From an uncultured Candidatus Saccharibacteria bacterium (GTDB taxonomy: Bacteria; Patescibacteriota; WWE3; UBA101185; UBA10185): a stretch of DNA of 64,000 nt. Numbering within the stretch: the first letter of the stretch is position 1; each line of letters begins with the position of its first letter. The notes beneath the pieces are model-generated. The model worked only from the letters and a program-made list of their open reading frames with translations, made no database searches and was not told where the DNA came from. Positions 1 to 64,000 of the stretch are shown piece by piece. The stretch lies in NCBI GenBank assembly GCA_964387275.1, contig CAYLVW010000003.1, positions 45,796 through 109,795 on the forward strand. The letters are read 5' to 3'. The position numbers and the translations under genes are program-made.

Positions 1-251
1 CGGTACAAAAAAAAGATCTCGTAGATCAAGACATGGTAGAAATAAAAATAGAGGGCACACAAGAAAAATTAATAGATATATTAAAGAGATGTTTAGATAG
101 TGAAACATCAAATTCAGATATTAGACGCACCATCGAGCAAGGCGGTGTATCAATCGATGGTGTGGTTTTGAAAAATACAAACGAAATTGTAGAATTGAAA
201 AACGGAACAATTATAAAGTTTGGCAAAAGAAAGTACTTCAAAGTTATCTAA
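1..251 (+). CDS. tyrS: Tyrosyl-tRNA synthetase, C-terminal S4 RNA-binding domain (5' end outside window)
   Basis: The frame is open from nt 3 with no upstream stop. The S4-like sequence '...RRTIEQGGVSIDGVVLKNTNEIVELKNG...' is typical of a TyrRS C-terminus. Stop at 249-251. Confidence 0.55.
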   Translation, partial: VQKKDLVDQDMVEIKIEGTQEKLIDILKRCLDSETSNSDIRRTIEQGGVSIDGVVLKNTNEIVELKNGTIIKFGKRKYFKVI

Positions 252-426
252 ATATGCAAAAGGCACTTGAAAAGAAAAAAACTCTTAAAAACTCCCTTAG
301 GTTAATGAAAAAATCTATAAAGCCGGAAAATATTTTCAAATTCATAATAATAGTGACATCCCTTGCTATAATTGCATCTTCATTCCTACCATACATAATT
401 TACTAAGATTGGGGACAACCACTAGT

Positions 427-2445
427 ATGAACCCATTAGATAGGCCAATAAATAAGCTCTCAAAGGTAGGAGATAAATATAAATTCCTCCTTAGTAAACT
501 CGATATATACACAATTAGAGACTTAATCTACCACTTTCCATTTAGATATGAAGATTATTCTAAGATATCGACAGTTAGTGAGACATGTGACGGACAGTTT
601 GTAACAGTAAGAGCAACCGTTTTAGACGTAAAAAATATATTCTCAAGATACGGTAAAAAGCTAATCAAAGCAAAAGTAACAGATCCAACCGGCTCAATGG
701 AGCTACTTTGGATGAACCAGATGTATGTGGCAAACAACTTAAGTATCGGGGATACATTCTTTTTTAGCGGAAAAATATCCTTATATAAAAGTAAAAAGAC
801 AATATTTTCTCCTGAATTTGAAAGGGTGGGGGAAGGGAATTTAAATACTGGGAGACTTGTCCCTATATACCCTGAGACAGCAGGAGTATCATCAAAATAT
901 ATAAGAGCTAGAATTAACGACGTCTTAACTCAAAATCTCTTGGAAAATTTTATTGAAGATCAAATTGACCCCGATATAAAAAAAAGACAAGAGCTTATAG
1001 ATCTTGTGGATGCCTTAAATAAGATACACTTTCCAAAAAGTATTGAGGACACTGAAGATGCCCGTAAGAGATTTTCATTTGAAGAACTATATAGTGAGTT
1101 ACTAAATGTTGAAATTAGGAAATCTGAGTGGAATAATGCTTTTAAATCCAATGGGATGGTAATTAAAACGGATATGCTAAATGGGCTTGAAGGATCCCTA
1201 CCTTTTGATCTAACCCCATCTCAAAAACAAGCCATTTCAGAAATCTCAAAAGACCTTACTTTTGAAAAACCTATGAATAGACTCTTAGAAGGAGACGTAG
1301 GTACCGGAAAAACAATTGTAGCTATCTTTGCTTCATATATAGCCCATCTTAATAATTTTTTAACTATTTATCTCGCCCCCACTGAAATACTAGCAGAACA
1401 GCACTACAAAACTTTTAAAAAAGTCCTACCAAACGTAGAGATAAATCTACTAACTGGATCAAAAAAACTAAAAAATATCGAAAACCACAGTATAGTAATT
1501 GGAACACACGCGCTACTTTACAACGAACAAATATACAAAAACGTTGGTCTAATAGTAATTGATGAACAGCATAGGTTTGGAGTCGAACAAAGAGCCAAAA
1601 TAATCAAAATGTCGCAAACCTCAGAAGACATAAAACCACACCTTCTTAGTATGACAGCAACACCCATTCCAAGAACACTAGCCCTCACTCTATATGGTGA
1701 CTTGGACATATCAGTACTAACATCACCACCAAACAAATATAAAAAAATCACAACAAAAGTAATTCCCCACAGTTCAAGAGAAAAAGTATACGAATGGATA
1801 AAAAATAAAAAAGAGGCAACCTTCATAGTATGTCCTCTCATTGAGGAATCTGAATCTGAAAGCTTTGAAAACGTCAAATCTGCACAAAAAGAATTTGAAC
1901 TGCTAAGTAAGACAATCTTCAAAGAAATACCAGTAGGACTACTTCACGGAAAAATGAAGCCACAAGAGAAACAAGAAATAATTGATAAATTCAGAAACGG
2001 AGAAATAAAAATACTTGTATCTACACCGGTAATTGAAGTAGGTGTTGATATACCAGACGCTGTTGTTATGGTAATAGAAAGCGCTGAACGCTATGGTCTA
2101 GCATCCCTGCACCAACTAAGGGGAAGAGTCGGAAGGGGAGAAAAAGAAGGTTACTGTTTTGTGTTCATGACAGAAAATTCCAGAGGCAACTATCAACGCC
2201 TTAAAAACCTTGAAGAAATAACGGACGGACTAAAATTAGCAGAGGTAGATCTAAAATATAGAGGAACAGGAGATATTTACGGCACTCTACAACACGGTTT
2301 CAAAAAATTTAAAATAGTTGACCTTACAAACCTGGAACTGGTAGAAAAAGCTAAATTAGAAGCTCAAAACACAATAAGATCAAAACCATTGGAAGAAATA
2401 AAAAAATACTCATACGAAACCGGAAAACTAATTGAAAAAAACTAA
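427..2445 (+). CDS. recG: ATP-dependent DNA helicase RecG
   Basis: Wedge/OB N-terminus. Walker A 'GDVGTGKT' and 'DEQHRFGV' motor motifs. C-terminal 'QLRGRVGRG'. Length matches RecG. The track ORF starts at TTG 409; ATG at 427 chosen. Confidence 0.9.
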   Translation: MNPLDRPINKLSKVGDKYKFLLSKLDIYTIRDLIYHFPFRYEDYSKISTVSETCDGQFVTVRATVLDVKNIFSRYGKKLIKAKVTDPTGSMELLWMNQMYVANNLSIGDTFFFSGKISLYKSKKTIFSPEFERVGEGNLNTGRLVPIYPETAGVSSKYIRARINDVLTQNLLENFIEDQIDPDIKKRQELIDLVDALNKIHFPKSIEDTEDARKRFSFEELYSELLNVEIRKSEWNNAFKSNGMVIKTDMLNGLEGSLPFDLTPSQKQAISEISKDLTFEKPMNRLLEGDVGTGKTIVAIFASYIAHLNNFLTIYLAPTEILAEQHYKTFKKVLPNVEINLLTGSKKLKNIENHSIVIGTHALLYNEQIYKNVGLIVIDEQHRFGVEQRAKIIKMSQTSEDIKPHLLSMTATPIPRTLALTLYGDLDISVLTSPPNKYKKITTKVIPHSSREKVYEWIKNKKEATFIVCPLIEESESESFENVKSAQKEFELLSKTIFKEIPVGLLHGKMKPQEKQEIIDKFRNGEIKILVSTPVIEVGVDIPDAVVMVIESAERYGLASLHQLRGRVGRGEKEGYCFVFMTENSRGNYQRLKNLEEITDGLKLAEVDLKYRGTGDIYGTLQHGFKKFKIVDLTNLELVEKAKLEAQNTIRSKPLEEIKKYSYETGKLIEKN

Positions 2446-2801
2446 CAACTACTAGGTGACACATTTACAATACTTCTAAGAATTTCCTCCAACAAGAGAA
2501 AATCAGTATCAGACATTTTCGTATACCTAATACAACTTTTACCAGTACCTTTAGGAAGCCTACTTCTAAAATCTTTCATAGCAACAGTATTAAGCACATA
2601 AAAAGAGATATAGTTTTTCTGGCTGTTAAATGAAATCTCAGGTTCATTGTTTCTTAAATACACAGGCATACCGTACATCATATTTTCATCAAAACCTTTT
2701 AGAATATTAAGACATAAGGATCTAATCCTTTCTAAATCACGGCTTCTACCTGCAGGAACAGTTTTCATATACTCATCGACAGTTTTAGCACTACTTTGCA
2801 T
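2442..2801 (-). CDS. DUF1801 (YdhG-like) domain protein
   Basis: 'KTVDEYMKTVPAGRSRDLERIRSLCLNILKGFDENMMYGMPVY...ISF' resembles the DUF1801 family. Start trimmed to the internal M (MQSSAK) because the longer ORF overlaps rsmD. Confidence 0.55.
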   Translation of the reverse strand: MQSSAKTVDEYMKTVPAGRSRDLERIRSLCLNILKGFDENMMYGMPVYLRNNEPEISFNSQKNYISFYVLNTVAMKDFRSRLPKGTGKSCIRYTKMSDTDFLLLEEILRSIVNVSPSSC

Positions 2802-2861
2802 ATTCACATTATAGCAAACAACAAAAGTGACTATACATTGCAACCATGCTAAAATCTCCTC

Positions 2862-3446
2862 GTGATAAGAATTACAAGTGGTAGTGCTAAAAATAAAAAA
2901 ATAAAAATACCAGATATTGAAGGCATAAGGGTTGCCCAAGATAAAGTAAGACAGGCAGTATTCTCAATAATCGGAGACAAAATTGAAGAAGCTACCTGTT
3001 TAGATTTGTATGCAGGGTCTGGAATAATGGGAATTGAGGCCCTCAGTAGGGGAGCAAGCTACTGTGATTTTGTAGACAAAGAGTACAACGCAATCGGAAC
3101 CATAAAAGACAACCTCACAAATTGCAACTTTGAAAATACCTTAGTGGAAGACGAAAATAAACCTTATATATTAGAAAAATACAATCTACACCACATGGAA
3201 GCAGCAAAATTTACATCCAAAACACCGGAAAAATATGATGTAATATTTGCTGATCCATTTTACAACGACCTAAAGCTCAAACACCTATTTGAAGGCATAG
3301 AACAATGTCTTAGTGCTTACGGAATAGTAGTGCTTCTACATGGAGAAGCCTTAAACATCCCACAAACCCTCTCAAACACAAATCTCATTGAAGTGGACTC
3401 TAGGAAGTACGGCGCTACACTAGTTTCTATAATTAAACACAATTAA
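2862..3446 (+). CDS. rsmD: 16S rRNA (guanine966-N2)-methyltransferase RsmD
   Basis: 'VRQAVFSIIGD...CLDLYAGSGIMGIEALSRGA...FADPFY' carries the RsmD SAM-binding and DPPY-like motifs. Length about 190 aa. Confidence 0.8.
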   Translation: MIRITSGSAKNKKIKIPDIEGIRVAQDKVRQAVFSIIGDKIEEATCLDLYAGSGIMGIEALSRGASYCDFVDKEYNAIGTIKDNLTNCNFENTLVEDENKPYILEKYNLHHMEAAKFTSKTPEKYDVIFADPFYNDLKLKHLFEGIEQCLSAYGIVVLLHGEALNIPQTLSNTNLIEVDSRKYGATLVSIIKHN

Positions 3447-3493
3447 AAAAGCCCACATTGTATGTATTTAAACATAAAACGCGGGCTATAACC

Positions 3494-3934
3494 TCATCCC
3501 CCAAACAAATAACGTACGAGCATCTCAAATTCGTTTTGAGGCAAGAGCATTCTTAAAAACCAAGCAATAATGGACAAAAGCGACACGGCAGTAATAACAC
3601 CTGCAATAATAGCAGCTGGAAACCTTTCTTCTACTAGCTCCCACACAAAAACAATTCCCATAGCATACAAAACTACCACGGTAAGAATCAAGGACACATA
3701 GGGTAGTGCATTAAAAAACACTTCGGAACTATATGAATAAACAAAAACAGCAAAACCCCCAAGAATTGTCACAGAGATTGCATACTTTAAAAAACTAGTA
3801 ATAATATCGTCATTAGTAAGCTTTAGAATTTTACCCATAAAGTCAGCGAACATCCCTAGTGAAAGTGCTAGCCCAATAAGCAAAACCAGCACTTCAATTA
3901 ACAATGCAATTATTAAGCCGTTTTGACCAAACAT
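3494..3934 (-). CDS. Hypothetical polytopic membrane protein
   Basis: Four or five hydrophobic segments. No recognisable motif. Confidence 0.45.
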   Translation of the reverse strand: MFGQNGLIIALLIEVLVLLIGLALSLGMFADFMGKILKLTNDDIITSFLKYAISVTILGGFAVFVYSYSSEVFFNALPYVSLILTVVVLYAMGIVFVWELVEERFPAAIIAGVITAVSLLSIIAWFLRMLLPQNEFEMLVRYLFGG

Positions 3935-4134
3935 GCTTTCTTTCCTCTCTTTGCTGCAAATATTAGCATAAACAGATTGTTATAACAACCTATAGTACAG
4001 ACTGGCTGTAACATACTAAAATTGGAACAACTACAATGATTTGCAAAAATACCTAAACCGAGCTATAATTACTATAGGTCAAACACTGGCTAAATCCAGC
4101 CAGGTATTCAGATAAACTCAAAGAGGAAAGTACC

Positions 4135-4488
4135 ATGAACAGCAAACTCGTCGTCGCAGCCGTTGCGTTTTTTTACGTTGCGGCTAAGTGGATTATGCCC
4201 GACTGGGATGCCTTTGTCGGCATCAGCCGGGTGAATTACAACATAGGCTTTAACGGGTTCTCAACCCTTGTGGCCTTTTATATCACGTATCGTATTTTTC
4301 CGTTTGAGTTCAAGAGCCTATACCTACTGGTACCGGCTCTATGCGGAGTGGTGATCATGGGGATGATATTTAATCCTTATTTCACCACGAACCTACCCGT
4401 CGTTCCGACGGCACTTATAATGGTGGTCTGCGGAATCGGAGGTATCGTGTTGGGGATGGCCAGGAGACAGTTGCAACAGAATTCTTGA
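4135..4488 (+). CDS. Small 4-TM membrane protein encoded by an anomalously GC-rich gene
   Basis: ORF of about 50% GC with GC-rich third positions ('ctcgtcgtcgcagccgttgcg...') inside a ~36% GC context. Hydrophobic 117-aa product. Followed by the terminator at 4495-4544. Confidence 0.55.
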   Translation: MNSKLVVAAVAFFYVAAKWIMPDWDAFVGISRVNYNIGFNGFSTLVAFYITYRIFPFEFKSLYLLVPALCGVVIMGMIFNPYFTTNLPVVPTALIMVVCGIGGIVLGMARRQLQQNS

Positions 4489-4494
4489 CCTACG

Positions 4495-4544
4495 AGGACC
4501 TGTTTAATGCGAAAATAAAGAAGCATAAACAGGTCCTATTTTTA
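4495..4544 (+). terminator. Rho-independent terminator
   Basis: Perfect 11-bp stem 'aggacctgttt'/'aaacaggtcct' followed by 'attttta'. Confidence 0.6.
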
Positions 4545-4706
4545 TGCATAAAACAGTAGTGAAAGCTCGGAAAACTGAAATATACCGGCTCACTTCCTTT
4601 CTATAGCAGAATAACCACCATATTTTTTTCATTTTAGGTCTAAGGTCTCCAATTTTAAAAATGGTTAAGGTTGACAAATACCAGGGTAAAAAGTATAGTC
4701 GTTACC

Positions 4707-4853
4707 ATGCAGGTACCTAAACGAAGACATAGTCGCGGTAGAACGCGAAGAAAAAGAAACAGCCATTATGTTAAATCCGTAACAAACGCGATTAAAACTG
4801 CAGATGGTAAAGCATATAAAAGACCTCATTTTGATGAGAAAGTAGAACTTTAA
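4707..4853 (+). CDS. rpmF: 50S ribosomal protein bL32
   Basis: 'MQVPKRRHSRGRTRRKRNSH...TADGKAYKRPH' matches the bL32 N-terminal signature (MAVPKRR...) and the E. coli-type Cys-less variant. Confidence 0.8.
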   Translation: MQVPKRRHSRGRTRRKRNSHYVKSVTNAIKTADGKAYKRPHFDEKVEL

Positions 4854-4944
4854 TCCCTTATATATCAGCATTTTGTGTTTTTTCTAGGGGATAGAAGCGT
4901 TTGTCTGTAGAAAACAGACGAAAAGCTGTATAATAAATAGTCGT

Positions 4945-5370
4945 ATGAAAAGCAAAAAAGATCCAAGACATGAAGCGCGAAAGTTAGCCTTGTCAGGTAT
5001 ATTTTGCTGGTTGTTTTCAGACTCAGATAATTTACTTACTGTAGCACTTTCAAAAGAACTAATGGAGTCAGACAATGTTGATGTAGATCTAGCAAACAAT
5101 ATTATTGCAGGGGTTAAAGAAAACAACGAAAAAATAGATGAAATTATATCCAAATGTGCTCCAGAATGGCCTATAGATAAAATATCAAAGATTGATTTAG
5201 TAATACTAAGAGTGGGTACATATGAGGTTTTATTTTCAAAAACTCCTTCAAAAGTTGCAATTGATGAAGCTGTGGAACTTGCCAAAGAATTCGGAAATGA
5301 CAGCTCAGGCAAGTTTGTAAATGGGGTGTTAGGCGCAGTGGTAGAAGCAAAAGATTCACTTATTGCATAA
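4945..5370 (+). CDS. nusB: Transcription antitermination factor NusB
   Basis: '[13 protein letters not shown]' NusB N-terminal signature. 141 aa, all-helical. Confidence 0.8.
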
Positions 5371-5609
5371 TGTCCCAAGTTAAATAGAATATTACTGAAG
5401 AAAAAAATAGGTACTTGTGGTATAAGATACTTTGAGTTAAATTCGGGTAATAGTAAATCTATTAAGGCTCATAGGTTGCGCTTGTCCCTTCTTTTGTGAC
5501 TTAATCATTTTAGAAGCTATGAAGAAAGCGTATAAACAAGCACTTGCACAGCTTAGACTTACGCCGTAAAGTAAATTTACTTATCTTGCCCTTAAATAAG
5601 GAAATAATT

Positions 5610-5846
5610 ATGACAGCTAACTATTTAAAAAAAATTAAAGAGATACTTCTCGAAAAATTCGGTGTAGAACCAGAAGAAGTAGAGTCAGATTCATACTTTA
5701 CTGATGATCTAAATCTTGGTGAATTAGAAATTGATGAGCTTTTGGTGGAGTTGGAAGAGATATATCACACAAGCCTAATGGAAGAAAAGGAAGAAATTAA
5801 ATCAATTGAAGATTTGATAGATATACTAGTCGAAAAACTTGAGTAG
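5610..5846 (+). CDS. Acyl carrier protein-like protein lacking the phosphopantetheine-attachment Ser
   Basis: Aligns with AcpP: 'IKEILLEKFGVEPEEV...FTDDLNLGELEIDELLVELEE' vs E. coli 'VKKIIGEQLGVKQEEV...[22 protein letters not shown]'. DSL is replaced by GEL. RBS 'aaggaa' upstream of ATG 5610. Lies upstream of rnc as in Bacillus. Confidence 0.7.
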   Translation: MTANYLKKIKEILLEKFGVEPEEVESDSYFTDDLNLGELEIDELLVELEEIYHTSLMEEKEEIKSIEDLIDILVEKLE

Positions 5847-5861
5847 CATCTACGCAGCGAA

Positions 5862-6557
5862 ATGCAAATAGATTTTGAAAAACTCGAAAAAATAATAGAC
5901 ACTCCCATAAACGATAGAAATCTGTATATTACAGCTTTTACTCATAGATCCTACCTAAATGAGCACCCATCATATGATAACCCATCTAATGAGAGGCTCG
6001 AGTTTTTAGGAGATGCTGTGTTGCAATTGATTTCATCCGAATTCTTGTTTAAAAAGTATGGAGATCTCCCAGAAGGGGATCTTACCAATTTAAGAGCATC
6101 TATTGTATGCACCCCCTCAATATCGGAAGAAGCAAAAAGGCTTGGTTATGGAGATTTCCTACTCCTTTCTAATGGAGAAGAAGCAACCGGAGGTAGAAAT
6201 AGAGAATATATACTGGCAAATACATTTGAAGCTGTTCTAGGAGCACTATTTCTAGATAAAGGCATAGATGCATGTAGGGTCCTTATAGAAAGGGAGTTAC
6301 TTTATAAAACTGAGGAGATAAAGGCTAAAAATCTCTACAAAGATGCCAAATCTAAATTTCAAGAACTAGCTCAAGACAAATTCGGAGTCACTCCAAGATA
6401 TGAAGTACTGGATTCATGGGGTCTTGATCATGAAAAAACCTTCAAAGTAGGGGTTTTTATTGATAAAACCTCATACGGAGTTGGGGAAGGAAAAAGTAAA
6501 CAGCGCGCAGAACAGCAAGCAGCAACAAATGCATTAGACAAAATTCAATCGCTTTGA
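5862..6557 (+). CDS. rnc: Ribonuclease III
   Basis: 'ERLEFLGDAVL' RNase III signature plus a C-terminal dsRBD. Confidence 0.9.
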   Translation: MQIDFEKLEKIIDTPINDRNLYITAFTHRSYLNEHPSYDNPSNERLEFLGDAVLQLISSEFLFKKYGDLPEGDLTNLRASIVCTPSISEEAKRLGYGDFLLLSNGEEATGGRNREYILANTFEAVLGALFLDKGIDACRVLIERELLYKTEEIKAKNLYKDAKSKFQELAQDKFGVTPRYEVLDSWGLDHEKTFKVGVFIDKTSYGVGEGKSKQRAEQQAATNALDKIQSL

Positions 6558-6571
6558 TAGAATCTCTCGGT

Positions 6572-6841
6572 ATGTCAATAACAATAAGATTAGCAAAAGA
6601 AGGAAAAAGAAACGCACCATCATACAAAGTTGTGGTTGCCCAAACCAGATCTAAAAGAAATGGCAAACCATTAGATGTACTTGGATATTTCAATCCTTCG
6701 AAAAATCCTAAAGAATTCACAATTTCAGAAGAAAAGTATACTGAATGGACCAAAAAAGGTGCATTAGTTACACCAGCTATTAAAAACCTAATAGCAGGTA
6801 CTTACGAATTTGTAAAATATTCACCAAAAAAGGATAAATAA
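6572..6841 (+). CDS. rpsP: 30S ribosomal protein bS16
   Basis: 'MSITIRLAKEGKRNAPSYKVVVAQTRSKRNGKPLDVLGYFNP' matches the bS16 N-terminus. Confidence 0.9.
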   Translation: MSITIRLAKEGKRNAPSYKVVVAQTRSKRNGKPLDVLGYFNPSKNPKEFTISEEKYTEWTKKGALVTPAIKNLIAGTYEFVKYSPKKDK

Positions 6842-6843
6842 CA

Positions 6844-7110
6844 ATGAAGGAATTTGCAGAATTTCTTATAAAACAGTTAGTAAATAATACTGGTGCAGTT
6901 TTTATAGATGAAGTCGCTGATGGTGAATATACACGAATTGTAATAAATGTAGCACAAGAAGATATGCCAATAATAATTGGCAAAGGCGGAAAAAATATTA
7001 AATCTGTAAGAAATCTCATTAGAGCAAAAGCAATTAAAGAAGGTGTTAGAGTAAGTGTAGAACTTGCGGAAGATCTCACACCTCAGCAGCAAGAAAACCC
7101 AACACGTTAG
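6844..7110 (+). CDS. KH-domain RNA-binding protein (YlqC/UPF0109 family)
   Basis: 'IIGKGGKNIKSVRNLI' GXXG KH motif. Conserved position between rpsP and trmD. Confidence 0.8.
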   Translation: MKEFAEFLIKQLVNNTGAVFIDEVADGEYTRIVINVAQEDMPIIIGKGGKNIKSVRNLIRAKAIKEGVRVSVELAEDLTPQQQENPTR

Positions 7111-7226
7111 ACACAATGCTTCTGCAATTTCTTATTAAGTTGCTACTAATTAACCTCAAATTAGCCTTAATTTCTGCTACAACATATCAATAATGTGGAG
7201 CATAATTAAAATAGCTACAATCATAT

Positions 7227-7898
7227 ATGAAAAAATATAACTTGATATCAGCACAGACTAGAATTTTTGAGTCTCCACTAAAAGAAAGGCCCTTTAAGGT
7301 AGCTATTGAGAAAAAAGCTGCTGAAATAAACTTAGTCAATCTCAGAGACTATGCAATAGATTCCTACGGAACCATCGACGGAAAACCTTTTGGAGGAGGG
7401 GTAGGAATGATTTTAAGACCAGAGCCTATATACAGTGCACTGCTAGACTTATACGGCTCTGATGAGAAGATATTGGATACTAAGGTGTCTTCAACAAAGA
7501 AGATAGTTGTTCTGGATCCGGCAGGCCCAAAGTGGAATCAAAATAAAGCTAAGGAATATTCAAAACTCGAAGAAATCACCTTTATATGTGGTAGATACGA
7601 AGGTATAGATCAAAGGGTGGTGGATTTATTTGCAAGTGAAACTGTAAGTTTAGGAGAGTTTGTCGCGTCGGGTGGGGAACTACCAGCTCTAGTAATATTA
7701 GAAACTATACTAAGGCTTGATGAAAACGTACTGGAAAAACCTGAAGCAACAGAACTTGAAAGCTACAGTAACGACAGCACAACAGAACATCCGCAATATA
7801 CAAGACCAGAGGAATTTAAAAATCTCTTAGTACCTAAAGTTCTTCTAAGTGGAGATCATAAAAAAATCAAAGAGTGGAAAAAATCAAATAGTAAGTGA
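7227..7898 (+). CDS. trmD: tRNA (guanine37-N1)-methyltransferase TrmD
   Basis: 'DGKPFGGGVGMIL', 'CGRYEGIDQRV' and 'SLGEFVASGGELPALV' TrmD motifs. Confidence 0.9.
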   Translation: MKKYNLISAQTRIFESPLKERPFKVAIEKKAAEINLVNLRDYAIDSYGTIDGKPFGGGVGMILRPEPIYSALLDLYGSDEKILDTKVSSTKKIVVLDPAGPKWNQNKAKEYSKLEEITFICGRYEGIDQRVVDLFASETVSLGEFVASGGELPALVILETILRLDENVLEKPEATELESYSNDSTTEHPQYTRPEEFKNLLVPKVLLSGDHKKIKEWKKSNSK

Positions 7899-8002
7899 AA
7901 AGCATTGAACACGTTAAAGTAGGCGCTTTATATTACAAAATATATATAAAACTGAAAGTTTTCTACTTATTAAGCCCAAATTCAACCAATTTTTAAAACA
8001 AA

Positions 8003-8833
8003 TTAGCTTTGTGGCTGCTCAGATGGAGTTGTCTCTAGGGCTTCTGGTATTTCAATTACCTGATCTATTCCTATTCGGTAAAATCTTAACTGCTTAAGCT
8101 TTGCTATGAAATCATTAAAGAGCTTTGATTTTATATCTAAATCCACAGGCTCGTCTGTTACTGCAGTAGAAACAACATATAGGTACGGAGCACTAAGATT
8201 TATTGTAACCCCAAGTTCACCCGTGGATTCAGTTTTATTCGACAATGTGTATCTAAAATCGTCCACCTGTACAAATCTTGCGGAAGACTCAAGAAGGGAA
8301 TTAAAAGCCTTTATCTGGTCGTACGTGCCATCCACAGACAAATTAACAGTAATGTAGGTCTGGGTTTGATCCGAAACATCCGGAGCTCCAGTTTCTTTAG
8401 CCTTTGTACTTGAGGTATCCTGATAGGCATAGCTTAATCTTGTAACCTCCAAACCTGATTCCTTAGCCATAGTATCTATTTGAGTTAGTAACTGAGGTAC
8501 TTTCGCTTCACTGGGTAAAACATCGTCTACAAGGGTAGAGTCTTCAATAATGACTTCTTTATAATCAATAATATTTTTTAAATTAGAAAGCTTTAGGTCA
8601 AGATTTGCTGATAGGGTTTCTTGGGCAGTTATTTTTGCTCTAACTGATGGAATTTCCATATACTTAGGGTAAATGTATAAAACACCAAGTACCAACGTAA
8701 TAACCACACAGGACAATGGAATTAAGAAATTAATAACTACGTTTCTCACAGCTACTAAAGTAGTATTAAGCTTATCAAGCTCTGGGGATTTTTGAACCTG
8801 TTTATCAATGTCAATATTCATGTTTATGGGCAT
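8003..8833 (-). CDS. pilO: Type IV pilus assembly protein PilO-like
   Basis: Single N-terminal TM, coiled-coil and periplasmic-type domain. Last gene of the pilM-pilN-pilO run. Confidence 0.55.
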   Translation of the reverse strand: MPINMNIDIDKQVQKSPELDKLNTTLVAVRNVVINFLIPLSCVVITLVLGVLYIYPKYMEIPSVRAKITAQETLSANLDLKLSNLKNIIDYKEVIIEDSTLVDDVLPSEAKVPQLLTQIDTMAKESGLEVTRLSYAYQDTSSTKAKETGAPDVSDQTQTYITVNLSVDGTYDQIKAFNSLLESSARFVQVDDFRYTLSNKTESTGELGVTINLSAPYLYVVSTAVTDEPVDLDIKSKLFNDFIAKLKQLRFYRIGIDQVIEIPEALETTPSEQPQS

Positions 8834-8834
8834 A

Positions 8835-9416
8835 TTAGTTTTTTATTAACTCCACATCATAATCTACTAAAAGTGAAAAAGAAGCTCTATTCTCTGCGTT
8901 TGATAAGTTTACAGTGTTTAGGGTAACTGTTTTAAAAAGTGCACTATACCCTTGAGTAGCAGTAGGGAAGTCTGTATCTGTAAGATCTTTCATAAACTTA
9001 GCTACAAGTAAGTAATTATCTCCGGACCCAGTTATACTAATCTTACCAGTACTATCTATTGCAAAATCTTCGATCTGAATTCCTGCTGAGGTTCTTTTAT
9101 TAAACTCATCAAGAACTATTGAGTATCTAGTTCTCTTGGAGTAAATATCCTGTAAAGAAGTAAATTTCTTGTATAAATTTCGGGCCGTAATTTCAGTGGA
9201 AGTAAGAGATGCTATCTGCTGCCTGGAAGCATCAATTTTAGCCTCCGCAACCTGCAGTTCTTTAGAGAATTGATCATGTGTATAAAAAAGGTAACCGGTT
9301 ATACCTAAAGCAATCAGTAATATAATTATGGCAAGTATAGAGGTTGTTTTTACAGCCTTCTCTCGTTTTTGTACAACTACTTCTTGATCAGGTATTAGGT
9401 TAATAAATTCAGCCAT
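8835..9416 (-). CDS. pilN: Type IV pilus assembly protein PilN-like
   Basis: 'INLIP' N-terminal motif followed by a TM and coiled coil. Immediately downstream of pilM with a 1-nt junction. Confidence 0.65.
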   Translation of the reverse strand: MAEFINLIPDQEVVVQKREKAVKTTSILAIIILLIALGITGYLFYTHDQFSKELQVAEAKIDASRQQIASLTSTEITARNLYKKFTSLQDIYSKRTRYSIVLDEFNKRTSAGIQIEDFAIDSTGKISITGSGDNYLLVAKFMKDLTDTDFPTATQGYSALFKTVTLNTVNLSNAENRASFSLLVDYDVELIKN

Positions 9417-10447
9417 TATATACCCTTTATAGCAAGACCATAACTTGTTGAGTATATGGGGCCTTGTGCAAATAAATGATCTTTTTGAACCTTAAGTTTT
9501 GGAGAAATTGTAACACCCTTCCAAGGATTTGCTACTTCAACTTCTATATCCAGGTTATTAGCAAAATAAAATAAAATTCCCGGCATTTGGGCAGTGCCTC
9601 CAGAAATAATCATCCTATTTATGGTAACGTTCGGATTATTTGTTGTAAAGAATATTCGGGATCTTTTTATCTCACTAATCATCTGATCGAATAGAGGCTT
9701 GAGTACCTCAGAAACTTTACCCTCAGCTTGACCGGCATCCATACCGTAGGCTTTCTTATACTCCTCAGCCTGTTGATAATCCATTTTTAATTCTTGGGAG
9801 ACTGCTTTTGTAAAAGTGTCACCTCCAATAGATAAATTTCGTGTAAACATAACAAAACCCTTGTATACAATAATTATTAAAGAATAATTAAAACCAATAT
9901 TTAGTATGATAGTGCCATTAGGACTCTGCTCAGTATCCCCTAAAGCTCTTGCAATAGATAAGGTTTCTGGCTCTACAGCAACTGGTGTAAGCTTTGCTCC
10001 TTTTACAATTTCAATATATTTCTCAACAATTGTTTTTTTTGCTGCAACTATCTGAACGTTCATTTTCTCTTTATCAAGCGGGTCAATATCCAGTTTTTGA
10101 TACGAAAGGTTAACTTCTTTCATAGGTAGCGGTATATACTGCTCAGCCTCAAATTTAATGAAATTGGCTAAATCCTTATCATTCATTGTCGGGGTTTTTA
10201 TAACTCTCATAAAAACTTGTTGCTCGGGCAATGAAATTACAACCCTCGGGGAAGAAAAATCAGAATCAACATAAAACTGTTTAAGAGCTTCTGAATAGTT
10301 TTTTATTTCATCTTTGGAATCTGAATCCAAGTTTAGGTGTGGGTTTTCTAAAGAGGCAAACTTATGAAGAGTTGTCTTATCTCGAGATTTCTCAATCTCA
10401 ACTGCTCGAAAGTTGTGTCTTCCTAAGTCTAAACCAATTATGGGCAT
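9416..10447 (-). CDS. pilM: Type IV pilus assembly ATPase-like protein PilM (actin fold)
   Basis: 'IGLDLG' N-terminus and actin-like ASKHA pattern. 343 aa. Confidence 0.8.
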   Translation of the reverse strand: MPIIGLDLGRHNFRAVEIEKSRDKTTLHKFASLENPHLNLDSDSKDEIKNYSEALKQFYVDSDFSSPRVVISLPEQQVFMRVIKTPTMNDKDLANFIKFEAEQYIPLPMKEVNLSYQKLDIDPLDKEKMNVQIVAAKKTIVEKYIEIVKGAKLTPVAVEPETLSIARALGDTEQSPNGTIILNIGFNYSLIIIVYKGFVMFTRNLSIGGDTFTKAVSQELKMDYQQAEEYKKAYGMDAGQAEGKVSEVLKPLFDQMISEIKRSRIFFTTNNPNVTINRMIISGGTAQMPGILFYFANNLDIEVEVANPWKGVTISPKLKVQKDHLFAQGPIYSTSYGLAIKGI

Positions 10448-10470
10448 ACTAAAATATTACATAACAAAAA

Positions 10471-11322
10471 CTAATTAGACAATGGATCAGTGGTAGATCT
10501 TTGTAACAGGGCGTAGTCAAAATCTTGAGGAAGAGCAACGGGTGTCTTTGTTATAGTTAAAGTTTTTTTTGCATCGCCCGAAGTACCTACTATGTCTATT
10601 TGAACCCCTTGCTGAGGTACTGTAAGACCAGTATCTGGAACTATTGTTACTGTCACATCTGAGTAATACGCTTTTAATCTAACTAGTTTTGGGGCTGTTC
10701 TTCCGTCTATCCTAAAGCAGTTTTGATAGGTGTAGAGCGGCGCGGCCGTGGAAAAACCATTAAATGTATTTGTAGAATTAGCTGAATTGTAGGCATAAGT
10801 ATCTGTACCGTAACTGCCGGCCGCGCCGCTAACAAAAATTGCGTACAAAGAAGGGGCTGTAGCACCAGAGCTAGTAGAGTTCCAACAAACCCAAAAATTT
10901 CTGTTATTAGGATAATTGGTCATGTTCACCTCTGAAGAATCAACCCTACCAATTGGCAAAGAATATGTAGCGAGATTACCTAAATATGTAATTATAGCTG
11001 TAGCTGAAGAACTTATACCTCTAGGGTCAGTAACACTCAAGCTACAATTGCCACCACAATTTGTAATATAATTCTCTAGAACCGAGTTATCCTCTGCAAG
11101 TAATCTCTCTGCGAGCGCTTCTGCTACTGCAGTAGCTTTAACATTTGAGTCTCCAGTTGAAAATATTCGCAGAGTTTTGTAAAACTTTTCTGAAACAGAA
11201 ACAACAACCCCTAGGGCTAACATCAATAAAAATACTACAGCCAAAAGGGTCTGACCACGCTCTTCCTTTAAAACTACACTTATCTTTTTAAAAAAACCAT
11301 TTATGATGTAAGTACTTCTCAT
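10471..11322 (-). CDS. PilX_N-like pilus-associated protein (third paralog)
   Basis: N-terminal 'ERGQTLLAVVFLLMLALGVVVSVS' resembles 'SGQALLLVIVSLTVALAVVTSIS' of the two PilX-like cassette genes. Confidence 0.5.
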   Translation of the reverse strand: MRSTYIINGFFKKISVVLKEERGQTLLAVVFLLMLALGVVVSVSEKFYKTLRIFSTGDSNVKATAVAEALAERLLAEDNSVLENYITNCGGNCSLSVTDPRGISSSATAIITYLGNLATYSLPIGRVDSSEVNMTNYPNNRNFWVCWNSTSSGATAPSLYAIFVSGAAGSYGTDTYAYNSANSTNTFNGFSTAAPLYTYQNCFRIDGRTAPKLVRLKAYYSDVTVTIVPDTGLTVPQQGVQIDIVGTSGDAKKTLTITKTPVALPQDFDYALLQRSTTDPLSN

Positions 11323-11334
11323 AACTATACCTGC

Positions 11335-11853
11335 CTAGTAATTACCTCTTGGAACTATAGTATTACTTATTGTGTAGGTTATAGGACTTTGGCCAGCAAG
11401 GGTCGTTTGTGAAAACGTCATATCTAACCTAACACTTTGAATACCATTTACTGTAGTAAGTGTAAAACAATTCGTTCCACAAGTAACAGTAACACTACCC
11501 GCTGAGGAATTATTTTGAGTTAGAGCCACCGTGTTTCTTTGAACCACTCCTGATGTAACAGAATAAGTGACATTAGTGTTACTTGAGTCTACAAAAGTAA
11601 TACTTGTACCACCCCCAGTAACACTACTACCGGCTCTTAGCTCCTTTTCAAGTTTTAAAAAAACGAAGTTTGCTGCTTGCTCAACTTCTGTTGCAATTTG
11701 ATTTTTAGTGTAGGACCTAACTAAAGTCAAAATAACATCAGAAGTAACCCCCACAGAAATTACAAGAAGTGATATTGTTATGACTAACTCCATTAGTGTA
11801 AAACCAGATCTGTTAGCTCTTAATATCTTAGTAAAATTCATTTTCTCCTCCAA
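11335..11853 (-). CDS. Type IV (pre)pilin-like minor pilin
   Basis: Class III signal 'RSGFTLMELVITISLLVI' (G-F-T-L-x-E). Confidence 0.7.
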   Translation of the reverse strand: MEEKMNFTKILRANRSGFTLMELVITISLLVISVGVTSDVILTLVRSYTKNQIATEVEQAANFVFLKLEKELRAGSSVTGGGTSITFVDSSNTNVTYSVTSGVVQRNTVALTQNNSSAGSVTVTCGTNCFTLTTVNGIQSVRLDMTFSQTTLAGQSPITYTISNTIVPRGNY

Positions 11854-12317
11854 TTACTTAAATCGGTGTAAACATATGTGGATCTCTGATTTCCCCCGAT
11901 GTTCCAAGTTACGGTAACGCTTACTCTCACAACCGTATCCGTTAAAGCCACATTACCCCCACTGACATTGGTCACTCTAAAATACCTGGTAACTTGAGGA
12001 CTAGTTCCAGATATAGCCTCTTGACCAGTAGTAACGTTACCAGAACTGTTGTAATAGCAGTTGGAGGTATCACAGTTTTGGATGGTTGTTATAAAACCGC
12101 TCCAACTTGCACTAGAATCTCTGGTAAGTCTTACTCTTTCCAAATATTCATTTGCATACTTCGAAGCTTCAAACATGATTTCTCCCTGAGTTGATGACCT
12201 AAGAGTATAAACGGACAGGGAAACCATTGCAGTAATAACAATAATAGCTACACCTAAAGCTATCACCATCTCAACTAAACCTATACCTTTTTCGTCTTGT
12301 CTAATTAGTTTGTACAT
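11838..12317 (-). CDS. Type IV pilin-like protein (PilV-like, degenerate motif)
   Basis: 'KGIGLVEMVIALGVAIIVITAM' prepilin-like N-terminus with E at +5. Confidence 0.6.
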   Translation of the reverse strand: MYKLIRQDEKGIGLVEMVIALGVAIIVITAMVSLSVYTLRSSTQGEIMFEASKYANEYLERVRLTRDSSASWSGFITTIQNCDTSNCYYNSSGNVTTGQEAISGTSPQVTRYFRVTNVSGGNVALTDTVVRVSVTVTWNIGGNQRSTYVYTDLSNWRRK

Positions 12318-12922
12318 GTAACAGTTGCCGTATTTGTCTGTATGAGACCCGGCGTATTAATAATAACGTTTCTGCAGGTTGCTGAAGTATCTGAGGATCT
12401 TTTAACATTAATACTACAAGTAGAAGTATTACAGTTGATAAAAGCCGTTCCGTTATAAAAAAGCACATCTCCATTTGCAAAACTAAAAAACACACATTTA
12501 TGGGCCGGCCCTGCAATAACTACATCGGAGTTTAACTGTGTACTAGTAGAGGCTGTGGACCAGTTCGCAGCAGAAGTACAAGAACTTGCATTAATAACAC
12601 CCGTAAAAACTCTCCATTGATAAGTATTAGACCCATTACCAAACTTCATACCCCAGTAAGTGGTATTTGTGGTTCTATCAAACTCTGTTCCTGTAAGTGC
12701 TTTATTCTGAACGCTTCTTAAATCACTTTTTACCTGCTCAAGCCCCTGGCTTACATTCTGATTGTTGATGTAAGTATTAAAACTAGGGATCATAGCTGCA
12801 GAGAGAAGGGTAAGTATACCTACAGAAATCATTAACTCTATTAATGTAAAACCTGATTTACTACATATATATCGTGAAATGTATGCAGGGCATTGCATAT
12901 TAAAATGATAGCACAAGACCAC
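12305..12922 (-). CDS. Type IV (pre)pilin-like minor pilin
   Basis: 'KSGFTLIELMISVGILTLL' motif. The true start is probably an internal M. Confidence 0.7.
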   Translation of the reverse strand: MVLCYHFNMQCPAYISRYICSKSGFTLIELMISVGILTLLSAAMIPSFNTYINNQNVSQGLEQVKSDLRSVQNKALTGTEFDRTTNTTYWGMKFGNGSNTYQWRVFTGVINASSCTSAANWSTASTSTQLNSDVVIAGPAHKCVFFSFANGDVLFYNGTAFINCNTSTCSINVKRSSDTSATCRNVIINTPGLIQTNTATVTCTN

Positions 12923-13422
12923 TAATTAATAAGCGTCAAATTGGTGCCTGTTTCAAAAACATCTACGTTATTCCCACCATCTGATACCTCTTTATCCACA
13001 AAGTGCTCTAGATTAGCATTTATTTCGTAGTCAACCCCAAAACAAAAATATGAATATCTATAGGTTAAGTTATTTATTGGATCAATAGGTAACTTTGGGA
13101 TATAGTCAGTCAAATCTTCCACCAACCACCCAAACGTAGATCCAGAAGGCACTGTGTCACTGACTCTAAGTAGAGAGGAATTATCTGGGCAGGTTTTTTC
13201 AACCATTATGTATTGAGATATAGCGGATTCTAAGTAAGCTAGATCAGAAAATCTAACCAAATCCCGAGATTTTGACTTATCTTGTGCGATATTTGAATAC
13301 AAAAGAGCAGAGGTGGCTAAAACCATGATTATACCTACAGAAACAATCAATTCTACTAAGGTAAAACCACTACTGTTTGTAAAATTAGGGGTTTTGAACA
13401 CCATAACAGGAAGTAACTGCAC
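12922..13422 (-). CDS. Type IV (pre)pilin-like minor pilin
   Basis: 'SSGFTLVELIVSVGIIMVLA' motif. Confidence 0.7.
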   Translation of the reverse strand: MQLLPVMVFKTPNFTNSSGFTLVELIVSVGIIMVLATSALLYSNIAQDKSKSRDLVRFSDLAYLESAISQYIMVEKTCPDNSSLLRVSDTVPSGSTFGWLVEDLTDYIPKLPIDPINNLTYRYSYFCFGVDYEINANLEHFVDKEVSDGGNNVDVFETGTNLTLIN

Positions 13423-13894
13423 CGCACGAAGTAATAGTGGCCCAGTTACTTAGGGAATTACATGCAGAAGCTGAGGAAGAATTGGTTTCTGTTCTTGCGG
13501 TTAAAACATATCTTGTAGCAGGGTTTGTTGTTCTATAACCATAATAGTATGTAGTGCCAGTATAGTCGCTGCAAGGATTTGGAGTCCCTGGTACTGAACC
13601 ACCACTAGGATCTGTTGGTAGGGAAGAAGCATAATTTGGAGATAACCCTGCAATTGCAGACGCATTGGACCAGCTAGCAGAAGATGGATAAATTCTATTA
13701 TCTTGAAAATAAAGTTCTAGGGCTGTTTGTAATTTTCTAAGATCAGCTATTCTTTGAGAATCTCTGGCTTTCTGTCTATATCCACCAGAATTTAGTAAGT
13801 TCAAGGCAACTCCAGATAAAATTGCTATGATTAAAACAACAATTAACACCTCTATTAAAGTAAAACCTTTTCTATTTCTGCTTATTAGTTGCAT
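13385..13894 (-). CDS. Type IV pilin / pseudopilin (GspG/PilE-like)
   Basis: 'RKGFTLIEVLIVVLIIAILSGVAL...QKARDSQRIADL' canonical pilin N-terminal helix. Confidence 0.75.
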   Translation of the reverse strand: MQLISRNRKGFTLIEVLIVVLIIAILSGVALNLLNSGGYRQKARDSQRIADLRKLQTALELYFQDNRIYPSSASWSNASAIAGLSPNYASSLPTDPSGGSVPGTPNPCSDYTGTTYYYGYRTTNPATRYVLTARTETNSSSASACNSLSNWATITSCGAVTSCYGVQNP

Positions 13895-14460
13895 GTTACT
13901 CCATCCAAATTAGTACATCCCGCAGCACTAAATCCAGTCCCCGCACTAGAGCATTGATTAGTGCAACTCCTCATAACTTTTCCTTTACAGGAAGAGGAAG
14001 TGACAGCATCCGGATTCATATATTTATAATAAGTTGTTGTTACTGATGCCATAGGAACACTTAAACAAAAATTAGAAGAATTACTATAATACCTGTACTC
14101 CTGTCCAGATACATTAGTACTAGGCCAAGAAACAATAAATCGCCCTATTTCTGCAAGTTCAGATGAATTTGTATTAGTAAAAGGGTTGTAATCGCTATCA
14201 GAGTCTGTAGCAGGTCTGCCGCTAGAGGCAAAAAAAGACTCAAATCCCTGTGCTAACTTACTCATAGTCGAAGCCCTTACGGAATCAGTGGCAATATCTC
14301 TTTGCCTATTAACATTTATAGTTGAGAGCAAAATCCCAGACAACACACCAACAAGTGAGATAACAATTAGTAATTCGATTAGCGTAAAACCTGAATTTTT
14401 ATACATAAATTCTTTTAAAAAGTGGTTATCTCGTGCACTAGATAACCACTTGAAAAACAA
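13885..14460 (-). CDS. Type IV (pre)pilin-like minor pilin
   Basis: 'KNSGFTLIELLIVISLVGVLSG' motif. Confidence 0.7.
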   Translation of the reverse strand: MFFKWLSSARDNHFLKEFMYKNSGFTLIELLIVISLVGVLSGILLSTINVNRQRDIATDSVRASTMSKLAQGFESFFASSGRPATDSDSDYNPFTNTNSSELAEIGRFIVSWPSTNVSGQEYRYYSNSSNFCLSVPMASVTTTYYKYMNPDAVTSSSCKGKVMRSCTNQCSSAGTGFSAAGCTNLDGVTCN

Positions 14461-14466
14461 TCTACA

Positions 14467-15063
14467 TTACAAGGCTGTACAGTTCTGAGCAGCTGTATCA
14501 CAAAGATACATTCTTGAATCCGCACTGCTGTAAACGAATACGTTCGTGGAACCCCAAGCTCTAGCCATCAATCTAAAAGTCGTAGTAGTGTTTGTGAAAG
14601 CACAAGCACCACTTTGGTCAGCACCTGTAGTAGCACTACCGCAATATCTGTAATAACACTGGTTTGCACCAGTACCACCCCAGCCGTTAGCACCACAAGC
14701 ATTAGTACCACCAACAGCTAAAGGTTGGCTTGATAGAGCGAACTGACAGTCAGCATCTGTTGCGGTACCACAGGTGGCACCGTTTGCTGTAACTCCAGTA
14801 AGTCCAGATAATACTTCGGTTTCATTAGGAATTCTTCCGTAAGCAGAAACAAATCCAGCAGTAGCTAAAGCTAGTTTGTTCATGGAAGCTCTGACGTTTG
14901 CATCTCTAGCTCTATTTTGCTGAGTTGTAGGATCTATAACGGCAATTAAAACTCCCGCTAAAATACCAATAATTACGATAACTATTAAAAGCTCGATAAG
15001 GGTAAAACCTGCTGTATCAGGGACCAATTTTACTTTGGTTTTGTGTAACAATTTGTTAAGCAT
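14467..15063 (-). CDS. pilA: Probable major type IV pilin (PilA-like)
   Basis: 'TAGFTLIELLIVIVIIGILAGVLIAV...NRARDANVRASMNKLA'. Gly/Thr/Ala-rich C-terminus with 4 Cys. Locally elevated GC suggests high expression. Own 170-bp upstream region with a TTGACA-like element. Confidence 0.7.
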   Translation of the reverse strand: MLNKLLHKTKVKLVPDTAGFTLIELLIVIVIIGILAGVLIAVIDPTTQQNRARDANVRASMNKLALATAGFVSAYGRIPNETEVLSGLTGVTANGATCGTATDADCQFALSSQPLAVGGTNACGANGWGGTGANQCYYRYCGSATTGADQSGACAFTNTTTTFRLMARAWGSTNVFVYSSADSRMYLCDTAAQNCTAL

Positions 15064-15233
15064 TGTTACACCCCCTCTCTAAAATAAGCAAACTATTGAA
15101 TTTTTTGCTTAGTAATTTGACTAACATTTCTGGGCAGATGAATGGAAATTAGTTCAAATTCATCTTTCAAAAGTATGAACTTATAAAAGTTGTGTGTCAA
15201 TGAAATAATAATTAAACTATACGTAAAATCTAA

Positions 15234-16157
15234 CTAGGGAAGAGCATTACCACCGTTGTATATACCAAAGCTGTACATACTAGGTAAAAACGGGTATGAC
15301 CTAAAGACACTCACTGTCTTGGTAGCAGACACATTTGAGCTCCCACTAAGCTCACCAATGGATTCGATCAAATAGCCTTGTTGGGGTATGGTAGAACCGC
15401 CCCTACCCTCAATCCTAATGTCAGCATCAGCACCTAAAACCAAAATTCTTAATCCATACATGTTATTCCCGGATATCCTAGTGCTTACATTACTTACTCC
15501 ATTAACAAAAGTCCCAGTACTTATACTCCCATTGAGGGTACCACTAGAGTTATCAACTAATGAAGCAGAACAACCAGAATTTGGGCAATACAATTGTTTC
15601 CAAGCCAAAGTAGAAGTCATAGTACCTGTATAACCAAGTATAAATACTGAGGGTTGCAAAGAACCCGATGTAGCTCTCCAATATACATCTACCCCTGTAC
15701 CTGCATACGTACTGAGATTTAGTTCATAGGTTTCATCTTTTTTTACACTAGTTTCAAAAGATGTACCACTTGGGTAGTTAGTTACTGATACGTATGCGGT
15801 AGAACTAACAGTATCTGGAGAAATTGGAGCAAATGTTACAGTGCATCTATCTTGAGCAGAGTCATACCCAGCTCCGGCATTTGTACAACTTGTGACATTA
15901 GCGTCTGTTGCAACTGAAGCCAACTGAGAGGTAGATAAATTTAGGAATCTCTCAGCCCCACCTTCAGCAGCTGCAGAAACTCTATATGAGGTATCAGTTT
16001 GGGTAATCCTGGAGATAGAGGAGAGATTTCTAACAGAAATGCTTGTTACTACAGCTAACGCCACAGTAAGACTGACTATTACAAGTAACAAGGCCTGCCC
16101 AGAGTCATTTTTGGCAGACTTAATGTATTTACTTATATGTAGGCACAAAATTTTCAT
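15234..16157 (-). CDS. PilX-like protein, cassette A
   Basis: 'NDSGQALLLVIVSLTVALAVVTSISVRNL' PilX_N-like N-terminus. About 60% identical to ORF 19628-20542. Confidence 0.6.
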   Translation of the reverse strand: MKILCLHISKYIKSAKNDSGQALLLVIVSLTVALAVVTSISVRNLSSISRITQTDTSYRVSAAAEGGAERFLNLSTSQLASVATDANVTSCTNAGAGYDSAQDRCTVTFAPISPDTVSSTAYVSVTNYPSGTSFETSVKKDETYELNLSTYAGTGVDVYWRATSGSLQPSVFILGYTGTMTSTLAWKQLYCPNSGCSASLVDNSSGTLNGSISTGTFVNGVSNVSTRISGNNMYGLRILVLGADADIRIEGRGGSTIPQQGYLIESIGELSGSSNVSATKTVSVFRSYPFLPSMYSFGIYNGGNALP

Positions 16158-16160
16158 AAA

Positions 16161-18902
16161 CTAATTCCCAACCCATGATACATTATTAACAAAAAGTCCG
16201 TTTGTGTTAGGAGAAGATGCATTTCTTTCTCTATTTGTAAGACCATACAGATATTGACCATTAAACCTTACATAAGTTGCAGGGTAGACATTTGCTGTTT
16301 GTCTATTTCTTGCGAAATCAACAGTAGACTTACTATACAAAAATCCATTTATGTATAAAGATAAGTCATCCACAGGATTTTGAGTTGTTATTGTTATAGT
16401 TCTATCATTCAAGGCTATAAAACCTACCCCCAAATTTGGGGTTCCTGAAGGTGATGGTGTTAGGTCCCCAAGGGTTGGATCTATTGTCAAGTTCTGAACA
16501 GCAACAAATACTATTCTTTCATTTATTGCTGCCGATCTTATAGGTCTCGCAATCCTTAATGTAGAAGCACCAGAGGTATCCCCAATGTAAACTACACCAA
16601 CATAGTCAGAACTGGATAGGTCATATGTTGCAACACCAGAATCATCAGCCCAATCATTAAAATCTGAGGTATTCATCCAGTAACATCTTGATGGATCCAG
16701 CTGAGAGTTTAATTGAGTTTTTGTAATCTGATTAGATAAACACGAAGATGGAACAGTGCTTTGATAATCTGATGGCCACAAAGTTGAAGAAACAGAATTT
16801 GAAATGTTCAAGTAACCCCCGTTATTTTGGTTTAAACTATTAGAGCTAACTGTATCATTTGATATAACAAAGCCGGATCCGGATATACTGTCTGTATCAG
16901 CTAATAGATATGAAGCAAAACCACCAGCAGGTGAGCCAGGTATAGTAATAGTTAAACCATTATTAGTGTATACATCCCCATCAAAGACTGAAATCCATGA
17001 AGGGAGGTTGTTTTGGGCAAAACCTAGTCGCCAAGTATTAAGATTACCATTAACAGTAACCCCAGATCCTAAAGATATGCTATTTGCACCACCAGATACT
17101 GAATACTCATTACCATTACCATCTATACTGTCAGTATCTACACAAGTAAGTCTATAAGTATTACTTCCAGATGGGCTCATTGTGGAAGTCATAGTTGTAA
17201 TTGATGTTCCTTGAGGAACTTGAGGTACAGACCAGTTACTTCCGCTGGAAGTTCCGGTATAAGCATTTGCTGAAACCGCCGATATATTACCAAGAGCAGG
17301 CCCCCCGGTTCTTGGAGTACAAGCTGTTGTTGTCAAAAATGATGAACCAGAAACAGTATATTTAGGAGGTCCTACATTTATTGTAATAACATCGTTTGCT
17401 GTCGAGTAGTTACTAGCGGCGTTCCTGTCACACCTGTAATGAAATGCCATAGTTCTGTTGTACCAAGAACCCCCATTGTATTCACTATTACAAGGCTTGA
17501 TACTGTCAATGGTACTAACGTAAATCTCATACGTACCAGAAGGCAATCCTGTAGTGTTGTAAGTGAATACATTTGAACAGGTAGTTGAACCCGCAGGACA
17601 AGCAACAGTTCCAATATCCACTGGAAAAACAGGATTACTTCTATACAGTCTTAAAAACTGCACATAGTTACCAGTGTAAGCATCATCAATATTTAAATCA
17701 CTGCCGTTTACTGTAAGGGTCAAAATGTCACCAGACGATATTGAAACGTTTCTGGAGACTTGAGCAACACCATTTACGAGAAACCCGTTGTCTATAGAAC
17801 CTCTCGTTACTGAATTCAAATAAATGTTAACCTTATCTGCTAAACCTGCGAATCTGTCACATTTAGCAAAAGGGGAGTCAAACGGACTCAAACTCCCAAT
17901 TGCTACATTACCAGAGCATTGATAACCTCTTATATCATATCCATTTACTACAGCTTCCCACTTTGCAGCAGTAAGAAGATCGGCCATAGTAGGTGTCCAA
18001 GAAACTGTTGTCATAGAACAAAGTCCAGATCCATAAACACAGTTGTAAGCTGAAGGATTCCAAGCAACCCACCCCCCTCCACCGGGCGTGCAATTTGCAG
18101 TAGTTGCGTTACAAGGCCTTCTTGCTACTAACATACTAGACATCCCATTCTGTGGATTTCCAGTGTTGGTATCTTGAGCTATGGCAGTCATAGTTTGAGG
18201 AAAGTCTGCAATATTTATCTGATCATTAATATTTACAAAGGCATCTCTAAGTTCTAATCCTGTGGTATCCCAGGTAAAATCTAGTCTGGCAGTAGGTGGA
18301 GTGGCTTTATGAAATGACCCAATCACACTTCCACAATAAACACCACCCGCATATGCAGAAGCTCCCAAATAAGCGTCTGCTACAATTCTATTATCAGCCT
18401 GGTTCGTTGGATGAAGTTCAAGTTGATCTGTAACTCTCCATACACCACCACCCATATTCGTAGCAGAAAGTATTCTTTCATCATCTTTATTATTTAAAGG
18501 TGACCAGATGTGGAACCAAACACTGCCTGTATTAGCGACTCCGTTTGCCTGCATTGTATATGCCCCAGAGTCCTGATTGAAATTAAGAGTAGGTGCAGTA
18601 ACACCAGTACAGGTAGGTGCAACAGCTCCAAGATCTACAGTGTATTTTCCAGGTGTATTGTAAGGACAGGAGTTATCGCAAATACCCCCACTAGCAACAA
18701 CTTCACACCTGTTTGAAGGAACGCCACCAGAGGTACAGGCAACGTTATTACAAGAGTTACATCTGTAGTTTCTTCCTGCATTTGTCCAAGTATCTCCGGG
18801 ATTGTGCCCTTGACAACTATCACAAGCATTAACGAATTTTGGAATAAAAACCGTAGAGGTCAAAATCACTATTGTATATATAAGTGCCTTACTTGTTCTC
18901 AT
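16161..18902 (-). CDS. Giant secreted Cys-rich protein, cassette A (candidate pilus-tip adhesin)
   Basis: 913 aa. Signal peptide then 'CDSCQGHNPGDTWTNAGRNYRCNSCNNVAC'. Paralog of 20524-23301 with conserved N-terminus (~250 aa) and C-terminus and a divergent core. Confidence 0.6.
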   Translation of the reverse strand: MRTSKALIYTIVILTSTVFIPKFVNACDSCQGHNPGDTWTNAGRNYRCNSCNNVACTSGGVPSNRCEVVASGGICDNSCPYNTPGKYTVDLGAVAPTCTGVTAPTLNFNQDSGAYTMQANGVANTGSVWFHIWSPLNNKDDERILSATNMGGGVWRVTDQLELHPTNQADNRIVADAYLGASAYAGGVYCGSVIGSFHKATPPTARLDFTWDTTGLELRDAFVNINDQINIADFPQTMTAIAQDTNTGNPQNGMSSMLVARRPCNATTANCTPGGGGWVAWNPSAYNCVYGSGLCSMTTVSWTPTMADLLTAAKWEAVVNGYDIRGYQCSGNVAIGSLSPFDSPFAKCDRFAGLADKVNIYLNSVTRGSIDNGFLVNGVAQVSRNVSISSGDILTLTVNGSDLNIDDAYTGNYVQFLRLYRSNPVFPVDIGTVACPAGSTTCSNVFTYNTTGLPSGTYEIYVSTIDSIKPCNSEYNGGSWYNRTMAFHYRCDRNAASNYSTANDVITINVGPPKYTVSGSSFLTTTACTPRTGGPALGNISAVSANAYTGTSSGSNWSVPQVPQGTSITTMTSTMSPSGSNTYRLTCVDTDSIDGNGNEYSVSGGANSISLGSGVTVNGNLNTWRLGFAQNNLPSWISVFDGDVYTNNGLTITIPGSPAGGFASYLLADTDSISGSGFVISNDTVSSNSLNQNNGGYLNISNSVSSTLWPSDYQSTVPSSCLSNQITKTQLNSQLDPSRCYWMNTSDFNDWADDSGVATYDLSSSDYVGVVYIGDTSGASTLRIARPIRSAAINERIVFVAVQNLTIDPTLGDLTPSPSGTPNLGVGFIALNDRTITITTQNPVDDLSLYINGFLYSKSTVDFARNRQTANVYPATYVRFNGQYLYGLTNRERNASSPNTNGLFVNNVSWVGN

Positions 18903-19494
18903 ATATCACGCTAACGAATTTGGTAGTAATTCCCGTCGACCTTGAAGTAACACTGTATTCGACAAACTTGACCATCCTACCAACTAAAACGCCTGCTGAA
19001 TCTTTATATATATTAGTGTATAAAACACTTTCAGGACTATCCCAATTATCAACCTGTACTAGTAATAAGTTTTGTTGTACAGGATTAGTTGAGGAGAGTG
19101 TAGTAATATAGTCATCAAAAGAATAGGGAATTAAACTGTAAATATTTCCATCGCTACTGGAAATCGTGAGTCTGTCATTTTCATAGGATTTAACGTTACC
19201 TTCTATAGAAGTTGATGTCTGCAAAGACTCTTTTAAGAGAGAGATATCATCAACAAAATTAAAATTTGAACTCTGTGTAGTCTCAATAGATTTATTCATC
19301 TCCAAAATTAGTTGAGACCCATCCGGAATATCCTTACTCACAGATCTAGGAACAAAATTTAAGTAAGTTATGTCAATAATTCGGAAGTAAACTAAACCTA
19401 AAAGCAGGGCCATCATAAGAAACACAAAAAGAATTATTATTCTAAACCCAATAAAACCTTTTAAATTAGGATCAATAGGAGCTGGCATTATCAT
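18889..19494 (-). CDS. Small single-TM protein, cassette A (degenerate pilin-like N-terminus)
   Basis: 'NLKGFIGFRIIILFVFLMMALLLGLVYF'. Paralog of 23276-23884. Confidence 0.5.
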   Translation of the reverse strand: MIMPAPIDPNLKGFIGFRIIILFVFLMMALLLGLVYFRIIDITYLNFVPRSVSKDIPDGSQLILEMNKSIETTQSSNFNFVDDISLLKESLQTSTSIEGNVKSYENDRLTISSSDGNIYSLIPYSFDDYITTLSSTNPVQQNLLLVQVDNWDSPESVLYTNIYKDSAGVLVGRMVKFVEYSVTSRSTGITTKFVSVIYENK

Positions 19495-19627
19495 CTATAA
19501 TACTCGTATAAAAAGGAACGCGTAAAGAGTTTATTTTGCAACAATAAAGATTTTGACAGCAACCTTAAGAGAAAGTGAAAGCTTTACCCACTGGAAAAAG
19601 TTACTAATTCTTACCTTAAGGCAGGGG

Positions 19628-20542
19628 TTATTGGATCTGAGCCCCGTTGTTAAAAACTGCGAAATCAAACATTGCGGGCAAGAAGTTGTACGATCTAAAC
19701 ACAGTTACTATTTTCGTAGCTGAAACATTGCTACTACTACTTAACTCACCTGTAGATTCAATCATGTAACCTTGGTAGGGAAGAGTGGCGCCTGCCGCAA
19801 ACCTAACATCTGCGTCAGCTCCAACGACCCTAACTCTTAAACCAACTACGTTATTTAACCCATTTATCGTTACGGCACTTTCAGTACCACTATTTGTGGC
19901 AGTAACACTACCTCCCACTGTACTAAACACACCACAACCTGTATATGGACAGTATAGGGATTTTAAAAGAGGGGAATTACCACTATTACCATAACCAAGC
20001 ACATAAATTGCAGGCTGTGTAGAACCTCCATCTGTTGCTCTCCAATACATCTGAATATTACCTCCTGAGTACCCATTGAGGTTCAATTCGTAAACTTCAT
20101 CTTTTTTTACCTTAACAGTAAAGTCGTTGCCGTTTGGGTAATTTGCTACTTTCACATATGCGGTAGCATCAATATTATCGCTACCTGTACCTGTAAAAGA
20201 CAGGGTACATGCGTTTCTACCAGACCCTACAAACCCTGCGTCACTTCCAGCTTGCTGGCATTTAGCCAAATCTGGGTTAGAAGTCAGAGCCCCAAGTTGG
20301 GTATCGTTAAGCCCCAAGTATCTCTCAGCCCCTCCCTCAGCAACAGCTGTAACTCTATAAGAAGTGTCAGTCTGACTTATTCTAGATATCGAAGATAGAT
20401 TTCTGAGCGAAATACTTGTAACAATAGCAAGAGCTACAGTAAGACTCACAATAACAAACAGTAAAGCCTGGCCAGACTGATTAGTTAAAATATAAGTTTT
20501 GTTAACAAATTTTCTATACATAATTAATTTCCATAATACCAA
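19628..20542 (-). CDS. PilX-like protein, cassette B
   Basis: 'NQSGQALLFVIVSLTVALAIVTSISLRNL'. Paralog of 15234-16157. Confidence 0.6.
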   Translation of the reverse strand: MVLWKLIMYRKFVNKTYILTNQSGQALLFVIVSLTVALAIVTSISLRNLSSISRISQTDTSYRVTAVAEGGAERYLGLNDTQLGALTSNPDLAKCQQAGSDAGFVGSGRNACTLSFTGTGSDNIDATAYVKVANYPNGNDFTVKVKKDEVYELNLNGYSGGNIQMYWRATDGGSTQPAIYVLGYGNSGNSPLLKSLYCPYTGCGVFSTVGGSVTATNSGTESAVTINGLNNVVGLRVRVVGADADVRFAAGATLPYQGYMIESTGELSSSSNVSATKIVTVFRSYNFLPAMFDFAVFNNGAQIQ

Positions 20543-23301
20543 CTAATATTATTTACAAATACTCCGGTGTTATTTGAATTTGAGGAAGCTCTTTCAGCTG
20601 CAGTCATAGTTGATAAATATTGGGTGGAGTACTGCACAACAGTAGAGGGTATAGTATTTGTATTTATTCTGTTCCTTTTAAAGTGAACTCTGCTGTTAGA
20701 TACCAAAAACCCCGAGACATTAAGTGTAGTATCAGGAGTTGGACTACCCTGAGTTTCAACTATCACTTGATTACTACCAACAGCCATAAACCCACCCTGC
20801 ATATTCTGGGTAACACCGTCCCCACCAACCACAGGTGCAAAGATAGCATCACGTAAAAACACAAACACCACACGCTCGTTTGCACTAGAAGAAAGAATGT
20901 TTTTTGTGATATTTAGGCTTGAGGAATCACCAACATAAATAGTAACCACAGAATTAGCGTTATTGATATTGTAGGTAACAGTTCCAGACGAACCACCTGC
21001 CCAAGAATTAAATATTGCAGATGGAGCAAAATAACATCTATTTGAATCCAAATTACTAAAAGTAGAAACATTGGATATTGTGTTAGCAGAACAGGCAGAA
21101 GGCACTGAAGTTGTATAGGAGGCTGGCCATAAATTCATGGCTGCAGAATCAGATGCGTCATAAAAACCACCCGTTGATTCATATAAAGTAGAACCGGACG
21201 GAGACACGGAAGCATTAGAATGGAAATACCCACTGCCACCCACACTATCTTTGTCTGCAAGTACAAATCTTTCAAAGGATGGATTAACAATATTTGGAAG
21301 GGCCATGTTCATGCCACCATTTGAAAAAACGTCCCCTTCATAAACAGTAATCCAAGAAGTTGGTGGGGAAGCAATAAATCCAAGTCTCCATGTGCTAACA
21401 CTTGCGTTAATCGTTTGGGAAGGGGATAAAGTAATGCAGTTTCCTGCTGAGATTGTATGCTCATTACCATTGCCTGAAATACCATCTAAGTCGACACAAC
21501 TTAAGGCATAGTTATTACCTGCATTAGGGGATAATGTAGCACATACTTGATTTGCATTGGTACCACTCGTAATATTAGGAACCGACCAATTTGTCCCAGC
21601 TATACTACCTGTAAAAGTTCCATTAACTGAAACGTTTCCTGAGTTGCCATTTGTTGCACCACTGGTATCAGCTACACAAGCAGTGGTTGTTACAAATGTT
21701 GTTCCAGAAACTGTTCTGGAAGGAGGATTTAGGGTCACAGTCACAACATCGTTAGCAGTCGCAAAATTACTTCCGGCATTTCTATCGCATCTCTGATAGG
21801 ATAAAAGACTACTTGCTGCCCAACTCCTTCCTTGACCATCGCCATTACACACTCCCACATTATCACTTACTTTAACAAGTACCTGATATGTACCAGGTAC
21901 CGAGGTTGCTGTATTCCATGTAGCGTTATTTAAAGTACAAGAAGGAGACCCTGCAGCACAACTAGCTGTACCAAAATCAACAAAACCTGTAGCTAGGGAA
22001 TATCTGGTAGCTGTTACAAAGGCAGCATAGTTTGGTGCATATGTGTCGTCAAGGTTTGAATCAGTTCCATTGGCATTCAATTGAATTACATCCCCCACTT
22101 GAGCTGTAATTGTTCTTGTAGATTGAGCAACACCATTTACCCGAACTGCGTTTGTATCAATCCAGCCTCTAGGTAACACATTTAGGTAAATATTGTATCT
22201 GTCATAAGAGGTGCCATTTCTATCACATCTGGTCCAAGGTTCCTGAAACGGACTGGTCCAAGCAGTGTAGGCGTTACCTGAGCACTGGTAACCACTTCTA
22301 TCGTACACATTTACAACTGCCTGCCATCTCGATCCGGAAATTAAGTCTCCCATAATTGGAGACCACTGATTAGTTGAGACGCTACAACTTGCACTATTAG
22401 CAGGGCAAGCTGGTACACCCCATCCAACCCAGCCCCCGGTGTAATCTGAACAATTGCCGTTAGTAGAATTACAGGCCCTTCTAAAAGCCCATACGTTTGC
22501 TAATCCGTTGTAAGTAGTACCTGGGTGAGGATCAATACCGCTTACTGTTAATTGAATCGGTGCTTCAGCAGAATTTATGTCATCTCTTATGGTAATAAAA
22601 GTGTCTCTTATATCACCACCTGTGGGATCTGCGGGATTATAAATCATACCAGTAGGTGGAGTAGCTTTATGCAAATTACCTATAACACTACCGCAGTACG
22701 ATCCCCCAGCATATGCTGAGGCATTCATATAAGCGTCTACAAAAATCCTTGTATCTGGTTGGTGTGTTGAATGCAGTTCAAGTTGATCAGTAACTCTCCA
22801 AACCCCACCCCCAACATCAGTGGCAGGAAGTATTCTTTCGTCATCTTTATTATTTAATGGTGACCAGATATGAAACCAAACACTGGATGCGTTAGACACA
22901 CCATTTGCTTGGACAGTAAAGTTTCCTGCATCCTGGTTAAAATTTACCTGAGGCGCTGTGACACTAGTACAAGAAGGTCCGGCAGCGCCAAGATCTACAG
23001 TATACTTTCCCGAGGTACCATAGGGACAAGACTCATCACAAATAGCCCCATAGAAAGGATGTGAAGCAACACTACAATGAGAACCGGAGCCATATGTAGA
23101 GGAGTACCAACAAGAAACAGCGTTACAAGAGTCACATCTATAGGATCTTCCTGCGTTTGTCCATGTATCGCCAGGATTCCTACCTTGGCAAGTATCACAA
23201 GCAAATGAAACTCTCGGTACAACCACATTTACTAAAACAAGTGCAACTACTATAAAAAGATAACTAAAGTGCTGCCTATTCATTGAAAAATACTCCAACA
23301 A
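20524..23301 (-). CDS. Giant secreted Cys-rich protein, cassette B (candidate pilus-tip adhesin)
   Basis: 925 aa. 'CDTCQGRNPGDTWTNAGRSYRCDSCNAVSC'. Conserved blocks 'VWFHIWSPLNNKDDERIL' and 'GGGVWRVTDQLELH' shared with cassette A. Confidence 0.6.
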   Translation of the reverse strand: MLEYFSMNRQHFSYLFIVVALVLVNVVVPRVSFACDTCQGRNPGDTWTNAGRSYRCDSCNAVSCWYSSTYGSGSHCSVASHPFYGAICDESCPYGTSGKYTVDLGAAGPSCTSVTAPQVNFNQDAGNFTVQANGVSNASSVWFHIWSPLNNKDDERILPATDVGGGVWRVTDQLELHSTHQPDTRIFVDAYMNASAYAGGSYCGSVIGNLHKATPPTGMIYNPADPTGGDIRDTFITIRDDINSAEAPIQLTVSGIDPHPGTTYNGLANVWAFRRACNSTNGNCSDYTGGWVGWGVPACPANSASCSVSTNQWSPIMGDLISGSRWQAVVNVYDRSGYQCSGNAYTAWTSPFQEPWTRCDRNGTSYDRYNIYLNVLPRGWIDTNAVRVNGVAQSTRTITAQVGDVIQLNANGTDSNLDDTYAPNYAAFVTATRYSLATGFVDFGTASCAAGSPSCTLNNATWNTATSVPGTYQVLVKVSDNVGVCNGDGQGRSWAASSLLSYQRCDRNAGSNFATANDVVTVTLNPPSRTVSGTTFVTTTACVADTSGATNGNSGNVSVNGTFTGSIAGTNWSVPNITSGTNANQVCATLSPNAGNNYALSCVDLDGISGNGNEHTISAGNCITLSPSQTINASVSTWRLGFIASPPTSWITVYEGDVFSNGGMNMALPNIVNPSFERFVLADKDSVGGSGYFHSNASVSPSGSTLYESTGGFYDASDSAAMNLWPASYTTSVPSACSANTISNVSTFSNLDSNRCYFAPSAIFNSWAGGSSGTVTYNINNANSVVTIYVGDSSSLNITKNILSSSANERVVFVFLRDAIFAPVVGGDGVTQNMQGGFMAVGSNQVIVETQGSPTPDTTLNVSGFLVSNSRVHFKRNRINTNTIPSTVVQYSTQYLSTMTAAERASSNSNNTGVFVNNISWYYGN

Positions 23302-23884
23302 ATTTAACTACTTTCTTGAGTTGATAAGATTGATCGTCATAATATTTTATTGAAACTTGCTTATTTAGAGCTGTTGCTATATCAGACGCAAATACTTTCG
23401 TTAAAACAGGAACTTCGGAATTAGTATTGGCAGACAAAACAAGAACTCTATTGGAAGAAGTGCTAGTTTCAAATGAAACTCTAAGCAGGTAATCAGAAAA
23501 ACTATATGTTCTAAGGGTATATAAGTCACCACTCTCAAGTTTTATATCCATAGTGCCGCTAGTAGAATCTACACCAGTGATTATACCGGTAACCAAAGTT
23601 CCTGCGTCAAGAAGGGAATAAATATCTGTAAGATCATCCTTACGTAAAGAAGGAGAGGTAGAGTTACCGGATTCAAAAGAATTTATAAACTCTCTATCAG
23701 CACCCTCCCCATCAAAAACACCATCTTTAGAATCAGAACCAAAATTATACCCATTAATCTGCACCGGAATAAGACCAAAGTATATAGAACCACCCAAAAG
23801 AGCAACAAAAATGAAAACAAATAATATCACTATCCTAAAACCAATGAAACCTTTAACATTTTCGGCAGAATTTACGTGTTTCAT
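23276..23884 (-). CDS. Small single-TM protein, cassette B
   Basis: 'NVKGFIGFRIVILFVFIFVALLGGSIYF'. Paralog of 18889-19494. Confidence 0.5.
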   Translation of the reverse strand: MKHVNSAENVKGFIGFRIVILFVFIFVALLGGSIYFGLIPVQINGYNFGSDSKDGVFDGEGADREFINSFESGNSTSPSLRKDDLTDIYSLLDAGTLVTGIITGVDSTSGTMDIKLESGDLYTLRTYSFSDYLLRVSFETSTSSNRVLVLSANTNSEVPVLTKVFASDIATALNKQVSIKYYDDQSYQLKKVVKFVGVFFNE

Positions 23885-24786
23885 ATATTCATATAAATTT
23901 TGACTAATTCAACACCAAAAAGCAAGGCTGTAATAGAACCTAAAACTAAAAAGGGTCCAAACGGAATGGTATCTTTTATGGATTTTCTCTTCAAAACAAT
24001 TAATACAAGGCTGTATAAGGCCCCATAGACAAAACCTAGGAAAATAGCAAGAATTGCATATGGAAATCCATTTACAAGTCCTATCAAAAATCCAAGTTTA
24101 AGATCTCCACCACCCATTCCACGACCCTTAGTAAGGATTATTAGTGCTAGAAAGAATAACGAGATAAGAAACGCAGTCAAAAATACTCCTCCCAAATCTA
24201 AGACACTTTCTTTTATCACATCATTAAAATACCCAACTTTAAGCAGGTATTGACCAAAATCATTGTCTGATAGCGCACTATAGATACTAACAAGCCTAAA
24301 ACTAAAATTAGAAATATAATACAAAATAGAAACCACTACTCCTGTATAAATAGCTCCATTTGGAATAATTGTGTATTTAGCATCAGCCAATACAATAACA
24401 ATAAAAATACAAAGTATAAGAAGCAGGTAGGCAAAATTTAGATAAGCGAATGGGGTAGTTACCTTGGTAATAGAAGTTATGACACCAATCAATACAAAAG
24501 CCACACCAGTCAGAGATTCAGAAATTGGGTAGGACATGGATAGCGGGTTGCTACAGTACCTACACCTCCCGCGCAACAAATAAAATGAAACCAAGGGAAG
24601 TAAGTCTCTAGGCGCAAGTGTAGTGTCACACTTGTCACATTTGGACCTACCTCTTACAAATGATTCATTTCTATAGCTTCTGTCAGCAATCACATTCAAA
24701 AAAGAACCTACAAACAAGCCTACAATAAATAAGAACGTATATACAGAAACATCTATAACTAAAGGTAGGGAAGAGTAATCAACCAT
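23881..24786 (-). CDS. pilD: Prepilin peptidase PilD (A24 family)
   Basis: N-terminal Cys tetrad 'CDKCDTTL...CRYC'. Polytopic membrane protein. Confidence 0.85.
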   Translation of the reverse strand: MVDYSSLPLVIDVSVYTFLFIVGLFVGSFLNVIADRSYRNESFVRGRSKCDKCDTTLAPRDLLPLVSFYLLRGRCRYCSNPLSMSYPISESLTGVAFVLIGVITSITKVTTPFAYLNFAYLLLILCIFIVIVLADAKYTIIPNGAIYTGVVVSILYYISNFSFRLVSIYSALSDNDFGQYLLKVGYFNDVIKESVLDLGGVFLTAFLISLFFLALIILTKGRGMGGGDLKLGFLIGLVNGFPYAILAIFLGFVYGALYSLVLIVLKRKSIKDTIPFGPFLVLGSITALLFGVELVKIYMNI

Positions 24787-24788
24787 AA

Positions 24789-25319
24789 CTATAATATTAT
24801 TAAAGAGGTGCCAACCTCATAAAATGAATTATCATCTCCACCATCTGTTGTCATCTTTGAAGCATTATCGGGGGATTCTAAAACACCGTTAATTTCAAAA
24901 TTATTTCCATCTGACCCATAAGTGTAAACGTATGTTCCAGAGTTTGTAGGATCAAGAGGTAACACCTGTATGAAATTAGCCAGACCAGCTTTGCCAGAAG
25001 GAACCACAAATTTCACATAGCCTGAACCATCTATACCAATACCACCTAAACTACTACTACAATCAGTACAGCTGGAAGTACTGCTTAATGTAAGCTGTCC
25101 GTCTGCTTGAGCAAGTAGTAGAGCTTTTACTAGGGTGTTCATATCTTCGGTACGCCTTGCATCACGACCTTTGGCCAAAAAATCCCCAGGTTTAAGAACC
25201 GTCAAAAGCAACCCACTCATAATAGAAACAACAGCAATAACAATCATTAACTCTATTAAGGTAAAACCATTTCTGATTTTAAAGTAAGACTTAAAGTAGG
25301 TAGGTAGGTTCATACACAT
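24789..25319 (-). CDS. Type IV (pre)pilin-like protein
   Basis: 'RNGFTLIELMIVIAVVSIMSGLLL...AKGRDARRTEDM'. Confidence 0.7.
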   Translation of the reverse strand: MCMNLPTYFKSYFKIRNGFTLIELMIVIAVVSIMSGLLLTVLKPGDFLAKGRDARRTEDMNTLVKALLLAQADGQLTLSSTSSCTDCSSSLGGIGIDGSGYVKFVVPSGKAGLANFIQVLPLDPTNSGTYVYTYGSDGNNFEINGVLESPDNASKMTTDGGDDNSFYEVGTSLIIL

Positions 25320-25320
25320 A

Positions 25321-26529
25321 TTATTGTATAGAACTGGTGATCTTGTATATAGGGGTAATAATTGAAACGATCAAAACACCAACCATAGCTCCAAGCATAA
25401 TTAAGATCAAAGGTTCTAAGGCAGCGGATAACCCCTTAACTGCGTTGTCTGTTTCACCTTCAAAATAATCAGCTACTCTAGTAAGAACTTGATCAATTTG
25501 ACCGGTTTCTTCTCCAACAGATACCATTTGACCAAGTAAAGGAGGGTAAACCTTAGTGTTACTCTTAAAATAATCGGATAAAGAATTACCCTTTTCAACG
25601 GTTTTGGCAGCAACAAGGGTGGCATCACGAAGCTGTTTATTTTGTATAACTTTTCCAACGATATTTAAAGCTTCCACAATTGGTATAGCTGAAGATATTA
25701 ATAACCCAAGAGTTCTGGTAAATTGTGTAATATCCTTTTGCTTATTAATTTTCCCAAAAACCGGTAATCTAAAAGCTACAAAGGAGGCAAAATTCTGACC
25801 GTCTTCAGTACCTAAGTAGTACCTTCCAAAGAAAAAAGCTAATACAACTATACCTATTGCTATATACCAGTAGTTAATCATGAAGTCAGAAATCCCAATC
25901 ATGATTTGGGTTTCTAGGGGAAGTTGAACATTTAGGCTTTTATACATGGACGCAAGCTTGGGAACAACAAGTATCATAAGCAGAACAAAAACACCAACCA
26001 TAGCCAAAAATACAATGGCAGGATAAATCATAGCAGCCTTAAACTTTGCGTCTAGCTCACGTTCTGCTTCCATATTGGTGGCAAGTCTTTTCAAAATTTC
26101 ATCTAACCTACCGGAGGACTCACCAGCTTTAACAAGAGCTTGATAAGTTTGCCCAAAAACTTTTGGGTGACGGGCGAATGCTTCGGATAGGGAAGTACCA
26201 CCTTCCACAGACCTCAAACAATCCAAAATAATACCCTTGAATGTCTTGTTCTGAGTTTGATCTGCCAACACCTCTAAAGCCCTTGATAAAGGAAGTCCAG
26301 CTGAAATCATAGTTGAAAATTGTCTGGTAAAGGCAACGATCTCATTTATGGGAACACCCATTATGCTAAAAACATCATCCAAAAATGAGGAACGTTTTTC
26401 ATTGATTGATATAACAAAAAGCCCTTGGTTCTTAAGCAAGGTTACCGCAATAGACTCGGATCTTGCATCAACAGTACCTGACCTCTTACCTCCTGAAAAA
26501 TCTGTAGCAATATAAGTATATAAAGGCAT
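25321..26529 (-). CDS. pilC: Type IV pilus platform protein PilC (GspF family)
   Basis: Two GspF repeats and 3 TM. 402 aa. Confidence 0.85.
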   Translation of the reverse strand: MPLYTYIATDFSGGKRSGTVDARSESIAVTLLKNQGLFVISINEKRSSFLDDVFSIMGVPINEIVAFTRQFSTMISAGLPLSRALEVLADQTQNKTFKGIILDCLRSVEGGTSLSEAFARHPKVFGQTYQALVKAGESSGRLDEILKRLATNMEAERELDAKFKAAMIYPAIVFLAMVGVFVLLMILVVPKLASMYKSLNVQLPLETQIMIGISDFMINYWYIAIGIVVLAFFFGRYYLGTEDGQNFASFVAFRLPVFGKINKQKDITQFTRTLGLLISSAIPIVEALNIVGKVIQNKQLRDATLVAAKTVEKGNSLSDYFKSNTKVYPPLLGQMVSVGEETGQIDQVLTRVADYFEGETDNAVKGLSAALEPLILIMLGAMVGVLIVSIITPIYKITSSIQ

Positions 26530-26530
26530 A

Positions 26531-27595
26531 TTATCTTCCTTTTAGAAGCCTCCTAAGTTCGTCCGGTCTAAGTGTCCATTTCATAGCATCGGAAACATCT
26601 ACATTTCCTGAATCCACTAAAGTGGCCAAGCTTCTTTCTAGTGTAACCATACCTTGATTAGCTGCAGTTTGAATAGCATTATCAAGTAAATGAGTTTTTC
26701 CTTCTCTAATTAGATTTCTAACAGCATCTGTCGCTAGCATTATCTCAAGAGCTGGTATAACGCCGCCCTTAGTAGAAGGTATAAGTCTCTGAGATACTAT
26801 AACTTCAAGCACCTGAGATAACTGGACTCGGATCTGATTTTGTTTTGCTTCCGGAAAAGAACTAATAATTCTTTCGACAGACTGAGAAGCAGAATTTGTA
26901 TGTAATGTACCAAACACCAGGTGACCTGTTTCAGCAATCTCTAGAGTTGCAGACATAGTAGCCTCATCCCTCATTTCTCCAATCATAACGACATTTGGAT
27001 CTTGCCTTAGTACTGATTTTAAAGCCACATCCCAGGAGTGGCTATCTATAAACATTTCTCTTTGATCAATAAGTGATTTCTTATTTACGAATGTGTATTC
27101 AATAGGGTCCTCAATAGATACTATGTGCTCGGCTCTATTAGTATTGATGTGATCTATCATGGATGCAATAGTTGTAGATTTACCATGACCAGTAGGACCA
27201 ACTACCAACACCAACCCCTGCTTCATCTCACAAAACTTCTCAACAATTGGAGGTAAACTCAAATCTTTTAGGGTTGGAATTTTCATAGATATAAGCCTCA
27301 TTGCAACAGAAACATAACCCCTTTGGTAAAACGCGTTGACCCTAAATCTTGCCTTAGTACCAAGTGCAACAGAAAAATCTAACTCTTTGTTTACATCAAG
27401 TATGTCTAGCTGCTCTCGCTCAAGAATTTGGGAAAGAAAAAAATCCATGTCCTCTATGGACATAGGATCATAATCAGAAAGTAACTGAAGCTTGGTATTA
27501 ATCCTAACTGTAGGCACCTGACCAATAGCTAAGTGCAAATCTGAGGCATTAAGCTTAAGAACTTGTTCTAATAATTGTGTTACGTTTAATTTCAT
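26531..27595 (-). CDS. pilT: Twitching motility / retraction ATPase PilT
   Basis: 'GPTGHGKSTT' Walker A. 354 aa, PilT length and motifs. Confidence 0.85.
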   Translation of the reverse strand: MKLNVTQLLEQVLKLNASDLHLAIGQVPTVRINTKLQLLSDYDPMSIEDMDFFLSQILEREQLDILDVNKELDFSVALGTKARFRVNAFYQRGYVSVAMRLISMKIPTLKDLSLPPIVEKFCEMKQGLVLVVGPTGHGKSTTIASMIDHINTNRAEHIVSIEDPIEYTFVNKKSLIDQREMFIDSHSWDVALKSVLRQDPNVVMIGEMRDEATMSATLEIAETGHLVFGTLHTNSASQSVERIISSFPEAKQNQIRVQLSQVLEVIVSQRLIPSTKGGVIPALEIMLATDAVRNLIREGKTHLLDNAIQTAANQGMVTLERSLATLVDSGNVDVSDAMKWTLRPDELRRLLKGR

Positions 27596-27709
27596 GGCAG
27601 TTACTAGATTTGCTAAACATATACTTTGAAAACAAATCTATTGTACTTTCTTACCCTTTCTTAAAAGGATTTATCTATAGGAAGTGGTGCTCCCAACAAA
27701 TAAATCACC

Positions 27710-29473
27710 TTAAGACTTAGCTACCCTCATAACTTCTTCCAAAGTTGTAATACCTTCTAAAACTCTCAAATACCCATCCTGCATTAAGCTTAACATACCT
27801 TCTTCTTGGGCAACACTATCAAGCTTTGTAGCAGAGCTGTTATCAAGAACCAAGTGGCCAATCTGATCTGACATTACTAGTAACTCATAAATACCAAGCC
27901 TACCTTTGTATCCAGTATTGTTACATTTTTCACAACCCTTTCCTTTTTTTACCTTGATTTTGCCGTCTTTATACTTTTTCACAATTCTTGCAATATCAGG
28001 ATCCTTAGTCATAAGAACTTTACTTTTTTCAATGGAAACTAATACTCTTTTAATGCTTTCCTCAATTTCTTCAGGCACATCCTGCTCCTCACCACAATTT
28101 GGACAAACTTTCCTGACTAGTCTCTGGGCTAAAACAGCATTAAGTGTAGATGCCAATAAGAAATTTTCTACTCCCATATCAAGAAGCCTGGGTAAGGCGC
28201 CTGCGGCAGAATTAGTGTGAAGGGTAGATAAAACTAAGTGCCCAGTTAGAGCAGCTTGAACAGCCAAGTTAGCAGTCTCACCATCTCTAATCTCTCCTAC
28301 CATTATTATGTTTGGGTCTTGCCTTAAAAATGATCTAAGGGCAGAAGCAAAAGTAAGTCCTGCTTGAGGGTTAATTTGCACTTGATTAACCCCGGGAACT
28401 CTAATTTCTACAGGATCCTCAGCGGTGACTGTATTAACCCTAACTGTATTTAGCTTGGATAGGGCAGAGGCTAATGTAACAGTTTTACCTGAACCTGTAG
28501 GACCTGTTACTAAAACCATCCCAGTTGGTTTTAAAATTGCTTCTTCTAATCTTCGTAGAGTAAGCCCCCGTAATCCTAAATCTTTAAATGTAAAAACAGC
28601 TCCTTCTTCTTTCAAAAGCCTAATAACTACTTTCTCACCGTAGATAATTGGAAGAGTAGAAACCCTTAAATCAGTTTGAGTATTACCTACCTGAACTTTA
28701 AATCTACCGTCCTGGGGAACACGCTTCTCATCTATCTTCATTTTTGCGAGAATTTTGATTCTAGCTACTACAGATTCTTGCATTTCTTTCGGTAATACTC
28801 TCTTTTCCTCTAAAATTCCGTCAATTCTGTATCTTAGTCTGGTACCTTTTTCTGAAGGCTCTAGGTGTACATCGGATGCACCAGTTTTAACAGCTGTTTC
28901 TAAAATCATTCCAACAATTCTCGCAATCGGAGCATCCCTTATTGTAGCGTCAGTAAGTTCACCAGAATTTTCTTCAAGTTTTAAGGTTGTCTGGTTAATC
29001 TCTTCAAGAGCTGCACTAATTTCCTCGCCAATTGCCTTACCTTTTTCCTCTTCAAGTACCCGTTCTACATCTTTAGGAGTTGTGATATAGGGAACTACTT
29101 TGTAGCCAGTTTTTCTTTCAAGAAATTCAATGGTCTGAAGATCCATAGGATCTACCATTGCGAGAGATAAGCGATCTCCATCAAGGTAGAAGGGAACTAC
29201 ATTGTATTTTTTTGCAACATTAAGTGGAACTAAATCCAAAAGAGCTGGATCAGGTTTTACCGTAGCAAGGTCAACAAATGATATCCCATACATTTCACCA
29301 TAAACTTTTACAAAGTCATCATTACTAACGTAACCTCGTTCTTTTATAATCTGGACGGTATCTTTTCCCGTGTTGGAACGCTCAAATTTTATTGCGGAGA
29401 GCTGATCAGCAGTAAGTAAATGCTTGTCGTAAAGTACATCTTCAATTGATTTTGAATTGTCACTAAAAATCAT
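27710..29473 (-). CDS. pilB: Type IV pilus assembly ATPase PilB (GspE family)
   Basis: 'GPTGSGKT' Walker A. C-terminal tetracysteine 'CPNCGEE...CEKCNNTGYKGR'. The track ORF extends to 29539; start set at the MIFSDNSK ATG. Confidence 0.85.
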   Translation of the reverse strand: MIFSDNSKSIEDVLYDKHLLTADQLSAIKFERSNTGKDTVQIIKERGYVSNDDFVKVYGEMYGISFVDLATVKPDPALLDLVPLNVAKKYNVVPFYLDGDRLSLAMVDPMDLQTIEFLERKTGYKVVPYITTPKDVERVLEEEKGKAIGEEISAALEEINQTTLKLEENSGELTDATIRDAPIARIVGMILETAVKTGASDVHLEPSEKGTRLRYRIDGILEEKRVLPKEMQESVVARIKILAKMKIDEKRVPQDGRFKVQVGNTQTDLRVSTLPIIYGEKVVIRLLKEEGAVFTFKDLGLRGLTLRRLEEAILKPTGMVLVTGPTGSGKTVTLASALSKLNTVRVNTVTAEDPVEIRVPGVNQVQINPQAGLTFASALRSFLRQDPNIIMVGEIRDGETANLAVQAALTGHLVLSTLHTNSAAGALPRLLDMGVENFLLASTLNAVLAQRLVRKVCPNCGEEQDVPEEIEESIKRVLVSIEKSKVLMTKDPDIARIVKKYKDGKIKVKKGKGCEKCNNTGYKGRLGIYELLVMSDQIGHLVLDNSSATKLDSVAQEEGMLSLMQDGYLRVLEGITTLEEVMRVAKS

Positions 29474-29546
29474 AGGGCAGTGTGTGGTGCAAAACCAATG
29501 CAAACGAGTGGTTTGCCCACATTGAAAATAATGATACATTAAAGGA

Positions 29547-30212
29547 ATGTTAGGTACAATATTAATCTACGGAGGAACTATAGAAGAAAGAATAGGAAAG
29601 GGAAAAACCTACATAAGTGAATTAAAAATACCTTTAACCCCCAACCCAGATCTATTTATACTAGAAAATGAACCAGATAAAAAAAGCATCGGAATTAAGG
29701 AAACCAAGAATGCAATTGGTTGGCTTGTAGATAGGCCCTTTTCGGCGCCACACAAAGCCTTACTAATTCCCCAAGCTGAAAAACTAACACTTGATGCACA
29801 AAATTCTTTACTCAAAACCCTCGAAGAGCCTCCAACCAAAACCTTAATAGTGCTTTGTACAAAAAGAGAAGAAGACCTAATACAAACTGTTATATCAAGA
29901 AGTAGAAAAATTGCGCTTACTAAAACCAATAACAGCAACACACCAGATATTGACGGGGTTAGCTTTAAAGAAGTACTAAAAATGGATTTGGCTACTAAAT
30001 TAGAAAAATCGACTGAACTTGCAAAATTGGAAAGGTCAGAAATTGTAGATCTTCTAACAAACTGGGAAAATGAAATACATGATAATCTCCTAAGTATTGA
30101 AACTTCTTCACTAATAAATTCGTATAATATTATTAGAGAAGTTAGAATTGATCTGGAGAAAACAAATGTCAGTATTAAGTTTGGTTTGGACTATCTAATG
30201 ACCCAAATCTAA
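29547..30212 (+). CDS. holB: DNA polymerase III delta'-like clamp-loader subunit (short form)
   Basis: 'LLKTLEEPP' clamp-loader signature. Only 221 aa. Confidence 0.6.
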   Translation: MLGTILIYGGTIEERIGKGKTYISELKIPLTPNPDLFILENEPDKKSIGIKETKNAIGWLVDRPFSAPHKALLIPQAEKLTLDAQNSLLKTLEEPPTKTLIVLCTKREEDLIQTVISRSRKIALTKTNNSNTPDIDGVSFKEVLKMDLATKLEKSTELAKLERSEIVDLLTNWENEIHDNLLSIETSSLINSYNIIREVRIDLEKTNVSIKFGLDYLMTQI

Positions 30213-30233
30213 TGACAAACATTACAATTTTAG

Positions 30234-32240
<2,007 letters not shown>

Positions 32241-32336
32241 TTTACGTGTATTTTCTTTTTTAACATTAAAATAGCTAGCAGGTTACAAGTAATGTGTTAG
32301 CCTATATTTGAATCTTTGTTGGTTTGAATATGATTT

Positions 32337-32388
32337 GGGCGGGCGGGTTGAGGTGGATTATTTTTTACCACTACAGACCCGCCCGCCC
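32337..32388. terminator. Strong GC hairpin (11-bp perfect stem gggcgggcggg/cccgcccgccc, 30-nt loop) between convergent genes
   Basis: Directly visible inverted repeat. Lies between gyrB and minus-strand ORF 32448-32915. The loop is unusually large for a terminator. Confidence 0.4.
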
Positions 32389-32447
32389 TATGAACCAAAC
32401 GAAAACCTAAACCAAAAAAACTAACTCAGACAACAACCTTACAAAAC

Positions 32448-32915
32448 CTAAATCAGATCTAAACCACTTCCCCTAAGATTAAGATGAGCAGGTTGGTACA
32501 ACTCGCCGAAAGCTAGATCCTCACACCCACTAGGATATCTATCACTGCATGCCCAAAGCTTGTAGCTTCTTGCATTACTATAATCATAGAAACAACCACC
32601 TCGTTCATTCGTAGCCACAATTCCAACATAAAAATCGAAAATATCTCTAGGCAAAGTAAACATGACGCTCGTCTTTATGCTACCGTTATACCCAAGATAC
32701 TCTACAACATGATGTATTTCAAAAACCAAAATATCCTTCCTAGTTCCAGGAATAGAAATGCGACTATTAAGCTTAGGTTGCATATCAGCTTCACTAAGTT
32801 CGGGGCTAGGATCAAATCTTGTAGCAAGTAGCCTGAGCCAATTAAAAGGAAGCCTAGATCTATAAGAAGCGGGCTCTGCCGTAAAAATACGATTAGGTTG
32901 CCGTGACAGAGCCAT
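32448..32915 (-). CDS. Hypothetical protein
   Basis: 155-aa ORF with no recognisable motif and somewhat higher GC. Confidence 0.35.
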   Translation of the reverse strand: MALSRQPNRIFTAEPASYRSRLPFNWLRLLATRFDPSPELSEADMQPKLNSRISIPGTRKDILVFEIHHVVEYLGYNGSIKTSVMFTLPRDIFDFYVGIVATNERGGCFYDYSNARSYKLWACSDRYPSGCEDLAFGELYQPAHLNLRGSGLDLI

Positions 32916-33079
32916 TAGAGCCTCCCAGCACGGTTGAAAAGACTAAACAAACCTTCAATGAAACATCTGACAAACACCTGAACCATTGTAGCTCCTTTGC
33001 AAATGGGCGAATCATCCCACCAGCAGCTTACAATTCTACCAACTTGAATAACAAAAGCCAAATCTGGTAGACTGCATCA

Positions 33080-34033
33080 ATGAAAATATACACAATAGGG
33101 CATTTATCTCCAGATCTAGATGCAATAACCTCAGCTGTTGCATATGCAGAGTATTTAACAGTTTCTAAAAAATATAATGATGCTGTCGTAACACCATTAA
33201 GGCCAGGTAGCCCAAATAAAGAAGTGGACTATATTTTCAACAAATTCGGGCTAGCCATACCAAAACACATTGAAGAGGTGGAAATACTACCTGAAGACAA
33301 AATAATTCTGGCTGATCACAACGAACAAGCACAAAGACATCCAAAAATTAATCCCGAGCAAATTATGGAGATTGTTGACCACCATAAGATTAACGTAAGC
33401 TTCAACAATCCTATAAAAGTAGACATTAGGCCCATAGGCGCAACTGCAACAATAGTTTCTGACTATTTTGAGTTACTTAAAATATCCCCAACCCCACAAT
33501 TAGCGTCAGCAATGGTGTGTGCAATTTTGTCAGATACATTGGGCTTAAAAGCAGCCACAACAACAGAAACAGACATTAGAGCAGTAGAAAAGCTTACAAA
33601 AAACTTTAACTTAACTGTAGACGAGCTTATTTTTGATGTATTCAAAGCTAAATCAGACTTAAGCGGGATGTCATTTGTTGAGATAGTAAAAAAAGATTAT
33701 AAAATGTTTGAGTTTTCAGGCAAAAAGGTCTTTATTGGTGGTATTGAGACTGTAGAACCAGAAAAAGTTCTAGAATCAAAACAAGATCTAGTTACTGCAC
33801 TTGGGGAAGTAAAAAAAGAACTAGGAGCTGATCTTGGGTTTATATTTGTATCAGATATTCTAAAAATATACTCAATTGGTATATATCAAAGTGATGATGA
33901 AAGAACAGTTTTAAATAAAGCTTTTAATGTAGATGCGGGGGATTTCTCAATTCATGTGGGTCCTATAACCTCAAGAAAAAAAGATATAGCCCCAGCTATT
34001 GAAAAAGCCTTAATCCTAAGCACGATTAGATAA
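33080..34033 (+). CDS. ppaC: DHH/DHHA2 family II (Mn-dependent) inorganic pyrophosphatase
   Basis: 'GHLSPDLDAITSAVAYA', 'LADHNE' and 'VDHHK' DHH motifs with a C-terminal DHHA2 region. About 317 aa. Confidence 0.75.
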   Translation: MKIYTIGHLSPDLDAITSAVAYAEYLTVSKKYNDAVVTPLRPGSPNKEVDYIFNKFGLAIPKHIEEVEILPEDKIILADHNEQAQRHPKINPEQIMEIVDHHKINVSFNNPIKVDIRPIGATATIVSDYFELLKISPTPQLASAMVCAILSDTLGLKAATTTETDIRAVEKLTKNFNLTVDELIFDVFKAKSDLSGMSFVEIVKKDYKMFEFSGKKVFIGGIETVEPEKVLESKQDLVTALGEVKKELGADLGFIFVSDILKIYSIGIYQSDDERTVLNKAFNVDAGDFSIHVGPITSRKKDIAPAIEKALILSTIR

Positions 34034-34091
34034 AAAAGTTTCTAATATTTCATTGAAACACCAATAAAAAGCTGATAATATATTCAGGCAT

Positions 34092-36722
34092 ATGGCATCA
34101 AAAAATAAAGAAATTCGACCATTTGAACAAGACAACCCAGATGGGATTATAAACTCCGATATTACATCAGAAATGCAATCAGCATATCTTGATTACGCTA
34201 TGTCAGTTATTGTTTCAAGAGCACTTCCTGATGTAAGAGACGGTCTAAAGCCTGTTCATAGAAGAATCATATATGCCATGCAGGAACACAACATGATACA
34301 CACAGGTAAGTTCCATAAGTCTGCAACAGTTGTTGGTAATGTAATGAGTAAATACCACCCACACGGAGATGTTGCTATTTATGATTCTCTGGTTAGAATG
34401 GCCCAAGACTTTACACTTAGATACCCACTAGTAATTCCACAAGGTAACTTTGGTAGCATCGACGGAGACCCAGCAGCTGCGATGAGATATACAGAGTGTA
34501 AATTAGCCCAAGTATCCGAAAAACTATATGCAGATATAGACAAAGATACAGTTGATGTAGAACTAAATGACTTGCAAAATGAAGAACCAAGATTTCTCCC
34601 ATCAGTTCTACCAAATTTGTTATTAAACGGGTCCTCTGGTATTGCAGTTGGTATGGCCACTAATATACCGCCACATAACTTAGGTGAAGTTGTAGATGGG
34701 TTAATTCATACCATGGATAATGCAGAAACATTGGGCAATGAAAAAGACATCTACGAAGTAGAACTAAACTTAAACTTTAACAAAAACAGAGAGAAAAAAA
34801 TCGGAGATACAGTAAGAGTTGTAAAAACCGAATTTTCGTCGTCAGCATCAGTAGAAGACCTGATTAATCATATAAAAGGACCGGACTTCCCAACTGGTGG
34901 AATAATATACGATCAAAAAGAAATCATTCAAATGTATGCAACAGGCAAGGGAAGAGTAGTAACCAGAGCAAAAATGGAAATAGAAGAATCTAAAACAGGT
35001 AAAACAAAGATCATAGTCACGGAAATCCCATACCAAGTTAATAAAGCTACCCTCATAGGTAAAATTGCAGACCTAGCAAGAGAGAAAAAAATAGACGGGA
35101 TATATGACCTCAGAGATGAGTCAAATAGAGAGGGTATGAGAATAATGATTGAGCTTAAAAAAGAAGCTATAGCAAAAAAAGTACAGAATCAACTCTACAA
35201 ATATACACAGCTTCAAAACACATTTAATGCAAACATGGTAGCTCTTCTGGATAATGAACCACTATTGATGCCTCTAAAAATGATGTTAGAGGAATTTATA
35301 AAGCATCGACAAAAAATCGTTGTCAGAAGAACCATTTTTGATCTTAGAAAATATAAAGAAAGGGAACACATTTTAGCAGGCCTTAAAAAAGCCCTGGATC
35401 ATCTGGACGAAATAATAAAACTTATTAGAGGCTCAAAAGATGCAGAAACTGCAAAAATAGGCTTAATAGAAAAATTTGATTTCACGGAAATACAAGCACA
35501 AGCAATCTTAGACATGCAACTTAGAAAACTTGCTGCTTTGGAGAGAAAAAAGATTGAAGATGAACTTGAGGAAATTACGAAAACCATAAAAGGTTTAGAA
35601 GCTCTACTAATATCACCAAAAAAGATTGCAGAAACAATAAAATCAGAACTTTTGGCTTTAAAAGAACAATATGGCGATGAAAGAAAAACAAAAGTAATCA
35701 AGGGTAAGGTAGGTGAACTATCTGATGAAGATTTAATAGTTGATGAAGCCTGTATTCTTACAATATCAGACAACGGATATATTAAAAGATTAAAAGAGGA
35801 TACATATAAAAAGCAGGGAAGAGGAGGTAAGGGTGTTACAGGCCAAACACTAAAAGAAGAGGATGAGGTTTCTATGCTACGAACCTGCAGAACCCATGAC
35901 TATGCGTTGTTTTTCACCAACCTAGGAAAAGCCTATAAATTAAGAGTTTGGGAAATAGCAGAGTCTTCTAGAACCGCAAAAGGCACGGCTCTTGTGAATT
36001 ACCTAAATATCCAAAAAGAAGAAAAAGTAGAATCGCTTCTTACCCTAACTCCTGAAGAATTTGAAAGCAGCAAAGGATATGTATTCTTCGGAACTCAAAA
36101 AGGTAATGTTAAAAAAACAAGCCTAGAGGAGTTCGCCAATATTAGAGCCTCTGGTATTATTGCAATAAAACTAGACGCAAATGACAGCTTAGTCTGGGCC
36201 CAAGTATCTTCGGGATCTGATACAGTACTTCTTACAACAGCACAAGGTCAGTCTATAAGATTCACTGAAAAAGATGTAAGACCTATGGGTAGAGCAGCAG
36301 CAGGTGTAATTGGAGTAAAACTCGCAAAAAGAGACGACAGGGTAGTTGGCATGGTTGTAATACCACAAAAATTAGGAAACCTCGATCTTATTACAGTAAC
36401 CGAATTGGGTTACGGTAAAAAAACCAAACTAGCTGAGTACAAAGTACAGGGAAGGGGCGGATCAGGTATACAAACCCATAAAGTCAATGATAAAACAGGG
36501 GAGCTTGTAAACGCCAAAACTCAAGATGAAACTTCGACTGGGGATATATTAATTGCAACACTAACCGGAAAAGTGATAAGAATTACCAACAGCTCAATCC
36601 CACAACAAGGAAGAGCTACAAGTGGAGTCAGACTCATCAGACTAGAAGAAACAGATAAGGTAACATCGGTGGCCTTGATAGAAGAAATTGAATCTGCAGT
36701 AGATCCGGAATTAAACCCCTAG
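34092..36722 (+). CDS. gyrA: DNA gyrase subunit A
   Basis: '[23 protein letters not shown]' and active-site 'RYTE' region. C-terminal beta-pinwheel repeats. 876 aa. Confidence 0.95.
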
Positions 36723-36827
36723 CTTTTCGTAAATAAACTGTGAACTGATTAGTCTACCTCACCTTTTTTCTTATAGGTAATGGTCAATATGCACACCAAC
36801 ATGGTTAAAATCCGTGTTTCACCTGCC

Positions 36828-36874
36828 ACGAAAATAAAAAGTACCCACACCTCAGTTCAAACCTTAGTGTGGGT
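36828..36874 (-). terminator. Rho-independent terminator of ORFan P1
   Basis: Stem 'acccacac'/'gtgtgggt' followed on the minus strand by 'ttttatttt'. Confidence 0.5.
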
Positions 36875-36883
36875 ATTAAAAAG

Positions 36884-37288
36884 CTAATAACTCAAATCGC
36901 GTAAAAACCCCTCTACGTTATCCAACCAAGACTGATCCCCAGTTCTTACAACCTCAGCGTATTTCTTATCAAAAAGTTCCCTAATGTAGCTCTCACTTGC
37001 ACTAATATATACATAAATATTATCTCTAAGAAGAGCACTAAGGGCGGGCAAAGTTTCATTGTAGAAATGTTTGAGATTATTTCTTGAATCACTAACTCCT
37101 ATATATGGATAATCGTGAACTTTATAGATATGTAATCCATACTCAATACCTTTGTATTCAACAAATAAAACGTTGCACTTCGCACCTGATCTGCACAACA
37201 CACCTCTAATTGAAACCCTACCACTACGTAAGCCTTCAACAAGAGTTCTTAGCAGTGCATAGTCATATTCGGTGATACGTGCCGACAT
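36884..37288 (-). CDS. ORFan P1 (island 1)
   Basis: 134 aa with no known motif and its own terminator. Possible weak similarity to P2 (58659-59084). Confidence 0.5.
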   Translation of the reverse strand: MSARITEYDYALLRTLVEGLRSGRVSIRGVLCRSGAKCNVLFVEYKGIEYGLHIYKVHDYPYIGVSDSRNNLKHFYNETLPALSALLRDNIYVYISASESYIRELFDKKYAEVVRTGDQSWLDNVEGFLRDLSY

Positions 37289-37427
37289 CTTGCCTCCTCT
37301 TTCCGTAGACTTTGGAAATACTAACTTACACTACTACAAATGTCAAAATCAAAACCAGGGCTATAAAATGCTGGGTTGTGCATAGCCTATATTTCTAAAC
37401 TTATGCCTCTCCACGCTGTTGCCTTAC

Positions 37428-37470
37428 AAAAAAGGGCTCCATAAATACCAAACGGCACTATATGGAGCCC
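37428..37470 (-). terminator. Rho-independent terminator of ORFan P3
   Basis: Perfect 10-bp stem 'gggctccata'/'tatggagccc' with a T6 run on the minus strand. Confidence 0.6.
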
Positions 37471-37508
37471 AAATAAACTATTACTTCTCTCTACTTCACA
37501 AAAAAACC

Positions 37509-37949
37509 TTACTCATCGTTAGTTGAAAGCAAAAACTCAGCAAGATTAAAACGAAACCGCCGGTTAGTAGCGAGTCTCTTCTTTGTTTGTACAGCAACAG
37601 CAGCCTTAAACTTCCTAAGAATTGAAACAAAAATATCAGGATATCTTGTCAATTCAAAGTCATATAAAGCCATATCCCGCAACTTTTCTACACAAAGATC
37701 TCCGGTGACAATCCCCGTACCTTGCCTATCAACAATGGCAACCTTAAGAGTGTCTGGACAATTACGAACATTAGTAATAGTAATTTTCCTGTATCTATCA
37801 AGAACCACAAGAATATACCCATCCGGGTTTGTAATAGTATCGGTCTCAACTACATGCAGTTCTGTAGACTTCAGACCTTTAATTACATCAAAAACGTAAT
37901 CCAGCAACTCAAATACCTGTCTATTTGTAGCAACATACAGACCGTGCAT
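37509..37949 (-). CDS. ORFan P3 (island 1), homolog of P4
   Basis: Shares 'TNPDGYILVVLDRYRKI' with P4 'TNPDLGIVEQVLDRRFKV', and 'FDV' upstream. Confidence 0.5.
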   Translation of the reverse strand: MHGLYVATNRQVFELLDYVFDVIKGLKSTELHVVETDTITNPDGYILVVLDRYRKITITNVRNCPDTLKVAIVDRQGTGIVTGDLCVEKLRDMALYDFELTRYPDIFVSILRKFKAAVAVQTKKRLATNRRFRFNLAEFLLSTNDE

Positions 37950-37992
37950 TTGTTTTTCTCCTGCTTGAAAGACTCTTTATCTACTGAGTCAA

Positions 37993-38448
37993 TTACTCTG
38001 TAAAGCTCCTAAGAAGTTCTTTAAGCCACCTATCAATACCAAAGTGTTCACGAAGCCCATCTGCTCCGTATTTATGGTCCAACGCTGACGCAATAATACT
38101 AGTAACACTCTCGTATAGTTCGTTGAAATCGTTATTCTCAGCATATGTCAACCTCTTACCGTTATAAACCTCAATAAGTACCGGCTCTCTACTTACTCTA
38201 TTACCATATACTGTAATAGTAAGCTCAGAGCTTGTATTAGCATCAATCTCAGGTCTATAAATTACTTGAATTGAGGTATCGTTGGAACCTAGCAAGGTAA
38301 AAATACAAATTCTATCCCTCTCCCTATATTCAAAATTAAAAGTGTTGCTAGCCAAGGCCTTGATACCAAGAGTCACAAGTAGGGTGTGTACCGTTTTAAG
38401 AAGATCAAATCTACCTTTAGTATTGAGTCTTCGGATACCGCTTGCCAT
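37993..38448 (-). CDS. ORFan P6 (island 1), probable homolog of P5
   Basis: Start moved to the MASGIRRL ATG. 'VYGNRVSREPVLIEVY' matches P5 'LVGEIKSRELGIVLRDLY'. Confidence 0.45.
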   Translation of the reverse strand: MASGIRRLNTKGRFDLLKTVHTLLVTLGIKALASNTFNFEYRERDRICIFTLLGSNDTSIQVIYRPEIDANTSSELTITVYGNRVSREPVLIEVYNGKRLTYAENNDFNELYESVTSIIASALDHKYGADGLREHFGIDRWLKELLRSFTE

Positions 38449-38507
38449 CTCGTCTCCTTTTCCACTATCGGTCAGAATTTTACTAGGAAATACTATATAA
38501 TGCAAAT

Positions 38508-39212
38508 GTGCTCGAATACGAAAAAAACCTGCTATCACAGCAAAAAATACATATAGCCGGTGTGGATGAGGTGGGTAGAGGCTGCCTGGCAGGTCCTATG
38601 GTGATAGCTGCAGTAATATTAGACCACAAACACATTGAGCAATTAACAAGTAGAAATAACGACGTCTCAAATGGTATGAAGGAATTAGACATTGGAATAG
38701 TTACTAAATATACCCAAATTAAAGATTCTAAGCAGATTAGCGACAAAAAGAGAAGGGAACTAGCAAAATTTATTAAACAAGCTGCAATTACGTACTCAAT
38801 TATAGAAATTAGTGCGTCAAATATTGATAAATACGGTATTTCTATGTGTACTAATTACGGGTTTCGTGAAGCTGTATCAAAACTCACCATACGACCCCTG
38901 CATATACTGACGGATGCATTTAAGATAACTGGAATAAATCCCAATATTCAAACAAATTTGGTAAAAGGCGATACAAAGTCCATATCTATAGCATCTGCAT
39001 CAATAATCGCAAAGGTATACAGAGATGATCTGATGATAAAACTCTCCCAAGATAATAACTATAGTATGTATGGTTTTGACAAGCACAAAGGGTATGGCAC
39101 TGCTCTGCATCTTTCAAAAATAAACGAACATGGATCCTCAGACATTCACAGAACAACTTTTGCCCCAATTTCCCACCTAATAACAAACTCTTACAAAAAG
39201 CCCACTAAGTAG
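38508..39212 (+). CDS. rnhB: Ribonuclease HII
   Basis: 'IAGVDEVGRGCLAGPMV' RNase HII N-terminal DEDD motif. Confidence 0.85.
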   Translation: MLEYEKNLLSQQKIHIAGVDEVGRGCLAGPMVIAAVILDHKHIEQLTSRNNDVSNGMKELDIGIVTKYTQIKDSKQISDKKRRELAKFIKQAAITYSIIEISASNIDKYGISMCTNYGFREAVSKLTIRPLHILTDAFKITGINPNIQTNLVKGDTKSISIASASIIAKVYRDDLMIKLSQDNNYSMYGFDKHKGYGTALHLSKINEHGSSDIHRTTFAPISHLITNSYKKPTK

Positions 39213-39246
39213 AGTATTACATATACTAACTAAGAATTTTTTTCTA

Positions 39247-40347
39247 TTGACCTCCAAATGTTCATTAGATAATATAAGGTACGTGACTGAACACGATTTT
39301 CCATTAGCTTTATCATATGACGACGTTTTGCTCGTCCCTTCATATTCCGAAATAACATCAAGGTCCCAAGTAAGCACTAAAACCAAACTATCAGAGAAGT
39401 TAACTTTAGAGATCCCGCTAATTTCAATAAATATGGATACTGTCACTGGTGTAGAAATGGCTATAAAAATGTCAGAACTGGGTGGGTTGGGTCTTATACC
39501 AAGATTTGATGCCCCAGGTATCCAAGCTGAAAAAGTGACTAAAGTTAAAAAAGCAGGTCAGCGTGTAGGTGCTGCTCTAGGTTGTAAGGAAGGTTTCCTG
39601 GAGAGAGCTGAGATTTTAGTAAACTCCGGCGCTGACCTACTGACAATTGATGTTGCTCATGGTCACATGAAAAAAGCCTTAGAAGCAACAAGTGATTTAA
39701 AAAACAGATTTGGAGATCTAATAACTATAATGTCAGGGGTTGTAGCTACATATGAAGGTGCCAAAGATCATTTTATGTATGGAGCTGATGTTGTGAGAGT
39801 AGGGGTAGGTCCGGGTACAATTTGTACTACTAGAGTTGAAACTGGTTTTGGGGTTCCACAAATTACAGCGATATCTGAGGCGGCTAGAGCTGCCAGGGAA
39901 GCTGGTAAGGTAATTGTGTCAGACGGAGGTGCTACTACTTCAGGGCACATAGTTAAAGCTCTAGCCGCCGGGGCATCTGCACATATAGCAGGATCTATAT
40001 ATGCAGGAACAGACGAAGCCCCAGGAGAGAAAGTGGAAATAGATGGAAAGATCTACAAAGAGTACAATGGTTCTACTTCCAAAAAAGAAAAGCTTAGACA
40101 AATAGAAAAGGATAACTCAGACAAAGATCACTCCTACGCAAAACATATAGAGGGAGTTGAAGCATTTGTTCCATACAAAGGCCCTGTCTCAGAAATAGTA
40201 GAGAAGTATGTCCATAACATCAGATCTGGTCTTAGTTATGCCGGCGCAGAAAATATACCGGATTTGTGGAAAAAGGCTAAATTTATTAGAATAACAGGTG
40301 CGGGTTTCAAGGAAAGCCAGGCTCACGACGTTGTACTAATAAGATAA
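39247..40347 (+). CDS. guaB: IMP dehydrogenase/GMP reductase family protein (no CBS pair)
   Basis: '[11 protein letters not shown]' and catalytic '[20 protein letters not shown]'. 366 aa with no CBS insert. Confidence 0.75.
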
Positions 40348-40407
40348 GCGCCATACTGCCACTTTTACCTGTAATAACAGGCAAAACCTCAAACCCATAC
40401 AACATAT

Positions 40408-41457
40408 ATGAAAACTAATCAAAAATTATTCAGAATAGTTGCCTTTATAGTATTTGTGATACTACTGCTTGGGGTTCTTGGCATATTTTCATCAAGTCTA
40501 TTCTTCAAAATCCTGAACTTTATATGGATTTTCTTCATGATATGCGCAATTATCTTTATATTTCTAGGAATAATGGTCATTTTTGGACTTAGGAAAGAAG
40601 CTGAAAGAATTTTAGATTTTCTATTGGAGGGATCATTAACTATAGTAGACTTTGTCGAGTTCCTTAGAAAAATATGGAGGAAATTTCTTGCTTTACTTAA
40701 AGACTTCCTAACATACTTTATACCGTTTACAGCTGTGTTAATAACCATAGTTATTTATTTTGTACTCATTTATCTGTTTAAATATGTAGGTAAAACCTAT
40801 GATGTAACATACCTAGCTGTGGGTCTTACTATATTACTTATCACTGCGGTTAACTTTATTCCAGCTCAAAGTGAGGGAGATGAACTAGTTACCTGGTCTA
40901 AAATGGTATCAAACTCCTTTAAAAGTGTACTTAGAGATTCAATGGAACTAATGATTTTCGTTTTCTTCTTAACAATGGATAGCACAAACTTGTTCTTTAT
41001 TCCGGAAAGCTTAAATGTCCCACTTCACTCTGCAATTGGAACCTATGATCTTATGAAACGAGGGATAGTTTTTAAGGATCATACAGATGTAACTCTTACT
41101 TTGGTGATTGCAACAATTGGACTAGAGGTTTTCAGGTATTTTCTAAAATTAGCGAGACAAGCAATCATTTTCTATGAAAAATCTGCAATGGAACCATCAA
41201 TAAATAGATCATTATTAATTAAAGATTCAATAAGACTCAGTTTCTCAAACTCAAAGAGGGAAGTATTAAAGTTTATAACTTTCACCACCTTCCTTATCTC
41301 AGTTTTCTTACTATTTCCTAGGCTTAAGACCCTACTTATGGTGGTCACTAGTGTGAACCTGTTGATACTGGATCTCATAAAACCCGACCGTTTGGTTATA
41401 AAAAGCAGTTCTGATCTGATAAGCAGAATACTCGGAAAAATCTTTAGACTAAGTTAA
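40408..41457 (+). CDS. Hypothetical polytopic membrane protein
   Basis: At least 8 hydrophobic segments. No motif. Confidence 0.45.
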   Translation: MKTNQKLFRIVAFIVFVILLLGVLGIFSSSLFFKILNFIWIFFMICAIIFIFLGIMVIFGLRKEAERILDFLLEGSLTIVDFVEFLRKIWRKFLALLKDFLTYFIPFTAVLITIVIYFVLIYLFKYVGKTYDVTYLAVGLTILLITAVNFIPAQSEGDELVTWSKMVSNSFKSVLRDSMELMIFVFFLTMDSTNLFFIPESLNVPLHSAIGTYDLMKRGIVFKDHTDVTLTLVIATIGLEVFRYFLKLARQAIIFYEKSAMEPSINRSLLIKDSIRLSFSNSKREVLKFITFTTFLISVFLLFPRLKTLLMVVTSVNLLILDLIKPDRLVIKSSSDLISRILGKIFRLS

Positions 41458-41524
41458 AAAATATCCAATAAACTTTTTATATGATACTGTTTACATTTAA
41501 CCCGCAGCAGAGGCTTATTTATAG

Positions 41525-42508
41525 TCACTCATCATCATTAAAATCCTCACTATCTATTTCTTTATGAAATTTCTCATGTATGTCCTTTAACTGTTTGTTA
41601 GTGACATGGGTATAAATTTGGGTTGTTGATACATTTGAGTGACCTAATAACTCCTGGACAGAGCGCAAATCAGCCCCATTTCGCAGTAAATCCGTTGCAA
41701 AAGAGTGCCTCAGTGTATGCGGAGTTGCATCAACACTTATACCCGCTCTTAATGTATATTTCTTAACAAGTCTTTGAACACTTCTGACAGTAAGCCTCAG
41801 GGATTCACCCTCAAAATCTTCAGGCTCCATATGCTTACCACTATATCTAAGAAATAGAGGATCAAAACTGTCTATTCTGGTACCTAAATATCTTTTTAAC
41901 CAGCTCCTAGCACTTTCTCCTAAAAACACCATTCTTGCCTTACGACCTTTACCAATTACTGTAAACTCACCAGTATTTAAATTAATATCGCCTTTATTTA
42001 GCTTTACCAACTCACTTACTCGAAGACCAGTTGTAAAAAGTGTCTCTAAGATCGCCCTATCTCTTAAACCAGATTTTTTGTTTAAATCTTGCACTTCAAA
42101 TAATCTCTTCAGTTGATCATTGTCCAGTACTTTAGGGACCCTGTCTTCCATTTTCCCAAGAATAATCTGATCCGGGGAAATTACCTCAATTTTTTCTTCT
42201 ACCAGCAAATATTTTAAAAAAGCTCTTGCAGCAACCAAAAAAGTTTTTTGAGTAGTTCTTTTAAACTCGGTGTTAAATTTTTTGCTTTTGCGCCTGTTTA
42301 AATCCAATCTGTATTTCCTGATTAATTCTTCGCTTAAATCCTTGGCAGTTAACTTGTCCTTACTAAGCTGAGCAGAGCACCAGTCTAACATGTCAGTAAG
42401 ATAAAAGTGGTACATTTTTATGGTATTTTGAGACAAGTTTTTTTCAATCTCACAATGCTCTAAATATCTAATTAAAAGGTCGTGAAGGGTTTTTCCAGAT
42501 TGTGGCAT
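41525..42508 (-). CDS. Tyrosine site-specific recombinase (XerC/XerD family)
   Basis: C-terminal 'HTLRHSFATDLLRNGADLRSVQELLGHSNVSTTQIYTHV' (R..H..R..Y catalytic signature). Start set at the MPQSGKTLHD ATG. Confidence 0.85.
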   Translation of the reverse strand: MPQSGKTLHDLLIRYLEHCEIEKNLSQNTIKMYHFYLTDMLDWCSAQLSKDKLTAKDLSEELIRKYRLDLNRRKSKKFNTEFKRTTQKTFLVAARAFLKYLLVEEKIEVISPDQIILGKMEDRVPKVLDNDQLKRLFEVQDLNKKSGLRDRAILETLFTTGLRVSELVKLNKGDINLNTGEFTVIGKGRKARMVFLGESARSWLKRYLGTRIDSFDPLFLRYSGKHMEPEDFEGESLRLTVRSVQRLVKKYTLRAGISVDATPHTLRHSFATDLLRNGADLRSVQELLGHSNVSTTQIYTHVTNKQLKDIHEKFHKEIDSEDFNDDE

Positions 42509-42530
42509 AACATATATGTTAACAGATATT

Positions 42531-42560
42531 TGTATGGAGTTTAACGACATTAATTTATAA
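42531..42560. repeat. Direct repeat copy A (overlaps the xer 5' end and upstream)
   Basis: 'tgtatggagtttaacgacattaatttataa' against copy B 'tgtatgtttaacgacattgaattacat'. Confidence 0.6.
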
Positions 42561-42594
42561 TTATAAATCGATTTTGGTGGCTGTGGATTGAATT

Positions 42595-42626
42595 GGGGCG
42601 GCCTTTTTCATGAAAAAGGCCGCCCC
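42595..42626. terminator. Bidirectional rho-independent terminator (perfect palindrome)
   Basis: 'ggggcggcc tttttcatgaaaaa ggccgcccc'. 9-bp GC stem with an A/T run on either strand. Confidence 0.7.
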
Positions 42627-42665
42627 CAACACCCAAACAACAAAACCAGCCATATTGTGACAAAA

Positions 42666-43013
42666 TCAAAAAGAAATAGAAACAGTGAGATAAGTCGGTG
42701 TTGAAAACTTAACATCAAAAACATAGCATTGAGAGTTTAAAGCCCTCATAAAATCCCCATACAACAAGTCATAGTCACCGAAAACTCTCTTAAGAAGAGT
42801 GGAAACGACATAAATAGTATTCCATAAACACATATTCCTGTAGATGCTTTCTGGTATACCAGCTTCTAGCTGTCGTTCAGAATTAATATAACCTACAGTA
42901 ATAGTTGTAACCTTGCCACTCTTTACCAAGTCAAAAAAACTAGGAGTAAGTTCTAATTTAAACCTAGGCAACATAGTATCGAAAAGGGACAAACTTCCTG
43001 TTCCGAGTGTCAT
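42666..43013 (-). CDS. Hypothetical protein
   Basis: 115 aa with no motif. Downstream of the AT-rich region. Confidence 0.4.
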   Translation of the reverse strand: MTLGTGSLSLFDTMLPRFKLELTPSFFDLVKSGKVTTITVGYINSERQLEAGIPESIYRNMCLWNTIYVVSTLLKRVFGDYDLLYGDFMRALNSQCYVFDVKFSTPTYLTVSISF

Positions 43014-43019
43014 ACTAAG

Positions 43020-43989
43020 ATGCCTCCTTTAGGCATAGTTCTTTCTCCGTCTACGATTTACAGTTTATACCACCCAGAGTCGTAGCGAGTCAAATGATTC
43101 AGCATACCTATTAATAATAATAATCGATCCTGGGGCATTCTAGAGGCCATATGCCAGAATTTGTTGCTACTACAAGTAAAACAAGCCTTTACATGTCCCA
43201 TATAGTGTATAGAGAACTAAATAAGGAGGAGTCTAGTCATTAAAAAGCAAAACTAGCGGCAAGGGAAAACTATAGTGATAGACAAAATAGGGAATAAATA
43301 AAAAACTAAAATAATTTTTCAAATTTTTTTATCTTACAAATAAATTACTTCGCCAAAATAAAAACTAAAAATAAAATATAGACTAATTTTTAGAGAGAAG
43401 CGCACTTTACTAGATATCTGAAACGTCGTTAAATGTATGTTTAACGACATTGAATTACATTTTAGGCCTTACTACAGTAACTAAAGAGATTCACAGGTAA
43501 AAAGAGAAGAGTTAGTAATCGGACAGTAATTTAATCCCGAATTTCACTAAATTAATCACTATAAAAAAATATTTAAATAAATAATAAATATATTATTAGT
43601 TTCTTAACCAGGCTCAACACCACAGCTTAAGTGATTGGGTTTGATATACCGCAGTCCTACATATCCACAAAGTCTACTCCCTGCACAGGTGGATATTACC
43701 TAAATTAGAATCAAAAATCATGGGTTTTTGTTGTTATATTAACCTAAAGAGGCATAACTATGACAAACCTCCATAAAAACTATGACAATCCTACAATGGT
43801 CATTAGAATATTATTATGACAAACGTACAACTATAGGTTAGCAGACTACCCTATAGTATGCTACCCTGCTTCTCTGTCCCATACTGTAACCCGAAAAATT
43901 ACCCAACAAATAATTACTCAATAATTCCCTTTTTATTGCAGTGAAAAGGAAAATAAAAACTCACGATATATTTTTTATAAATATTAAGC
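43020..43989. promoter_or_regulatory. 970-bp AT-rich ORF-free region with DnaA-box-like motifs and short direct repeats
   Basis: No ORF of 60 aa or more. 'atatccaca' at 43661 and 'ggtggatat' at 43688. Three copies of 'tatgacaa(a/t)c' at 43759, 43781 and 43815. Long A/T tracts. Confidence 0.4.
43444..43470. repeat. Direct repeat copy B (pseudo 5' end of xer, 'MSLN...')
   Basis: The reverse complement encodes 'MSLNIH...', mirroring the Xer N-terminus 'MSLNSIQ'. Contains the palindrome 'gtcgttaaatgtatgtttaacgac'. Confidence 0.55.
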
Positions 43990-44814
43990 TTAAGGATTAA
44001 ACACTAAAAGAATTGCCAAAAAGGTTGCGGTTATTACAAGATGCTGCACTATAAGATTCATAGTCACATTGTTTTTTAGTGTTTCAGAAACATAATTTAA
44101 GCAAAACATAAACACAGAGGCCACAAATATTGATCTTAGAAAGGATTCTGTAGGGATAAAAGATACCGCAAGTCCAGAGAAAAAGACAAAAAACATTGTG
44201 AAAATTACAAGGCTGGACTTCTCTCCTCTGGATAAATTCTTGTGAGAATCTTCGAAAGAGTATGACCATATGAGATACATGACAAGAGAGGCAGATGATA
44301 ACGATGCTATAAAATTCTGCACTATAGCATTAACATTTATCTTAAAAACTGATGCAAAGAATGGAATAGTTAAAGAGATTAACAAAATCTGCATCCAAGT
44401 CAGTGCAGCCCTGTACAATGGGATGCTCTCACTTCTCTCTTCAATCACTAAAAAAATATTGTTAATAAGCGATGCTATGTATAACGCAATAAAAAATAAA
44501 ATAACCAAAGTAATTTTGATGTAGATACTTAGATTTGGAAAGTAGTAAAAAGAGCCTAAAACACCAACAGTCAGATGAAAAGGCATCAAAGAATGGGTTG
44601 AGAAATTTCTAAATGAAACTGAGGGAAACTGGATGATAAATACTCCAAGAATTGAACATGCAAGCGCTAAAAACGTGTACAAAACTCTATACTCAAAACT
44701 ACCCCCAAAAGCAAAAAGCAACACAAAAAGGCTCACTAAGGCTGAGTAAATAGTAAATCTTGCTTTTTTATCTACTTTTAGTAGACTTGCGTTTAGTTTT
44801 TGCTTTAACTTCAT
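43990..44814 (-). CDS. Hypothetical polytopic membrane protein
   Basis: About 8 TM segments. Overlaps the ruvC 3' end, so the start is uncertain. Confidence 0.45.
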   Translation of the reverse strand: MKLKQKLNASLLKVDKKARFTIYSALVSLFVLLFAFGGSFEYRVLYTFLALACSILGVFIIQFPSVSFRNFSTHSLMPFHLTVGVLGSFYYFPNLSIYIKITLVILFFIALYIASLINNIFLVIEERSESIPLYRAALTWMQILLISLTIPFFASVFKINVNAIVQNFIASLSSASLVMYLIWSYSFEDSHKNLSRGEKSSLVIFTMFFVFFSGLAVSFIPTESFLRSIFVASVFMFCLNYVSETLKNNVTMNLIVQHLVITATFLAILLVFNP

Positions 44815-45292
44815 AATCTCCTGTTGTTTTTTTTAAATGACACAGTGCCATAGCAACAGCATCATTCTCATCATCAGATTTAATAATCTCTTTAAGAAAG
44901 AGGTGCTTTTGAACTGAGTTTTGCATGTCTTTCTTATCCGCTCTTCCATAACCAGTTAGTACTAACTTAGCTTGGAGGGCTGTATACTCATAAACTTTCA
45001 TATTATTCGTGGATGCTGCAAGTAAAGAGATCCCTCTTGCCTGACCCACATTTATCGCGGTCTTTGCATTAGTATTAAAAAATAGCTGTTCAATAACCAT
45101 AATATCGGGCTTGTGGTTATCAATAATCTGAGTTATTTCTTTAAAAAGTTTGGCCAATCTATCTGGAGTTTCCATATCTACTGTTGTAATAAGTACCGTG
45201 GAGTGAAGAAGCTTTGGTTTGGATGGTCTACTTACATCTAAAACAGCACAACCCATCCTAGCAGTACCAGGATCAATTCCAAGAATCTTCAT
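44768..45292 (-). CDS. ruvC: Holliday junction resolvase RuvC
   Basis: 'ILGIDPGTARMGCAVLD' RuvC N-terminus. 174 aa. Confidence 0.85.
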   Translation of the reverse strand: MKILGIDPGTARMGCAVLDVSRPSKPKLLHSTVLITTVDMETPDRLAKLFKEITQIIDNHKPDIMVIEQLFFNTNAKTAINVGQARGISLLAASTNNMKVYEYTALQAKLVLTGYGRADKKDMQNSVQKHLFLKEIIKSDDENDAVAMALCHLKKTTGDYEVKAKTKRKSTKSR

Positions 45293-45846
45293 TACTCCTG
45301 CCCTTCTTCTATTATTTTAAAATTATAGAAGACTTCCTGCACATCATCGTGATCTTCCAAAGCCTGAACAAAATCAAAAAGTTTATCCGAAGTCTCAGCA
45401 TCAGTGACTTCCATACTAAAAACAGGGTTTTTTGGATCGGATCCGAATATATACCCGACACTGCCTGGTGTACCCAAATTACCACCATGCCTACTAAATA
45501 TAGTTCTTAACTCAGCAACAGTTCTGTTTCTATTATCTGTAACAGCTTCAACCATAAATGCAAAGCCACCAGGGCCAAATCCTTCGTAGGTGACCTCCTC
45601 AATATGCTCCCCAGACAACTTACCCGTACCCTTGTCTATTGCCTTTTCGATGTTCTCTTTAGGCATTCGGTTTTCTTTAGCCTTCTCAACCGCAAGTCTT
45701 AGGGCTGGGTTTGAATCTAAATCACCGCCACCCTTTTTTGCTGCAACAGTAATAAGCCTGCTAAGCTTAGAAAATACCTGACCTCTTTTAGAGTCGTTGG
45801 CTGCTTTATCTCTTTTTATTGTTGCCCATTTCGAATGACCGCTCAT
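45292..45846 (-). CDS. yebC: YebC/PmpR family regulator (short)
   Basis: '[22 protein letters not shown]' family signature. 184 aa against a typical length near 240. Confidence 0.8.
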
Positions 45847-45889
45847 AGCAGTAAAATTCTACCAAAACTTCCCTATCCTAACAAACAAC

Positions 45890-46603
45890 TTGCTTTTACC
45901 AATATATTTTGTTAACTTCTTACTCATGCAAAATTCAAGTATTATCGGACTAGAGAAAAAAGCTATTGATTTCGCACTAAACGCCAATTGGGAAGGAGCA
46001 GTTGAAATAAATCAACAAATACTGACCAGGGATCCGGATAACGTAGATGCAATGCTAAGGCTTGGTAAGGCTTACCTACAAACTAAAGAGTTTAATAAAG
46101 CAAAAAAAATGTTTAAAGAGGTCTTGAGCATTGATCCAATCAACTCCACGGCTCAAAAAAACCTCAAGCTGGCAACAGAAAAAAAATCTGAAAAACGAGT
46201 ACTACACTCCCTAAACTCAAACTCATTAATAATCGAACCAGGCACTTCAACTGAAGTAAAATTTGAAATTACCGCTAAAAGAGTGTTCTCTGAGGACTTC
46301 ACACCGGGAGAAAAATTCGGCCATAAGATAGAAAAAAACGGCATAAATGTGATCCGCCACAAAGAAGATGAAGATATTGAACTTGGAATAATAAACGGAG
46401 ATGTTGTGCAAAAATTACAATGGGCAAAAAGTCAAAATGCCAAAATTGAAGTCTACTTTGTAGGTGGAAAAGAAAAAATCATGGAAGTATTGGTCAAATG
46501 CTCTGTTCCGGTATTCAAGGGCGAAAAACAAGATATAAAACCTTACATTAAAAAAGATTCTATAGACGAACCAGAACTTGAGCTCCCAGAGACAGAAGAG
46601 TAG
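45890..46603 (+). CDS. TPR-repeat-containing hypothetical protein
   Basis: TPR-like helices ('AMLRLGKAYLQTKEFNKAKKMFKEVLSIDP'). Confidence 0.45.
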   Translation: MLLPIYFVNFLLMQNSSIIGLEKKAIDFALNANWEGAVEINQQILTRDPDNVDAMLRLGKAYLQTKEFNKAKKMFKEVLSIDPINSTAQKNLKLATEKKSEKRVLHSLNSNSLIIEPGTSTEVKFEITAKRVFSEDFTPGEKFGHKIEKNGINVIRHKEDEDIELGIINGDVVQKLQWAKSQNAKIEVYFVGGKEKIMEVLVKCSVPVFKGEKQDIKPYIKKDSIDEPELELPETEE

Positions 46604-46610
46604 CTTATAT

Positions 46611-47468
46611 CTATCTTAAATCATCTAAATCAGCCAAATCCTTAGTAGTTTCATTAGGAAGTGCAACAATTTTGGGCTTTACCTCATTTACTACTTTTAC
46701 TGGTTTTTTTTCTTCGACGGATGGGTTCGGTTTTGGCTTTGCTCTAGAAACACTAGATACTACTGCAGTAGTGGGTTTAGAGGCAGGATGACCTCCACCG
46801 ACACCTTTAAAACTCTGCCCCTGCTTTTTAACCAAAGAAGGTTTTGGTAAAGAATTGCTTTCAGATTTTTGAGTTATAACTGCGGGTGCTTCAGACTTTA
46901 CTACCTTATTAAATGCAGCAAATGGAGCAGATAAATTAGACTCTGGCAATACCACATCAATTAAATCGTTTAGCTTTACCTGATTAAACTCAATAGCTCT
47001 ATCTAGAAGTAAATGAGACCCAGCTTCGGTAAGAACATGCCATTTCCCTTCTTTTTTTGTAACAACACCCTCAAGATTTTTCCTTGCTACTTTTTCAATT
47101 TGTTTAAATACTTTCTTCCCATCTTCCTCAATAATTTTCAAAATATCTCCGTAGACTAATCTGGATTTAGCAGCATAATTGGAGGGAACCTCATGCTTAG
47201 AGCCATCTGAGGCAATAATGTATTTGCCATCGTACTTCCCCTCAACGCCCGGCATAGATTTGTAATCCTTTCTCTCCATAATAGCCTCCATTACATCTTT
47301 TGCGGAATCTAAAGCACGCTCAGCTGCATCAACTAGCTTCTTTAATTTGTTTAATTGGCTTTTTAGATTGGGGTCTTTGAGATCTACAGTTAGATCTTCT
47401 TTGTTTAAAACAATACTTGTATCTGCGTCAGATGCAGTATTTTGCGATAAATTTATTGTATCTGTCAT
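46611..47468 (-). CDS. Hypothetical protein with a Lys/Pro-rich C-terminal tail
   Basis: No motif. C-terminus 'KPKPNPSVEEKKPVKVVNEVKPK'. Downstream of the large ATPase. Confidence 0.4.
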   Translation of the reverse strand: MTDTINLSQNTASDADTSIVLNKEDLTVDLKDPNLKSQLNKLKKLVDAAERALDSAKDVMEAIMERKDYKSMPGVEGKYDGKYIIASDGSKHEVPSNYAAKSRLVYGDILKIIEEDGKKVFKQIEKVARKNLEGVVTKKEGKWHVLTEAGSHLLLDRAIEFNQVKLNDLIDVVLPESNLSAPFAAFNKVVKSEAPAVITQKSESNSLPKPSLVKKQGQSFKGVGGGHPASKPTTAVVSSVSRAKPKPNPSVEEKKPVKVVNEVKPKIVALPNETTKDLADLDDLR

Positions 47469-47615
47469 ATTTGCTCCTTTAATTAATGAGGTTCCGAGAA
47501 ATAAAATTTTCGGTACCTTCTTTTCTTGCGGGTGAAAGACCTCTCTTTCATATCTAGATTAAAACCTAAACTCTTTACCCGCTACGAAAATAAAATTTGA
47601 CTAACAAAATTATAA

Positions 47616-50186
47616 CTAATGATTGGCGGTTCCCGCAAATCTGGAAGAATCAGAGCCTCCTGAAACACTTCTAGACCCATCTGAAGGCTTTCTATCCTTA
47701 GCTTCCTGAGCAAGAGCTAATCCCTTATCAAAATTAGTTTCAACCCACTTATTTATTTTTTCTTCGACATAAATTCTATCAGTACCATACTTCTCCCTAC
47801 TTCTTGCAATTACCTTCTCCTTATTAGGGGTATTATTTATTATGTTGGAGCCAGATTCCCAAGGCAAAAGTATTCGTGCAGAAAAAGGCAAAGACGTCAT
47901 ACCATCTATCATAAGCTTGATATAAATGTTAAATCTCTCAAGCGATATAATATCACTTTGATCAAAATATGGCGCAAACTCGTTAGCTAATACCTTAGCA
48001 TCTGGAGCACCCAAAGAAAATGTTGCTATGGTACCGACATTACCAAAAACTGCTTTTAGTAAGTTCTCTGGCAACTGGTCTGTAAATTGGTGTGTCAAAT
48101 ACAAACCAAGTCCGTATTTTCGGGACTCTGATAATATTTCTTCAAAACTACCTGTTGCAAAATTTTGAAATTCATCAACATATAAGTAAAAGGGCCTTCT
48201 CTCTTTATAGGGTATCTTGGCTCTTTGTAAAGCCATAAACTGAATTCTAGAAACTAGTAAAGCTCCCAAAAGATTAGAGTTATCTGTACCTATCTTACCT
48301 TTGGATAAATTCATCAAAACAATCTTGCCGTTATTCATAGCTTCCCATAGATTTATTGTAGATTTTCGCTGTCCTAGAATATTTCTAATAGTTGTGGAAG
48401 CTAAAAACCTATTTACCTTGTTTTGGATAGGAGCTATGGCTTCTGTCGCAAATTTCTGATTTCCCTTTAGGTTTTTAAACTCGGTCTCCCAAAACCTAAG
48501 CACTACTGGATCCTTAACATAGTGGAGTATATACTTCCTGTAGTTATCATCCTCAAGCAATCTAGTTATGCCAAGTAGTGTGGTTCCAGGAACCTCCAGT
48601 AACGTCAAAATTGCGTAGTTAAGTAAATATTCCAATCTAGGACCCCAAGAAAAATCAAAATGGTGTTTAATAGCAGATACAAGGGCAGAAGCCATAATAT
48701 TTTTCTGAGAAGGGTCTTCCATTTCAAGCAGATTTAACCCTATGGGACGTTCTGTATCTGATGGGTCAAAGTAAATTACATCCTCGATTCTATTATCTGG
48801 AATGTGTTCTAAAACCTTATCTATAGTCTCACCATGAGGATCCAACACCCCAACGCCCGCACCATTTTGAATGTCCTGTGTGATCATGGTTTCGAGCAAT
48901 GTAGACTTACCTGTACCAGATTTACCAATTAGGTACATGTGCCTCAATCTATCATCGGTATTAGCCATCCCAAATCTAACCTTTGAACTTCTATACATAG
49001 TTTCTCCCATATAATTACAATCTGTAATTGGCAATGTTGACGGAGGTTCTGCTTTTTTTGAGTGTATCCAGGAAATATTTGGTGTTTCGACCTTATTAGA
49101 TGGCATATGATAGAGAGTTGCAAGCTCTTCAACATTCATAACAACAGCTCTCTCATCCTCGTACTGCCTCTTTATATAAGCATCTAGAGCATAATTTCTA
49201 TCATGTGATATTGTAGAAACAAACGCATTAGAAGATGTACTGGTAAACTGCTTTAAAGAAGCTACAACAGATCTGAGATTAGAAACTACCCTATCTTGGG
49301 TATTAGAAGAGGACATAACTCTAATAACAACCTTATAACCCATCTTGGCTAACTTATTCTCAATCCCACTTAACTCATTTTCCTGAACTGGAGTAAGTTT
49401 TGGAGGCCCAGCCGGCTTTACTGAAGCCACAGGCTTACCAAACCTATCAACCTCGGCGTTGTATCTAAAAGGCGATATAGCTATATTGGAAGCTAAATCC
49501 AGCATTTCCTTACCAATAGATCCCGCAAATTCAGCAAAAGGGTTGCTACCAGAGCTTTTCTTTAGATCTACCCCTTCCCTTATAGCGTTTGTATATTTGT
49601 AACCGTCATTTTGCCAAGTATCAGGAGTGGGTCTAACTAATACCTGCATCCACAAACTCTCTTCACCAAGCACTTCAGAAAAAGAAGAAGTTAACCCAGA
49701 TAATGGATCAGTCTCAAAATCTCTGAAAGTTTTTATTGGGAAAAAATCTGGTTTTGAAAAACTAAGGTAGCTTACCTCAAAAAAAGAATCACGGGGCGTA
49801 TATTTCTCAGTATAATCTGAAACAGGTATTAATTGAGCTGTGGGGTATTGAGCATAAAGCTGACTTTCTACAAATTTAATGGCGGATGGAGGGGCTGTAA
49901 AATAAAACTTCAAGCCTTCTCTACCAGTAGATACAATCTCAAAAGAAATGTTCTCCTGAACTATGGAGTCCTCCCTAAGAAGACCGTGTAAGGATGCGAA
50001 CATATTTTCTGCAGAAAGTGGGGAGGTTTCTAGTTGATTTTCATCAATTTTAGGTACGCGGATTTCAAAAACTTCAAAGGCACCGGAATTAGAAGCTGAG
50101 GTATCGATTTTAGAACCAAATCGTTTAAACGCTATAAAACCCCCGGTCAAGGCTATAAGACTAAAAACTATAAAATATATTGCCAT
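47616..50186 (-). CDS. Membrane-anchored P-loop ATPase of the HerA/FtsK/TraD (DUF87-like) superfamily with a large N-terminal domain of unknown function
   Basis: N-terminal TM. About 400 aa with no motif. 'RHMYLIGKSGTGKST' Walker A, 'VLDPHGE' and 'FYLYVDEFQNF' Walker B. 856 aa. Confidence 0.6.
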   Translation of the reverse strand: MAIYFIVFSLIALTGGFIAFKRFGSKIDTSASNSGAFEVFEIRVPKIDENQLETSPLSAENMFASLHGLLREDSIVQENISFEIVSTGREGLKFYFTAPPSAIKFVESQLYAQYPTAQLIPVSDYTEKYTPRDSFFEVSYLSFSKPDFFPIKTFRDFETDPLSGLTSSFSEVLGEESLWMQVLVRPTPDTWQNDGYKYTNAIREGVDLKKSSGSNPFAEFAGSIGKEMLDLASNIAISPFRYNAEVDRFGKPVASVKPAGPPKLTPVQENELSGIENKLAKMGYKVVIRVMSSSNTQDRVVSNLRSVVASLKQFTSTSSNAFVSTISHDRNYALDAYIKRQYEDERAVVMNVEELATLYHMPSNKVETPNISWIHSKKAEPPSTLPITDCNYMGETMYRSSKVRFGMANTDDRLRHMYLIGKSGTGKSTLLETMITQDIQNGAGVGVLDPHGETIDKVLEHIPDNRIEDVIYFDPSDTERPIGLNLLEMEDPSQKNIMASALVSAIKHHFDFSWGPRLEYLLNYAILTLLEVPGTTLLGITRLLEDDNYRKYILHYVKDPVVLRFWETEFKNLKGNQKFATEAIAPIQNKVNRFLASTTIRNILGQRKSTINLWEAMNNGKIVLMNLSKGKIGTDNSNLLGALLVSRIQFMALQRAKIPYKERRPFYLYVDEFQNFATGSFEEILSESRKYGLGLYLTHQFTDQLPENLLKAVFGNVGTIATFSLGAPDAKVLANEFAPYFDQSDIISLERFNIYIKLMIDGMTSLPFSARILLPWESGSNIINNTPNKEKVIARSREKYGTDRIYVEEKINKWVETNFDKGLALAQEAKDRKPSDGSRSVSGGSDSSRFAGTANH

Positions 50187-50325
50187 TTTTGCTCCTCCAT
50201 AAGCTTGTCATTAGGTACATGGTACCAATCTCTCTAAAAATTCTACTATAAATTAGAAACAATACCAGGTGCTGTTTTCAGTTATATAACAAGAAAAAAG
50301 CGACAGATATTAAATCACCCCCGTC

Positions 50326-50354
50326 CTAATTTTGGACGAGGGTGTAGAAAGGAG
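50326..50354 (-). terminator. Possible terminator after the LCP gene
   Basis: Imperfect hairpin 'cacccccgtcc'/'ggacgagggtg'. The T-run lies about 15 nt away. Confidence 0.3.
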
Positions 50355-50372
50355 AGAGACAATACAGTCATG

Positions 50373-51452
50373 TTAATATAACTCAGACGCTTTGTCAAAT
50401 CCTAATATCACAACAATATCTGACCTATCAAGCTCGGCATCACCTACACCCACAACTTGCTCTTTGGTCACTACCTTTGTAATACCAAAAGTATTTTGCA
50501 ACCACGAAACAGTCTCAGAACCCTTATTAGAAGTAATAATTAAGCTCTCTTGATAAAGAGCATCGGAGTTACCCACCGAAACAACACGCACGTTCATATT
50601 TTCTACAACCCTCGCTCCAAAACTAGCAAAACCTCCCTTACCAGATCCATTTAATACAGACACAGTTAATGCTTCATGCTCAACTGCAGAGTCAGAGTTG
50701 AAATCTCGTACAAAAGAATCCAAATCAGTTGGATCTGTTATGTAAGTTTCTGAAAAGTTATACTTATATACCCTTTCTTCAGGAAGCTGAGACAAAAACT
50801 TTTGCATCTCTAATAAATCCCTAATTGTCATGTCTGTTTTAACATTAGTCTGAAACTCTCTTATAGATTTCAAATTAGTTAAAGAGTTAATTAAACCCGT
50901 TTCAAACAATTTGTCCGCATTTTCAATGTAAGAACCATTAACTAGTATGAATTTATCGACCTTAAAACCAAATATCTTTGAGACACTCTTTCGTAAGAAC
51001 TCGGTTCCTTCACCCACAGTACTACCCTCGTTCATCATACCTACCCTAAAAGCCTTACCAATCTCCTCATCAGAAAGGTTTCCAGGCATATCAACTACAG
51101 TTTTTGGGTTTATTGTGTATATGACAAGCTTATTTGTATTTTTTTGAAATAAGTAATACTTAATTCCTAATACTTCAGCTTCTTTGTCATTTAATGAGCT
51201 AACATTTACCTGCATTAGGGTAAAAATATCCAAAGATGATAAATCCTGCGAGTTTGAAGAAAATGCTGACACAAAACTAGATTGAAAAGATTTATATAAT
51301 AGCCCTCCCCCAAGCACTAAGACACTAAGTGAAAAAATCCCAGTAAGTATTAAGGACGAAACAACAAGTCTGGCAGACTTAGAGCGTTTTAAAACGTCGA
51401 TGTGCAGGATACTTCGTTTTTTTCTAATTCTATAGGCAGGATTTTTGGGCAT
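50373..51452 (-). CDS. LytR-CpsA-Psr (LCP) family protein
   Basis: N-terminal TM and an LCP-like core with a C-terminal LytR_C-like segment ('ALTVSVLNGSGKGGFASFGARVVENMNVRVV'). Confidence 0.7.
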   Translation of the reverse strand: MPKNPAYRIRKKRSILHIDVLKRSKSARLVVSSLILTGIFSLSVLVLGGGLLYKSFQSSFVSAFSSNSQDLSSLDIFTLMQVNVSSLNDKEAEVLGIKYYLFQKNTNKLVIYTINPKTVVDMPGNLSDEEIGKAFRVGMMNEGSTVGEGTEFLRKSVSKIFGFKVDKFILVNGSYIENADKLFETGLINSLTNLKSIREFQTNVKTDMTIRDLLEMQKFLSQLPEERVYKYNFSETYITDPTDLDSFVRDFNSDSAVEHEALTVSVLNGSGKGGFASFGARVVENMNVRVVSVGNSDALYQESLIITSNKGSETVSWLQNTFGITKVVTKEQVVGVGDAELDRSDIVVILGFDKASELY

Positions 51453-51585
51453 AAATCGTGATTAATTATGAAATCTCCTGACTTATTTTGCAATAGTTTT
51501 TATTAAACACAAAAAGACTGTCCAGAAACTTGAGTAATTTTTATATACAAACCTACCAATAACGTTTTGTTAGCAATGTTCTCAG

Positions 51586-52314
51586 TTAGTGAAGATTAAA
51601 CTCTTGAGGAGTGGGAGCTACTAATTCTAACCTATCTCCTGTATGGGGGTGATTCAAAATTAAAGTGTTCGCATGAAGCATAAGTCGGTTAAATAATGGA
51701 AACACTTGTTCATATTGTTTTTTGGTCATATAAATATCATCGCCTGCCACAGGATGCCCTATCCCGACTAAATGTACCCTTATTTGATGTGTTCTTCCAG
51801 TTCTAGGAAAAATATTAAACATGGTGAAATGTAACCCAGAAATCTCAAAATTGCCAATATTCTCCAAACTGGTGAAGGCATCTTTTCCTTCTGGAGACAT
51901 AATCATTTTATATCTGTAATCCGGGTTGCGCATGATAGGCGCATCTATTTCGATTTTTTGCTCTAGTACCTTACCTAATACAAGAGCAATATACTTCTTC
52001 TGTACTTCTCTATCTCTAAACTGCTTCTGCAGGTTGATAAAAGAAGCTTCATCTTTTGCAACTACTATAACCCCAGAGGTTTGTTTGTCCAGTCGGTGTA
52101 CTATACCTGATCTTAATTTAAACTCATCAAATTCTATGTCTTCCTCAGAACGGTCTAAAGAAGAACTCAATTCCTCGAAAGGAGCGTTGTAATGCTCTAT
52201 TAAATAAGATTGTAAGGTAAAATCACCGGAACTTTTAGATTTATTTACTACAACCCCAACAGGCTTGTCAAAAACTACCAAATATTCATCTTCGTAGATT
52301 ACCGGGATTTTCAT
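51586..52314 (-). CDS. RluA-family pseudouridine synthase
   Basis: 'HRLDKQTSGVIVVAKD' catalytic Asp motif. No S4 domain. Confidence 0.8.
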   Translation of the reverse strand: MKIPVIYEDEYLVVFDKPVGVVVNKSKSSGDFTLQSYLIEHYNAPFEELSSSLDRSEEDIEFDEFKLRSGIVHRLDKQTSGVIVVAKDEASFINLQKQFRDREVQKKYIALVLGKVLEQKIEIDAPIMRNPDYRYKMIMSPEGKDAFTSLENIGNFEISGLHFTMFNIFPRTGRTHQIRVHLVGIGHPVAGDDIYMTKKQYEQVFPLFNRLMLHANTLILNHPHTGDRLELVAPTPQEFNLH

Positions 52315-52325
52315 TAAATGAAACT

Positions 52326-52709
52326 TTACTTAAAGTACGCTTTAACCTCATCAATTATCTTGTCAGGGGTTATTTCAGATTTTATTAAATAGCCATCGGC
52401 ACCAAGAGAAAATCCCTCGCTAATAATACTCTCACTATCTAGATTGGTTAGCAAGATGACAGGCTTAGCTTTTAGTTTATCATTTGACTTAATATGCTTG
52501 AGAATCTTCATACCGTCCTCACCAGGAAGCATTATATCTAAAAGTGCTAGATCCCATTCATCTGAAAATGCTCTTTTTAAACCAATGTCTCCGTCTTTTG
52601 CCTCTAAGACTTTGTAACCATTATCTCTTAAAACTTCAGCGTAGACCATTCTTATGTCAGAATCGTCTTCAACCAATAATATTATTTTTTCGTTATTTTG
52701 TGGTTCCAT
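52326..52709 (-). CDS. Stand-alone response-regulator receiver (CheY-like)
   Basis: 'ILLVEDDSDIR...LALLDIMLPGEDGMKIL...KPVILLT' with Asp and Lys in canonical positions. Confidence 0.75.
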   Translation of the reverse strand: MEPQNNEKIILLVEDDSDIRMVYAEVLRDNGYKVLEAKDGDIGLKRAFSDEWDLALLDIMLPGEDGMKILKHIKSNDKLKAKPVILLTNLDSESIISEGFSLGADGYLIKSEITPDKIIDEVKAYFK

Positions 52710-53022
52710 GTGAATAATAATACACCACTACACAAATAATTAACAAGCCTATAAGAACTAACACATCAGCCACATTGAAAGCAAACATATTAAAAAAGTT
52801 TAGGTTGTCTAAAACGCACTCACCATTTAGCCTAAAATAAGAGTTATAAGAACTACCGCCCAAAAAAAGAATAATACCCAGTAGGTAGAGTTTATTGGTC
52901 AAAAGCTTTTGAAACTGGTAAATAAAAAAAATAAAAGCTAAACCACAGACAAAAAGCAGATATTTAAATTCCAAATACCCAGACAAAAGATAAAAACAGT
53001 TATATGTCCCATCAATAAACAT
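52693..53022 (-). CDS. lspA: Lipoprotein signal peptidase (LspA)-like, N-terminally short
   Basis: 'GGSSYNSYFRLNGECVLDNLNFF...FNVADVLVLIG' resembles LspA 'GGALGNLIDRL...VVDF...FNIAD'. Only 109 aa. Confidence 0.55.
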   Translation of the reverse strand: MFIDGTYNCFYLLSGYLEFKYLLFVCGLAFIFFIYQFQKLLTNKLYLLGIILFLGGSSYNSYFRLNGECVLDNLNFFNMFAFNVADVLVLIGLLIICVVVYYYSHGTTK

Positions 53023-53025
53023 TTA

Positions 53026-53958
53026 TTATTTACTGTGGGCAATACAAGTGGTAGCTTCTGGGAAGGCTTTTAAACGAGCTGTTTCTATAGGACTGTTACA
53101 AACCTCACATATCCCGTATTTACCTATTTTTAGTCTTGCTAAAGCTTTCCTAACGAGTACTTGCATAGAATTTACACTGGCTTTTTGCCTATCAATATCC
53201 TCTTTTCTAAGATCCTCTAAAATGGCTTCGTCTAACTCTTCTGAATTTCCAACTGCCCTATCGCCTTTTAAGTAAGGATCTTCCTCAGTAAGCTGTTTTT
53301 GCTCCTTGTCCAGTCTCTTTTCTTTATTAATTAGAGTATCTTTAAAAAATTTTAATAGTCCTTCGGAAAGTTTATTATTTGGCATATCTCGTTTAAACCT
53401 AAAATATAAATTAACTGTACTTAGTGTAACTAATATTAGGTAAAAGATCAAATATGGAACTGTGCGTATGATTGAAACACCAAGCAAAACCCCGACACAA
53501 ATAAAAAACGAAAAAATAATCCCGGATTTTAAACTTTTATCACGAAGTTTTGTAAATGTTACAACAGAAACAAAGTAGACAAAACTAATTATCAGATCTA
53601 GGGGTGCTTTATTAACAAAAAATTTCCCAAAAAAGTATACGAAAATACTTATAGACCAAGAGAGGCTAAATATATCCAGTACCCTAAAAACTGACCATCG
53701 CCAAAATCTCGACAATATAAAAATAGGAAGTAAAGCCCCAATAATGTAAGAATATACCCCAAGAGAACTAAATATAAACAATACTGAGGATAAGACTGAG
53801 GTTAGTATGAATAAGTCGAACAGTTTAAATTCTACGAAACCGTCCCTCCTACCTAGAAACCATACTACAAAAGAGGAAGTAAAAATACCTAAACCCCCGA
53901 AAACATATAGTGTCCTTAGTGAAAAAAATCCTAAATTTAAAATCTCAGGCAACTGCAT
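53026..53958 (-). CDS. Polytopic membrane protein fused to a C-terminal DksA/TraR-type zinc finger
   Basis: About 200 aa of TM helices and a charged linker. C-terminal 'CEVCNSPIETARLKAFPEATTCIAH' resembles DksA 'CEECG..IPEARLKA.P.A..C..C'. Confidence 0.55.
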   Translation of the reverse strand: MQLPEILNLGFFSLRTLYVFGGLGIFTSSFVVWFLGRRDGFVEFKLFDLFILTSVLSSVLFIFSSLGVYSYIIGALLPIFILSRFWRWSVFRVLDIFSLSWSISIFVYFFGKFFVNKAPLDLIISFVYFVSVVTFTKLRDKSLKSGIIFSFFICVGVLLGVSIIRTVPYLIFYLILVTLSTVNLYFRFKRDMPNNKLSEGLLKFFKDTLINKEKRLDKEQKQLTEEDPYLKGDRAVGNSEELDEAILEDLRKEDIDRQKASVNSMQVLVRKALARLKIGKYGICEVCNSPIETARLKAFPEATTCIAHSK

Positions 53959-53999
53959 ATAGGTATTATACCCTGTGTGAAAAGATAAGTATCTGCTGG

Positions 54000-54554
54000 T
54001 TAAGCCTTCTGTATGTACTCACCTGTCCTAGTATCCACCTTTATCTTATCTCCAATTTTTATAAAAGTAGGAACTTTTACCACTGCCCCATTGTGTAAAG
54101 TGGCGTCTTTTAGAACATTGCTTACTGTGTTTCCCTTAAATCCTGGCTCTGTATAGGTCACTTCAAATATTAACGTTATTGGCAGATCAACAGAAATAGG
54201 GTTATCTTCAAAATAAACTACCTGACAAATCTCGCCCTCAATTAAAAATCTCACGGCATCTCCGATAGCATCTTCAGTAATGTATATTTGCTCATAAGTG
54301 TCCGGATCCATGAAAACAAACCTATCACCCTCTTTATATAAATATTGCGCGTTCTTACGTCTAACGTCAGCCTCTTCCACTACCACAGAAGCGCCGTATC
54401 CTTTCTCCAAAACATTACCTGTAATGAGATTTCTAACCTTAACCTTCACATTAGCCCCACCTCTTGCTGATTTTATATGCTCATACCTTAGTACAATAAG
54501 TGGTTGGTTATCCTCTTTGTATATTTTTCCTGTTTTTAAATCTGAGGCTATCAT
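54000..54554 (-). CDS. efp: Elongation factor P
   Basis: Three EF-P domains. '...KSARGGANVKVKVRNLITG...' aligns with E. coli EF-P. Start moved to the MIASDLKTG ATG. Confidence 0.85.
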   Translation of the reverse strand: MIASDLKTGKIYKEDNQPLIVLRYEHIKSARGGANVKVKVRNLITGNVLEKGYGASVVVEEADVRRKNAQYLYKEGDRFVFMDPDTYEQIYITEDAIGDAVRFLIEGEICQVVYFEDNPISVDLPITLIFEVTYTEPGFKGNTVSNVLKDATLHNGAVVKVPTFIKIGDKIKVDTRTGEYIQKA

Positions 54555-54663
54555 AACGCCAGCTATGATAACAGAAATGGCGCGTCCTGGCAAAACTAAT
54601 ACAGCATTCGCGTTTTTTCGCAAAGGTGCTGTGTTTTGCCGGGCCGCGCCAGGAAAACTGTTC

Positions 54664-55047
54664 CTAACTACTAATTAAAACTCCGTGATTAAGAAAAACT
54701 TCACGTAAACTCCTAAGTGCCTGCTGAGCAAAACTCTGAGGAAAACTAGTAAGCAAGGAACCGGGATCAACTGTAAATTTACCTTCAGCAATGGTATTCC
54801 CAGATCTTGAGGAAGAATGGAATTGAGAGCCTCTATAAATCCTTAGTGAAGCGTTTACCGGATGATAGCTAATATCTTGCTTAATAATCCACCCAAAGAC
54901 GGAAGTCAAAAAAGACCTACGAATCTTTAAAACCTCTCGCCAATACAAGATTTTAGGTAACCTAGGTAAAAGGCTAACATCCCCCAAGTTAAAAGCTTGA
55001 GACAAGCCATTATCAAGAGTTATAAGGACGATAGTTTCTCCTGACAT
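54664..55047 (-). CDS. Hypothetical protein
   Basis: 127-aa ORF upstream of efp with no motif. Confidence 0.35.
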   Translation of the reverse strand: MSGETIVLITLDNGLSQAFNLGDVSLLPRLPKILYWREVLKIRRSFLTSVFGWIIKQDISYHPVNASLRIYRGSQFHSSSRSGNTIAEGKFTVDPGSLLTSFPQSFAQQALRSLREVFLNHGVLISS

Positions 55048-55200
55048 CTTTCTCTCCTCTTTATAAACTAGGGTGTATGGTAATAAAAACTTGGTTTTTT
55101 TGCAAACTAATCAAAAGCTATTGGGATTAAAATAATACTATTAAATTAGGGGATCTTAGACACCCCAAGTCACTAAGCTCACCTTACCTGCTAAGTAACA

Positions 55201-55286
55201 TGGTGCCGTGAGTGAGAGTCGAACTCACACGGGATTGCTCCCAGTGGTTTTTGAGACCACCGCGTATACCATTCCGCCACCACGGC
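55201..55286 (-). tRNA. tRNA-Leu (anticodon CAA), type II with long variable arm
   Basis: Reverse complement 'GCCGTGG TG GCG GAATGGTATA CGC G GTGGT CTCAAAA ACCAC TGGGAGCAATCCCGT GTGAG TTCGACT CTCAC TCACGGC A CCA'. 7-bp acceptor, 3-bp D stem, T-loop TTCGA. CCA is encoded. Confidence 0.8.
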
Positions 55287-55374
55287 AAAATATCTAGAAC
55301 GGGACAATTTTACCATAGTAGCCTGTTGTGACAATACATACCTTACTGATACTATCTGAGATTTAAATAAATCA

Positions 55375-56757
55375 TTAATTCTGAGAACGCTCAACCTCGT
55401 AGAACTTTGTCCTGTTACCCTTAAAAAATAAGTCAATCTCTCCAGTAGCACCGTTTCTGTGCTTTGCAATTAGTAGCTTATAATTTTCCCTATCTTCTTC
55501 GTTTGGTCTATATAGGAACATGACAACGTCTGCATCTTGCTCAATGGATCCTGAATCCCTCAAGTCTGAAAGCTGTGGTTTTTTATCTCCGCCCCTCTGC
55601 TCAACAGCTCTGGATAACTGGGAAAGCGCTACCACGGGAACCTTTAGTTCCCTAGCTAAATTCTTAAGAGACTGAGATATTTCTGAAACTTCTTGAACTC
55701 TACTGTCTAAATTTCTGCCTTTAACAAGCTGGAGATAATCAACAACAATTAAGCCTATTTTATGTTCCAATTGGAGCCTTCTGGCTTTAGTTCGCATCTC
55801 CATAACACCTATACCAGGAGTGTCATCTATAAAAATAGGTGCCTCTGCAAGCTCTCCTGCGGCGATGCCATACTTTTCAAAATCTTCTGGTTCAAGATTA
55901 CCTGTTGATATCTTCCAGTTATCAATACTCCCCTGCGCAGATATCATACGATCTACTATGGATTCCCTACCCATTTCCAGTGAAAAAACAGCTACCGGTA
56001 TTTTGTGCTCTACCGCTGCATATTGTGCGGCATTAATGGCCAAAGATGTCTTACCAACAGAGGGTCTTGCTGCAAGTATTATCAAGTTTTCTTTCTGAAA
56101 CCCAGACAACATCTTATCCAAAATTTTAAGTCCTGTGGGAGTACCTCTAAGAGCGCCTCTTGTTTTACTAAGCTCATCCAACCTTTCAAAAGTAACCTCC
56201 AGAGTATCCTTAACATGTACAAAGTCTTGATGCATTCGATCCTGGGATACTGAGTATAACAATTGCTCAGAACGATCTAGTAGCTCGTCAATCTCGGGCT
56301 CTGTATATACCATATCATTAATTTGAGCCGCCATTCCAATAAGTGCTCTCTTTACAGCGTGGTCTTTAATAAGTTTTGCGTAGTACTCAACATTTCCTGC
56401 AGTTGGTACAAAATTCACTAGTTCGGATAAATAAGTTACTCCCCCACTTTCTTCTAACTTATTTAATTTCTTTAATTCGCCAGGAACAGTTATTAAGTCA
56501 GGTGGCTCCCTTCTCTCATAAAGATTTAGGATTGCAGTATAGATATTTTGATGTGAGGTTTTGTAAAAATGCTCGGGTCTTAAAAACTCCACCACTTTTA
56601 TCATCGCATCTTTATCAATTAACAAAGCACCAATGACTGATTTCTCAGCGTCGAGATCATGCGGAGGCAAACCGTGCCCCTGAATATTTAATCTCGCATT
56701 TTCGTCATATACTTTTTTGGTGTTTTTTTGTACTTTAGGCATAGATGTTTGCAACAA
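55375..56757 (-). CDS. dnaB: Replicative DNA helicase DnaB
   Basis: N-terminal 'DLDAEKSVIGALLID' and RecA-like 'ILAARPSVGKTSLAINAA'. 460 aa. Confidence 0.9.
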   Translation of the reverse strand: MLQTSMPKVQKNTKKVYDENARLNIQGHGLPPHDLDAEKSVIGALLIDKDAMIKVVEFLRPEHFYKTSHQNIYTAILNLYERREPPDLITVPGELKKLNKLEESGGVTYLSELVNFVPTAGNVEYYAKLIKDHAVKRALIGMAAQINDMVYTEPEIDELLDRSEQLLYSVSQDRMHQDFVHVKDTLEVTFERLDELSKTRGALRGTPTGLKILDKMLSGFQKENLIILAARPSVGKTSLAINAAQYAAVEHKIPVAVFSLEMGRESIVDRMISAQGSIDNWKISTGNLEPEDFEKYGIAAGELAEAPIFIDDTPGIGVMEMRTKARRLQLEHKIGLIVVDYLQLVKGRNLDSRVQEVSEISQSLKNLARELKVPVVALSQLSRAVEQRGGDKKPQLSDLRDSGSIEQDADVVMFLYRPNEEDRENYKLLIAKHRNGATGEIDLFFKGNRTKFYEVERSQN

Positions 56758-56830
56758 CTATCTTAATATAGCCGTACAGATTTTATTTTTCAAGACAACT
56801 TTGGCAGTTAATATACAATGAGGCACTAAT

Positions 56831-57484
56831 TTAGTGAGTAGGTATCAAAACTACTACTTCTGTTTCGTCTGGGATATCTGATTTACCAGAAACTTTTAGT
56901 TTTTCTACCGGTTTTAGCCCATCCTCACCCATTTCATGTAAAAATTTTTCAATGCCATCCATTTTTTCAGGAATACCTACAAGATCGGGGGTCTGGTAGT
57001 GCATTGGTAAAACGTATCCAGGCTCGATACTTGAAATTACTTTGGAAGCAAGTTTAGAATCAATCGTAAAAACCCCACCGACAGGAATCATAAGTACATC
57101 TATTTCAGGTAATCTCTCTAAGGTCTCTTTTGAAAGCTCGTGACCTAAATCTCCTAAATGTAACAAATTAAAACCATCGGCTTCAATAAGAAATATAGTG
57201 TTCTTACCCCTTATGGAACCATCACTTAAATCATGAAAGGTAGAAATGCCCACCACCGAAACGTCCAAAGCTTCAAACTCACCGGGAGTAGTAATAGCTA
57301 GCTTGGAGATAGCAAGTCCAGAAACGTTAGAGTGATCTGGATGCGAATGACTAACTGTAACTAAATCGGCTTCTAACTTAGGAAGCCTATAACCAAGCAT
57401 CTTTGGGTCGTATGGGTCAGTAACTATAATTGCAGATTTGGTTTTGATTTTAAAACAGGAATGCCCTATATATGTAATTTCCAT
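56831..57484 (-). CDS. MBL-fold metal-dependent hydrolase (UPF0173-like)
   Basis: 'VTVSHSHPDHSN' HxHxDH motif. Confidence 0.75.
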   Translation of the reverse strand: MEITYIGHSCFKIKTKSAIIVTDPYDPKMLGYRLPKLEADLVTVSHSHPDHSNVSGLAISKLAITTPGEFEALDVSVVGISTFHDLSDGSIRGKNTIFLIEADGFNLLHLGDLGHELSKETLERLPEIDVLMIPVGGVFTIDSKLASKVISSIEPGYVLPMHYQTPDLVGIPEKMDGIEKFLHEMGEDGLKPVEKLKVSGKSDIPDETEVVVLIPTH

Positions 57485-57686
57485 TGCTGTATCTTAGCAA
57501 ATGTTTTTAGATCTTTCTACATAAATATCGGTAAATGAATACTTTGTGGACTAAAGTTTAACCACTCTTTCTTTATTGTTGGTCAATTTCAGGTCCGTAG
57601 CCCCCCCCCAGACTAAAACCCAAACCTAGCAACTCTACAAAAACAAACTAACTTTTGCTATATTATTCAAAATAAGGGAGAACAAA

Positions 57687-58046
57687 ATGCAATCCACTGT
57701 GTTTGTAAACACGGAGAACTGCAAATTAAGTAGGATTACGGCTGGCCTTACTTTAACTGAAGCGTGTGAACAACTAGACAACGTTAAAAAATACCGTATA
57801 TCAACTACCCCAAGAGGAATTAAGTGCATAGGAATAAGGACAGAGTTTGATGTAAAAGTGTTTGGTATGTTTATACAAGGCACTAATCCAGATCTTGGAA
57901 TTGTTGAACAAGTATTAGACAGACGTTTTAAGGTTCACCGATTTAAGCTAGAGATGGACAAAGAAACCAGACAGCATATTCTATCCCTGCCTTGGGGGGA
58001 CAGACTTGTTAGAATACTAGATAAATATGTCTCAGAAGTGGAATAA
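57687..58046 (+). CDS. ORFan P4 (island 2), homolog of P3
   Basis: 'FDVKVFGMFIQGTNPDLGIVEQVLDRRFKV' against P3 'FDVIKG...TITNPDGYILVVLDRYRKI'. Confidence 0.5.
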   Translation: MQSTVFVNTENCKLSRITAGLTLTEACEQLDNVKKYRISTTPRGIKCIGIRTEFDVKVFGMFIQGTNPDLGIVEQVLDRRFKVHRFKLEMDKETRQHILSLPWGDRLVRILDKYVSEVE

Positions 58047-58157
58047 GTAGTGGATCTGGCGTCTTTTGATTTCAAGTTTCAAAAACCCAAAGTATAAAGT
58101 GGTAGTGTACCTACTCTACCCCGATATAATCAATATTCATCACAGCAAGAGGAAAAA

Positions 58158-58571
58158 ATGAAAAACTTTGGGGCAAGATCTGCACTATTTATCCTTAAAG
58201 AAGCCGATGAGTACAATGGAGATAGAGAACCAAAGCTTGCTTTAACTGCAGTACGTAAGAGACTAGAAGAAGTTGTGTCGTGGTATAGAGATGGTAGGTA
58301 TAAAAACATACAGATTGATTTAAGAGCCGAAAAGAAGTTCGATGGTATATACCTACTGTTCCGGGGACAAAAAGTCTTTGGGATATATCTTGTAGGAGAG
58401 ATTAAATCCAGAGAGCTGGGAATTGTACTTAGAGATCTTTATAAGGTAATGCATTTTAACCTAGTTATGAGAAGATCCGAAAGCTATTTGCTGGAAGGTT
58501 TTTGGGGCAAAGGTTTTATGGATGTTATCAGCCATTATAAGAGAGATCAACGGGTGTGGTTTGCCAGGTAA
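58158..58571 (+). CDS. ORFan P5 (island 2), probable homolog of P6
   Basis: 'WYRDGRYKNIQIDL...LVGEIKSRELGIVLRDLY' against P6 'EYRERDRICIFTLL...VYGNRVSREPVLIEVY'. Confidence 0.45.
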   Translation: MKNFGARSALFILKEADEYNGDREPKLALTAVRKRLEEVVSWYRDGRYKNIQIDLRAEKKFDGIYLLFRGQKVFGIYLVGEIKSRELGIVLRDLYKVMHFNLVMRRSESYLLEGFWGKGFMDVISHYKRDQRVWFAR

Positions 58572-58588
58572 GTTTTAGGAGGTAGGTA

Positions 58589-58624
58589 GGCGGGGCCAGT
58601 TTTCTAAAGTAAACTGGCCCCGCC
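58589..58624. terminator. Bidirectional rho-independent terminator
   Basis: 'ggcggggccagttt ctaaagt aaactggccccgcc'. 14-bp stem between convergent P5 and P2. Confidence 0.65.
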
Positions 58625-58658
58625 TCAACAAAACAAACACTAAAATCTTAATAAACGC

Positions 58659-59084
58659 TCAAGTATATAAAGGAGTATATCTCTCAAAAACCTCCGACCT
58701 TAGCAAATCCTTAATCTGGAAATCCCAATAATTGTAAATTGTTTCCAAATAGAGAGGTTGAATCTCAATTACAAAATCTAAATGACCGTAAATTGTTTGC
58801 AAAAGTTCAACAAATCTCGGAATATCGGGTCTTCTGGTAACACCCTTATTGGTAATGTCACAAATGTAAATCCCACAAACATTTTCGAATAGGTCCCTTG
58901 TCCTGGCAGGTCTATAAACAAATACTCCATACCCAACAGATTTAATAACAAACTCTTCAGCATTTGATAACCGAAGCTTACGACGGCACATGCTCTCAAA
59001 ATCATCTATAGAAAGACCTGGCTTAATACCGGTGTACCTATGAACAGGATTTTCAGGAAAACAAACAAAACCAAAACTTCGCAT
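58659..59084 (-). CDS. ORFan P2 (island 2)
   Basis: 141 aa with no motif. Weak 'LF.E...GI.Y' and 'LL..IY...I' similarity to P1. Confidence 0.45.
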   Translation of the reverse strand: MRSFGFVCFPENPVHRYTGIKPGLSIDDFESMCRRKLRLSNAEEFVIKSVGYGVFVYRPARTRDLFENVCGIYICDITNKGVTRRPDIPRFVELLQTIYGHLDFVIEIQPLYLETIYNYWDFQIKDLLRSEVFERYTPLYT

Positions 59085-59189
59085 CCTTCCCTCCTCTGAA
59101 TTTAATTTTTATACACCAAAATACGCTCAATTTAAAGATCTAAGCCGTGGTTACTTCATTTTTTTTTCTAAATAGACTATTATAGCCGT

Positions 59190-60557
59190 ATGAATGACAA
59201 AGGAAATGATGTAAAACAAAATAAAAGCCTCACTCCACAACCCTATAAAGGTGCACGAGATTTCTATCCAAAAGACATGGAAATAAGAAATTTTATTTTT
59301 AATACATGGAAAGCGGTGTTAGTAAAATATGGCTATGAAGAATATGACTTCCCTATTTTGGAACCCTTGGAGATATTTGCTGCAAAATCAGGTGAAGAAA
59401 TAATCAGCGAACAACTTTTCAGCTTCCAAGACAAGGCTGGAAGAAAACTTGCCATAAGACCTGAACTCACACCAGGTACTGTTAGACTCATAGTCCAAAG
59501 ATATAAAGAGCTTCCACAACCAATAAAATGGTTCATGATAGGAAACAACTGGAGATACGAAAAACCACAACAAGGAAGAGGTAGGGAGTTCAATCAGTTA
59601 GAAGTAAATATATTTGGGGTTGATAGCAACTTAGCAGACCTGGAGATATTCTCACTAATAATCGAGCTTATGAAAGCTTTTGGCGCCGATGAAAACATGT
59701 TTGAGGTTGAAGTTAGCGATAGAAGATTAATTAATGCCCTACTTTCAGAAACCTTGAAACTACCTCAAGAAAAACAAGTTCTGGTCAGAAGAATCATGGA
59801 CAAAAGAACTAAAGTATCAAAAGAAGACTTTTACACCATGCTAAAAGAATTAGGTTTAAATGAAAGCGAATGTGAAAAGATTGATCTTTTTCTGTACTCA
59901 AATTTAAACTCACTTCAAAGTGTTATTTCAGGAAGTATCTTAGAATCCAATCAAGGTTATATAAATATCCTAAACTTGTTCGAAAAGCTTAAAAAAGTAG
60001 GACTTGATAAATACTGTAGGTTTGACCCGTCAATAATTAGAGGTTTTGACTACAGTGATGGTCTGGTATATGAGGTATATGACAAAAATCAAGAAAATAA
60101 AAGATCTATGTTTGGGGGTGAAAGATTTGATAAGTTAGCCAATATTTTTGGAGAATATTCCTTACCAGCAACTGGATTTGCAATGGGAGATTATACACTG
60201 CTAGAGTTTCTAAGAAACTGGAAGCTACTACCTGAATTTATACCAAAAACAGAGTACTTGGTCACAATATGGCCCGGTGCTAAAGAAGAAGTAGATGATA
60301 AATACTTCTCTGCTTCTTATAAAGCTGCAGAAAAACTAAGGAATAAAGGATTTACAACTATGCTTTGGAATGACCCTAAAACTAAAATAGACAAACAACT
60401 TAAATACGCTGACAAAAAGGGGATACCTTTTGTTGTAATAATTGGAGATTCTGAAATCGAAAACGAAAAGATTACAGTTAAAAATCTTAACAATGAAACG
60501 CAAGGAACTTTTAGCTATGATGAATTTTTCACTGAAATAGAAAAAAAGTCAAAATAA
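59190..60557 (+). CDS. hisS: Histidyl-tRNA synthetase
   Basis: 'KGARDFYP' motif 1 region. 'RYEKPQQGRGREFNQLEVNIFG' class II motif 2. C-terminal anticodon-binding domain. Confidence 0.8.
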   Translation: MNDKGNDVKQNKSLTPQPYKGARDFYPKDMEIRNFIFNTWKAVLVKYGYEEYDFPILEPLEIFAAKSGEEIISEQLFSFQDKAGRKLAIRPELTPGTVRLIVQRYKELPQPIKWFMIGNNWRYEKPQQGRGREFNQLEVNIFGVDSNLADLEIFSLIIELMKAFGADENMFEVEVSDRRLINALLSETLKLPQEKQVLVRRIMDKRTKVSKEDFYTMLKELGLNESECEKIDLFLYSNLNSLQSVISGSILESNQGYINILNLFEKLKKVGLDKYCRFDPSIIRGFDYSDGLVYEVYDKNQENKRSMFGGERFDKLANIFGEYSLPATGFAMGDYTLLEFLRNWKLLPEFIPKTEYLVTIWPGAKEEVDDKYFSASYKAAEKLRNKGFTTMLWNDPKTKIDKQLKYADKKGIPFVVIIGDSEIENEKITVKNLNNETQGTFSYDEFFTEIEKKSK

Positions 60558-60613
60558 CCTAAACACCAAATATACCCTTTCTCGAATAATCAAAATCCAC
60601 TATCATTTAAGAT

Positions 60614-61609
60614 ATGGCAAAAAAACTACCCAAAAACCTGCAAATAGCCTTTATAGCATTAATAATTGCCCACATTCTTTGGGGAGCAGCTACACCAATA
60701 ATTAAAATTACTCTAAATGAAATACCTCCATTTACGTTTTTGTTTCTAAGATTCTTGCTTGTAGGAATAATATGCCTTCCGTTTTTGTATCTGGAGTTGA
60801 AAAATAACCCAGTCAATAAAAAAGACATACCTAATTTAGTAATTTTAGGGCTATTGGGGCAATCAAGTTTAATACTGCTTTTTATAGGTCTTAATTACAC
60901 AACTACAATAGATGCAGCTATATTAAGTGTATTTTCGCCTCTTTTTGCCATAATAGCCGGTCATCACTTTTTTAATGAAAAAGTTAATGAAAAAGTTAAA
61001 TTTGGCGTAGCTCTTGCTACATTGGGCACTAGTGTTGTAATTTTTGAGCCTCTTTTTTCTACAACAACATCAACTGTACCGTTTCATTTAAGAATCACGG
61101 GTGACTTACTTATTATTTTATATAATGTAGCGTTTACGGCCTTTATCCTATGGTCAAAAATGGTAATGGGGCAAAAGTCTTTAGTATTAAAAGATGAGTT
61201 AAAACATTTAAAAATTAAACCAATGCACAAAACTTACCACCCAAATTTAATAACCTTAATAACTTTCTATATAGCGTTAGCGAGTTTTATACCTTTCTCA
61301 CTTCTTGAAGTATTTGGATATCTTGGTGGAAATCCCTTTCATATAGGTATGGTGGATAAATGGGGGGTGCTGGGAATAATATATATGGCTATATTCTCAT
61401 CAATAGTTGCCTACCTTCTGTTTCAATGGGGACTTGAAGAATCCAGCGTTGCAGACACAGCTATCCTGGGGTATTTAACACCAATATTTACCCTACCCTT
61501 TTCATTTATTTTATTGAGTGAGATACCAACGTCTCTTAACATAGTAGGAATGGTTATAATTATGGTGGGTGTATTTATATCAGAGCGCTATAAAACAACA
61601 GCCAAATGA
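60614..61609 (+). CDS. EamA/DMT-family transporter
   Basis: Ten TM segments in two EamA-like halves. Confidence 0.7.
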   Translation: MAKKLPKNLQIAFIALIIAHILWGAATPIIKITLNEIPPFTFLFLRFLLVGIICLPFLYLELKNNPVNKKDIPNLVILGLLGQSSLILLFIGLNYTTTIDAAILSVFSPLFAIIAGHHFFNEKVNEKVKFGVALATLGTSVVIFEPLFSTTTSTVPFHLRITGDLLIILYNVAFTAFILWSKMVMGQKSLVLKDELKHLKIKPMHKTYHPNLITLITFYIALASFIPFSLLEVFGYLGGNPFHIGMVDKWGVLGIIYMAIFSSIVAYLLFQWGLEESSVADTAILGYLTPIFTLPFSFILLSEIPTSLNIVGMVIIMVGVFISERYKTTAK

Positions 61610-61747
61610 AGAAGCCGCAACTAAGTCTAGGTTGTTAATAGTGAGTAATAGAAAAGTTCATAGAAGAAGCAGTAATACCAAACCAACTACAAAAATAAAC
61701 CCCATAATTGCCCTTGCAAAGCCTTTTTTAACCTGTTATACTCGCAT

Positions 61748-62104
61748 TTGCGATTTATGAAAGACACTATACACCCACAAGTTCATACAGACTGTGTTGT
61801 CACATGTGTTTGTGGCAGCTCATTCACTACAATATCCACTAAAAAAACTATATCAGTGGAAATCTGCTCTAAATGCCATCCCTTTTATACAGGCCAACAA
61901 AAGTTTGTAGATACAGAAGGTAGAATTGATAAATTCGCTAAAAAAGTGAAGCTGGCACAAGATAAACAAGAAGCTACACAAAAAGTAAAAGCTGCTAAAA
62001 AAACCAAGAAAATGGAAGCCCAAACCAAAGCACCAGAACAAAAAGTATCCCTTAAAGATATCCTAAAACAAGCAAAAGAGTCTTCAAAAGAAGAAAGTAA
62101 TTAG
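61748..62104 (+). CDS. rpmE: 50S ribosomal protein bL31 with a Lys-rich C-terminal extension
   Basis: 'IHPQ...CVCGSSF...[13 protein letters not shown]' bL31 zinc-ribbon signature, followed by a tail of about 45 aa of K/A/E. Confidence 0.8.
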
Positions 62105-62154
62105 ATAAATCCCATACCTAACCAGTATAGTAGTGTAATTGGTAAACTATCCAT

Positions 62155-63123
62155 ATGGAACCTATAATCAAACAAATTCGATCAGAAATCGAATCCCTTA
62201 ACCAAAAAATTTTGGAAATAAACGCCCACCTGGCTACTGAGAAAGACTCTGAAATGGTAAACATGCTTAAAATTGAGATTGATACAATCAGGGGACAAAT
62301 AGAGGCATTAAACGCCTCAATAGAAACCATGGAGACCGGATATAGCTCTGATATAGAAGATCTGTCAGACTCTAAGATTAACCCGAATATAGCAATTCTG
62401 GAGGTAAGGTCGGGAACAGGTGGAGACGAGGCTGGTTTATTCGCATTCGACTTATACAGAATGTATTTAAGGTACTTTGAGCAGTCAGGGTGGAAATTCG
62501 AGGATAACTTTCTCTCAGAAAATGGCGTAGGTGGTATTAAAACAGCCTCTGTAACTGTTAGAGGAAAAAACGCGTATGAGTTACTAAAATATGAATCAGG
62601 GGTTCATAGAGTTCAAAGAATACCGAAAACTGAATCAGGAGGCAGGATACACACTTCAACAGCTACCGTGGCAGTACTCCCACAAGTAGATAAGGTAGAA
62701 ATAGAAATTAAACCTGAGGATGTTAAACTAGATTTTTTTAGAGCCGGGGGTCACGGGGGGCAAAACGTAAACAAGGTCTCAACAGCTGTTAGACTTACCC
62801 ACCTACCAACTGGTGTTGTTGTGGAGTGCCAAGAAGAACGCTCACAAGGAAAAAATCGAGATAAAGCTATGGGGATACTAAAATCACGATTGTACAACAT
62901 GATGCAAGAACAGCAAGTTAAAAATATTGCTGACTTACGATCAGAACAAGTTGGATCAGGTGACAGAAGTGAGAAAATAAGAACTTACAACTGGCCCCAA
63001 GACAGAATAACAGACCATAGATTAGGAGTTAGCTGGCATAATATACCAGCTATAATGAACGGTGGGATTGAAAAAATTCTAACTGATTGCCAAAAACTAA
63101 CTCACGAACAAAAACAACAATAA
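62155..63123 (+). CDS. prfA: Peptide chain release factor 1
   Basis: 'GGQNVNKV' GGQ motif. '[12 protein letters not shown]' PxT tripeptide motif, RF1-type. Confidence 0.9.
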
Positions 63124-63188
63124 ATACCCTAAAATCTAAAGCTAGTTATATAAATATATAAATCCCACCGACAAACTAAAACTACTAC

Positions 63189-64000
63189 TTACCTCGTGGT
63201 ATTAGGCAGTTCTTCGAGGATAATATCAATGTCCAACACGTCCCCATCTCTGTCAAGTGAAAGCTCCACTCTATCTCCTACTTTCATAGAAGACACTTTA
63301 TTCGCAAGTGCATAATCCCCCACTACATCCTCACCATTAAAAGTTAAGATAATATCGCCTCTTTTTATACCAGCCTTAGACGCAGGAGAGTCTGGCAAAA
63401 CAGCAGACACAAAAGCCCCTTCGGGTAAATCCCTAAGTGTGGCAATCTCTTTAGTAATAATCCGATAACTAATACCCATATAAGGCTTAATAATGCGCCC
63501 TTCCTTAATAAAAGACTCTAAAATAGGCTTTAGTTTGTTTACAGGGATTGCAAAACTTATATTATCAGCCCCCATAGTTGTTGCAACGTTTATACCAATA
63601 ACTTGACCGGCAGAATTTAATAAGGGCCCTCCTGAGTTTCCGGGATTTAACGCTGCATCAGTCTGTATAACATCATCATATACTTTTGTAGCTGTCCCAA
63701 AACCCCCGCTAGCACTAAGCCCCCGGGCAATACCTGAAATAACTCCTGTTGTGACGGTATTTTGAAATCTCCCAAGTGCATTACCAATAGCAATGGCTTG
63801 CTGCCCAACTTTCAAATTAGAAGAATCACCAAATTCTGCGACAGGAAGATTTCTAGCGCTGATCTCTAATATGGCTAGATCTGATGTTTCATCAAGATTT
63901 ATATTTTCAACCTCATAAGTAGTCCCATCTTTTAATACCACAGAATATTGCCCCGAAGGATCATCAACAACGTGAGAGTTTGTGACAATTAAACCATTAT
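63189..64000 (-). CDS. HtrA/DegP-family trypsin-like serine protease with PDZ domain (N-terminus beyond the window end)
   Basis: 'GNSGGPLLN' catalytic Ser. The frame stays open past the annotated GTG and reads '...GLIVTNSHVV' (catalytic His) up to the window edge. C-terminal PDZ. Confidence 0.8.
   Translation of the reverse strand, partial: NGLIVTNSHVVDDPSGQYSVVLKDGTTYEVENINLDETSDLAILEISARNLPVAEFGDSSNLKVGQQAIAIGNALGRFQNTVTTGVISGIARGLSASGGFGTATKVYDDVIQTDAALNPGNSGGPLLNSAGQVIGINVATTMGADNISFAIPVNKLKPILESFIKEGRIIKPYMGISYRIITKEIATLRDLPEGAFVSAVLPDSPASKAGIKRGDIILTFNGEDVVGDYALANKVSSMKVGDRVELSLDRDGDVLDIDIILEELPNTTR

Follow-up and report, generated by a model that had tools for sequence, protein, structure and literature searches.

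A candidate single-recombinase xer/dif-type module with a half-site upstream of xer in a Patescibacteria lineage

The locus and its recombinase gene

The window, as the whole 64-kb stretch of DNA analysed is called here, carries a gene for an Xer-family tyrosine recombinase, xer (41525-42508, minus strand, 327 aa from Met15), and no further tyrosine recombinase was found within it. Upstream of xer lie a lone Xer half-site, a GC-rich palindrome, an orphan gene, a 28-bp dif-type site and a one-sided flank of conserved boxes. At the 3' end of xer the genes converge.

The catalytic residues R, K, HxxR, H and Y of the protein align with those of E. coli XerD (1a0p), which is also its best PDB match (E 2.5e-47), and the motifs GLRVSEL, GKGrKaR, HtLRH, GHS and IYTH are conserved, so the full set of catalytic residues of an Xer-family tyrosine recombinase is in place. 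Among the NCBIfam models, XerD (254.7 bits), XerC (246.5 bits) and XerA_Arch (216.4 bits) score highest, all under their equivalog cut-offs, that of XerA_Arch being missed only just (220). The XerS model reaches 125.5 against a cut-off of 267 and the match to XerH (5jjv) is only distant (E 9.8e-15). The protein is thus closest to XerD, XerC and XerA and belongs to neither the XerS nor the XerH family. It is strongly conserved, with a dN/dS of 0.013 when a 14-codon extension at the 5' end is left out.

This extension arises since the longest open reading frame of xer runs to an ATG at 42550 (341 aa). A sequence-only reading of this DNA had taken the residues encoded there, MSLNSIQ, as the start of the recombinase. 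They do open the longest frame, but that ATG belongs to the half-site described below, and the true start is probably Met15, with its ATG at 42508. Two pipelines call the 327-aa protein, and an exact-protein look-up records this form and not the 341-aa one. Furthermore, the 14 extra codons evolve neutrally, with three non-synonymous changes and one synonymous change against a sister strain.

The core site and the repeat

The core site (43423-43450, not assigned to a strand) reads ACGTCGTTAAA-TGTATG-TTTAACGACAT and is the sole match to its pattern in the window. Two inverted 11-bp arms with one mismatch between them surround an asymmetric 6-bp spacer, TGTATG, giving an 11-6-11 architecture that falls within the dif-type geometry of two inverted arms of ~11 bp about a centre of 6-8, and up to 11, bp. 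The two arms are nearly identical, with the consensus NNGTCGTWWAA. The clade consensus of the site matches E. coli dif at 16 of 28 positions, including the contiguous ATAATGTAT, 9 nt that the relatives have in common with the inner core of E. coli dif and that run across the arm-spacer junction.

The locus had come to attention as a direct repeat with copies placed at 42531 and 43444. Both copies are real. Copy A is tgtatgGAGtttaacgacattaattt at 42531-42556, whereas copy B, tgtatgtttaacgacattgaatt, starts at 43434 and not 43444, a slip of 10 nt, and consists of the right arm and spacer of the 28-bp inverted repeat. The palindrome noticed within copy B (gtcgttaaa-tgtatg-tttaacgac) is likewise real and extends to the full 11-6-11 site; the outer arms proposed for it (aatgta...tacatt) are present but are not kept in relatives, whose flanks are unrelated. 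The exact core common to the two copies is the 12-mer TTTAACGACATT (42540-42551 and 43440-43451), which the repeat search stretches to 24 nt at 83% identity, with the copies 900 nt apart. A third, inverted copy with one mismatch lies at 43422-43433. At up to one mismatch, TTTAACGACATT therefore occurs three times in the 64-kb window against 0.54 expected, a count reached by 0 of 100 shuffled sequences.

Conservation of the core site and its linkage to xer

Ten relatives (L001-L010) were chosen by protein similarity, with Xer identities of 68-75%, and so independently of the sequence of the site. All ten carry the core site in one copy, 250-520 bp upstream of xer and in the same orientation. 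Among them 25 of the 28 positions are invariant, and identity is 95% inside the site against 32-38% in the flanks. The core pattern is also carried by 100 metagenome loci, each on its own contig, and a Xer homologue (identity 46-74%) follows in every locus with more than ~950 nt past the site, at a distance of 148-2383 nt, downstream and on the same strand. Genetic linkage of the site to a recombinase gene, as would be looked for in a dif site of this type, was therefore found in every locus with enough DNA. The earlier suggestion of a dif/att-type site at copy B, linked to the neighbouring recombinase, is supported by the 11-6-11 architecture, the identity at ATAATGTAT and this retention beside xer in more than 100 loci. 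Within the DNA covered, the 64-kb window has a single core site, as does each of 110 loci, and none of the 100 metagenome loci has a second complete site.

The same dif was not found in more distant Xer relatives (L011-L055, identity 49% or less), nor was the core site matched in 2.9 million viral contigs. Just upstream of xer, 11 of the distant relatives (10 of the 34 scanned, and L052) have AATCCCGTACAAT, a sequence with the appearance of a promoter element and not of a palindrome.

The explanation that we favour, with moderate confidence, is that a Patescibacteria (CPR) lineage here carries a linked xer/dif-type module with a single recombinase, in which copy A is an isolated half-site and does not act as a recombination partner. 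Under this explanation, 43423-43450 would serve as the core recombination site of the recombinase whose gene lies on the minus strand, ~0.9 kb downstream. The near-identity of the arms suggests that one protein is involved: since the two arms are so alike, each would bind a monomer of the same Xer, and strand exchange would take place in the asymmetric 6-bp spacer between the two Xer-bound arms. From these features of the sequence we infer both binding and recombination by Xer, and the likeliest job of such a module would be the resolution of chromosome dimers.

The half-site upstream of xer

Copy A consists of a single, unpaired Xer half-site, ATGTCGTTAAA(C), on the minus strand (core 42540-42551 within a block at 42534-42555), 31 nt upstream of the Met15 ATG. 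At spacings of 6-9 nt the best candidate for a second arm, as read from the sequence, has 3 of 11 matches, and the six nucleotides past the arm, CTCCAT, agree with the dif spacer, CATACA, at the first base only. The 22-nt block around it (AATTAATGTCGTTAAACTCCAT, minus strand) is invariant against the sister strain, at a dS of 0.6-1.0 and with the neighbouring DNA unalignable; the core site is invariant in the same comparison.

Half-site cores recur in other lineages. When up to 160 nt upstream of the Tyr29 codon were searched on the xer strand only, 13 of 65 non-redundant loci proved to have one, where 0.28 would be expected, and no such promoter half-site is present in the 10 closest genome relatives. 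A TATAAT hexamer stands 6-9 nt before the half-site ATG in seven non-redundant loci. In the window the arrangement is TCCACA-16-TATAAT, ending 9 nt before the half-site ATG, so that half-site and promoter-like sequence overlap; the best promoter match of the window is not kept in the sister strain, and the position of the half-site relative to promoter elements varies among lineages.

Copy A is non-coding and lies in the xer leader. The frame opened by the half-site ATG meets a stop before xer in L088 and L089, and the half-site is therefore non-coding in those lineages. The residues MSLN, once read as a duplicated gene start, are the dif arm ATGTCGTTAAAC read as codons, and the same arm yields MSLNIH in L002. 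A Xer protein bound at copy A, in the leader or promoter of its own gene, would most plausibly repress transcription of xer, which would make the half-site an autoregulatory operator.

The conserved flank and the chromosomal context

On one side only, the core site is accompanied by a conserved flank of boxes and an A/T tract (43560-43856, minus strand). By position, its elements are an A/T-only tract (43560-43598), a DnaA-box-like TGTGGATAT (43661-43669), TTGTCATA boxes in three direct copies (43759-43824), and CTATAG boxes at 43831-43836 and at 43851-43856. With up to one mismatch, TGTGGATAA was found in all 73 non-redundant loci in a fixed orientation, usually ~210 nt from the site, and TGTCATA boxes average 2.75 per locus, nearly all in one orientation. 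An array of conserved boxes of ~400 bp stands beside the core site in 73/73 non-redundant lineages.

The raw GC-skew profile of the window is dominated by gene orientation and uninformative, and strand bias was examined instead through GC3 and TA3 skew of plus- against minus-strand genes. Both keep the same sign on the two sides of the site, over at least 43 kb and 20 kb, and do so as well when pooled over ~90 dif-oriented loci. The core site consequently does not coincide with a skew switch, the location of canonical dif sites (PMC3025954). No skew shift marking a terminus was found locally, the window reaching only 20 kb on its shorter side; the published criterion of a distance to the skew shift within 5% (PMC3025954) corresponds to ~50 kb for a 1-Mb genome. 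An origin of replication was also considered and ruled out. No DnaA-box cluster is present: the region has one box, with a single mismatch, and the number of boxes in the window is that expected by chance. The missing skew switch also excludes oriC.

These observations could be taken further than the favoured explanation goes. The core may be the catalytic end of a nucleoprotein platform of ~450 bp that resolves dimers in the manner of cer/psi, independently of the terminus and of FtsK, as part of a portable xer-dif module whose Xer dosage is set through the half-site operator; as a whole this is rather unlikely. The platform would comprise, in order, the two CTATAG boxes, 2-5 phased TTGTCATA iterons, the DnaA-box-like TGTGGATAA, the A/T tract, the core and the CTTCCCT box, and it would function much as accessory sequences do at the cer and psi sites of plasmids.

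The same array allows a different proposal, namely that the palindrome is no recombination site and, bound by another protein, has an operator or structural role in a larger region concerned with regulation or replication; this region, with iterons, a DnaA-like box and an A/T tract, would control xer or some other function. Its place at a fixed distance within the box array of all 73 loci, away from any skew switch, would suit such a role. We consider it unlikely, however. The 11-6-11 architecture, in which the 6-bp spacer is asymmetric, and the ATAATGTAT match to bacterial dif are specifically in keeping with an Xer site; the half-site is met again at the xer promoter; there is no DnaA-box cluster, and oriC is ruled out.

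The interval between the two copies

As the sequence-only reading stated, the pair of copies encloses an open reading frame at 42666-43013 and a palindrome at 42595-42626 that had been called a bidirectional terminator. The latter is a perfect 32-nt GC-rich palindrome (GGGGCGGCCTTTTTCA/TGAAAAAGGCCGCCCC, without strand) between the frame and xer. It is hairpin- or terminator-like, with a predicted RNA fold of -41 kcal/mol (z -3.9), but it has no U-tract and the terminator scan made no call. The sister strain keeps the element palindromic, with T6/A6. Apart from a tRNA-Leu located elsewhere, Rfam searches at gathering and permissive thresholds gave only hits to the palindrome that stayed below threshold. 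A repeated, REP-like mobile unit was considered and dismissed, the palindrome being unique in the window. Logan contigs break exactly at this palindrome.

The frame, ORF115 (minus strand), is a lineage-specific orphan gene with a good Shine-Dalgarno sequence, AAGGAGG, 9 nt upstream. Its dN/dS of 0.08 against L058 indicates that it is under purifying selection. Homologues are confined to the same species group and are absent from L001-L055 and L064-L163. Searches of Pfam, NCBIfam and PHROG gave no matches and no mobile-element or phage signature, and the AlphaFold model (mean pLDDT 42) is unusable.

The remainder of the interval has counterparts in relatives. A promoter-like motif, GGCCTCTAGAATGCCCCAGGATCGATT (43122-43148, minus strand), has a -10-like hexamer, TAGAAT, and after it a GC-rich discriminator. 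In L001, L003, L006, L007, L008, L067, L074, L077, L091 and L126 the same motif is located 83-184 nt ahead of the Tyr29 codon of xer. On this comparison the motif is ancestral dif-xer spacer DNA that in the window now lies upstream of ORF115. Similarly, the CTTCTCTCT box (CTTCYCT; 43392-43400, minus strand) stands 22-30 nt away from the core arm nearer to xer, and CTTCCCT stands at the matching place in relatives, as inspected in the right flanks of L001-L010. The dif-xer gap in the window is ~400-600 bp longer than usual, and by these comparisons the 870-bp interval is ancestral spacer plus an orphan gene. In terms of the favoured module it would be an ordinary dif-xer spacer into which ORF115 and the GC-rich hairpin were gained in this species.

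Differing orphan ORFs occupy the dif-xer spacer in the window and in L068, L085, L077, L093, L123 and L124, and L093 and L124 have a half-site adjoining xer as well. The spacer could accordingly be imagined as a hot spot of capture, where Xer events insert small genes in the style of cassettes or dif modules and half-sites are decayed second sites. This is decidedly unlikely, as most half-site lineages, such as L088, L089, L101, L119 and L153, have no inserted ORF, and the position of the inserts relative to the promoter-like motif differs (upstream in L077, downstream in the window). The absence of a second complete site from the 100 loci counts against it too, as does the lack of mobile-element matches for the spacer ORFs of other lineages in family searches.

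The two copies had further been interpreted as attL/attR scars. In its developed form this reading makes 42552-43421 an integrated element, past or present, of the IMEX style, with the full dif as attL and a degenerate dif as attR, the work of the neighbouring recombinase, which may also have excised it; the reading predicts an empty-site junction of AATTCAATGTCGTTAAAC with TCCATACAAATATC, or an excised circle. Directly oriented copies around a gene missing from all other lineages, in a gap longer than usual, are what it would lead one to expect, known IMEX sites may have one very degenerate arm (PMC3025954; PMC5357621), and in this species the copies share the additional flank AATT(C)AATG. 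We nevertheless hold it to be very improbable. Copy A is one-armed, and its neighbouring bases do not continue as a dif spacer. The DNA adjoining dif inside the segment, with the CTTCYCT box and the TAGAAT motif, is ancestral, so the boundaries of the insertion do not coincide with the repeats, and half-sites precede xer in lineages without inserts. The comparison of relatives that had been proposed for the segment returned the identical arrangement in 8 contigs of the species and the sister strain, from several samples, with no presence/absence polymorphism. Neither two complete flanking sites, nor element DNA starting at the sites together with empty sites, nor mobile cargo was found, ORF115 has no signature of a mobile element or phage, and the viral contigs lack the site.

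The suggestion that the repeat is a functionless chance similarity or partial duplication of the 5' end of the gene is hardly credible and is effectively refuted by the conservation data, for although only 12 nt are exactly shared and this AT-rich DNA has many short two-copy repeats, the shuffled sequences did not reproduce the three copies, neither copy differs in the sister strain, both have counterparts in other lineages, and it is the supposed gene start that is a half-site and not the reverse.

Comparison with known systems

Linkage of dif to xer has been termed a hallmark of single-recombinase systems (PMC5357621). In XerS/difSL of streptococci and lactococci and XerH/difH of Helicobacter and Campylobacter, as in the window, one recombinase gene is linked to a near-symmetrical site (PMC5357621; PMC1914069). 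However, difSL is 31 bp long with an 11-bp centre, whereas the site described here is 28 bp long with a 6-bp centre, and XerS/difSL acts at the terminus and depends on FtsK, whereas the present site shows no skew switch.

The archaeal XerA/dif systems share with the window a 28-bp, 11-6-11 site and a single recombinase. The predicted dif of Sulfolobus lies close to xerA with conserved sequence on one side, and it has been proposed that a partner binds the conserved flanks of dif in Thermococcales (PMC2958812). The present host is bacterial (Patescibacteria), the arm sequence differs, the flank is much larger (~400 bp) and a promoter half-site is added. Canonical XerCD/dif, with the E. coli site GGTGCGCATAATGTATATTATGTTAAAT, has the same length and geometry as the site in the window and is identical to the clade consensus at 16/28 positions, but it uses two paralogous recombinases on distinct arms, and its dif is unlinked to the xer genes. 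XerL/dif of Legionellales is also a divergent single-recombinase system missed by standard searches (PMC9765430); it lies near the terminus and was found through the integrated element LME-1, which has a dif mimic, whereas in the window neither an element nor a terminus location is evident.

A parallel to the flank is offered by the plasmid sites cer and psi, which likewise have a core with a long one-sided flank of conserved sequences. The ~180-bp flank of cer, to which ArgR and PepA bind, makes resolution selective in a manner that does not involve FtsK (PMC5357621). These sites lie on plasmids, use the XerCD of the host and have, in cer, an 8-bp centre, whereas the site in the window is chromosomal and xer-linked, so that the likeness is one of resemblance only. 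Two adjacent, directly oriented dif-like sequences on a chromosome are also found with IMEX such as CTX phage, the gonococcal genetic island and LME-1, but there the ends are two-armed, if degenerate, and bound element DNA, whereas copy A has one arm and the interval is partly ancestral.

Concluding remarks

Patescibacteria (CPR) make up a large and mostly uncultured share of bacterial diversity and have tiny genomes. No description of their chromosome-dimer resolution was found in the literature searched. For annotation, the locus shows that the ATG of a half-site can create a false 14-codon extension of xer, and that a repeat of this kind should not be marked as the boundary of a prophage or island.

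The locus also raises the questions of whether a chromosomal Xer site could work away from the skew switch through a long accessory flank, and whether Xer could regulate its own gene through a half-site. At the level of sequence, it offers a concrete candidate site and recombinase, present in more than 100 contigs, that could be used as a genome landmark in this group.

The core site and the adjacent recombinase

The repeat pair described in the sequence-only reading is real. Direct reading of 41200-44200 places copy A (tgtatgGAGtttaacgacattaattt) at 42531 and copy B (tgtatgtttaacgacattgaatt) at 43434, so the second copy is present but the position of 43444 first given for it was wrong by 10 nt. 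The two copies have the exact core TTTAACGACATT in common (at 42540 and 43440), which a repeat search stretches to 24 nt at 83% identity. With up to one mismatch, the 12-mer occurs three times in the 64 kb against 0.54 expected, a count that none of 100 shuffles reached, and the third copy is inverted (43422-43433). Together, copy B and this inverted copy form ACGTCGTTAAA-TGTATG-TTTAACGACAT (43423-43450), an inverted repeat of 11-6-11 layout whose arms differ at one position and whose spacer is asymmetric; it is the sole such site within the window.

The nearby gene, xer (ORF 41525-42550, minus strand), encodes an Xer-type tyrosine recombinase according to NCBIfam, Pfam and structure matches. 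It scores 254.7 bits for XerD, 246.5 for XerC and 216.4 for XerA_Arch, all under the equivalog cut-offs, and only 125.5 for XerS. The product has Phage_integrase and N-terminal SAM-like domains. Among solved structures its top homologue is E. coli XerD (1a0p, E 2.5e-47), with which its catalytic Arg, Lys, His-x-x-Arg, His and Tyr motifs can be aligned. No second tyrosine recombinase is encoded within the 64-kb window. The neighbours are housekeeping genes. One side has RuvC, YebC and a membrane protein of 274 aa; the other has a membrane protein of 349 aa, an IMPDH-like protein and RNase HII; gyrase B, gyrase A and DnaB lie farther away. Five genes from the site lies an 856-aa ATPase (47616-50186, minus strand) with HerA central (DUF87) and TrwB/VirD4 coupling-protein domains, whose synteny is kept in relatives along with RuvC and YebC; archaeal HerA has been put forward as an FtsK analogue (PMC2958812).

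Xer core sites in the literature consist of two near-identical 11-bp arms around a 6-bp spacer and are tightly linked to a single recombinase gene, a linkage described especially for single-recombinase modules (PMC2958812, PMC5357621). The core site and xer of this clade fit that picture. Compared in the window plus orientation, the clade consensus is identical to E. coli dif at 16/28 positions, including a contiguous ATAATGTAT that spans the arm-spacer junction.

Conservation across the clade

A protein-similarity scan of species-representative genomes gave 55 loci, of which the ten closest (68-75% Xer identity) are Patescibacteria MAGs labelled Saccharibacteria or WWE3. As these were chosen by protein alone, they provide an unbiased test of site conservation. 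A single copy of NNGTCGTTAAA-CATACA-TTATACGACGT is present in each of the ten, in the same orientation and 250-520 bp upstream of xer. Among them 25 of the 28 positions are invariant, and pairwise identity is 95% within the site versus 32% and 38% over the 40 nt on either side of it. Metagenome contigs scanned for the exact pattern gave 100 further loci with one site apiece, and wherever more than ~950 nt of DNA lay downstream of the site an Xer homologue (46-74% identity to that of the window) was found there, 148-2383 nt away on the same strand. The geometry, conservation and linkage with xer thus support the earlier suggestion that copy B is dif/att-like.

The pattern was absent from the 2.9 million viral contigs scanned, and the 28-bp site is lacking in more distant Xer relatives from Peregrinibacteria and Gracilibacteria (≤49% identity). 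In several distant relatives (L013, L014, L016, L018-L021, L024, L025, L030, L052), AATCCCGTACAAT lies 10-120 nt upstream of xer and is possibly a promoter element.

A half-site in the xer leader

Copy A holds a single arm (42540-42551). With any spacer of 6-9 nt, no more than 3/11 positions of the DNA that follows agree with the other arm, and of the 6 nt that come after the arm, CTCCAT, only the first base agrees with the dif spacer CATACA. In sister-strain contigs (L058-L061), where ORF115, the orphan ORF between copy A and the core site, has 90% amino acid identity and neighbouring genes show dS of 0.6-1.0, the 22-nt block AATTAATGTCGTTAAACTCCAT at copy A is unchanged while the adjoining DNA up to a GC palindrome is unalignable, which argues that copy A is functional DNA.

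The ATG at 42550 falls inside the half-site, whose ATG-TCG-TTA-AAC reads MSLN, and MSLNIH in the relative L002 is the same arm read as codons. The 14 codons from this ATG to Met15 have three non-synonymous and one synonymous change relative to the sister strain (L058), and dN/dS over the remainder of xer is 0.013. Relatives have just 10-25 residues ahead of the conserved YLEHCEIEKN, and two pipelines call a 327-aa form. For these reasons the real start is probably Met15 (ATG 42508), which would place copy A in the leader or promoter, 31 nt upstream.

The half-site core GTCGTWWAA occurs exactly, on the xer strand and no more than 160 nt ahead of the Tyr29 codon, in 13/65 non-redundant loci against 0.28 predicted from the background rate, and on the opposite strand in 0/65. 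Seven of the 13 read ATGTCGTATAAT, which equals the dif arm nearer to xer with one base added, contains TATAAT and lies 6-9 nt ahead of the xer ATG; in two of these seven (L088, L089) its own ATG meets a stop codon, so that it is non-coding there. In three others the half-site adjoins a TTTACA -35-like hexamer. In the window, the top promoter match of the region (TCCACA-16-TATAAT, 10/12) ends 9 nt before the half-site; it is not kept in the sister strain. None of the ten closest genome relatives has the upstream half-site. The simplest interpretation is that the half-site would be an operator by which Xer senses its own level. Separately, one sub-lineage (L124, L136, L156) has many extra exact half-sites ~1.3 kb upstream of the site on the opposite strand, and several downstream; one is an inverted arm-plus-spacer-like ACGTCGTTAAACATATAAG. 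They may be coding coincidences or further Xer sites.

The 870-bp interval

It had been proposed that the repeats are attL/attR scars of an integration or excision event, or a partial duplication of the 5' end of the gene. Neither proposal is supported. Most half-site lineages lack an inserted gene in the dif-xer spacer, so the half-site is not a by-product of insertion. Judged from shared motifs, part of the 870-bp interval is ancestral spacer. The window and all ten closest relatives have a CTTCYCT box (43392-43400 in the window) 20-35 nt from the xer-proximal arm. The 27-nt motif GGCCTCTAGAATGCCCCAGGATCGATT (43122-43148) combines a -10-like TAGAAT hexamer with a GC-rich stretch after it. 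It is found in at least 10 other lineages 83-184 nt upstream of the xer Tyr29 codon, and in the window's species upstream of ORF115, as if this ORF had come to sit downstream of the former xer promoter.

ORF115 (42666-43013, minus strand) has a good ribosome-binding site and a dN/dS of 0.08. Its homologues are confined to its own species group, its predicted structure is unusable, and profile searches gave no family, phage or defence signal. The same arrangement is present in 8/8 contigs of the species group from several samples. Other lineages have different orphan ORFs in the dif-xer spacer, on either side of the GGCCTCTAGAATGCCCCAGGATCGATT motif. Those in L068, L077, L085, L093, L123 and L124 are lineage-specific (96-430 aa), with no mobile-element matches; they include one double zinc ribbon and one repeat protein.

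The interval also contains a perfect GC-rich 32-nt palindrome (42595-42626) in a genome of 34-38% GC, unique in the window and with a strong fold. It remains palindromic in the sister strain, where both halves change together from T5/A5 to T6/A6, and contigs of short-read k-mer assemblies (Logan) break exactly at it. It lacks a U-tract and was not called by a terminator scan. The ancestral spacer, ORF115, the eight contigs and the palindrome together argue against both the scars and the duplication.

Strand bias and the status of the site

Canonical dif sites follow the skew shift point (PMC3025954). GC3 and TA3 skew is positive in minus-strand genes and negative in plus-strand genes in every sub-region of the window, and therefore the minus strand is leading throughout, 43 kb on one side and 20 kb on the other. 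Of 57 long ORFs, 41 are on the minus strand, and gene orientations converge at the xer 3' end. Pooling ~90 loci oriented by the site gave biases of +0.120 (plus-strand genes) and -0.073 (minus-strand) to the left, and +0.095 and -0.050 to the right, with the same sign on both sides. Neither the window nor the pooled loci have a skew switch at the site, which by this local test is neither at the terminus nor at an origin switch; a switch just beyond the window is possible. Since the local test of the defining location is negative, the element is better filed as an Xer core site that would work like dif than as dif in the strict sense. Its role is most likely dimer resolution.

A conserved flank

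On the xer-distal side, the 400 nt next to the site are dense with oriented conserved boxes (43560-43856 in the window). The 500 nt upstream of the site were examined in the ten closest relatives, the sister strain (L058) and the metagenome loci (L064-L163). TGTGGATAA, the reverse complement of the DnaA-box consensus, occurs with up to one mismatch in one orientation, usually ~210 nt from the site, in 73/73 non-redundant loci, and an A/T-only tract lies between it and the site. Past it are 2-5 direct copies of TTGTCATA (mean 2.75 per locus, nearly all in one orientation, often ~24 nt apart) and then two CTATAG boxes, with order and orientation fixed in all 73 loci. The 64 kb contain three TATGACAAWC boxes, all of them here, against 0.33 expected. 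DnaA-like boxes show no clustering within the window, and the flank was rejected as a replication origin for want of a skew switch.

The flank resembles the accessory sequences that lie on one side of plasmid cer/psi sites (PMC5357621) and the conserved DNA flanking dif in archaea (PMC2958812). Full-text literature searches found no description of an Xer/dif system in Patescibacteria/CPR; the nearest precedents are XerS, XerH, XerA and XerL. Speculatively, and by analogy, the flank boxes could impose resolution selectivity, in which case a terminus position of the site would be unnecessary. The interest of the locus lies mainly in its clade-wide conserved architecture and off-switch location, rather than in the repeat.

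Follow-up and report, generated by a model that had tools for sequence, protein, structure and literature searches.

A candidate Xer recombination site with a one-sided motif block in a long intergenic gap of WWE3 chromosomes

What does a bacterium of the candidate division WWE3 keep in almost a kilobase of DNA that lacks any sizeable reading frame? A closed WWE3 genome is reported to average 66 bp between genes (PMC3812714), and in the 64,000-nucleotide stretch of DNA analysed here – referred to below as the window – the gaps between ORFs of at least 90 aa have a median length of 45 bp. One of them, at 43014–43989, measures 976 bp, the next largest being 416 bp; it contains no ORF of at least 48 aa, and its GC content is 31.5%, against 36.9% for the window. 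The first-pass annotation of this DNA had drawn attention to just such a long ORF-free region in densely coding surroundings and to the proximity of gyrB and gyrA, and both observations hold: gyrB lies at 30249–32240 and gyrA at 34092–36722, with dnaB at 55–57 kb.

Read along the minus strand, the gene order is yebC, ruvC, ORF274 (a 274-aa membrane protein without an assigned family), the 976-bp gap, ORF115, a terminator hairpin and a tyrosine recombinase gene (xer). Homologues of the flanking proteins come from sources named as candidate division WWE3 (Patescibacteria). The gap and the elements that frame it are as follows:

43990–45846, minus strand: the conserved upstream neighbours, namely yebC (45292–45846), ruvC (44768–45292) and the ORF274 gene (43990–44814)
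43014–43989, no strand: the entire gene-free region, from ORF115 to the ORF274 membrane-protein gene; a gap of about 600–1000 bp is kept here in all related loci
43122–43143, minus strand: CTAGAATGCCCCAGGATCGATT, a conserved motif ahead of the gene that follows the gap
43064–43093, minus strand: a promoter-like element, TTGACT-N16-TGgTATAAA, predicted to serve ORF115; its TTGAC and TATAA blocks are conserved in the alignment of the closest gaps
42666–43013, minus strand: ORF115, without a family match, which sits between the core site described below and xer in the window's clade only
42595–42626, no strand: a perfect GC-rich hairpin, the putative terminator between ORF115 and xer
41525–42550, minus strand: the XerD-like tyrosine recombinase gene, with Pfam, NCBIfam and PDB matches

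A scan of the region for sigma-70 promoters and terminators gave counts no higher than those in shuffled sequence.

Neither the gap nor its setting is peculiar to the window. Contigs that carry homologues of ORF274 (84, 80, 42, 40 and 36% identity) or of Xer (about 70%) retain both the gene order and the long gap, and an alignment of the three closest gaps reveals near-invariant blocks within barely alignable DNA. The most constrained element of the region – absent from the first-pass annotation – is a 24-bp palindrome. Scans of public genomes and metagenomes with a pattern for this palindrome, among them one of genome contigs that returned 3 loci, gave 18 further loci, all of them WWE3-like and with one copy each; a genome-contig scan with ORF274 as the lone protein query gave no match. 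As the pattern by which the 18 loci were ascertained fixes 22 of the 24 core positions, only the protein-ascertained lineages provide unbiased evidence of invariance; the 34 loci compared below include 8 lineages reached in this way, by their proteins and not by the DNA pattern.

The palindrome and its immediate surroundings can be described thus:

43425–43448, minus strand: the core palindrome, GTCGTTAAA-CATACA-TTTAACGAC, a proposed Xer (dif-like) core site with 9-bp inverted arms and an asymmetric 6-bp spacer
43394–43509, minus strand: CTTCTCT direct repeats flanking the core at about −60 (43503–43509) and about +30 (43394–43400)
43538–43612, no strand: an AT-rich tract (at least 85% AT) between the core and the DnaA-box-like motif described below; the mean over 20 loci is 86% AT at about −120
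43278–43399, no strand: another AT-rich tract, lying beyond the core as seen from the box; the mean over 20 loci is 79–82% AT at +80 to +120

These two tracts, together with a third at 43944–43988, are the three tracts of at least 85% AT located in the gap, which bears out the earlier mention of long A/T runs. Motifs of the TTCCCY/TCTCT type occur near the same positions as the CTTCTCT repeats in most relatives, as judged by eye.

Not a single base of the left arm or of the 6-bp spacer differs among the 34 related WWE3 loci, across which the identity of Xer drops to 46–70% and that of ORF274 to 25–46%, the remaining intergenic DNA being unalignable. The right arm occurs in four forms – TTTAACGAC, TATTACGAC, TTTTACGAC and TTATACGAC – that differ at inner positions, and the left arm does not change to match. 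Such a pattern is what one would expect of a protein-binding site that includes an asymmetric strand-exchange region, and not of a hairpin. Its anatomy is that of Xer/dif sites, which consist of inverted arms around a central region in DNA of low GC content (reviewed in PMC5357621; criteria in PMC9765430): dif sites span about 28–31 bp with a centre of 6–11 bp, and the WWE3 core is intergenic, has 33% GC and comprises 9 + 6 + 9 bp, with arms of 11 bp in some lineages.

The core is single in the 64-kb window, even when up to 3 mismatches are allowed, and occurs once per contig in 33 loci; the sequence for scanning genomes for further copies is GTCGTTAAACATACAT. An invertible segment was rejected on the same count, there being no second full core site in the 64 kb at up to 3 mismatches. 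Two other kinds of site were considered and set aside. A telomere-resolvase site does not fit, as the 6-bp centre lacks self-complementarity and the 341-aa protein is a Xer of the ordinary kind; motifs of an integron attI/attC core (GTTRRRY/RYYYAAC) are present, albeit in the wrong relative order.

At every locus with enough flanking sequence, the core lies upstream of a XerD-like gene, on the same strand, and downstream of yebC–ruvC (and the membrane-protein gene, where there is one); the distance from the core to the start of the tblastn Xer match at these loci ranges from 174 to 1897 bp. The window itself carries a single xer copy. Its product scores 255 bits against the NCBIfam model for XerD, 247 against XerC and 216 against archaeal XerA, and its best solved relative is E. 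coli XerD (PDB 1a0p; E = 2e-47), with which the stretches that bear the conserved tyrosine-recombinase motifs align – an agreement seen at the level of stretches, not of single residues. By the NCBIfam XerS model (125 bits, below the cut-off of 267) and the XerH structure (58 bits, compared with 165 for E. coli XerD), the protein belongs to neither the XerS nor the XerH family. Translation of xer probably begins a few codons further downstream than 42550. Two further elements lie near the 5' end of the gene:

42560–42587, minus strand: a promoter-like element, TCCACA-16-TATAAT, before xer
42540–42548, minus strand: GTCGTTAAA, a left-arm half-site on its own, which directly follows the −10 of that promoter-like element and is kept in the two closest relatives (L002 and L003)

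In these two relatives some 40 nt separate the half-site from the xer start as called. A distant clade (L017, L019 and L020) has an analogous half-site directly upstream of xer, and in other loci further left-arm half-sites lie just past the xer stop codon. The presence of half-sites at xer in two separate clades ties the arm sequence to this gene, and their position at the xer promoter suggests that an arm-binding protein may also regulate xer.

The half-site at the xer promoter also lends something to a different reading of the palindrome, in which it has no role in chromosome resolution and serves just as an operator, bound by a dimeric transcription factor or by Xer as a repressor, or else belongs to a mobile element as its att site or control region. 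Xer sites are often exploited by integrating elements (PMC9765430), and IS-like ORFs adjoin the module in two lineages (L010 and L012). We nonetheless regard this reading as distinctly unlikely. Up to 1.9 kb separate the full site from xer, with a gene and a terminator in between in the window's clade, so that it is not promoter-proximal; its invariant 6-bp spacer suits strand exchange better than the spacing of an operator; and all loci examined show the same fixed chromosomal synteny with housekeeping neighbours. Viral contigs contain no exact match to the palindrome pattern, and blastn searches with the palindrome against plasmids, and with the adjoining repeat and box block against phages, produced chance matches only. 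The first-pass annotation had proposed a control region of a mobile element associated with the neighbouring recombinase, and of this proposal the tie to the recombinase survives, now embodied in the 24-bp core-like palindrome, whereas the mobile element does not: the recombinase gene is chromosomal, sits in conserved synteny and shows no membership of a mobile element.

Upstream of the core lies a set of further motifs:

43661–43669, minus strand: a DnaA-box-like 9-mer, TGTGGATAT; on the plus strand it reads ATATCCACA and matches TTATCCACA at 8/9 positions; relatives have TGTGGATAA
43688–43696, minus strand: a second box, ATATCCACC (7/9), forming an inverted repeat with the first; present in the window and L002 only
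43759–43768, 43781–43790 and 43815–43824, minus strand: three direct repeats, (G)TTTGTCATA(G/A)T ('iterons')
43830–43867, minus strand: a block with two copies of AGGGTAG, one TGCTAAC and two CTATAG palindromes; the motifs recur in relatives in variable order

Most of these had been picked out from the sequence before. The two box-like motifs, described as 8/9 and 7/9 matches, are where they should be, at 43661–43669 (plus) and 43688–43696 (minus), and the ctaccct and ctatag duplicates are both present. The three tandem repeats were said to lie about 22 bp apart; there are indeed exactly three copies of TATGACAA(A/T)C in the 64 kb, all within 66 bp, yet their starts (43759, 43781 and 43815) are not evenly spaced, the intervals being 22 and 34 bp.

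Taken within this one sequence, the first box is not significant – the window holds 16 DnaA-box matches with at most one mismatch where 20 are expected – and its significance derives from its conserved relative position in 22 lineages. In the relatives the 9-mer reads TGTGGATAA, the reverse complement of TTATCCACA, and is an exact consensus box in most lineages. It is found in all 22 non-redundant lineages, as one copy in constant orientation, 179–262 bp upstream of the core (338 bp in one lineage), a spacing far more constrained than that between any gene and either of the two elements. Helical phasing of the box–core distance is marginal (p ~0.05), the lineages not being independent. The second box, ATATCCACC, has been lost in L003 and other clades and is therefore no general feature.

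The repeats, of the form TTGTCATA, number one to four per lineage, all in one orientation and adjoining the box; they lie upstream of it in 20 of the 22 lineages and between box and core in the other two (L010 and L015). Apart from stray repeat-like matches in L026 and L030, neither motif occurs downstream of the core. The G-rich, TGCTAAC and CTATAG short motifs also recur among the relatives, in differing arrangements, and the AT-rich tract begins 50–100 bp from the box. Two simpler identities for the repeats were tried and rejected: as −35 boxes of promoters they have no −10 element at the correct spacing (by eye, in the lineages checked), and as degenerate DnaA boxes they reach at most 4–5 of 9 matches in any register.

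In the window's clade, where another gene has come to lie between xer and the core, it is the upstream block that the full palindrome accompanies, and only a half-site is left at xer. This arrangement and the tight box–core spacing together suggest that the block belongs to the same nucleoprotein site as the palindrome. They also bear on the possibility that the box marks a DnaA-controlled site independent of the palindrome, through which DnaA would control how an adjacent gene is transcribed, or which would modulate DnaA activity as datA and DARS do. A 9-mer that matches the consensus exactly in most lineages, at a conserved position and in a conserved orientation, is what one would expect of such a site; its distance to the palindrome, held at 179–262 bp and far more constrained than distances to genes, is not. 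Furthermore, datA and DARS carry several DnaA boxes and here the box is alone, and no downstream start codon is closer to it than 400 bp, while the stop of the upstream operon precedes it, which leaves it without an obvious promoter partner. A separate DnaA-controlled site is thus unlikely in our judgement, whereas a DnaA-bound region as such is possible, given the conservation of the box.

Strongly conserved blocks beside unalignable DNA could equally betray an RNA, and an uncalled structured RNA was among the first-pass candidates. An unannotated non-coding RNA gene or a cis-regulatory RNA might also account for the local inverted repeats around the CTATAG motifs and for a T-to-G change in L012 that, by eye, would retain a G–U pair. 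The searches do not bear this out. With Rfam, run over the whole window at the gathering threshold and over 42500–44500 at E < 10, nothing was found in the gap even at the relaxed threshold, the only matches being a distant tRNA-Leu and chance matches on the terminator hairpin; RNAalifold predicts no consensus pair for the repeat and box block across 14 lineages; and single-sequence folding energies are no better than those of shuffled sequences on either strand (z-scores of +0.6 and −0.96). The order and copy number of the motifs, moreover, differ among lineages, and the changes in the palindrome arms are uncompensated. An RNA in the gap is, on this evidence, highly improbable.

The most immediate association of repeats, a DnaA box and an AT-rich tract is with a replication origin. 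In a chromosomal origin, of the oriC or the iteron type, an initiator would bind the repeats and DnaA the box, and the AT tract would unwind; the layout, with one consensus box and a tract of about 100 bp with 86% AT in an order and orientation that are constant in most of the 22 lineages, resembles origins of the pSC101, P1 or Vibrio chromosome-2 type. The neighbourhood is suggestive as well, with gyrB, gyrA, holB and dnaB within 13 kb.

Nucleotide skew speaks to this directly. At third codon positions, coding-strand effects were separated from strand-independent ones, and loci were oriented so that the direction from yebC to xer is the plus strand, for which the window has to be reverse-complemented. 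In the window, the strand-independent GC3 skew is +0.14 to the left of the site and +0.07 to the right, and the AT3 skew −0.16 and −0.21; in 16 other loci GC3 gives +0.13 to the left and +0.11 to the right, and AT3 −0.09 and −0.11. For none of these terms does the confidence interval include zero, and the coding-strand term is about 0. The sign stays constant over −20/+43 kb in the window and over 10 kb to either side in the 16 loci. To the left and to the right it is one strand that is enriched in G and T, from which it follows that the replication fork crosses the locus in the direction from yebC to xer, and that the site is at neither an origin nor a terminus within −20/+43 kb. The site is not a bidirectional replication origin: the skew refutes this. 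The first-pass annotation had itself named an unchanged skew as part of what would speak against it, and the GC3 and AT3 signs are indeed the same across the site in the window and in the 16 other loci.

Other features of the locus agree. Genes upstream point into the site, with 115 on the plus and 21 on the minus strand, and there is one DnaA box per lineage with no cluster, boxes not being enriched in the window either. The basal unwinding system consists of a box, a spacer of up to 16 bp, at least three DnaA-trios and AT-rich DNA (PMC8287927); no DnaA-trio array is found by the WWE3 box, where the longest NAN run averages 2.73, no longer than in shuffled sequence (2.98 ± 0.23). With E. coli DnaA as the query, tblastn finds no dnaA in the window – as had been stated before – or in 24 related loci, and no Rep-like initiator gene is recognised by family among the neighbours, which are the membrane protein, ORF115 and Xer. 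Taken as a whole, the idea of a chromosomal origin at this locus is very unlikely.

A terminus might instead be read from the genes, as their orientation converges just after xer before co-oriented genes resume. What produces this convergence, however, is a head-on cluster (IMPDH, rnhB, gyrA, gyrB and holB) that is conserved and spans about 10 kb, and the terminus reading was rejected because the skew contradicts it. Dif sites are usually located at the terminus (PMC9765430), and the WWE3 site, with no skew switch, is atypical for a dif site in this regard.

How, then, can a dif-like core be reconciled with a position away from the terminus and with an origin-like block at its side? We propose, with about even confidence, that the gap is a multipartite cis-acting module of WWE3 chromosomes, in which a dif-like Xer core site is combined with a one-sided accessory region and which functions at the level of DNA. 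In this scheme, inferred from conservation and likeness to known sites, two protomers of the XerD-like recombinase (41525–42550) would occupy the two core arms, and strands would be cleaved and exchanged across the asymmetric 6-bp spacer, so that the core would act as a dif-like site for the resolution of chromosome dimers or catenanes, linked to its own recombinase. The box and repeats would form the one-sided accessory or architectural block, about 180–400 bp upstream of the core and analogous to that of cer and psi, with AT-rich, easily bent tracts flanking the core on both sides. Host proteins might be loaded there – DnaA at TGTGGATAA and an unnamed protein at the TTGTCATA repeats – and the block could thereby set the timing or direction of recombination. 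An accessory block of this kind could make recombination independent of the terminus, in which case the site need not sit there. No FtsK homologue was found in the window or in the related loci searched.

The proposed module shares features with several known systems, none of which it matches in full. Closest in genetic organisation are the single-recombinase systems XerS/difSL and XerH/difH, of which linkage between site and recombinase is a hallmark (PMC5357621). As in XerS/difSL of streptococci and lactococci and XerH/difH of Helicobacter and Campylobacter, the WWE3 site is upstream of and linked to the recombinase gene (at loci with enough flanking sequence), is non-coding and low in GC, and has nearly symmetric arms, which suggests a single recombinase species. 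The protein, unlike those of the two systems, is XerD/XerA-like (165 bits to XerD vs 58 to XerH, and a weak match to XerS); the centre is 6 bp long compared with 11 bp in difSL; and the WWE3 site lies off the skew switch and has a conserved upstream box and repeat block.

With XerC/XerD dif and archaeal XerA/dif the WWE3 site has in common the inverted arms around a 6-bp centre, the recombinase being near the XerD, XerC and XerA models. Read on the other strand, the spacer is TGTATG, compared with TGTATA in E. coli dif; the arm sequences are unlike the canonical XerC/XerD arms, as represented by E. coli and B. subtilis dif. Classical dif differs in its location at the terminus, and the window, for its part, has one Xer gene in 64 kb. 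Sulfolobus dif, too, lies outside the zones of fork fusion.

Tn4430 IRS consists of a core with accessory direct repeats. The plasmid sites cer and psi combine a Xer core with about 160–180 bp of accessory DNA on one side, bound by ArgR/PepA or ArcA/PepA, and work independently of the terminus and of FtsK (PMC5357621). All three resemble the WWE3 locus in having a one-sided, orientation-fixed motif block – in WWE3 predicted to bind protein – within a few hundred base pairs of the core. In contrast to cer and psi, the WWE3 module is chromosomal, is present in all WWE3 loci examined and has a larger distance between block and core, and its motifs are a DnaA-box-like 9-mer and TTGTCATA repeats. 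To our knowledge, neither the 9-mer nor these repeats are accessory sites in any such system, and we know of no case in which DnaA is a Xer accessory factor.

The iteron origins of pSC101, P1, F and Vibrio cholerae oriCII and the oriC unwinding system, finally, share with the module repeats, a box and an AT tract in fixed order, but the module differs from them in lacking an initiator gene, a DnaA-trio array, a box cluster and a skew switch. One could imagine it to be ori and ter together, a unidirectional iteron-type origin beside a dif-like site: unidirectional replication from the module would explain the origin-like block, the dif-like site and the unchanged sign of the skew all at once, though we consider this extremely improbable. 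In a milder version, DnaA bound to the box might link Xer recombination, at a site away from the terminus, to the cell cycle.

A literature search on chromosome-dimer resolution and cis-acting chromosome sites in the CPR, and on origins, skew or dif in WWE3 and other CPR bacteria, returned nothing, and Kantor et al. (2013) do not discuss skew; the module thus appears to have been undescribed so far. It offers a testable candidate, in which a 24-bp site and a named recombinase gene are paired in every WWE3 locus examined. It also counsels caution in the prediction of origins, as the combination of a DnaA box, an AT tract and repeats, even in the vicinity of gyrB and gyrA, is insufficient for an origin call. 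If the core is a working Xer target off the skew switch, and has a conserved accessory block of its own that includes a DnaA box, WWE3 would have a Xer system that acts on a bacterial chromosome without depending on where the terminus lies, and whose logic would be nearer to that of plasmid cer/psi or archaeal XerA than to that of E. coli dif.

Solitary copies of the left arm of the 24-bp palindrome, the proposed dif-like Xer site, mark the edges of the gene for the XerD-like tyrosine recombinase (xer), in the window as well as in related WWE3 loci (designated L002 to L033 here); they read GTCGTTAAA or CGTCGTAAA. The window copy and the other features of the neighbourhood are as follows.

8003-29539, minus strand: type IV pilus / T2SS-like operon
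29547-41457, plus strand: conserved cluster (~10 kb) of IMPDH, RNase HII, gyrA, DHH/PPase, gyrB and holB
42540-42548, minus strand: solitary left-arm half-site at the xer gene boundary
42595-42626, both strands: perfect 32-nt GC-rich palindromic hairpin, terminator-like, between ORF115 and xer
43122-43143, minus strand: ~35-nt conserved motif CCTGTGAGG..AGAATGCCCC.GGATCGATTTT
45292-45846, minus strand: YebC
47616-50186, minus strand: ATPase gene, 856 aa

In the relatives, the half-site lies near xer in L002 (~5056) and L003 (~2671), immediately upstream of the gene in L017, L019 and L020, and right past its stop codon in L007, L013 and L020 – an arrangement that suggests either autoregulation or leftovers of recombination events. 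The ~35-nt motif, also found in L002, L003, L008, L030 and L032, precedes whichever gene comes first past the gene-free gap (ORF115 in the window, xer elsewhere); it may serve as an operator or belong to a 5' leader. The hairpin is the source of low-scoring miRNA/sRNA matches in Rfam, which are spurious.

A transposase-like coding sequence sits directly upstream of the palindrome-containing module in L010 (~5600-6000) and L012 (~720-1150), and a degenerate second arm occurs 190 bp downstream of the core palindrome in L010, L015 and L024; either may record the insertion of an element there. L033 (NCBI BPJL01000003.1) shares a cluster representative and an identical gene order with L032 (JGI Ga0246236_1000002), but its genes are split into many fragments, which probably reflects an indel-rich assembly rather than pseudogenisation.

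The IMPDH–holB cluster, also located downstream of xer in L025, L028, L030 and L032, is encoded on the lagging strand, as assigned by third-codon-position skew; its genes thus run head-on against the replication fork in every lineage. For the pilus operon, GC3 skew is close to zero, yet AT3 skew is the same as in the remaining window; the operon may have been acquired later or be subject to a different constraint.

The window YebC has only 184 residues (167-194 in relatives). Two separate stretches of it match the second/third-domain profile, which marks the protein as a short version of YebC/TACO1 that is typical for these genomes. The 856-residue ATPase combines one N-terminal membrane helix with a HerA/TrwB/VirD4-like P-loop ATPase (DUF8128 + DUF87); judged by tblastn, it is not FtsK. 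Its synteny is kept, 3-5 kb upstream of yebC–ruvC–palindrome–xer, in every long WWE3 locus. The protein could be a DNA translocase, acting as a partner of this locus or of the pilus/uptake system.

Follow-up and report, generated by a model that had tools for sequence, protein, structure and literature searches.

A putative coupling-protein/VirB4-branch ATPase and its partner protein in the core chromosome of Patescibacteria

A 64-kb stretch of patescibacterial DNA (hereafter the window, meaning the whole stretch that was analysed) encodes an 856-aa membrane-anchored ATPase followed by a 285-aa protein (KP285). No T4SS, relaxase or oriT-like feature was found within these 64 kb. This locus raises the question of which family of motors the ATPase belongs to and what it would move. 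The ATPase was assigned to the type IV secretion coupling-protein (T4CP)/VirB4 branch of the FtsK-HerA superfamily, inherited vertically in Patescibacteria. The overall best explanation, with a probability of about 0.55, adds to this core ATPase a presumed motor activity and an adaptor role for KP285.

Domain layout and family of the ATPase

The ATPase displayed an N-terminal transmembrane (TM) anchor, a DUF8128 domain resembling the VirB4 N-terminal domain (NTD) and a coupling-protein-like nucleotide-binding domain (NBD) with an all-alpha insertion, in this order (Table 1). Both open reading frames were present exactly as announced in the preliminary description, and so was the single N-terminal TM segment of the ATPase. 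In a Kyte-Doolittle scan, no other segment exceeded 1.6. The TM segment, followed here by KRFGSK, was kept in 27 of 30 homologues, always with K or R next to it; these basic residues would place everything after the anchor in the cytoplasm (N-out/C-in).

Table 1. Features of the ATPase locus (positions within the window)
Feature	Position	Strand	Basis or remark
KP285, 285-aa partner protein	46611..47468	-	translation
KP285 acidic C-terminal tip ADLDDLR	46614-46634	-	conserved in alignment A3
KP285 variable K/P/E-rich linker, aa 191-273	46650-46898	-	
KP285 conserved ~155-aa core, aa 36-190	46899-47363	-	alignment A3
Shine-Dalgarno AGGAG, 5' of KP285 ATG	47474..47478	-	read from sequence
856-aa membrane-anchored ATPase	47616..50186	-	ORF and translation
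NBD with inserted all-alpha domain, aa ~388-830	47697..49025	-	Pfam, alignment, model
Walker B (YVDE), aa 667-672	48171-48188	-	
All-alpha insertion, roughly aa 490-605	48372-48719	-	
Walker A GKSGTGKS, aa 421-428	48903-48926	-	
Linker motif H-x-P...TPNISW...K-x-EPP-x-x-LP, aa 360-386, joining both domains	49029..49109	-	invariant columns
DUF8128 domain, aa ~36-360, VirB4-NTD-like fold	49107..50081	-	
N-terminal TM anchor, aa 2-24 (hydrophobic segment aa 1-23)	50115..50183	-	Kyte-Doolittle scan and modelled helix aa 2-24
Shine-Dalgarno GGAGGA	50193..50198	-	read from sequence; 6 nt 5' of ATPase ATG
Terminator-like hairpin, 11-bp stem, 8 G-C pairs	50316..50344	-	consensus scan and sequence
359-aa single-TM LytR_C / LCP-like envelope protein, upstream neighbour	50373..51452	-	Pfam LytR_C 1e-6; TM aa 26-53

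All P-loop motifs quoted earlier were recovered (RHMYLIGKSGTGKST at aa 415-429, LDPHGE at aa 448-453 and VDEFQNF at aa 670-676). Residues G421, K422, G426, K427 and S428 of Walker A, D671 and E672 of Walker B, and Q700 were invariant across 30 homologues, and the NBD is, judged by its sequence, catalytically intact. In the model, the helices of the all-alpha insertion (492-604) sit between strands 470-473 and 622-626. Pfam models TrwB_AAD_bind (PF10412; 37.1 bits, cut-off 20.5, aa 415-707) and T4SS-DNA_transf (PF02534; 20.9 bits, cut-off 20.1) were matched, while PF12696 scored 20.3 bits, slightly under its cut-off of 22, which it exceeded in homologues. DUF87 (34.1 bits) covered the NBD only. 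Local NCBIfam matches comprised CedD (the top one), TraD and VirD4-like CD1115, as well as VirB4_plasma at 19 bits only. The best PDB sequence matches, all weak, were HerA and TrwB for the single protein and TrwB for the family profile, and Foldseek retrieved TrwB (E 2e-9) and HerA (3.5e-9) with the model. By sequence, the NBD was closest to T4CPs (TrwB/TraD/VirD4), the similarity to characterised ones being limited to the P-loop region. The translocase type proposed at the outset was borne out, as a membrane-anchored FtsK/HerA-superfamily ATPase of TraD/VirD4 (coupling-protein) kind.

Like TrwB of R388, TraD and VirD4, the ATPase combines a membrane anchor, an FtsK/HerA-type NBD matching T4CP models, and an all-alpha domain between Walker A and Walker B. 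Unlike canonical T4CPs, it has one TM helix instead of two, inserts a VirB4-NTD-like domain of roughly 330 aa between anchor and NBD, and is a chromosomal core gene; neither a linked relaxase/Dtr module nor a T4SS (Mpf) cluster was found in the 64-kb window. With VirB4 (TrwK of R388) it shares a two-domain plan, in which about 400 N-terminal residues precede a C-terminal ATPase, and the full-length model aligned end to end with TrwK (Foldseek E 7.6e-14). It differs from VirB4 in matching no VirB4-specific Pfam model (AAA_10 / CagE_TrbE_VirB) and in its surroundings, no VirB3, VirB6, VirB8 or pilin gene being found beside it in the window.

The NTD had been described as novel and devoid of recognisable motifs. 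It is uncharacterised, but not unrecognised: precomputed Pfam matches assign PF26449 (DUF8128) to the identical protein and to each of the 120 homologues listed, while aa 1-429 gave no match in a local Pfam copy that has no PF26449 model. The 14 best Foldseek matches of the modelled domain were all TrwK, so that the structural check proposed earlier retrieved a known fold, that of the VirB4 NTD. The linker joining both domains contained invariant columns H360, P362, W373, E380, P381, P382, L385 and P386 (alignment A1); its model confidence was low (pLDDT <50 over aa 361-381), and it might act as a docking peptide.

Other members of the superfamily fitted less well. Pfam gave no match in the ATPase to the FtsK/SpoIIIE domains PF01580, PF17854, PF09397 and PF13491. 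The assignment to a canonical FtsK, against which the preliminary description had guarded, did not materialise, and Southlakia has in addition a canonical FtsK, made up of 4TM, alpha, motor and gamma domains, which is essential (PMC10633639). HerA would be expected to carry a HAS-barrel where this protein has a VirB4-like NTD, and no NurA gene was found nearby.

The partner protein and a probable transcription unit

KP285 consists of an N-terminal coiled-coil helix, a core, a K/P/E-rich linker and an acidic C-terminal tip. Ten core residues (G77, G81, P95, N97, Y98, K101, G107, D108, K111 and K122) were invariant in alignment A3, where the terminus was conserved as [DE][DE]DL[RV] and the linker before it poorly so. 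Searches with KP285 in Pfam, NCBIfam, PADLOC and the PDB gave no match. The lysine- and proline-rich basic tail reported earlier is present (K15, P11, V12, S11 and a net charge of +7 over aa 191-285). Its suggested binding to the cell wall is unlikely, since neither a signal peptide nor a TM segment was found in KP285 and the tail amounts to a variable linker with a conserved acidic DDDLR tip at its end; KP285 is cytoplasmic. In relatives, the partner lay downstream of the ATPase with a gap of 8-16 nt, and in one genome (L004) the KP285 core was fused to the C-terminus of the ATPase (aa 960-1086). As displayed by this adjacency and fusion, KP285 is a genuine lineage-specific partner of the ATPase, in agreement with the functional link first supposed between the two.

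In the window, both genes lie on the same strand, 147 nt apart, each with its own Shine-Dalgarno sequence, and a consensus scan found no minus-strand terminator-like site between them. A strong terminator-like hairpin lies between the ATPase and the LytR_C gene upstream of it. This arrangement suggests that the pair forms its own transcription unit, a reading kept tentative because the T-run of the hairpin is weak (ATTTAATATC). Co-transcription, as first described, is plausible on these grounds.

The LytR_C neighbour was syntenic in WWE3-like and Dojkabacteria relatives (L006, L008, L083 and L085), and in most other CPR classes an unrelated sigma70_r4/HARE-HTH gene replaces it; it is probably outside the ATPase system. 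The lack of VirB-like partners, first reported for the immediate surroundings, extended over the whole 64 kb. No G+C anomaly was found at the ATPase locus.

Relatives and distribution

Outside CPR, the family profile matched the gene that opens plasmid transfer operons in Bacillus and Shouchella (E 1e-52 to 1e-58); this gene adjoins a Replic_Relax gene upstream of TcpC and an AAA_10 VirB4, while the AAA_10 VirB4 of the same Bacillus plasmids was missed by this profile. It also matched a haloarchaeal TraM-recognition T4CP (1e-39) and the neighbouring separate N-domain gene (1e-23); this split N-domain/ATPase form was found in some CPR genomes too (L048, L051, L062 and L080-L082). Both domains of these Bacillus/Shouchella "DUF87 domain-containing" ATPases and of the haloarchaeal pair are homologous to the window protein over their full length. 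The plasmid proteins differ by having no TM anchor, by lying beside Replic_Relax and Mpf genes, and by an identity of only about 24%. The closest non-CPR relatives hold the coupling-protein position by the relaxase gene in Bacillus conjugative plasmids, with relatives in haloarchaeal T4SS clusters, and the NTD has counterparts there, which further removes its novelty.

Across CPR/Patescibacteria classes, at least 598 species genomes carried a member of the family, and more than 1,769 homologues were listed, those named being all Patescibacteria. The housekeeping synteny of the region was identical in WWE3-like relatives. A neighbour-joining tree displayed two CPR clades, A (with the window protein) and B, which are old paralogues, with the plasmid proteins outside. 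In 3,035 Patescibacteria genomes, 5,713 T4CP homologues were reported from 2,918, and only 148 of these homologues lay near virB4 (PMC12102498). They occurred in 96% of assemblies vs 80% for VirB4, which forms a separate monophyletic patescibacterial group at about one per genome, and relaxases were rare (109 in 3,035 genomes) (PMC12102498). The family corresponds to these roughly 5,700 orphan "T4CP homologues" published in 2025 (PMC12102498) and is hence already known. Nearly all ultra-small Patescibacteria keep it in the core chromosome, and since T4CP homologues are commoner than VirB4, many genomes may have the ATPase without a T4SS.

In Southlakia epibionticum, synteny and domain coordinates point to SEML1_0293 as the likely ortholog; it shares the Pfam layout (PF10412 at 402-719) and shows the TopA / sigma70_r4-HARE-HTH synteny of clade-A genes in Saccharibacteria loci. 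It was non-essential in Tn-seq while T4SS genes were essential (PMC10633639 Table S1), so that the T4SS does not strictly require it. Another T4CP-like gene of Southlakia, SEML1_0142, was essential (PMC10633639) and probably falls in clade B. Saccharibacteria proteins differ from the window ATPase by long C-terminal extensions and have no adjacent 285-aa partner at that position. One homologue (P0115) bears a C-terminal S1 domain, and the C-terminal extensions of other lineages include CxxC zinc-ribbon-like motifs as well as basic tails, all of which hint at a nucleic-acid substrate.

Possible roles of the ATPase

The coupling-protein/VirB4-branch reading proposes descent from the long ATPases that hold the coupling-protein position in conjugative elements of monoderms and archaea; such an ATPase would then have been fixed in the core chromosome, apart from relaxase or Mpf genes. 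On the cytoplasmic side of the membrane, the ATPase would form an ATP-driven oligomer, probably a hexamer, that works as a motor and is docked to membrane partners by its VirB4-like N-domain. The NBD and all-alpha domain would engage a macromolecule, with nucleic acid or nucleoprotein as the likeliest substrate, and pass it to a channel, for which the T4SS that Patescibacteria encode at another place in the genome is the obvious candidate. We infer that the function is probably such an ATP-driven hand-over. KP285 would serve as a lineage-specific cytoplasmic adaptor with a folded core, a disordered linker and a conserved acidic DDDLR tip, a tether-plus-tip layout that resembles, by analogy, SSB-type partner-binding tails. 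Several results speak against this reading: no T4SS, relaxase or oriT-like feature in the 64 kb, a wider spread of T4CP homologues than of VirB4, the non-essential SEML1_0293 beside essential T4SS genes, a similarity to characterised T4CPs limited to the P-loop region, and a PADLOC mad8 score above that of every T4CP profile.

An exaptation for a T4SS-independent chromosome role, as an FtsK/SpoIIIE-like membrane-tethered translocase for segregation, dimer resolution or repair, is unlikely, although several neighbours point to it. In the window, YebC, RuvC, a XerC/D-like recombinase and a conserved dif-like 11-6-11 palindrome lie 2-4 kb from the ATPase. In Saccharibacteria, TopA and a sigma70_r4/HARE-HTH DNA-binding protein precede the ATPase and a FtsQ-MurG-FtsW-MraY cluster faces it, this HTH protein is fused to it in one genome (L032), and T4CP homologues outnumber VirB4 in the phylum. 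However, neighbours vary by CPR class (LytR_C vs sigma70_r4/HARE-HTH), so that vertical inheritance alone may account for the synteny, the ATPase has neither an FtsK gamma domain nor a PF01580 match, and in Southlakia it is the separate FtsK, not SEML1_0293, that is essential. Since the sigma70_r4/HARE-HTH gene is likewise essential and the ATPase gene is dispensable, the two are unlikely to form an obligate pair.

More doubtful still is a cytoplasmic motor of nucleic-acid uptake, working with a type IV pilus and ComEC to scavenge host DNA for nucleotides. VirB4-like ATPases power DNA import in other systems (ComB, Ced), CedD was the top NCBIfam local match, and the window holds a large pilus cluster (PilB, PilT, PilC, PilM, PilO and prepilin peptidase at 8-29.5 kb). 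In favour as well, Patescibacteria are described as lacking nucleotide synthesis and as naturally competent (PMC10633639, as relayed by PMC12857230). This cluster is, however, about 18 kb away with gyrase genes between, and in other classes it shows no synteny with the ATPase; neither a ComEC nor a ComF gene was found nearby. Competence of Southlakia was shown to depend on ComEC, and what PMC12857230 relays of PMC10633639 reports no link to the ATPase.

A degraded or cryptic integrated conjugative element, with the ATPase as its coupling protein that still mobilises DNA, is very improbable. The coupling-protein position of its closest non-CPR relatives and the tyrosine recombinase about 5 kb away would fit, but this recombinase resembles XerC/D (255 and 247 bits) and has a dif-like site of its own, related genomes keep the entire region in synteny as housekeeping DNA, relaxase, Mpf genes and a compositional break are all absent, and relaxases are as rare in the phylum as noted above. 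A HerA/mad8/DndH-type defence ATPase, one of the roles first entertained, is scarcely credible: the PADLOC mad8 match (47.6 bits, above every T4CP profile score), the weak HerA and DndH matches and the Foldseek matches to the DndH C-domain and HerA-NurA span the generic NBD only, no nuclease, methylase or other MADS, Dnd or NurA partner was found nearby, the neighbours gave no PADLOC match, and the gene, conserved in at least 598 species genomes, shows core-genome synteny unlike defence islands.

The window gene is one further member of a family already reported and sampled by Tn-seq, and uncharacterised. Handles for testing the cargo of the coupling-protein/VirB4-branch ATPase are its VirB4 N-terminal fold, its coupling-protein-position relatives in monoderms and archaea, and its lineage-specific adaptors, including the fusion; they also bear on the relationship between VirB4 and coupling proteins. 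It is a speculative idea that, in Patescibacteria, a hybrid VirB4/T4CP motor was domesticated as a core machine that works without a T4SS and moves nucleic acid across or along the membrane. If this were true, a TM-anchored ATPase with its own adaptor (KP285 here; S1 or zinc-ribbon tails elsewhere) would serve, for example, RNA/DNA exchange with the host cell, and two ancient paralogs would have split roles. With about two copies in 96% of assemblies of the tiny-genome Patescibacteria, more than for the T4SS, the role of the family is likely central to the epibiotic lifestyle.

Architecture and predicted fold of the ATPase

Both open reading frames of the preliminary description, for an 856-aa ATPase and a 285-aa protein downstream of it, were found in the window. 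The ATPase carried the single N-terminal transmembrane (TM) segment reported for it (hydrophobic residues 1-23, then KRFGSK; other TM segments absent), and the LDPHGE and VDEFQNF strings were verified in its translation. A TM segment with basic residues after it was present in 27 of 30 homologues, and the whole soluble part of a protein anchored in this way should be cytoplasmic. The catalytic site was intact, with a Walker A motif at residues 421-428 (GKSGTGKS) and a Walker B motif at residues 669-672 (YVDE). In alignment A1 of the ATPase family, mean column identity was 60% and the catalytic residues were invariant; judged from this alignment, the family is very strongly conserved.

Features of the window and their positions within it
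Feature	Position	Strand	Description
Type IV pilus cluster	8003-29539	-	
XerC/D-like recombinase gene	41525-42550		
Spacer	43014-43989		ORF-free, AT-rich
dif-like site	43410-43454	-	ATGTCGTTAAA-CATACA-TTTAACGACGT, 11-6-11
(T/A)TTGTCATAG repeats	43759-43823	-	three copies in ~65 bp
Partner ORF	46611-47468	-	285 aa
ATPase ORF	47616-50186	-	856 aa
DksA/TraR-like protein	53026-53958	-	310 aa

The C-terminal half matched the Pfam models TrwB_AAD_bind (37.1 bits), DUF87 (34.1) and T4SS-DNA_transf (20.9), all three above their gathering cut-offs. NCBIfam gave only local, P-loop-level matches (CedD, TraD, VirD4-like CD1115 and mycoplasma VirB4), and sequence searches of the PDB, run with the protein alone or with the family profile, also returned P-loop-level matches only. 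Residues 1-429 had no match in the local Pfam copy. The N-terminal region of about 400 residues, first described as novel, corresponded to PF26449 (DUF8128) and was therefore already catalogued; its function is unassigned, and no papers on DUF8128 were found in the literature search.

The predicted structure of the N-terminal domain displayed a VirB4-like fold. With an AlphaFold model of residues 28-392 (pLDDT 76, pTM 0.73), TrwK chains made up the 14 best Foldseek matches, at E values from 1.7e-7 to 3.8e-5, and the first match after them was at 5.6e-3. The full-length model (pLDDT 70) aligned end to end with TrwK (E 7.6e-14), and more weakly with TrwB (2e-9) and HerA (3.5e-9). These matches indicate that the protein has the overall plan of VirB4, with its N-domain ahead of the ATPase half. 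The sequence of this ATPase half, however, is closer to that of coupling proteins, and in the model it included their typical helical insertion (helices 492-604). The part of the T4CP review PMC7434980 that treats VirD4-, FtsK- and Archaea-type T4CPs does not mention a VirB4-like N-domain.

The 285-aa partner and the genomic context

The ATPase was linked to the 285-aa protein and, in one relative, fused with it: in L004, the core domain of the partner formed residues 960-1086 of a 1,097-aa ATPase (57% identical), a fusion that favours physical association of the two proteins. At least 11 of 36 partner homologues were found on contigs of the same size as those carrying ATPase homologues. Profile searches of Pfam, NCBIfam, PADLOC and the PDB gave nothing significant for the 285-aa protein, returning only coiled-coil noise and sub-threshold SH3/PUA-like hints. 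Alignment A3 of the partner (26 sequences) displayed four parts: an N-terminal coiled-coil helix; a conserved core (residues 36-190, with invariant G77, G81, P95, N97, Y98, K101, G107, D108, K111 and K122); a K-, P-, E- and S-rich linker whose length and composition varied freely; and a C-terminal tip, [DE][DE]DL[RV] (ADLDDLR in the window protein), whose conservation was striking. The four Saccharibacteria versions had neither linker nor tip. The K/P-rich basic tail was borne out, the last 95 residues being rich in K, P, V and S with a net charge of +7. Its suggested binding to the cell wall was rejected, as the protein had no signal peptide or TM segment and only the acidic tip of the otherwise variable tail was conserved; the tail would rather be a cytoplasmic disordered tether. 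In layout, the 285-aa protein appears to resemble SSB-type hub proteins, in which a disordered linker connects a folded domain to an acidic tip.

Good Shine-Dalgarno sequences preceded both genes, the 147-nt gap between them contained no minus-strand terminator-like site, and a strong hairpin was found 3' of the upstream LytR_C gene, so that the pair, described earlier as co-transcribed, is probably a transcription unit in its own right. In two WWE3-like relatives the gap was 8-16 nt and gene order was kept, with DnaB, EF-P, a DksA-like protein, RluA, a LytR_C-like protein and the ATPase followed by the 285-aa homologue, TPR, YebC, a hypothetical protein and a Xer-like recombinase (RuvC was present in one of the two). 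The LytR_C protein was rejected as a partner because of the terminator-like hairpin between its gene and the ATPase and because this synteny was found only in WWE3-like and Dojkabacteria relatives, other classes having an unrelated gene there. In Saccharibacteria and several other classes, the gene upstream of the clade-A ATPase (clade A being one of two old groups of the family) encoded a ~350-aa sigma70_r4 + HARE-HTH (+ Rok-like wHTH) protein. This gene was directly upstream of the ATPase in about 52 of 82 loci (e.g., L013, L028) and fused to it in one genome (L032:4777-8799); TopA usually preceded it, and an FtsQ-MurG-FtsW-MraY cluster lay on the opposite side. Its product was rejected as a universal partner, being missing from the window and essential in Southlakia epibionticum (SEML1_0294, annotated RpoS; PMC10633639 Table S1), where the likely ortholog of the ATPase is not.

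The window is ordinary core chromosome. It encoded RecG, RNase III, a type IV pilus cluster, GyrB, GyrA, RNase HII, an IMPDH/GMP-reductase family protein, a XerC/D-like recombinase, RuvC, YebC, an RluA-type pseudouridine synthase, EF-P, DnaB, HisRS and a class-I peptide chain release factor. Rfam and tRNA scans gave a tRNA-Leu only, and no G+C anomaly was detected. VirB-like partners were missing nearby, as noted before (no VirB4 or VirB6 gene within the window), and neither a relaxase gene nor a second ATPase paralog was found there.

The dif-like site was located in the spacer about 860 bp from the XerC/D-like recombinase gene, with RuvC and YebC adjoining. Its arms were complementary at 10 of 11 positions, it was invariant in three related genomes, and it is probably a chromosome dimer-resolution site, placed beside the recombinase gene as in XerS/XerH systems. 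The (T/A)TTGTCATAG repeats of the same spacer were partly conserved in relatives and could be iteron- or operator-like; two exact TTTGTCATA copies so close together were unusual, and three copies in the whole window were not significant (6 of 100 shuffles reached three). The type IV pilus cluster comprised PilO, PilM, prepilin peptidase, PilC, PilT and PilB, a run of ~160-200-aa ORFs, possibly pilins, and two ~920-aa proteins with weak GBS_Bsp-like repeats. In the 310-aa protein, the last ~110 residues were DksA/TraR-like (C4 zinc finger) and the N-terminal ~200 had no family match; one relative carried an LGT (prolipoprotein diacylglyceryl transferase) domain in this region.

Distribution and relatives of the ATPase family

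In core synteny, the ATPase was spread over several classes of Patescibacteria. More than 1,769 homologues came from a word-indexed search; the best 120 were 58-98% identical over the full length, and wherever a source gave an organism name, it was Patescibacteria (WWE3, "Patescibacteria group") or unclassified "bacterium"; precomputed PF26449 and DUF87 were found in all 120, and TrwB_AAD_bind too in most. A scan of one genome per species confirmed at least 598 relatives, 80 of which were kept (Saccharibacteria, Dojkabacteria, Peregrinibacteria, Peribacteria, Uhr-, Nomura- and Buchananbacteria), and the N-domain alone accounted for 2,054 clusters at 50% identity. In a neighbor-joining tree without bootstrap support, the window protein was placed in clade A with WWE3-like, Dojka-, Peregrini- and Nomurabacteria sequences and Saccharibacteria paralog A; clade B was distinct, and Bacillus plasmid proteins were outside both. 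Some genomes harbored tandem paralogs, the order in L010-L012 and L078 being paralog B, a 285-aa-protein homologue, the sigma70_r4/HARE-HTH gene and paralog A. The two clades fit the literature figure of about two T4CP copies per genome; 5,713 VirD4-type T4CP homologues were reported in 2,918 of 3,035 Patescibacteria genomes (Quinonero-Coronel et al. 2025, PMC12102498).

C-terminal extensions of the ATPase varied by lineage (L051:7207-9180, L082:6978-9107, L010-L012/L078) and included CxxC...RP(V/M)YCxxC zinc-ribbon-like motifs, arginine-rich or basic tails, an S1 domain (in the homologous protein P0115) and a conserved PR(I/V)F(K/R)YQN...YKEQTA(R/K)GGVKWF(I/V)G motif. The S1, zinc-ribbon-like and basic modules weakly suggest a nucleic-acid substrate. 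DUF8128 and the ATPase were separate neighbouring ORFs in six CPR genomes (L048, L051, L062, L080, L081, L082) and also at L090:7935-12156. Such splits, with gaps of 1-10 nt or an overlap, occurred in several Uhr-/Buchananbacteria-type genomes and haloarchaeal plasmids, and indicate that the N-domain is able to act as an independent subunit.

Homologues of the ATPase occupy the coupling-protein position in conjugative elements of monoderms and archaea. Searching plasmids with it by tblastn gave 421 records, mainly from Streptomyces, Bacillus, Staphylococcus, Clostridium, haloarchaea and Sulfolobus (query coverage of at least 80% in 26 records). In Bacillus subtilis and Shouchella clausii plasmids, the homologue, a ~885-aa "DUF87 domain-containing protein", opened a transfer operon, and thus holds the coupling-protein position, before a Replic_Relax protein, TcpC, an AAA_10-type VirB4 and further conjugal-transfer genes. 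On a haloarchaeal plasmid, the N-domain was a 395-aa gene of its own, immediately 5' of a "TraM recognition domain" T4CP, in a cluster that also encodes a pilin and a transfer protein of 1,100 aa. The family profile matched both domains of the Bacillus plasmid proteins (E 1e-52 to 1e-58), the haloarchaeal T4CP (1e-39), its N-domain partner (1e-23) and a Clostridium ATPase adjoining VirB2 (4e-34), and gave no match to the AAA_10 VirB4s on the same Bacillus plasmids. Unlike the Patescibacteria ATPase, plasmid homologues had no TM anchor.

Proposed function and alternatives

The ATPase is a further member of a reported, functionally uncharacterised family. The observation made in the preliminary description was confirmed and its interpretation partly supported. 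An obligatory T4SS role is disfavoured, since T4CP homologues are more numerous than VirB4 in the phylum and the likely Southlakia ortholog is non-essential. Only 148 of the 5,713 T4CP homologues were near virB4, VirB4 was present in 2,417 of the 3,035 genomes, and the authors suggested that Patescibacteria T4CPs may have been exapted (PMC12102498). The likely ortholog, SEML1_0293, is found 3' of the sigma70_r4/HARE-HTH gene and TopA and was non-essential by Tn-seq, with read counts dropping over time (Wang et al., PMC10633639 Table S1). It likely belongs to clade A, by synteny and domain coordinates rather than by sequence comparison, and it alone fits the statement of a non-essential Southlakia t4cp homologue in PMC12102498. 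A second T4CP-like protein, SEML1_0142 (1,019 aa, P-loop at 381-800), and the product of the 139-aa gene upstream, SEML1_0141, were both scored essential (PMC10633639 Table S1).

The ATPase would be a membrane-tethered oligomeric motor, docked to membrane partners by its VirB4-like N-domain, with the 285-aa protein as adaptor. Nucleic acid or a nucleoprotein may be the substrate that it passes on, the most plausible recipient being a Patescibacteria T4SS encoded elsewhere. Action on the cell's own chromosome, to which RuvC, Xer, the dif-like site and TopA in the neighbourhood would point, seems unlikely and is weakened by a separate essential FtsK (SEML1_0096, the canonical Southlakia FtsK; PMC10633639 Table S1). 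This FtsK, together with the non-essential likely ortholog, also led to rejection of the ATPase as an FtsK replacement. A motor for DNA uptake is somewhat less probable still. Membership of a cryptic ICE is highly improbable given the Xer identity of the recombinase and the conserved synteny, and the earlier idea of a defence ATPase, for which generic NBD matches are the sole support, is the least credible.

Three findings appear to be absent from the literature searched: that DUF8128 has a VirB4-like fold, that plasmid relatives hold the coupling-protein position, and that there is a partner ending in an acidic tip. Although the locus is still no new type of system, these findings make the family more tractable.
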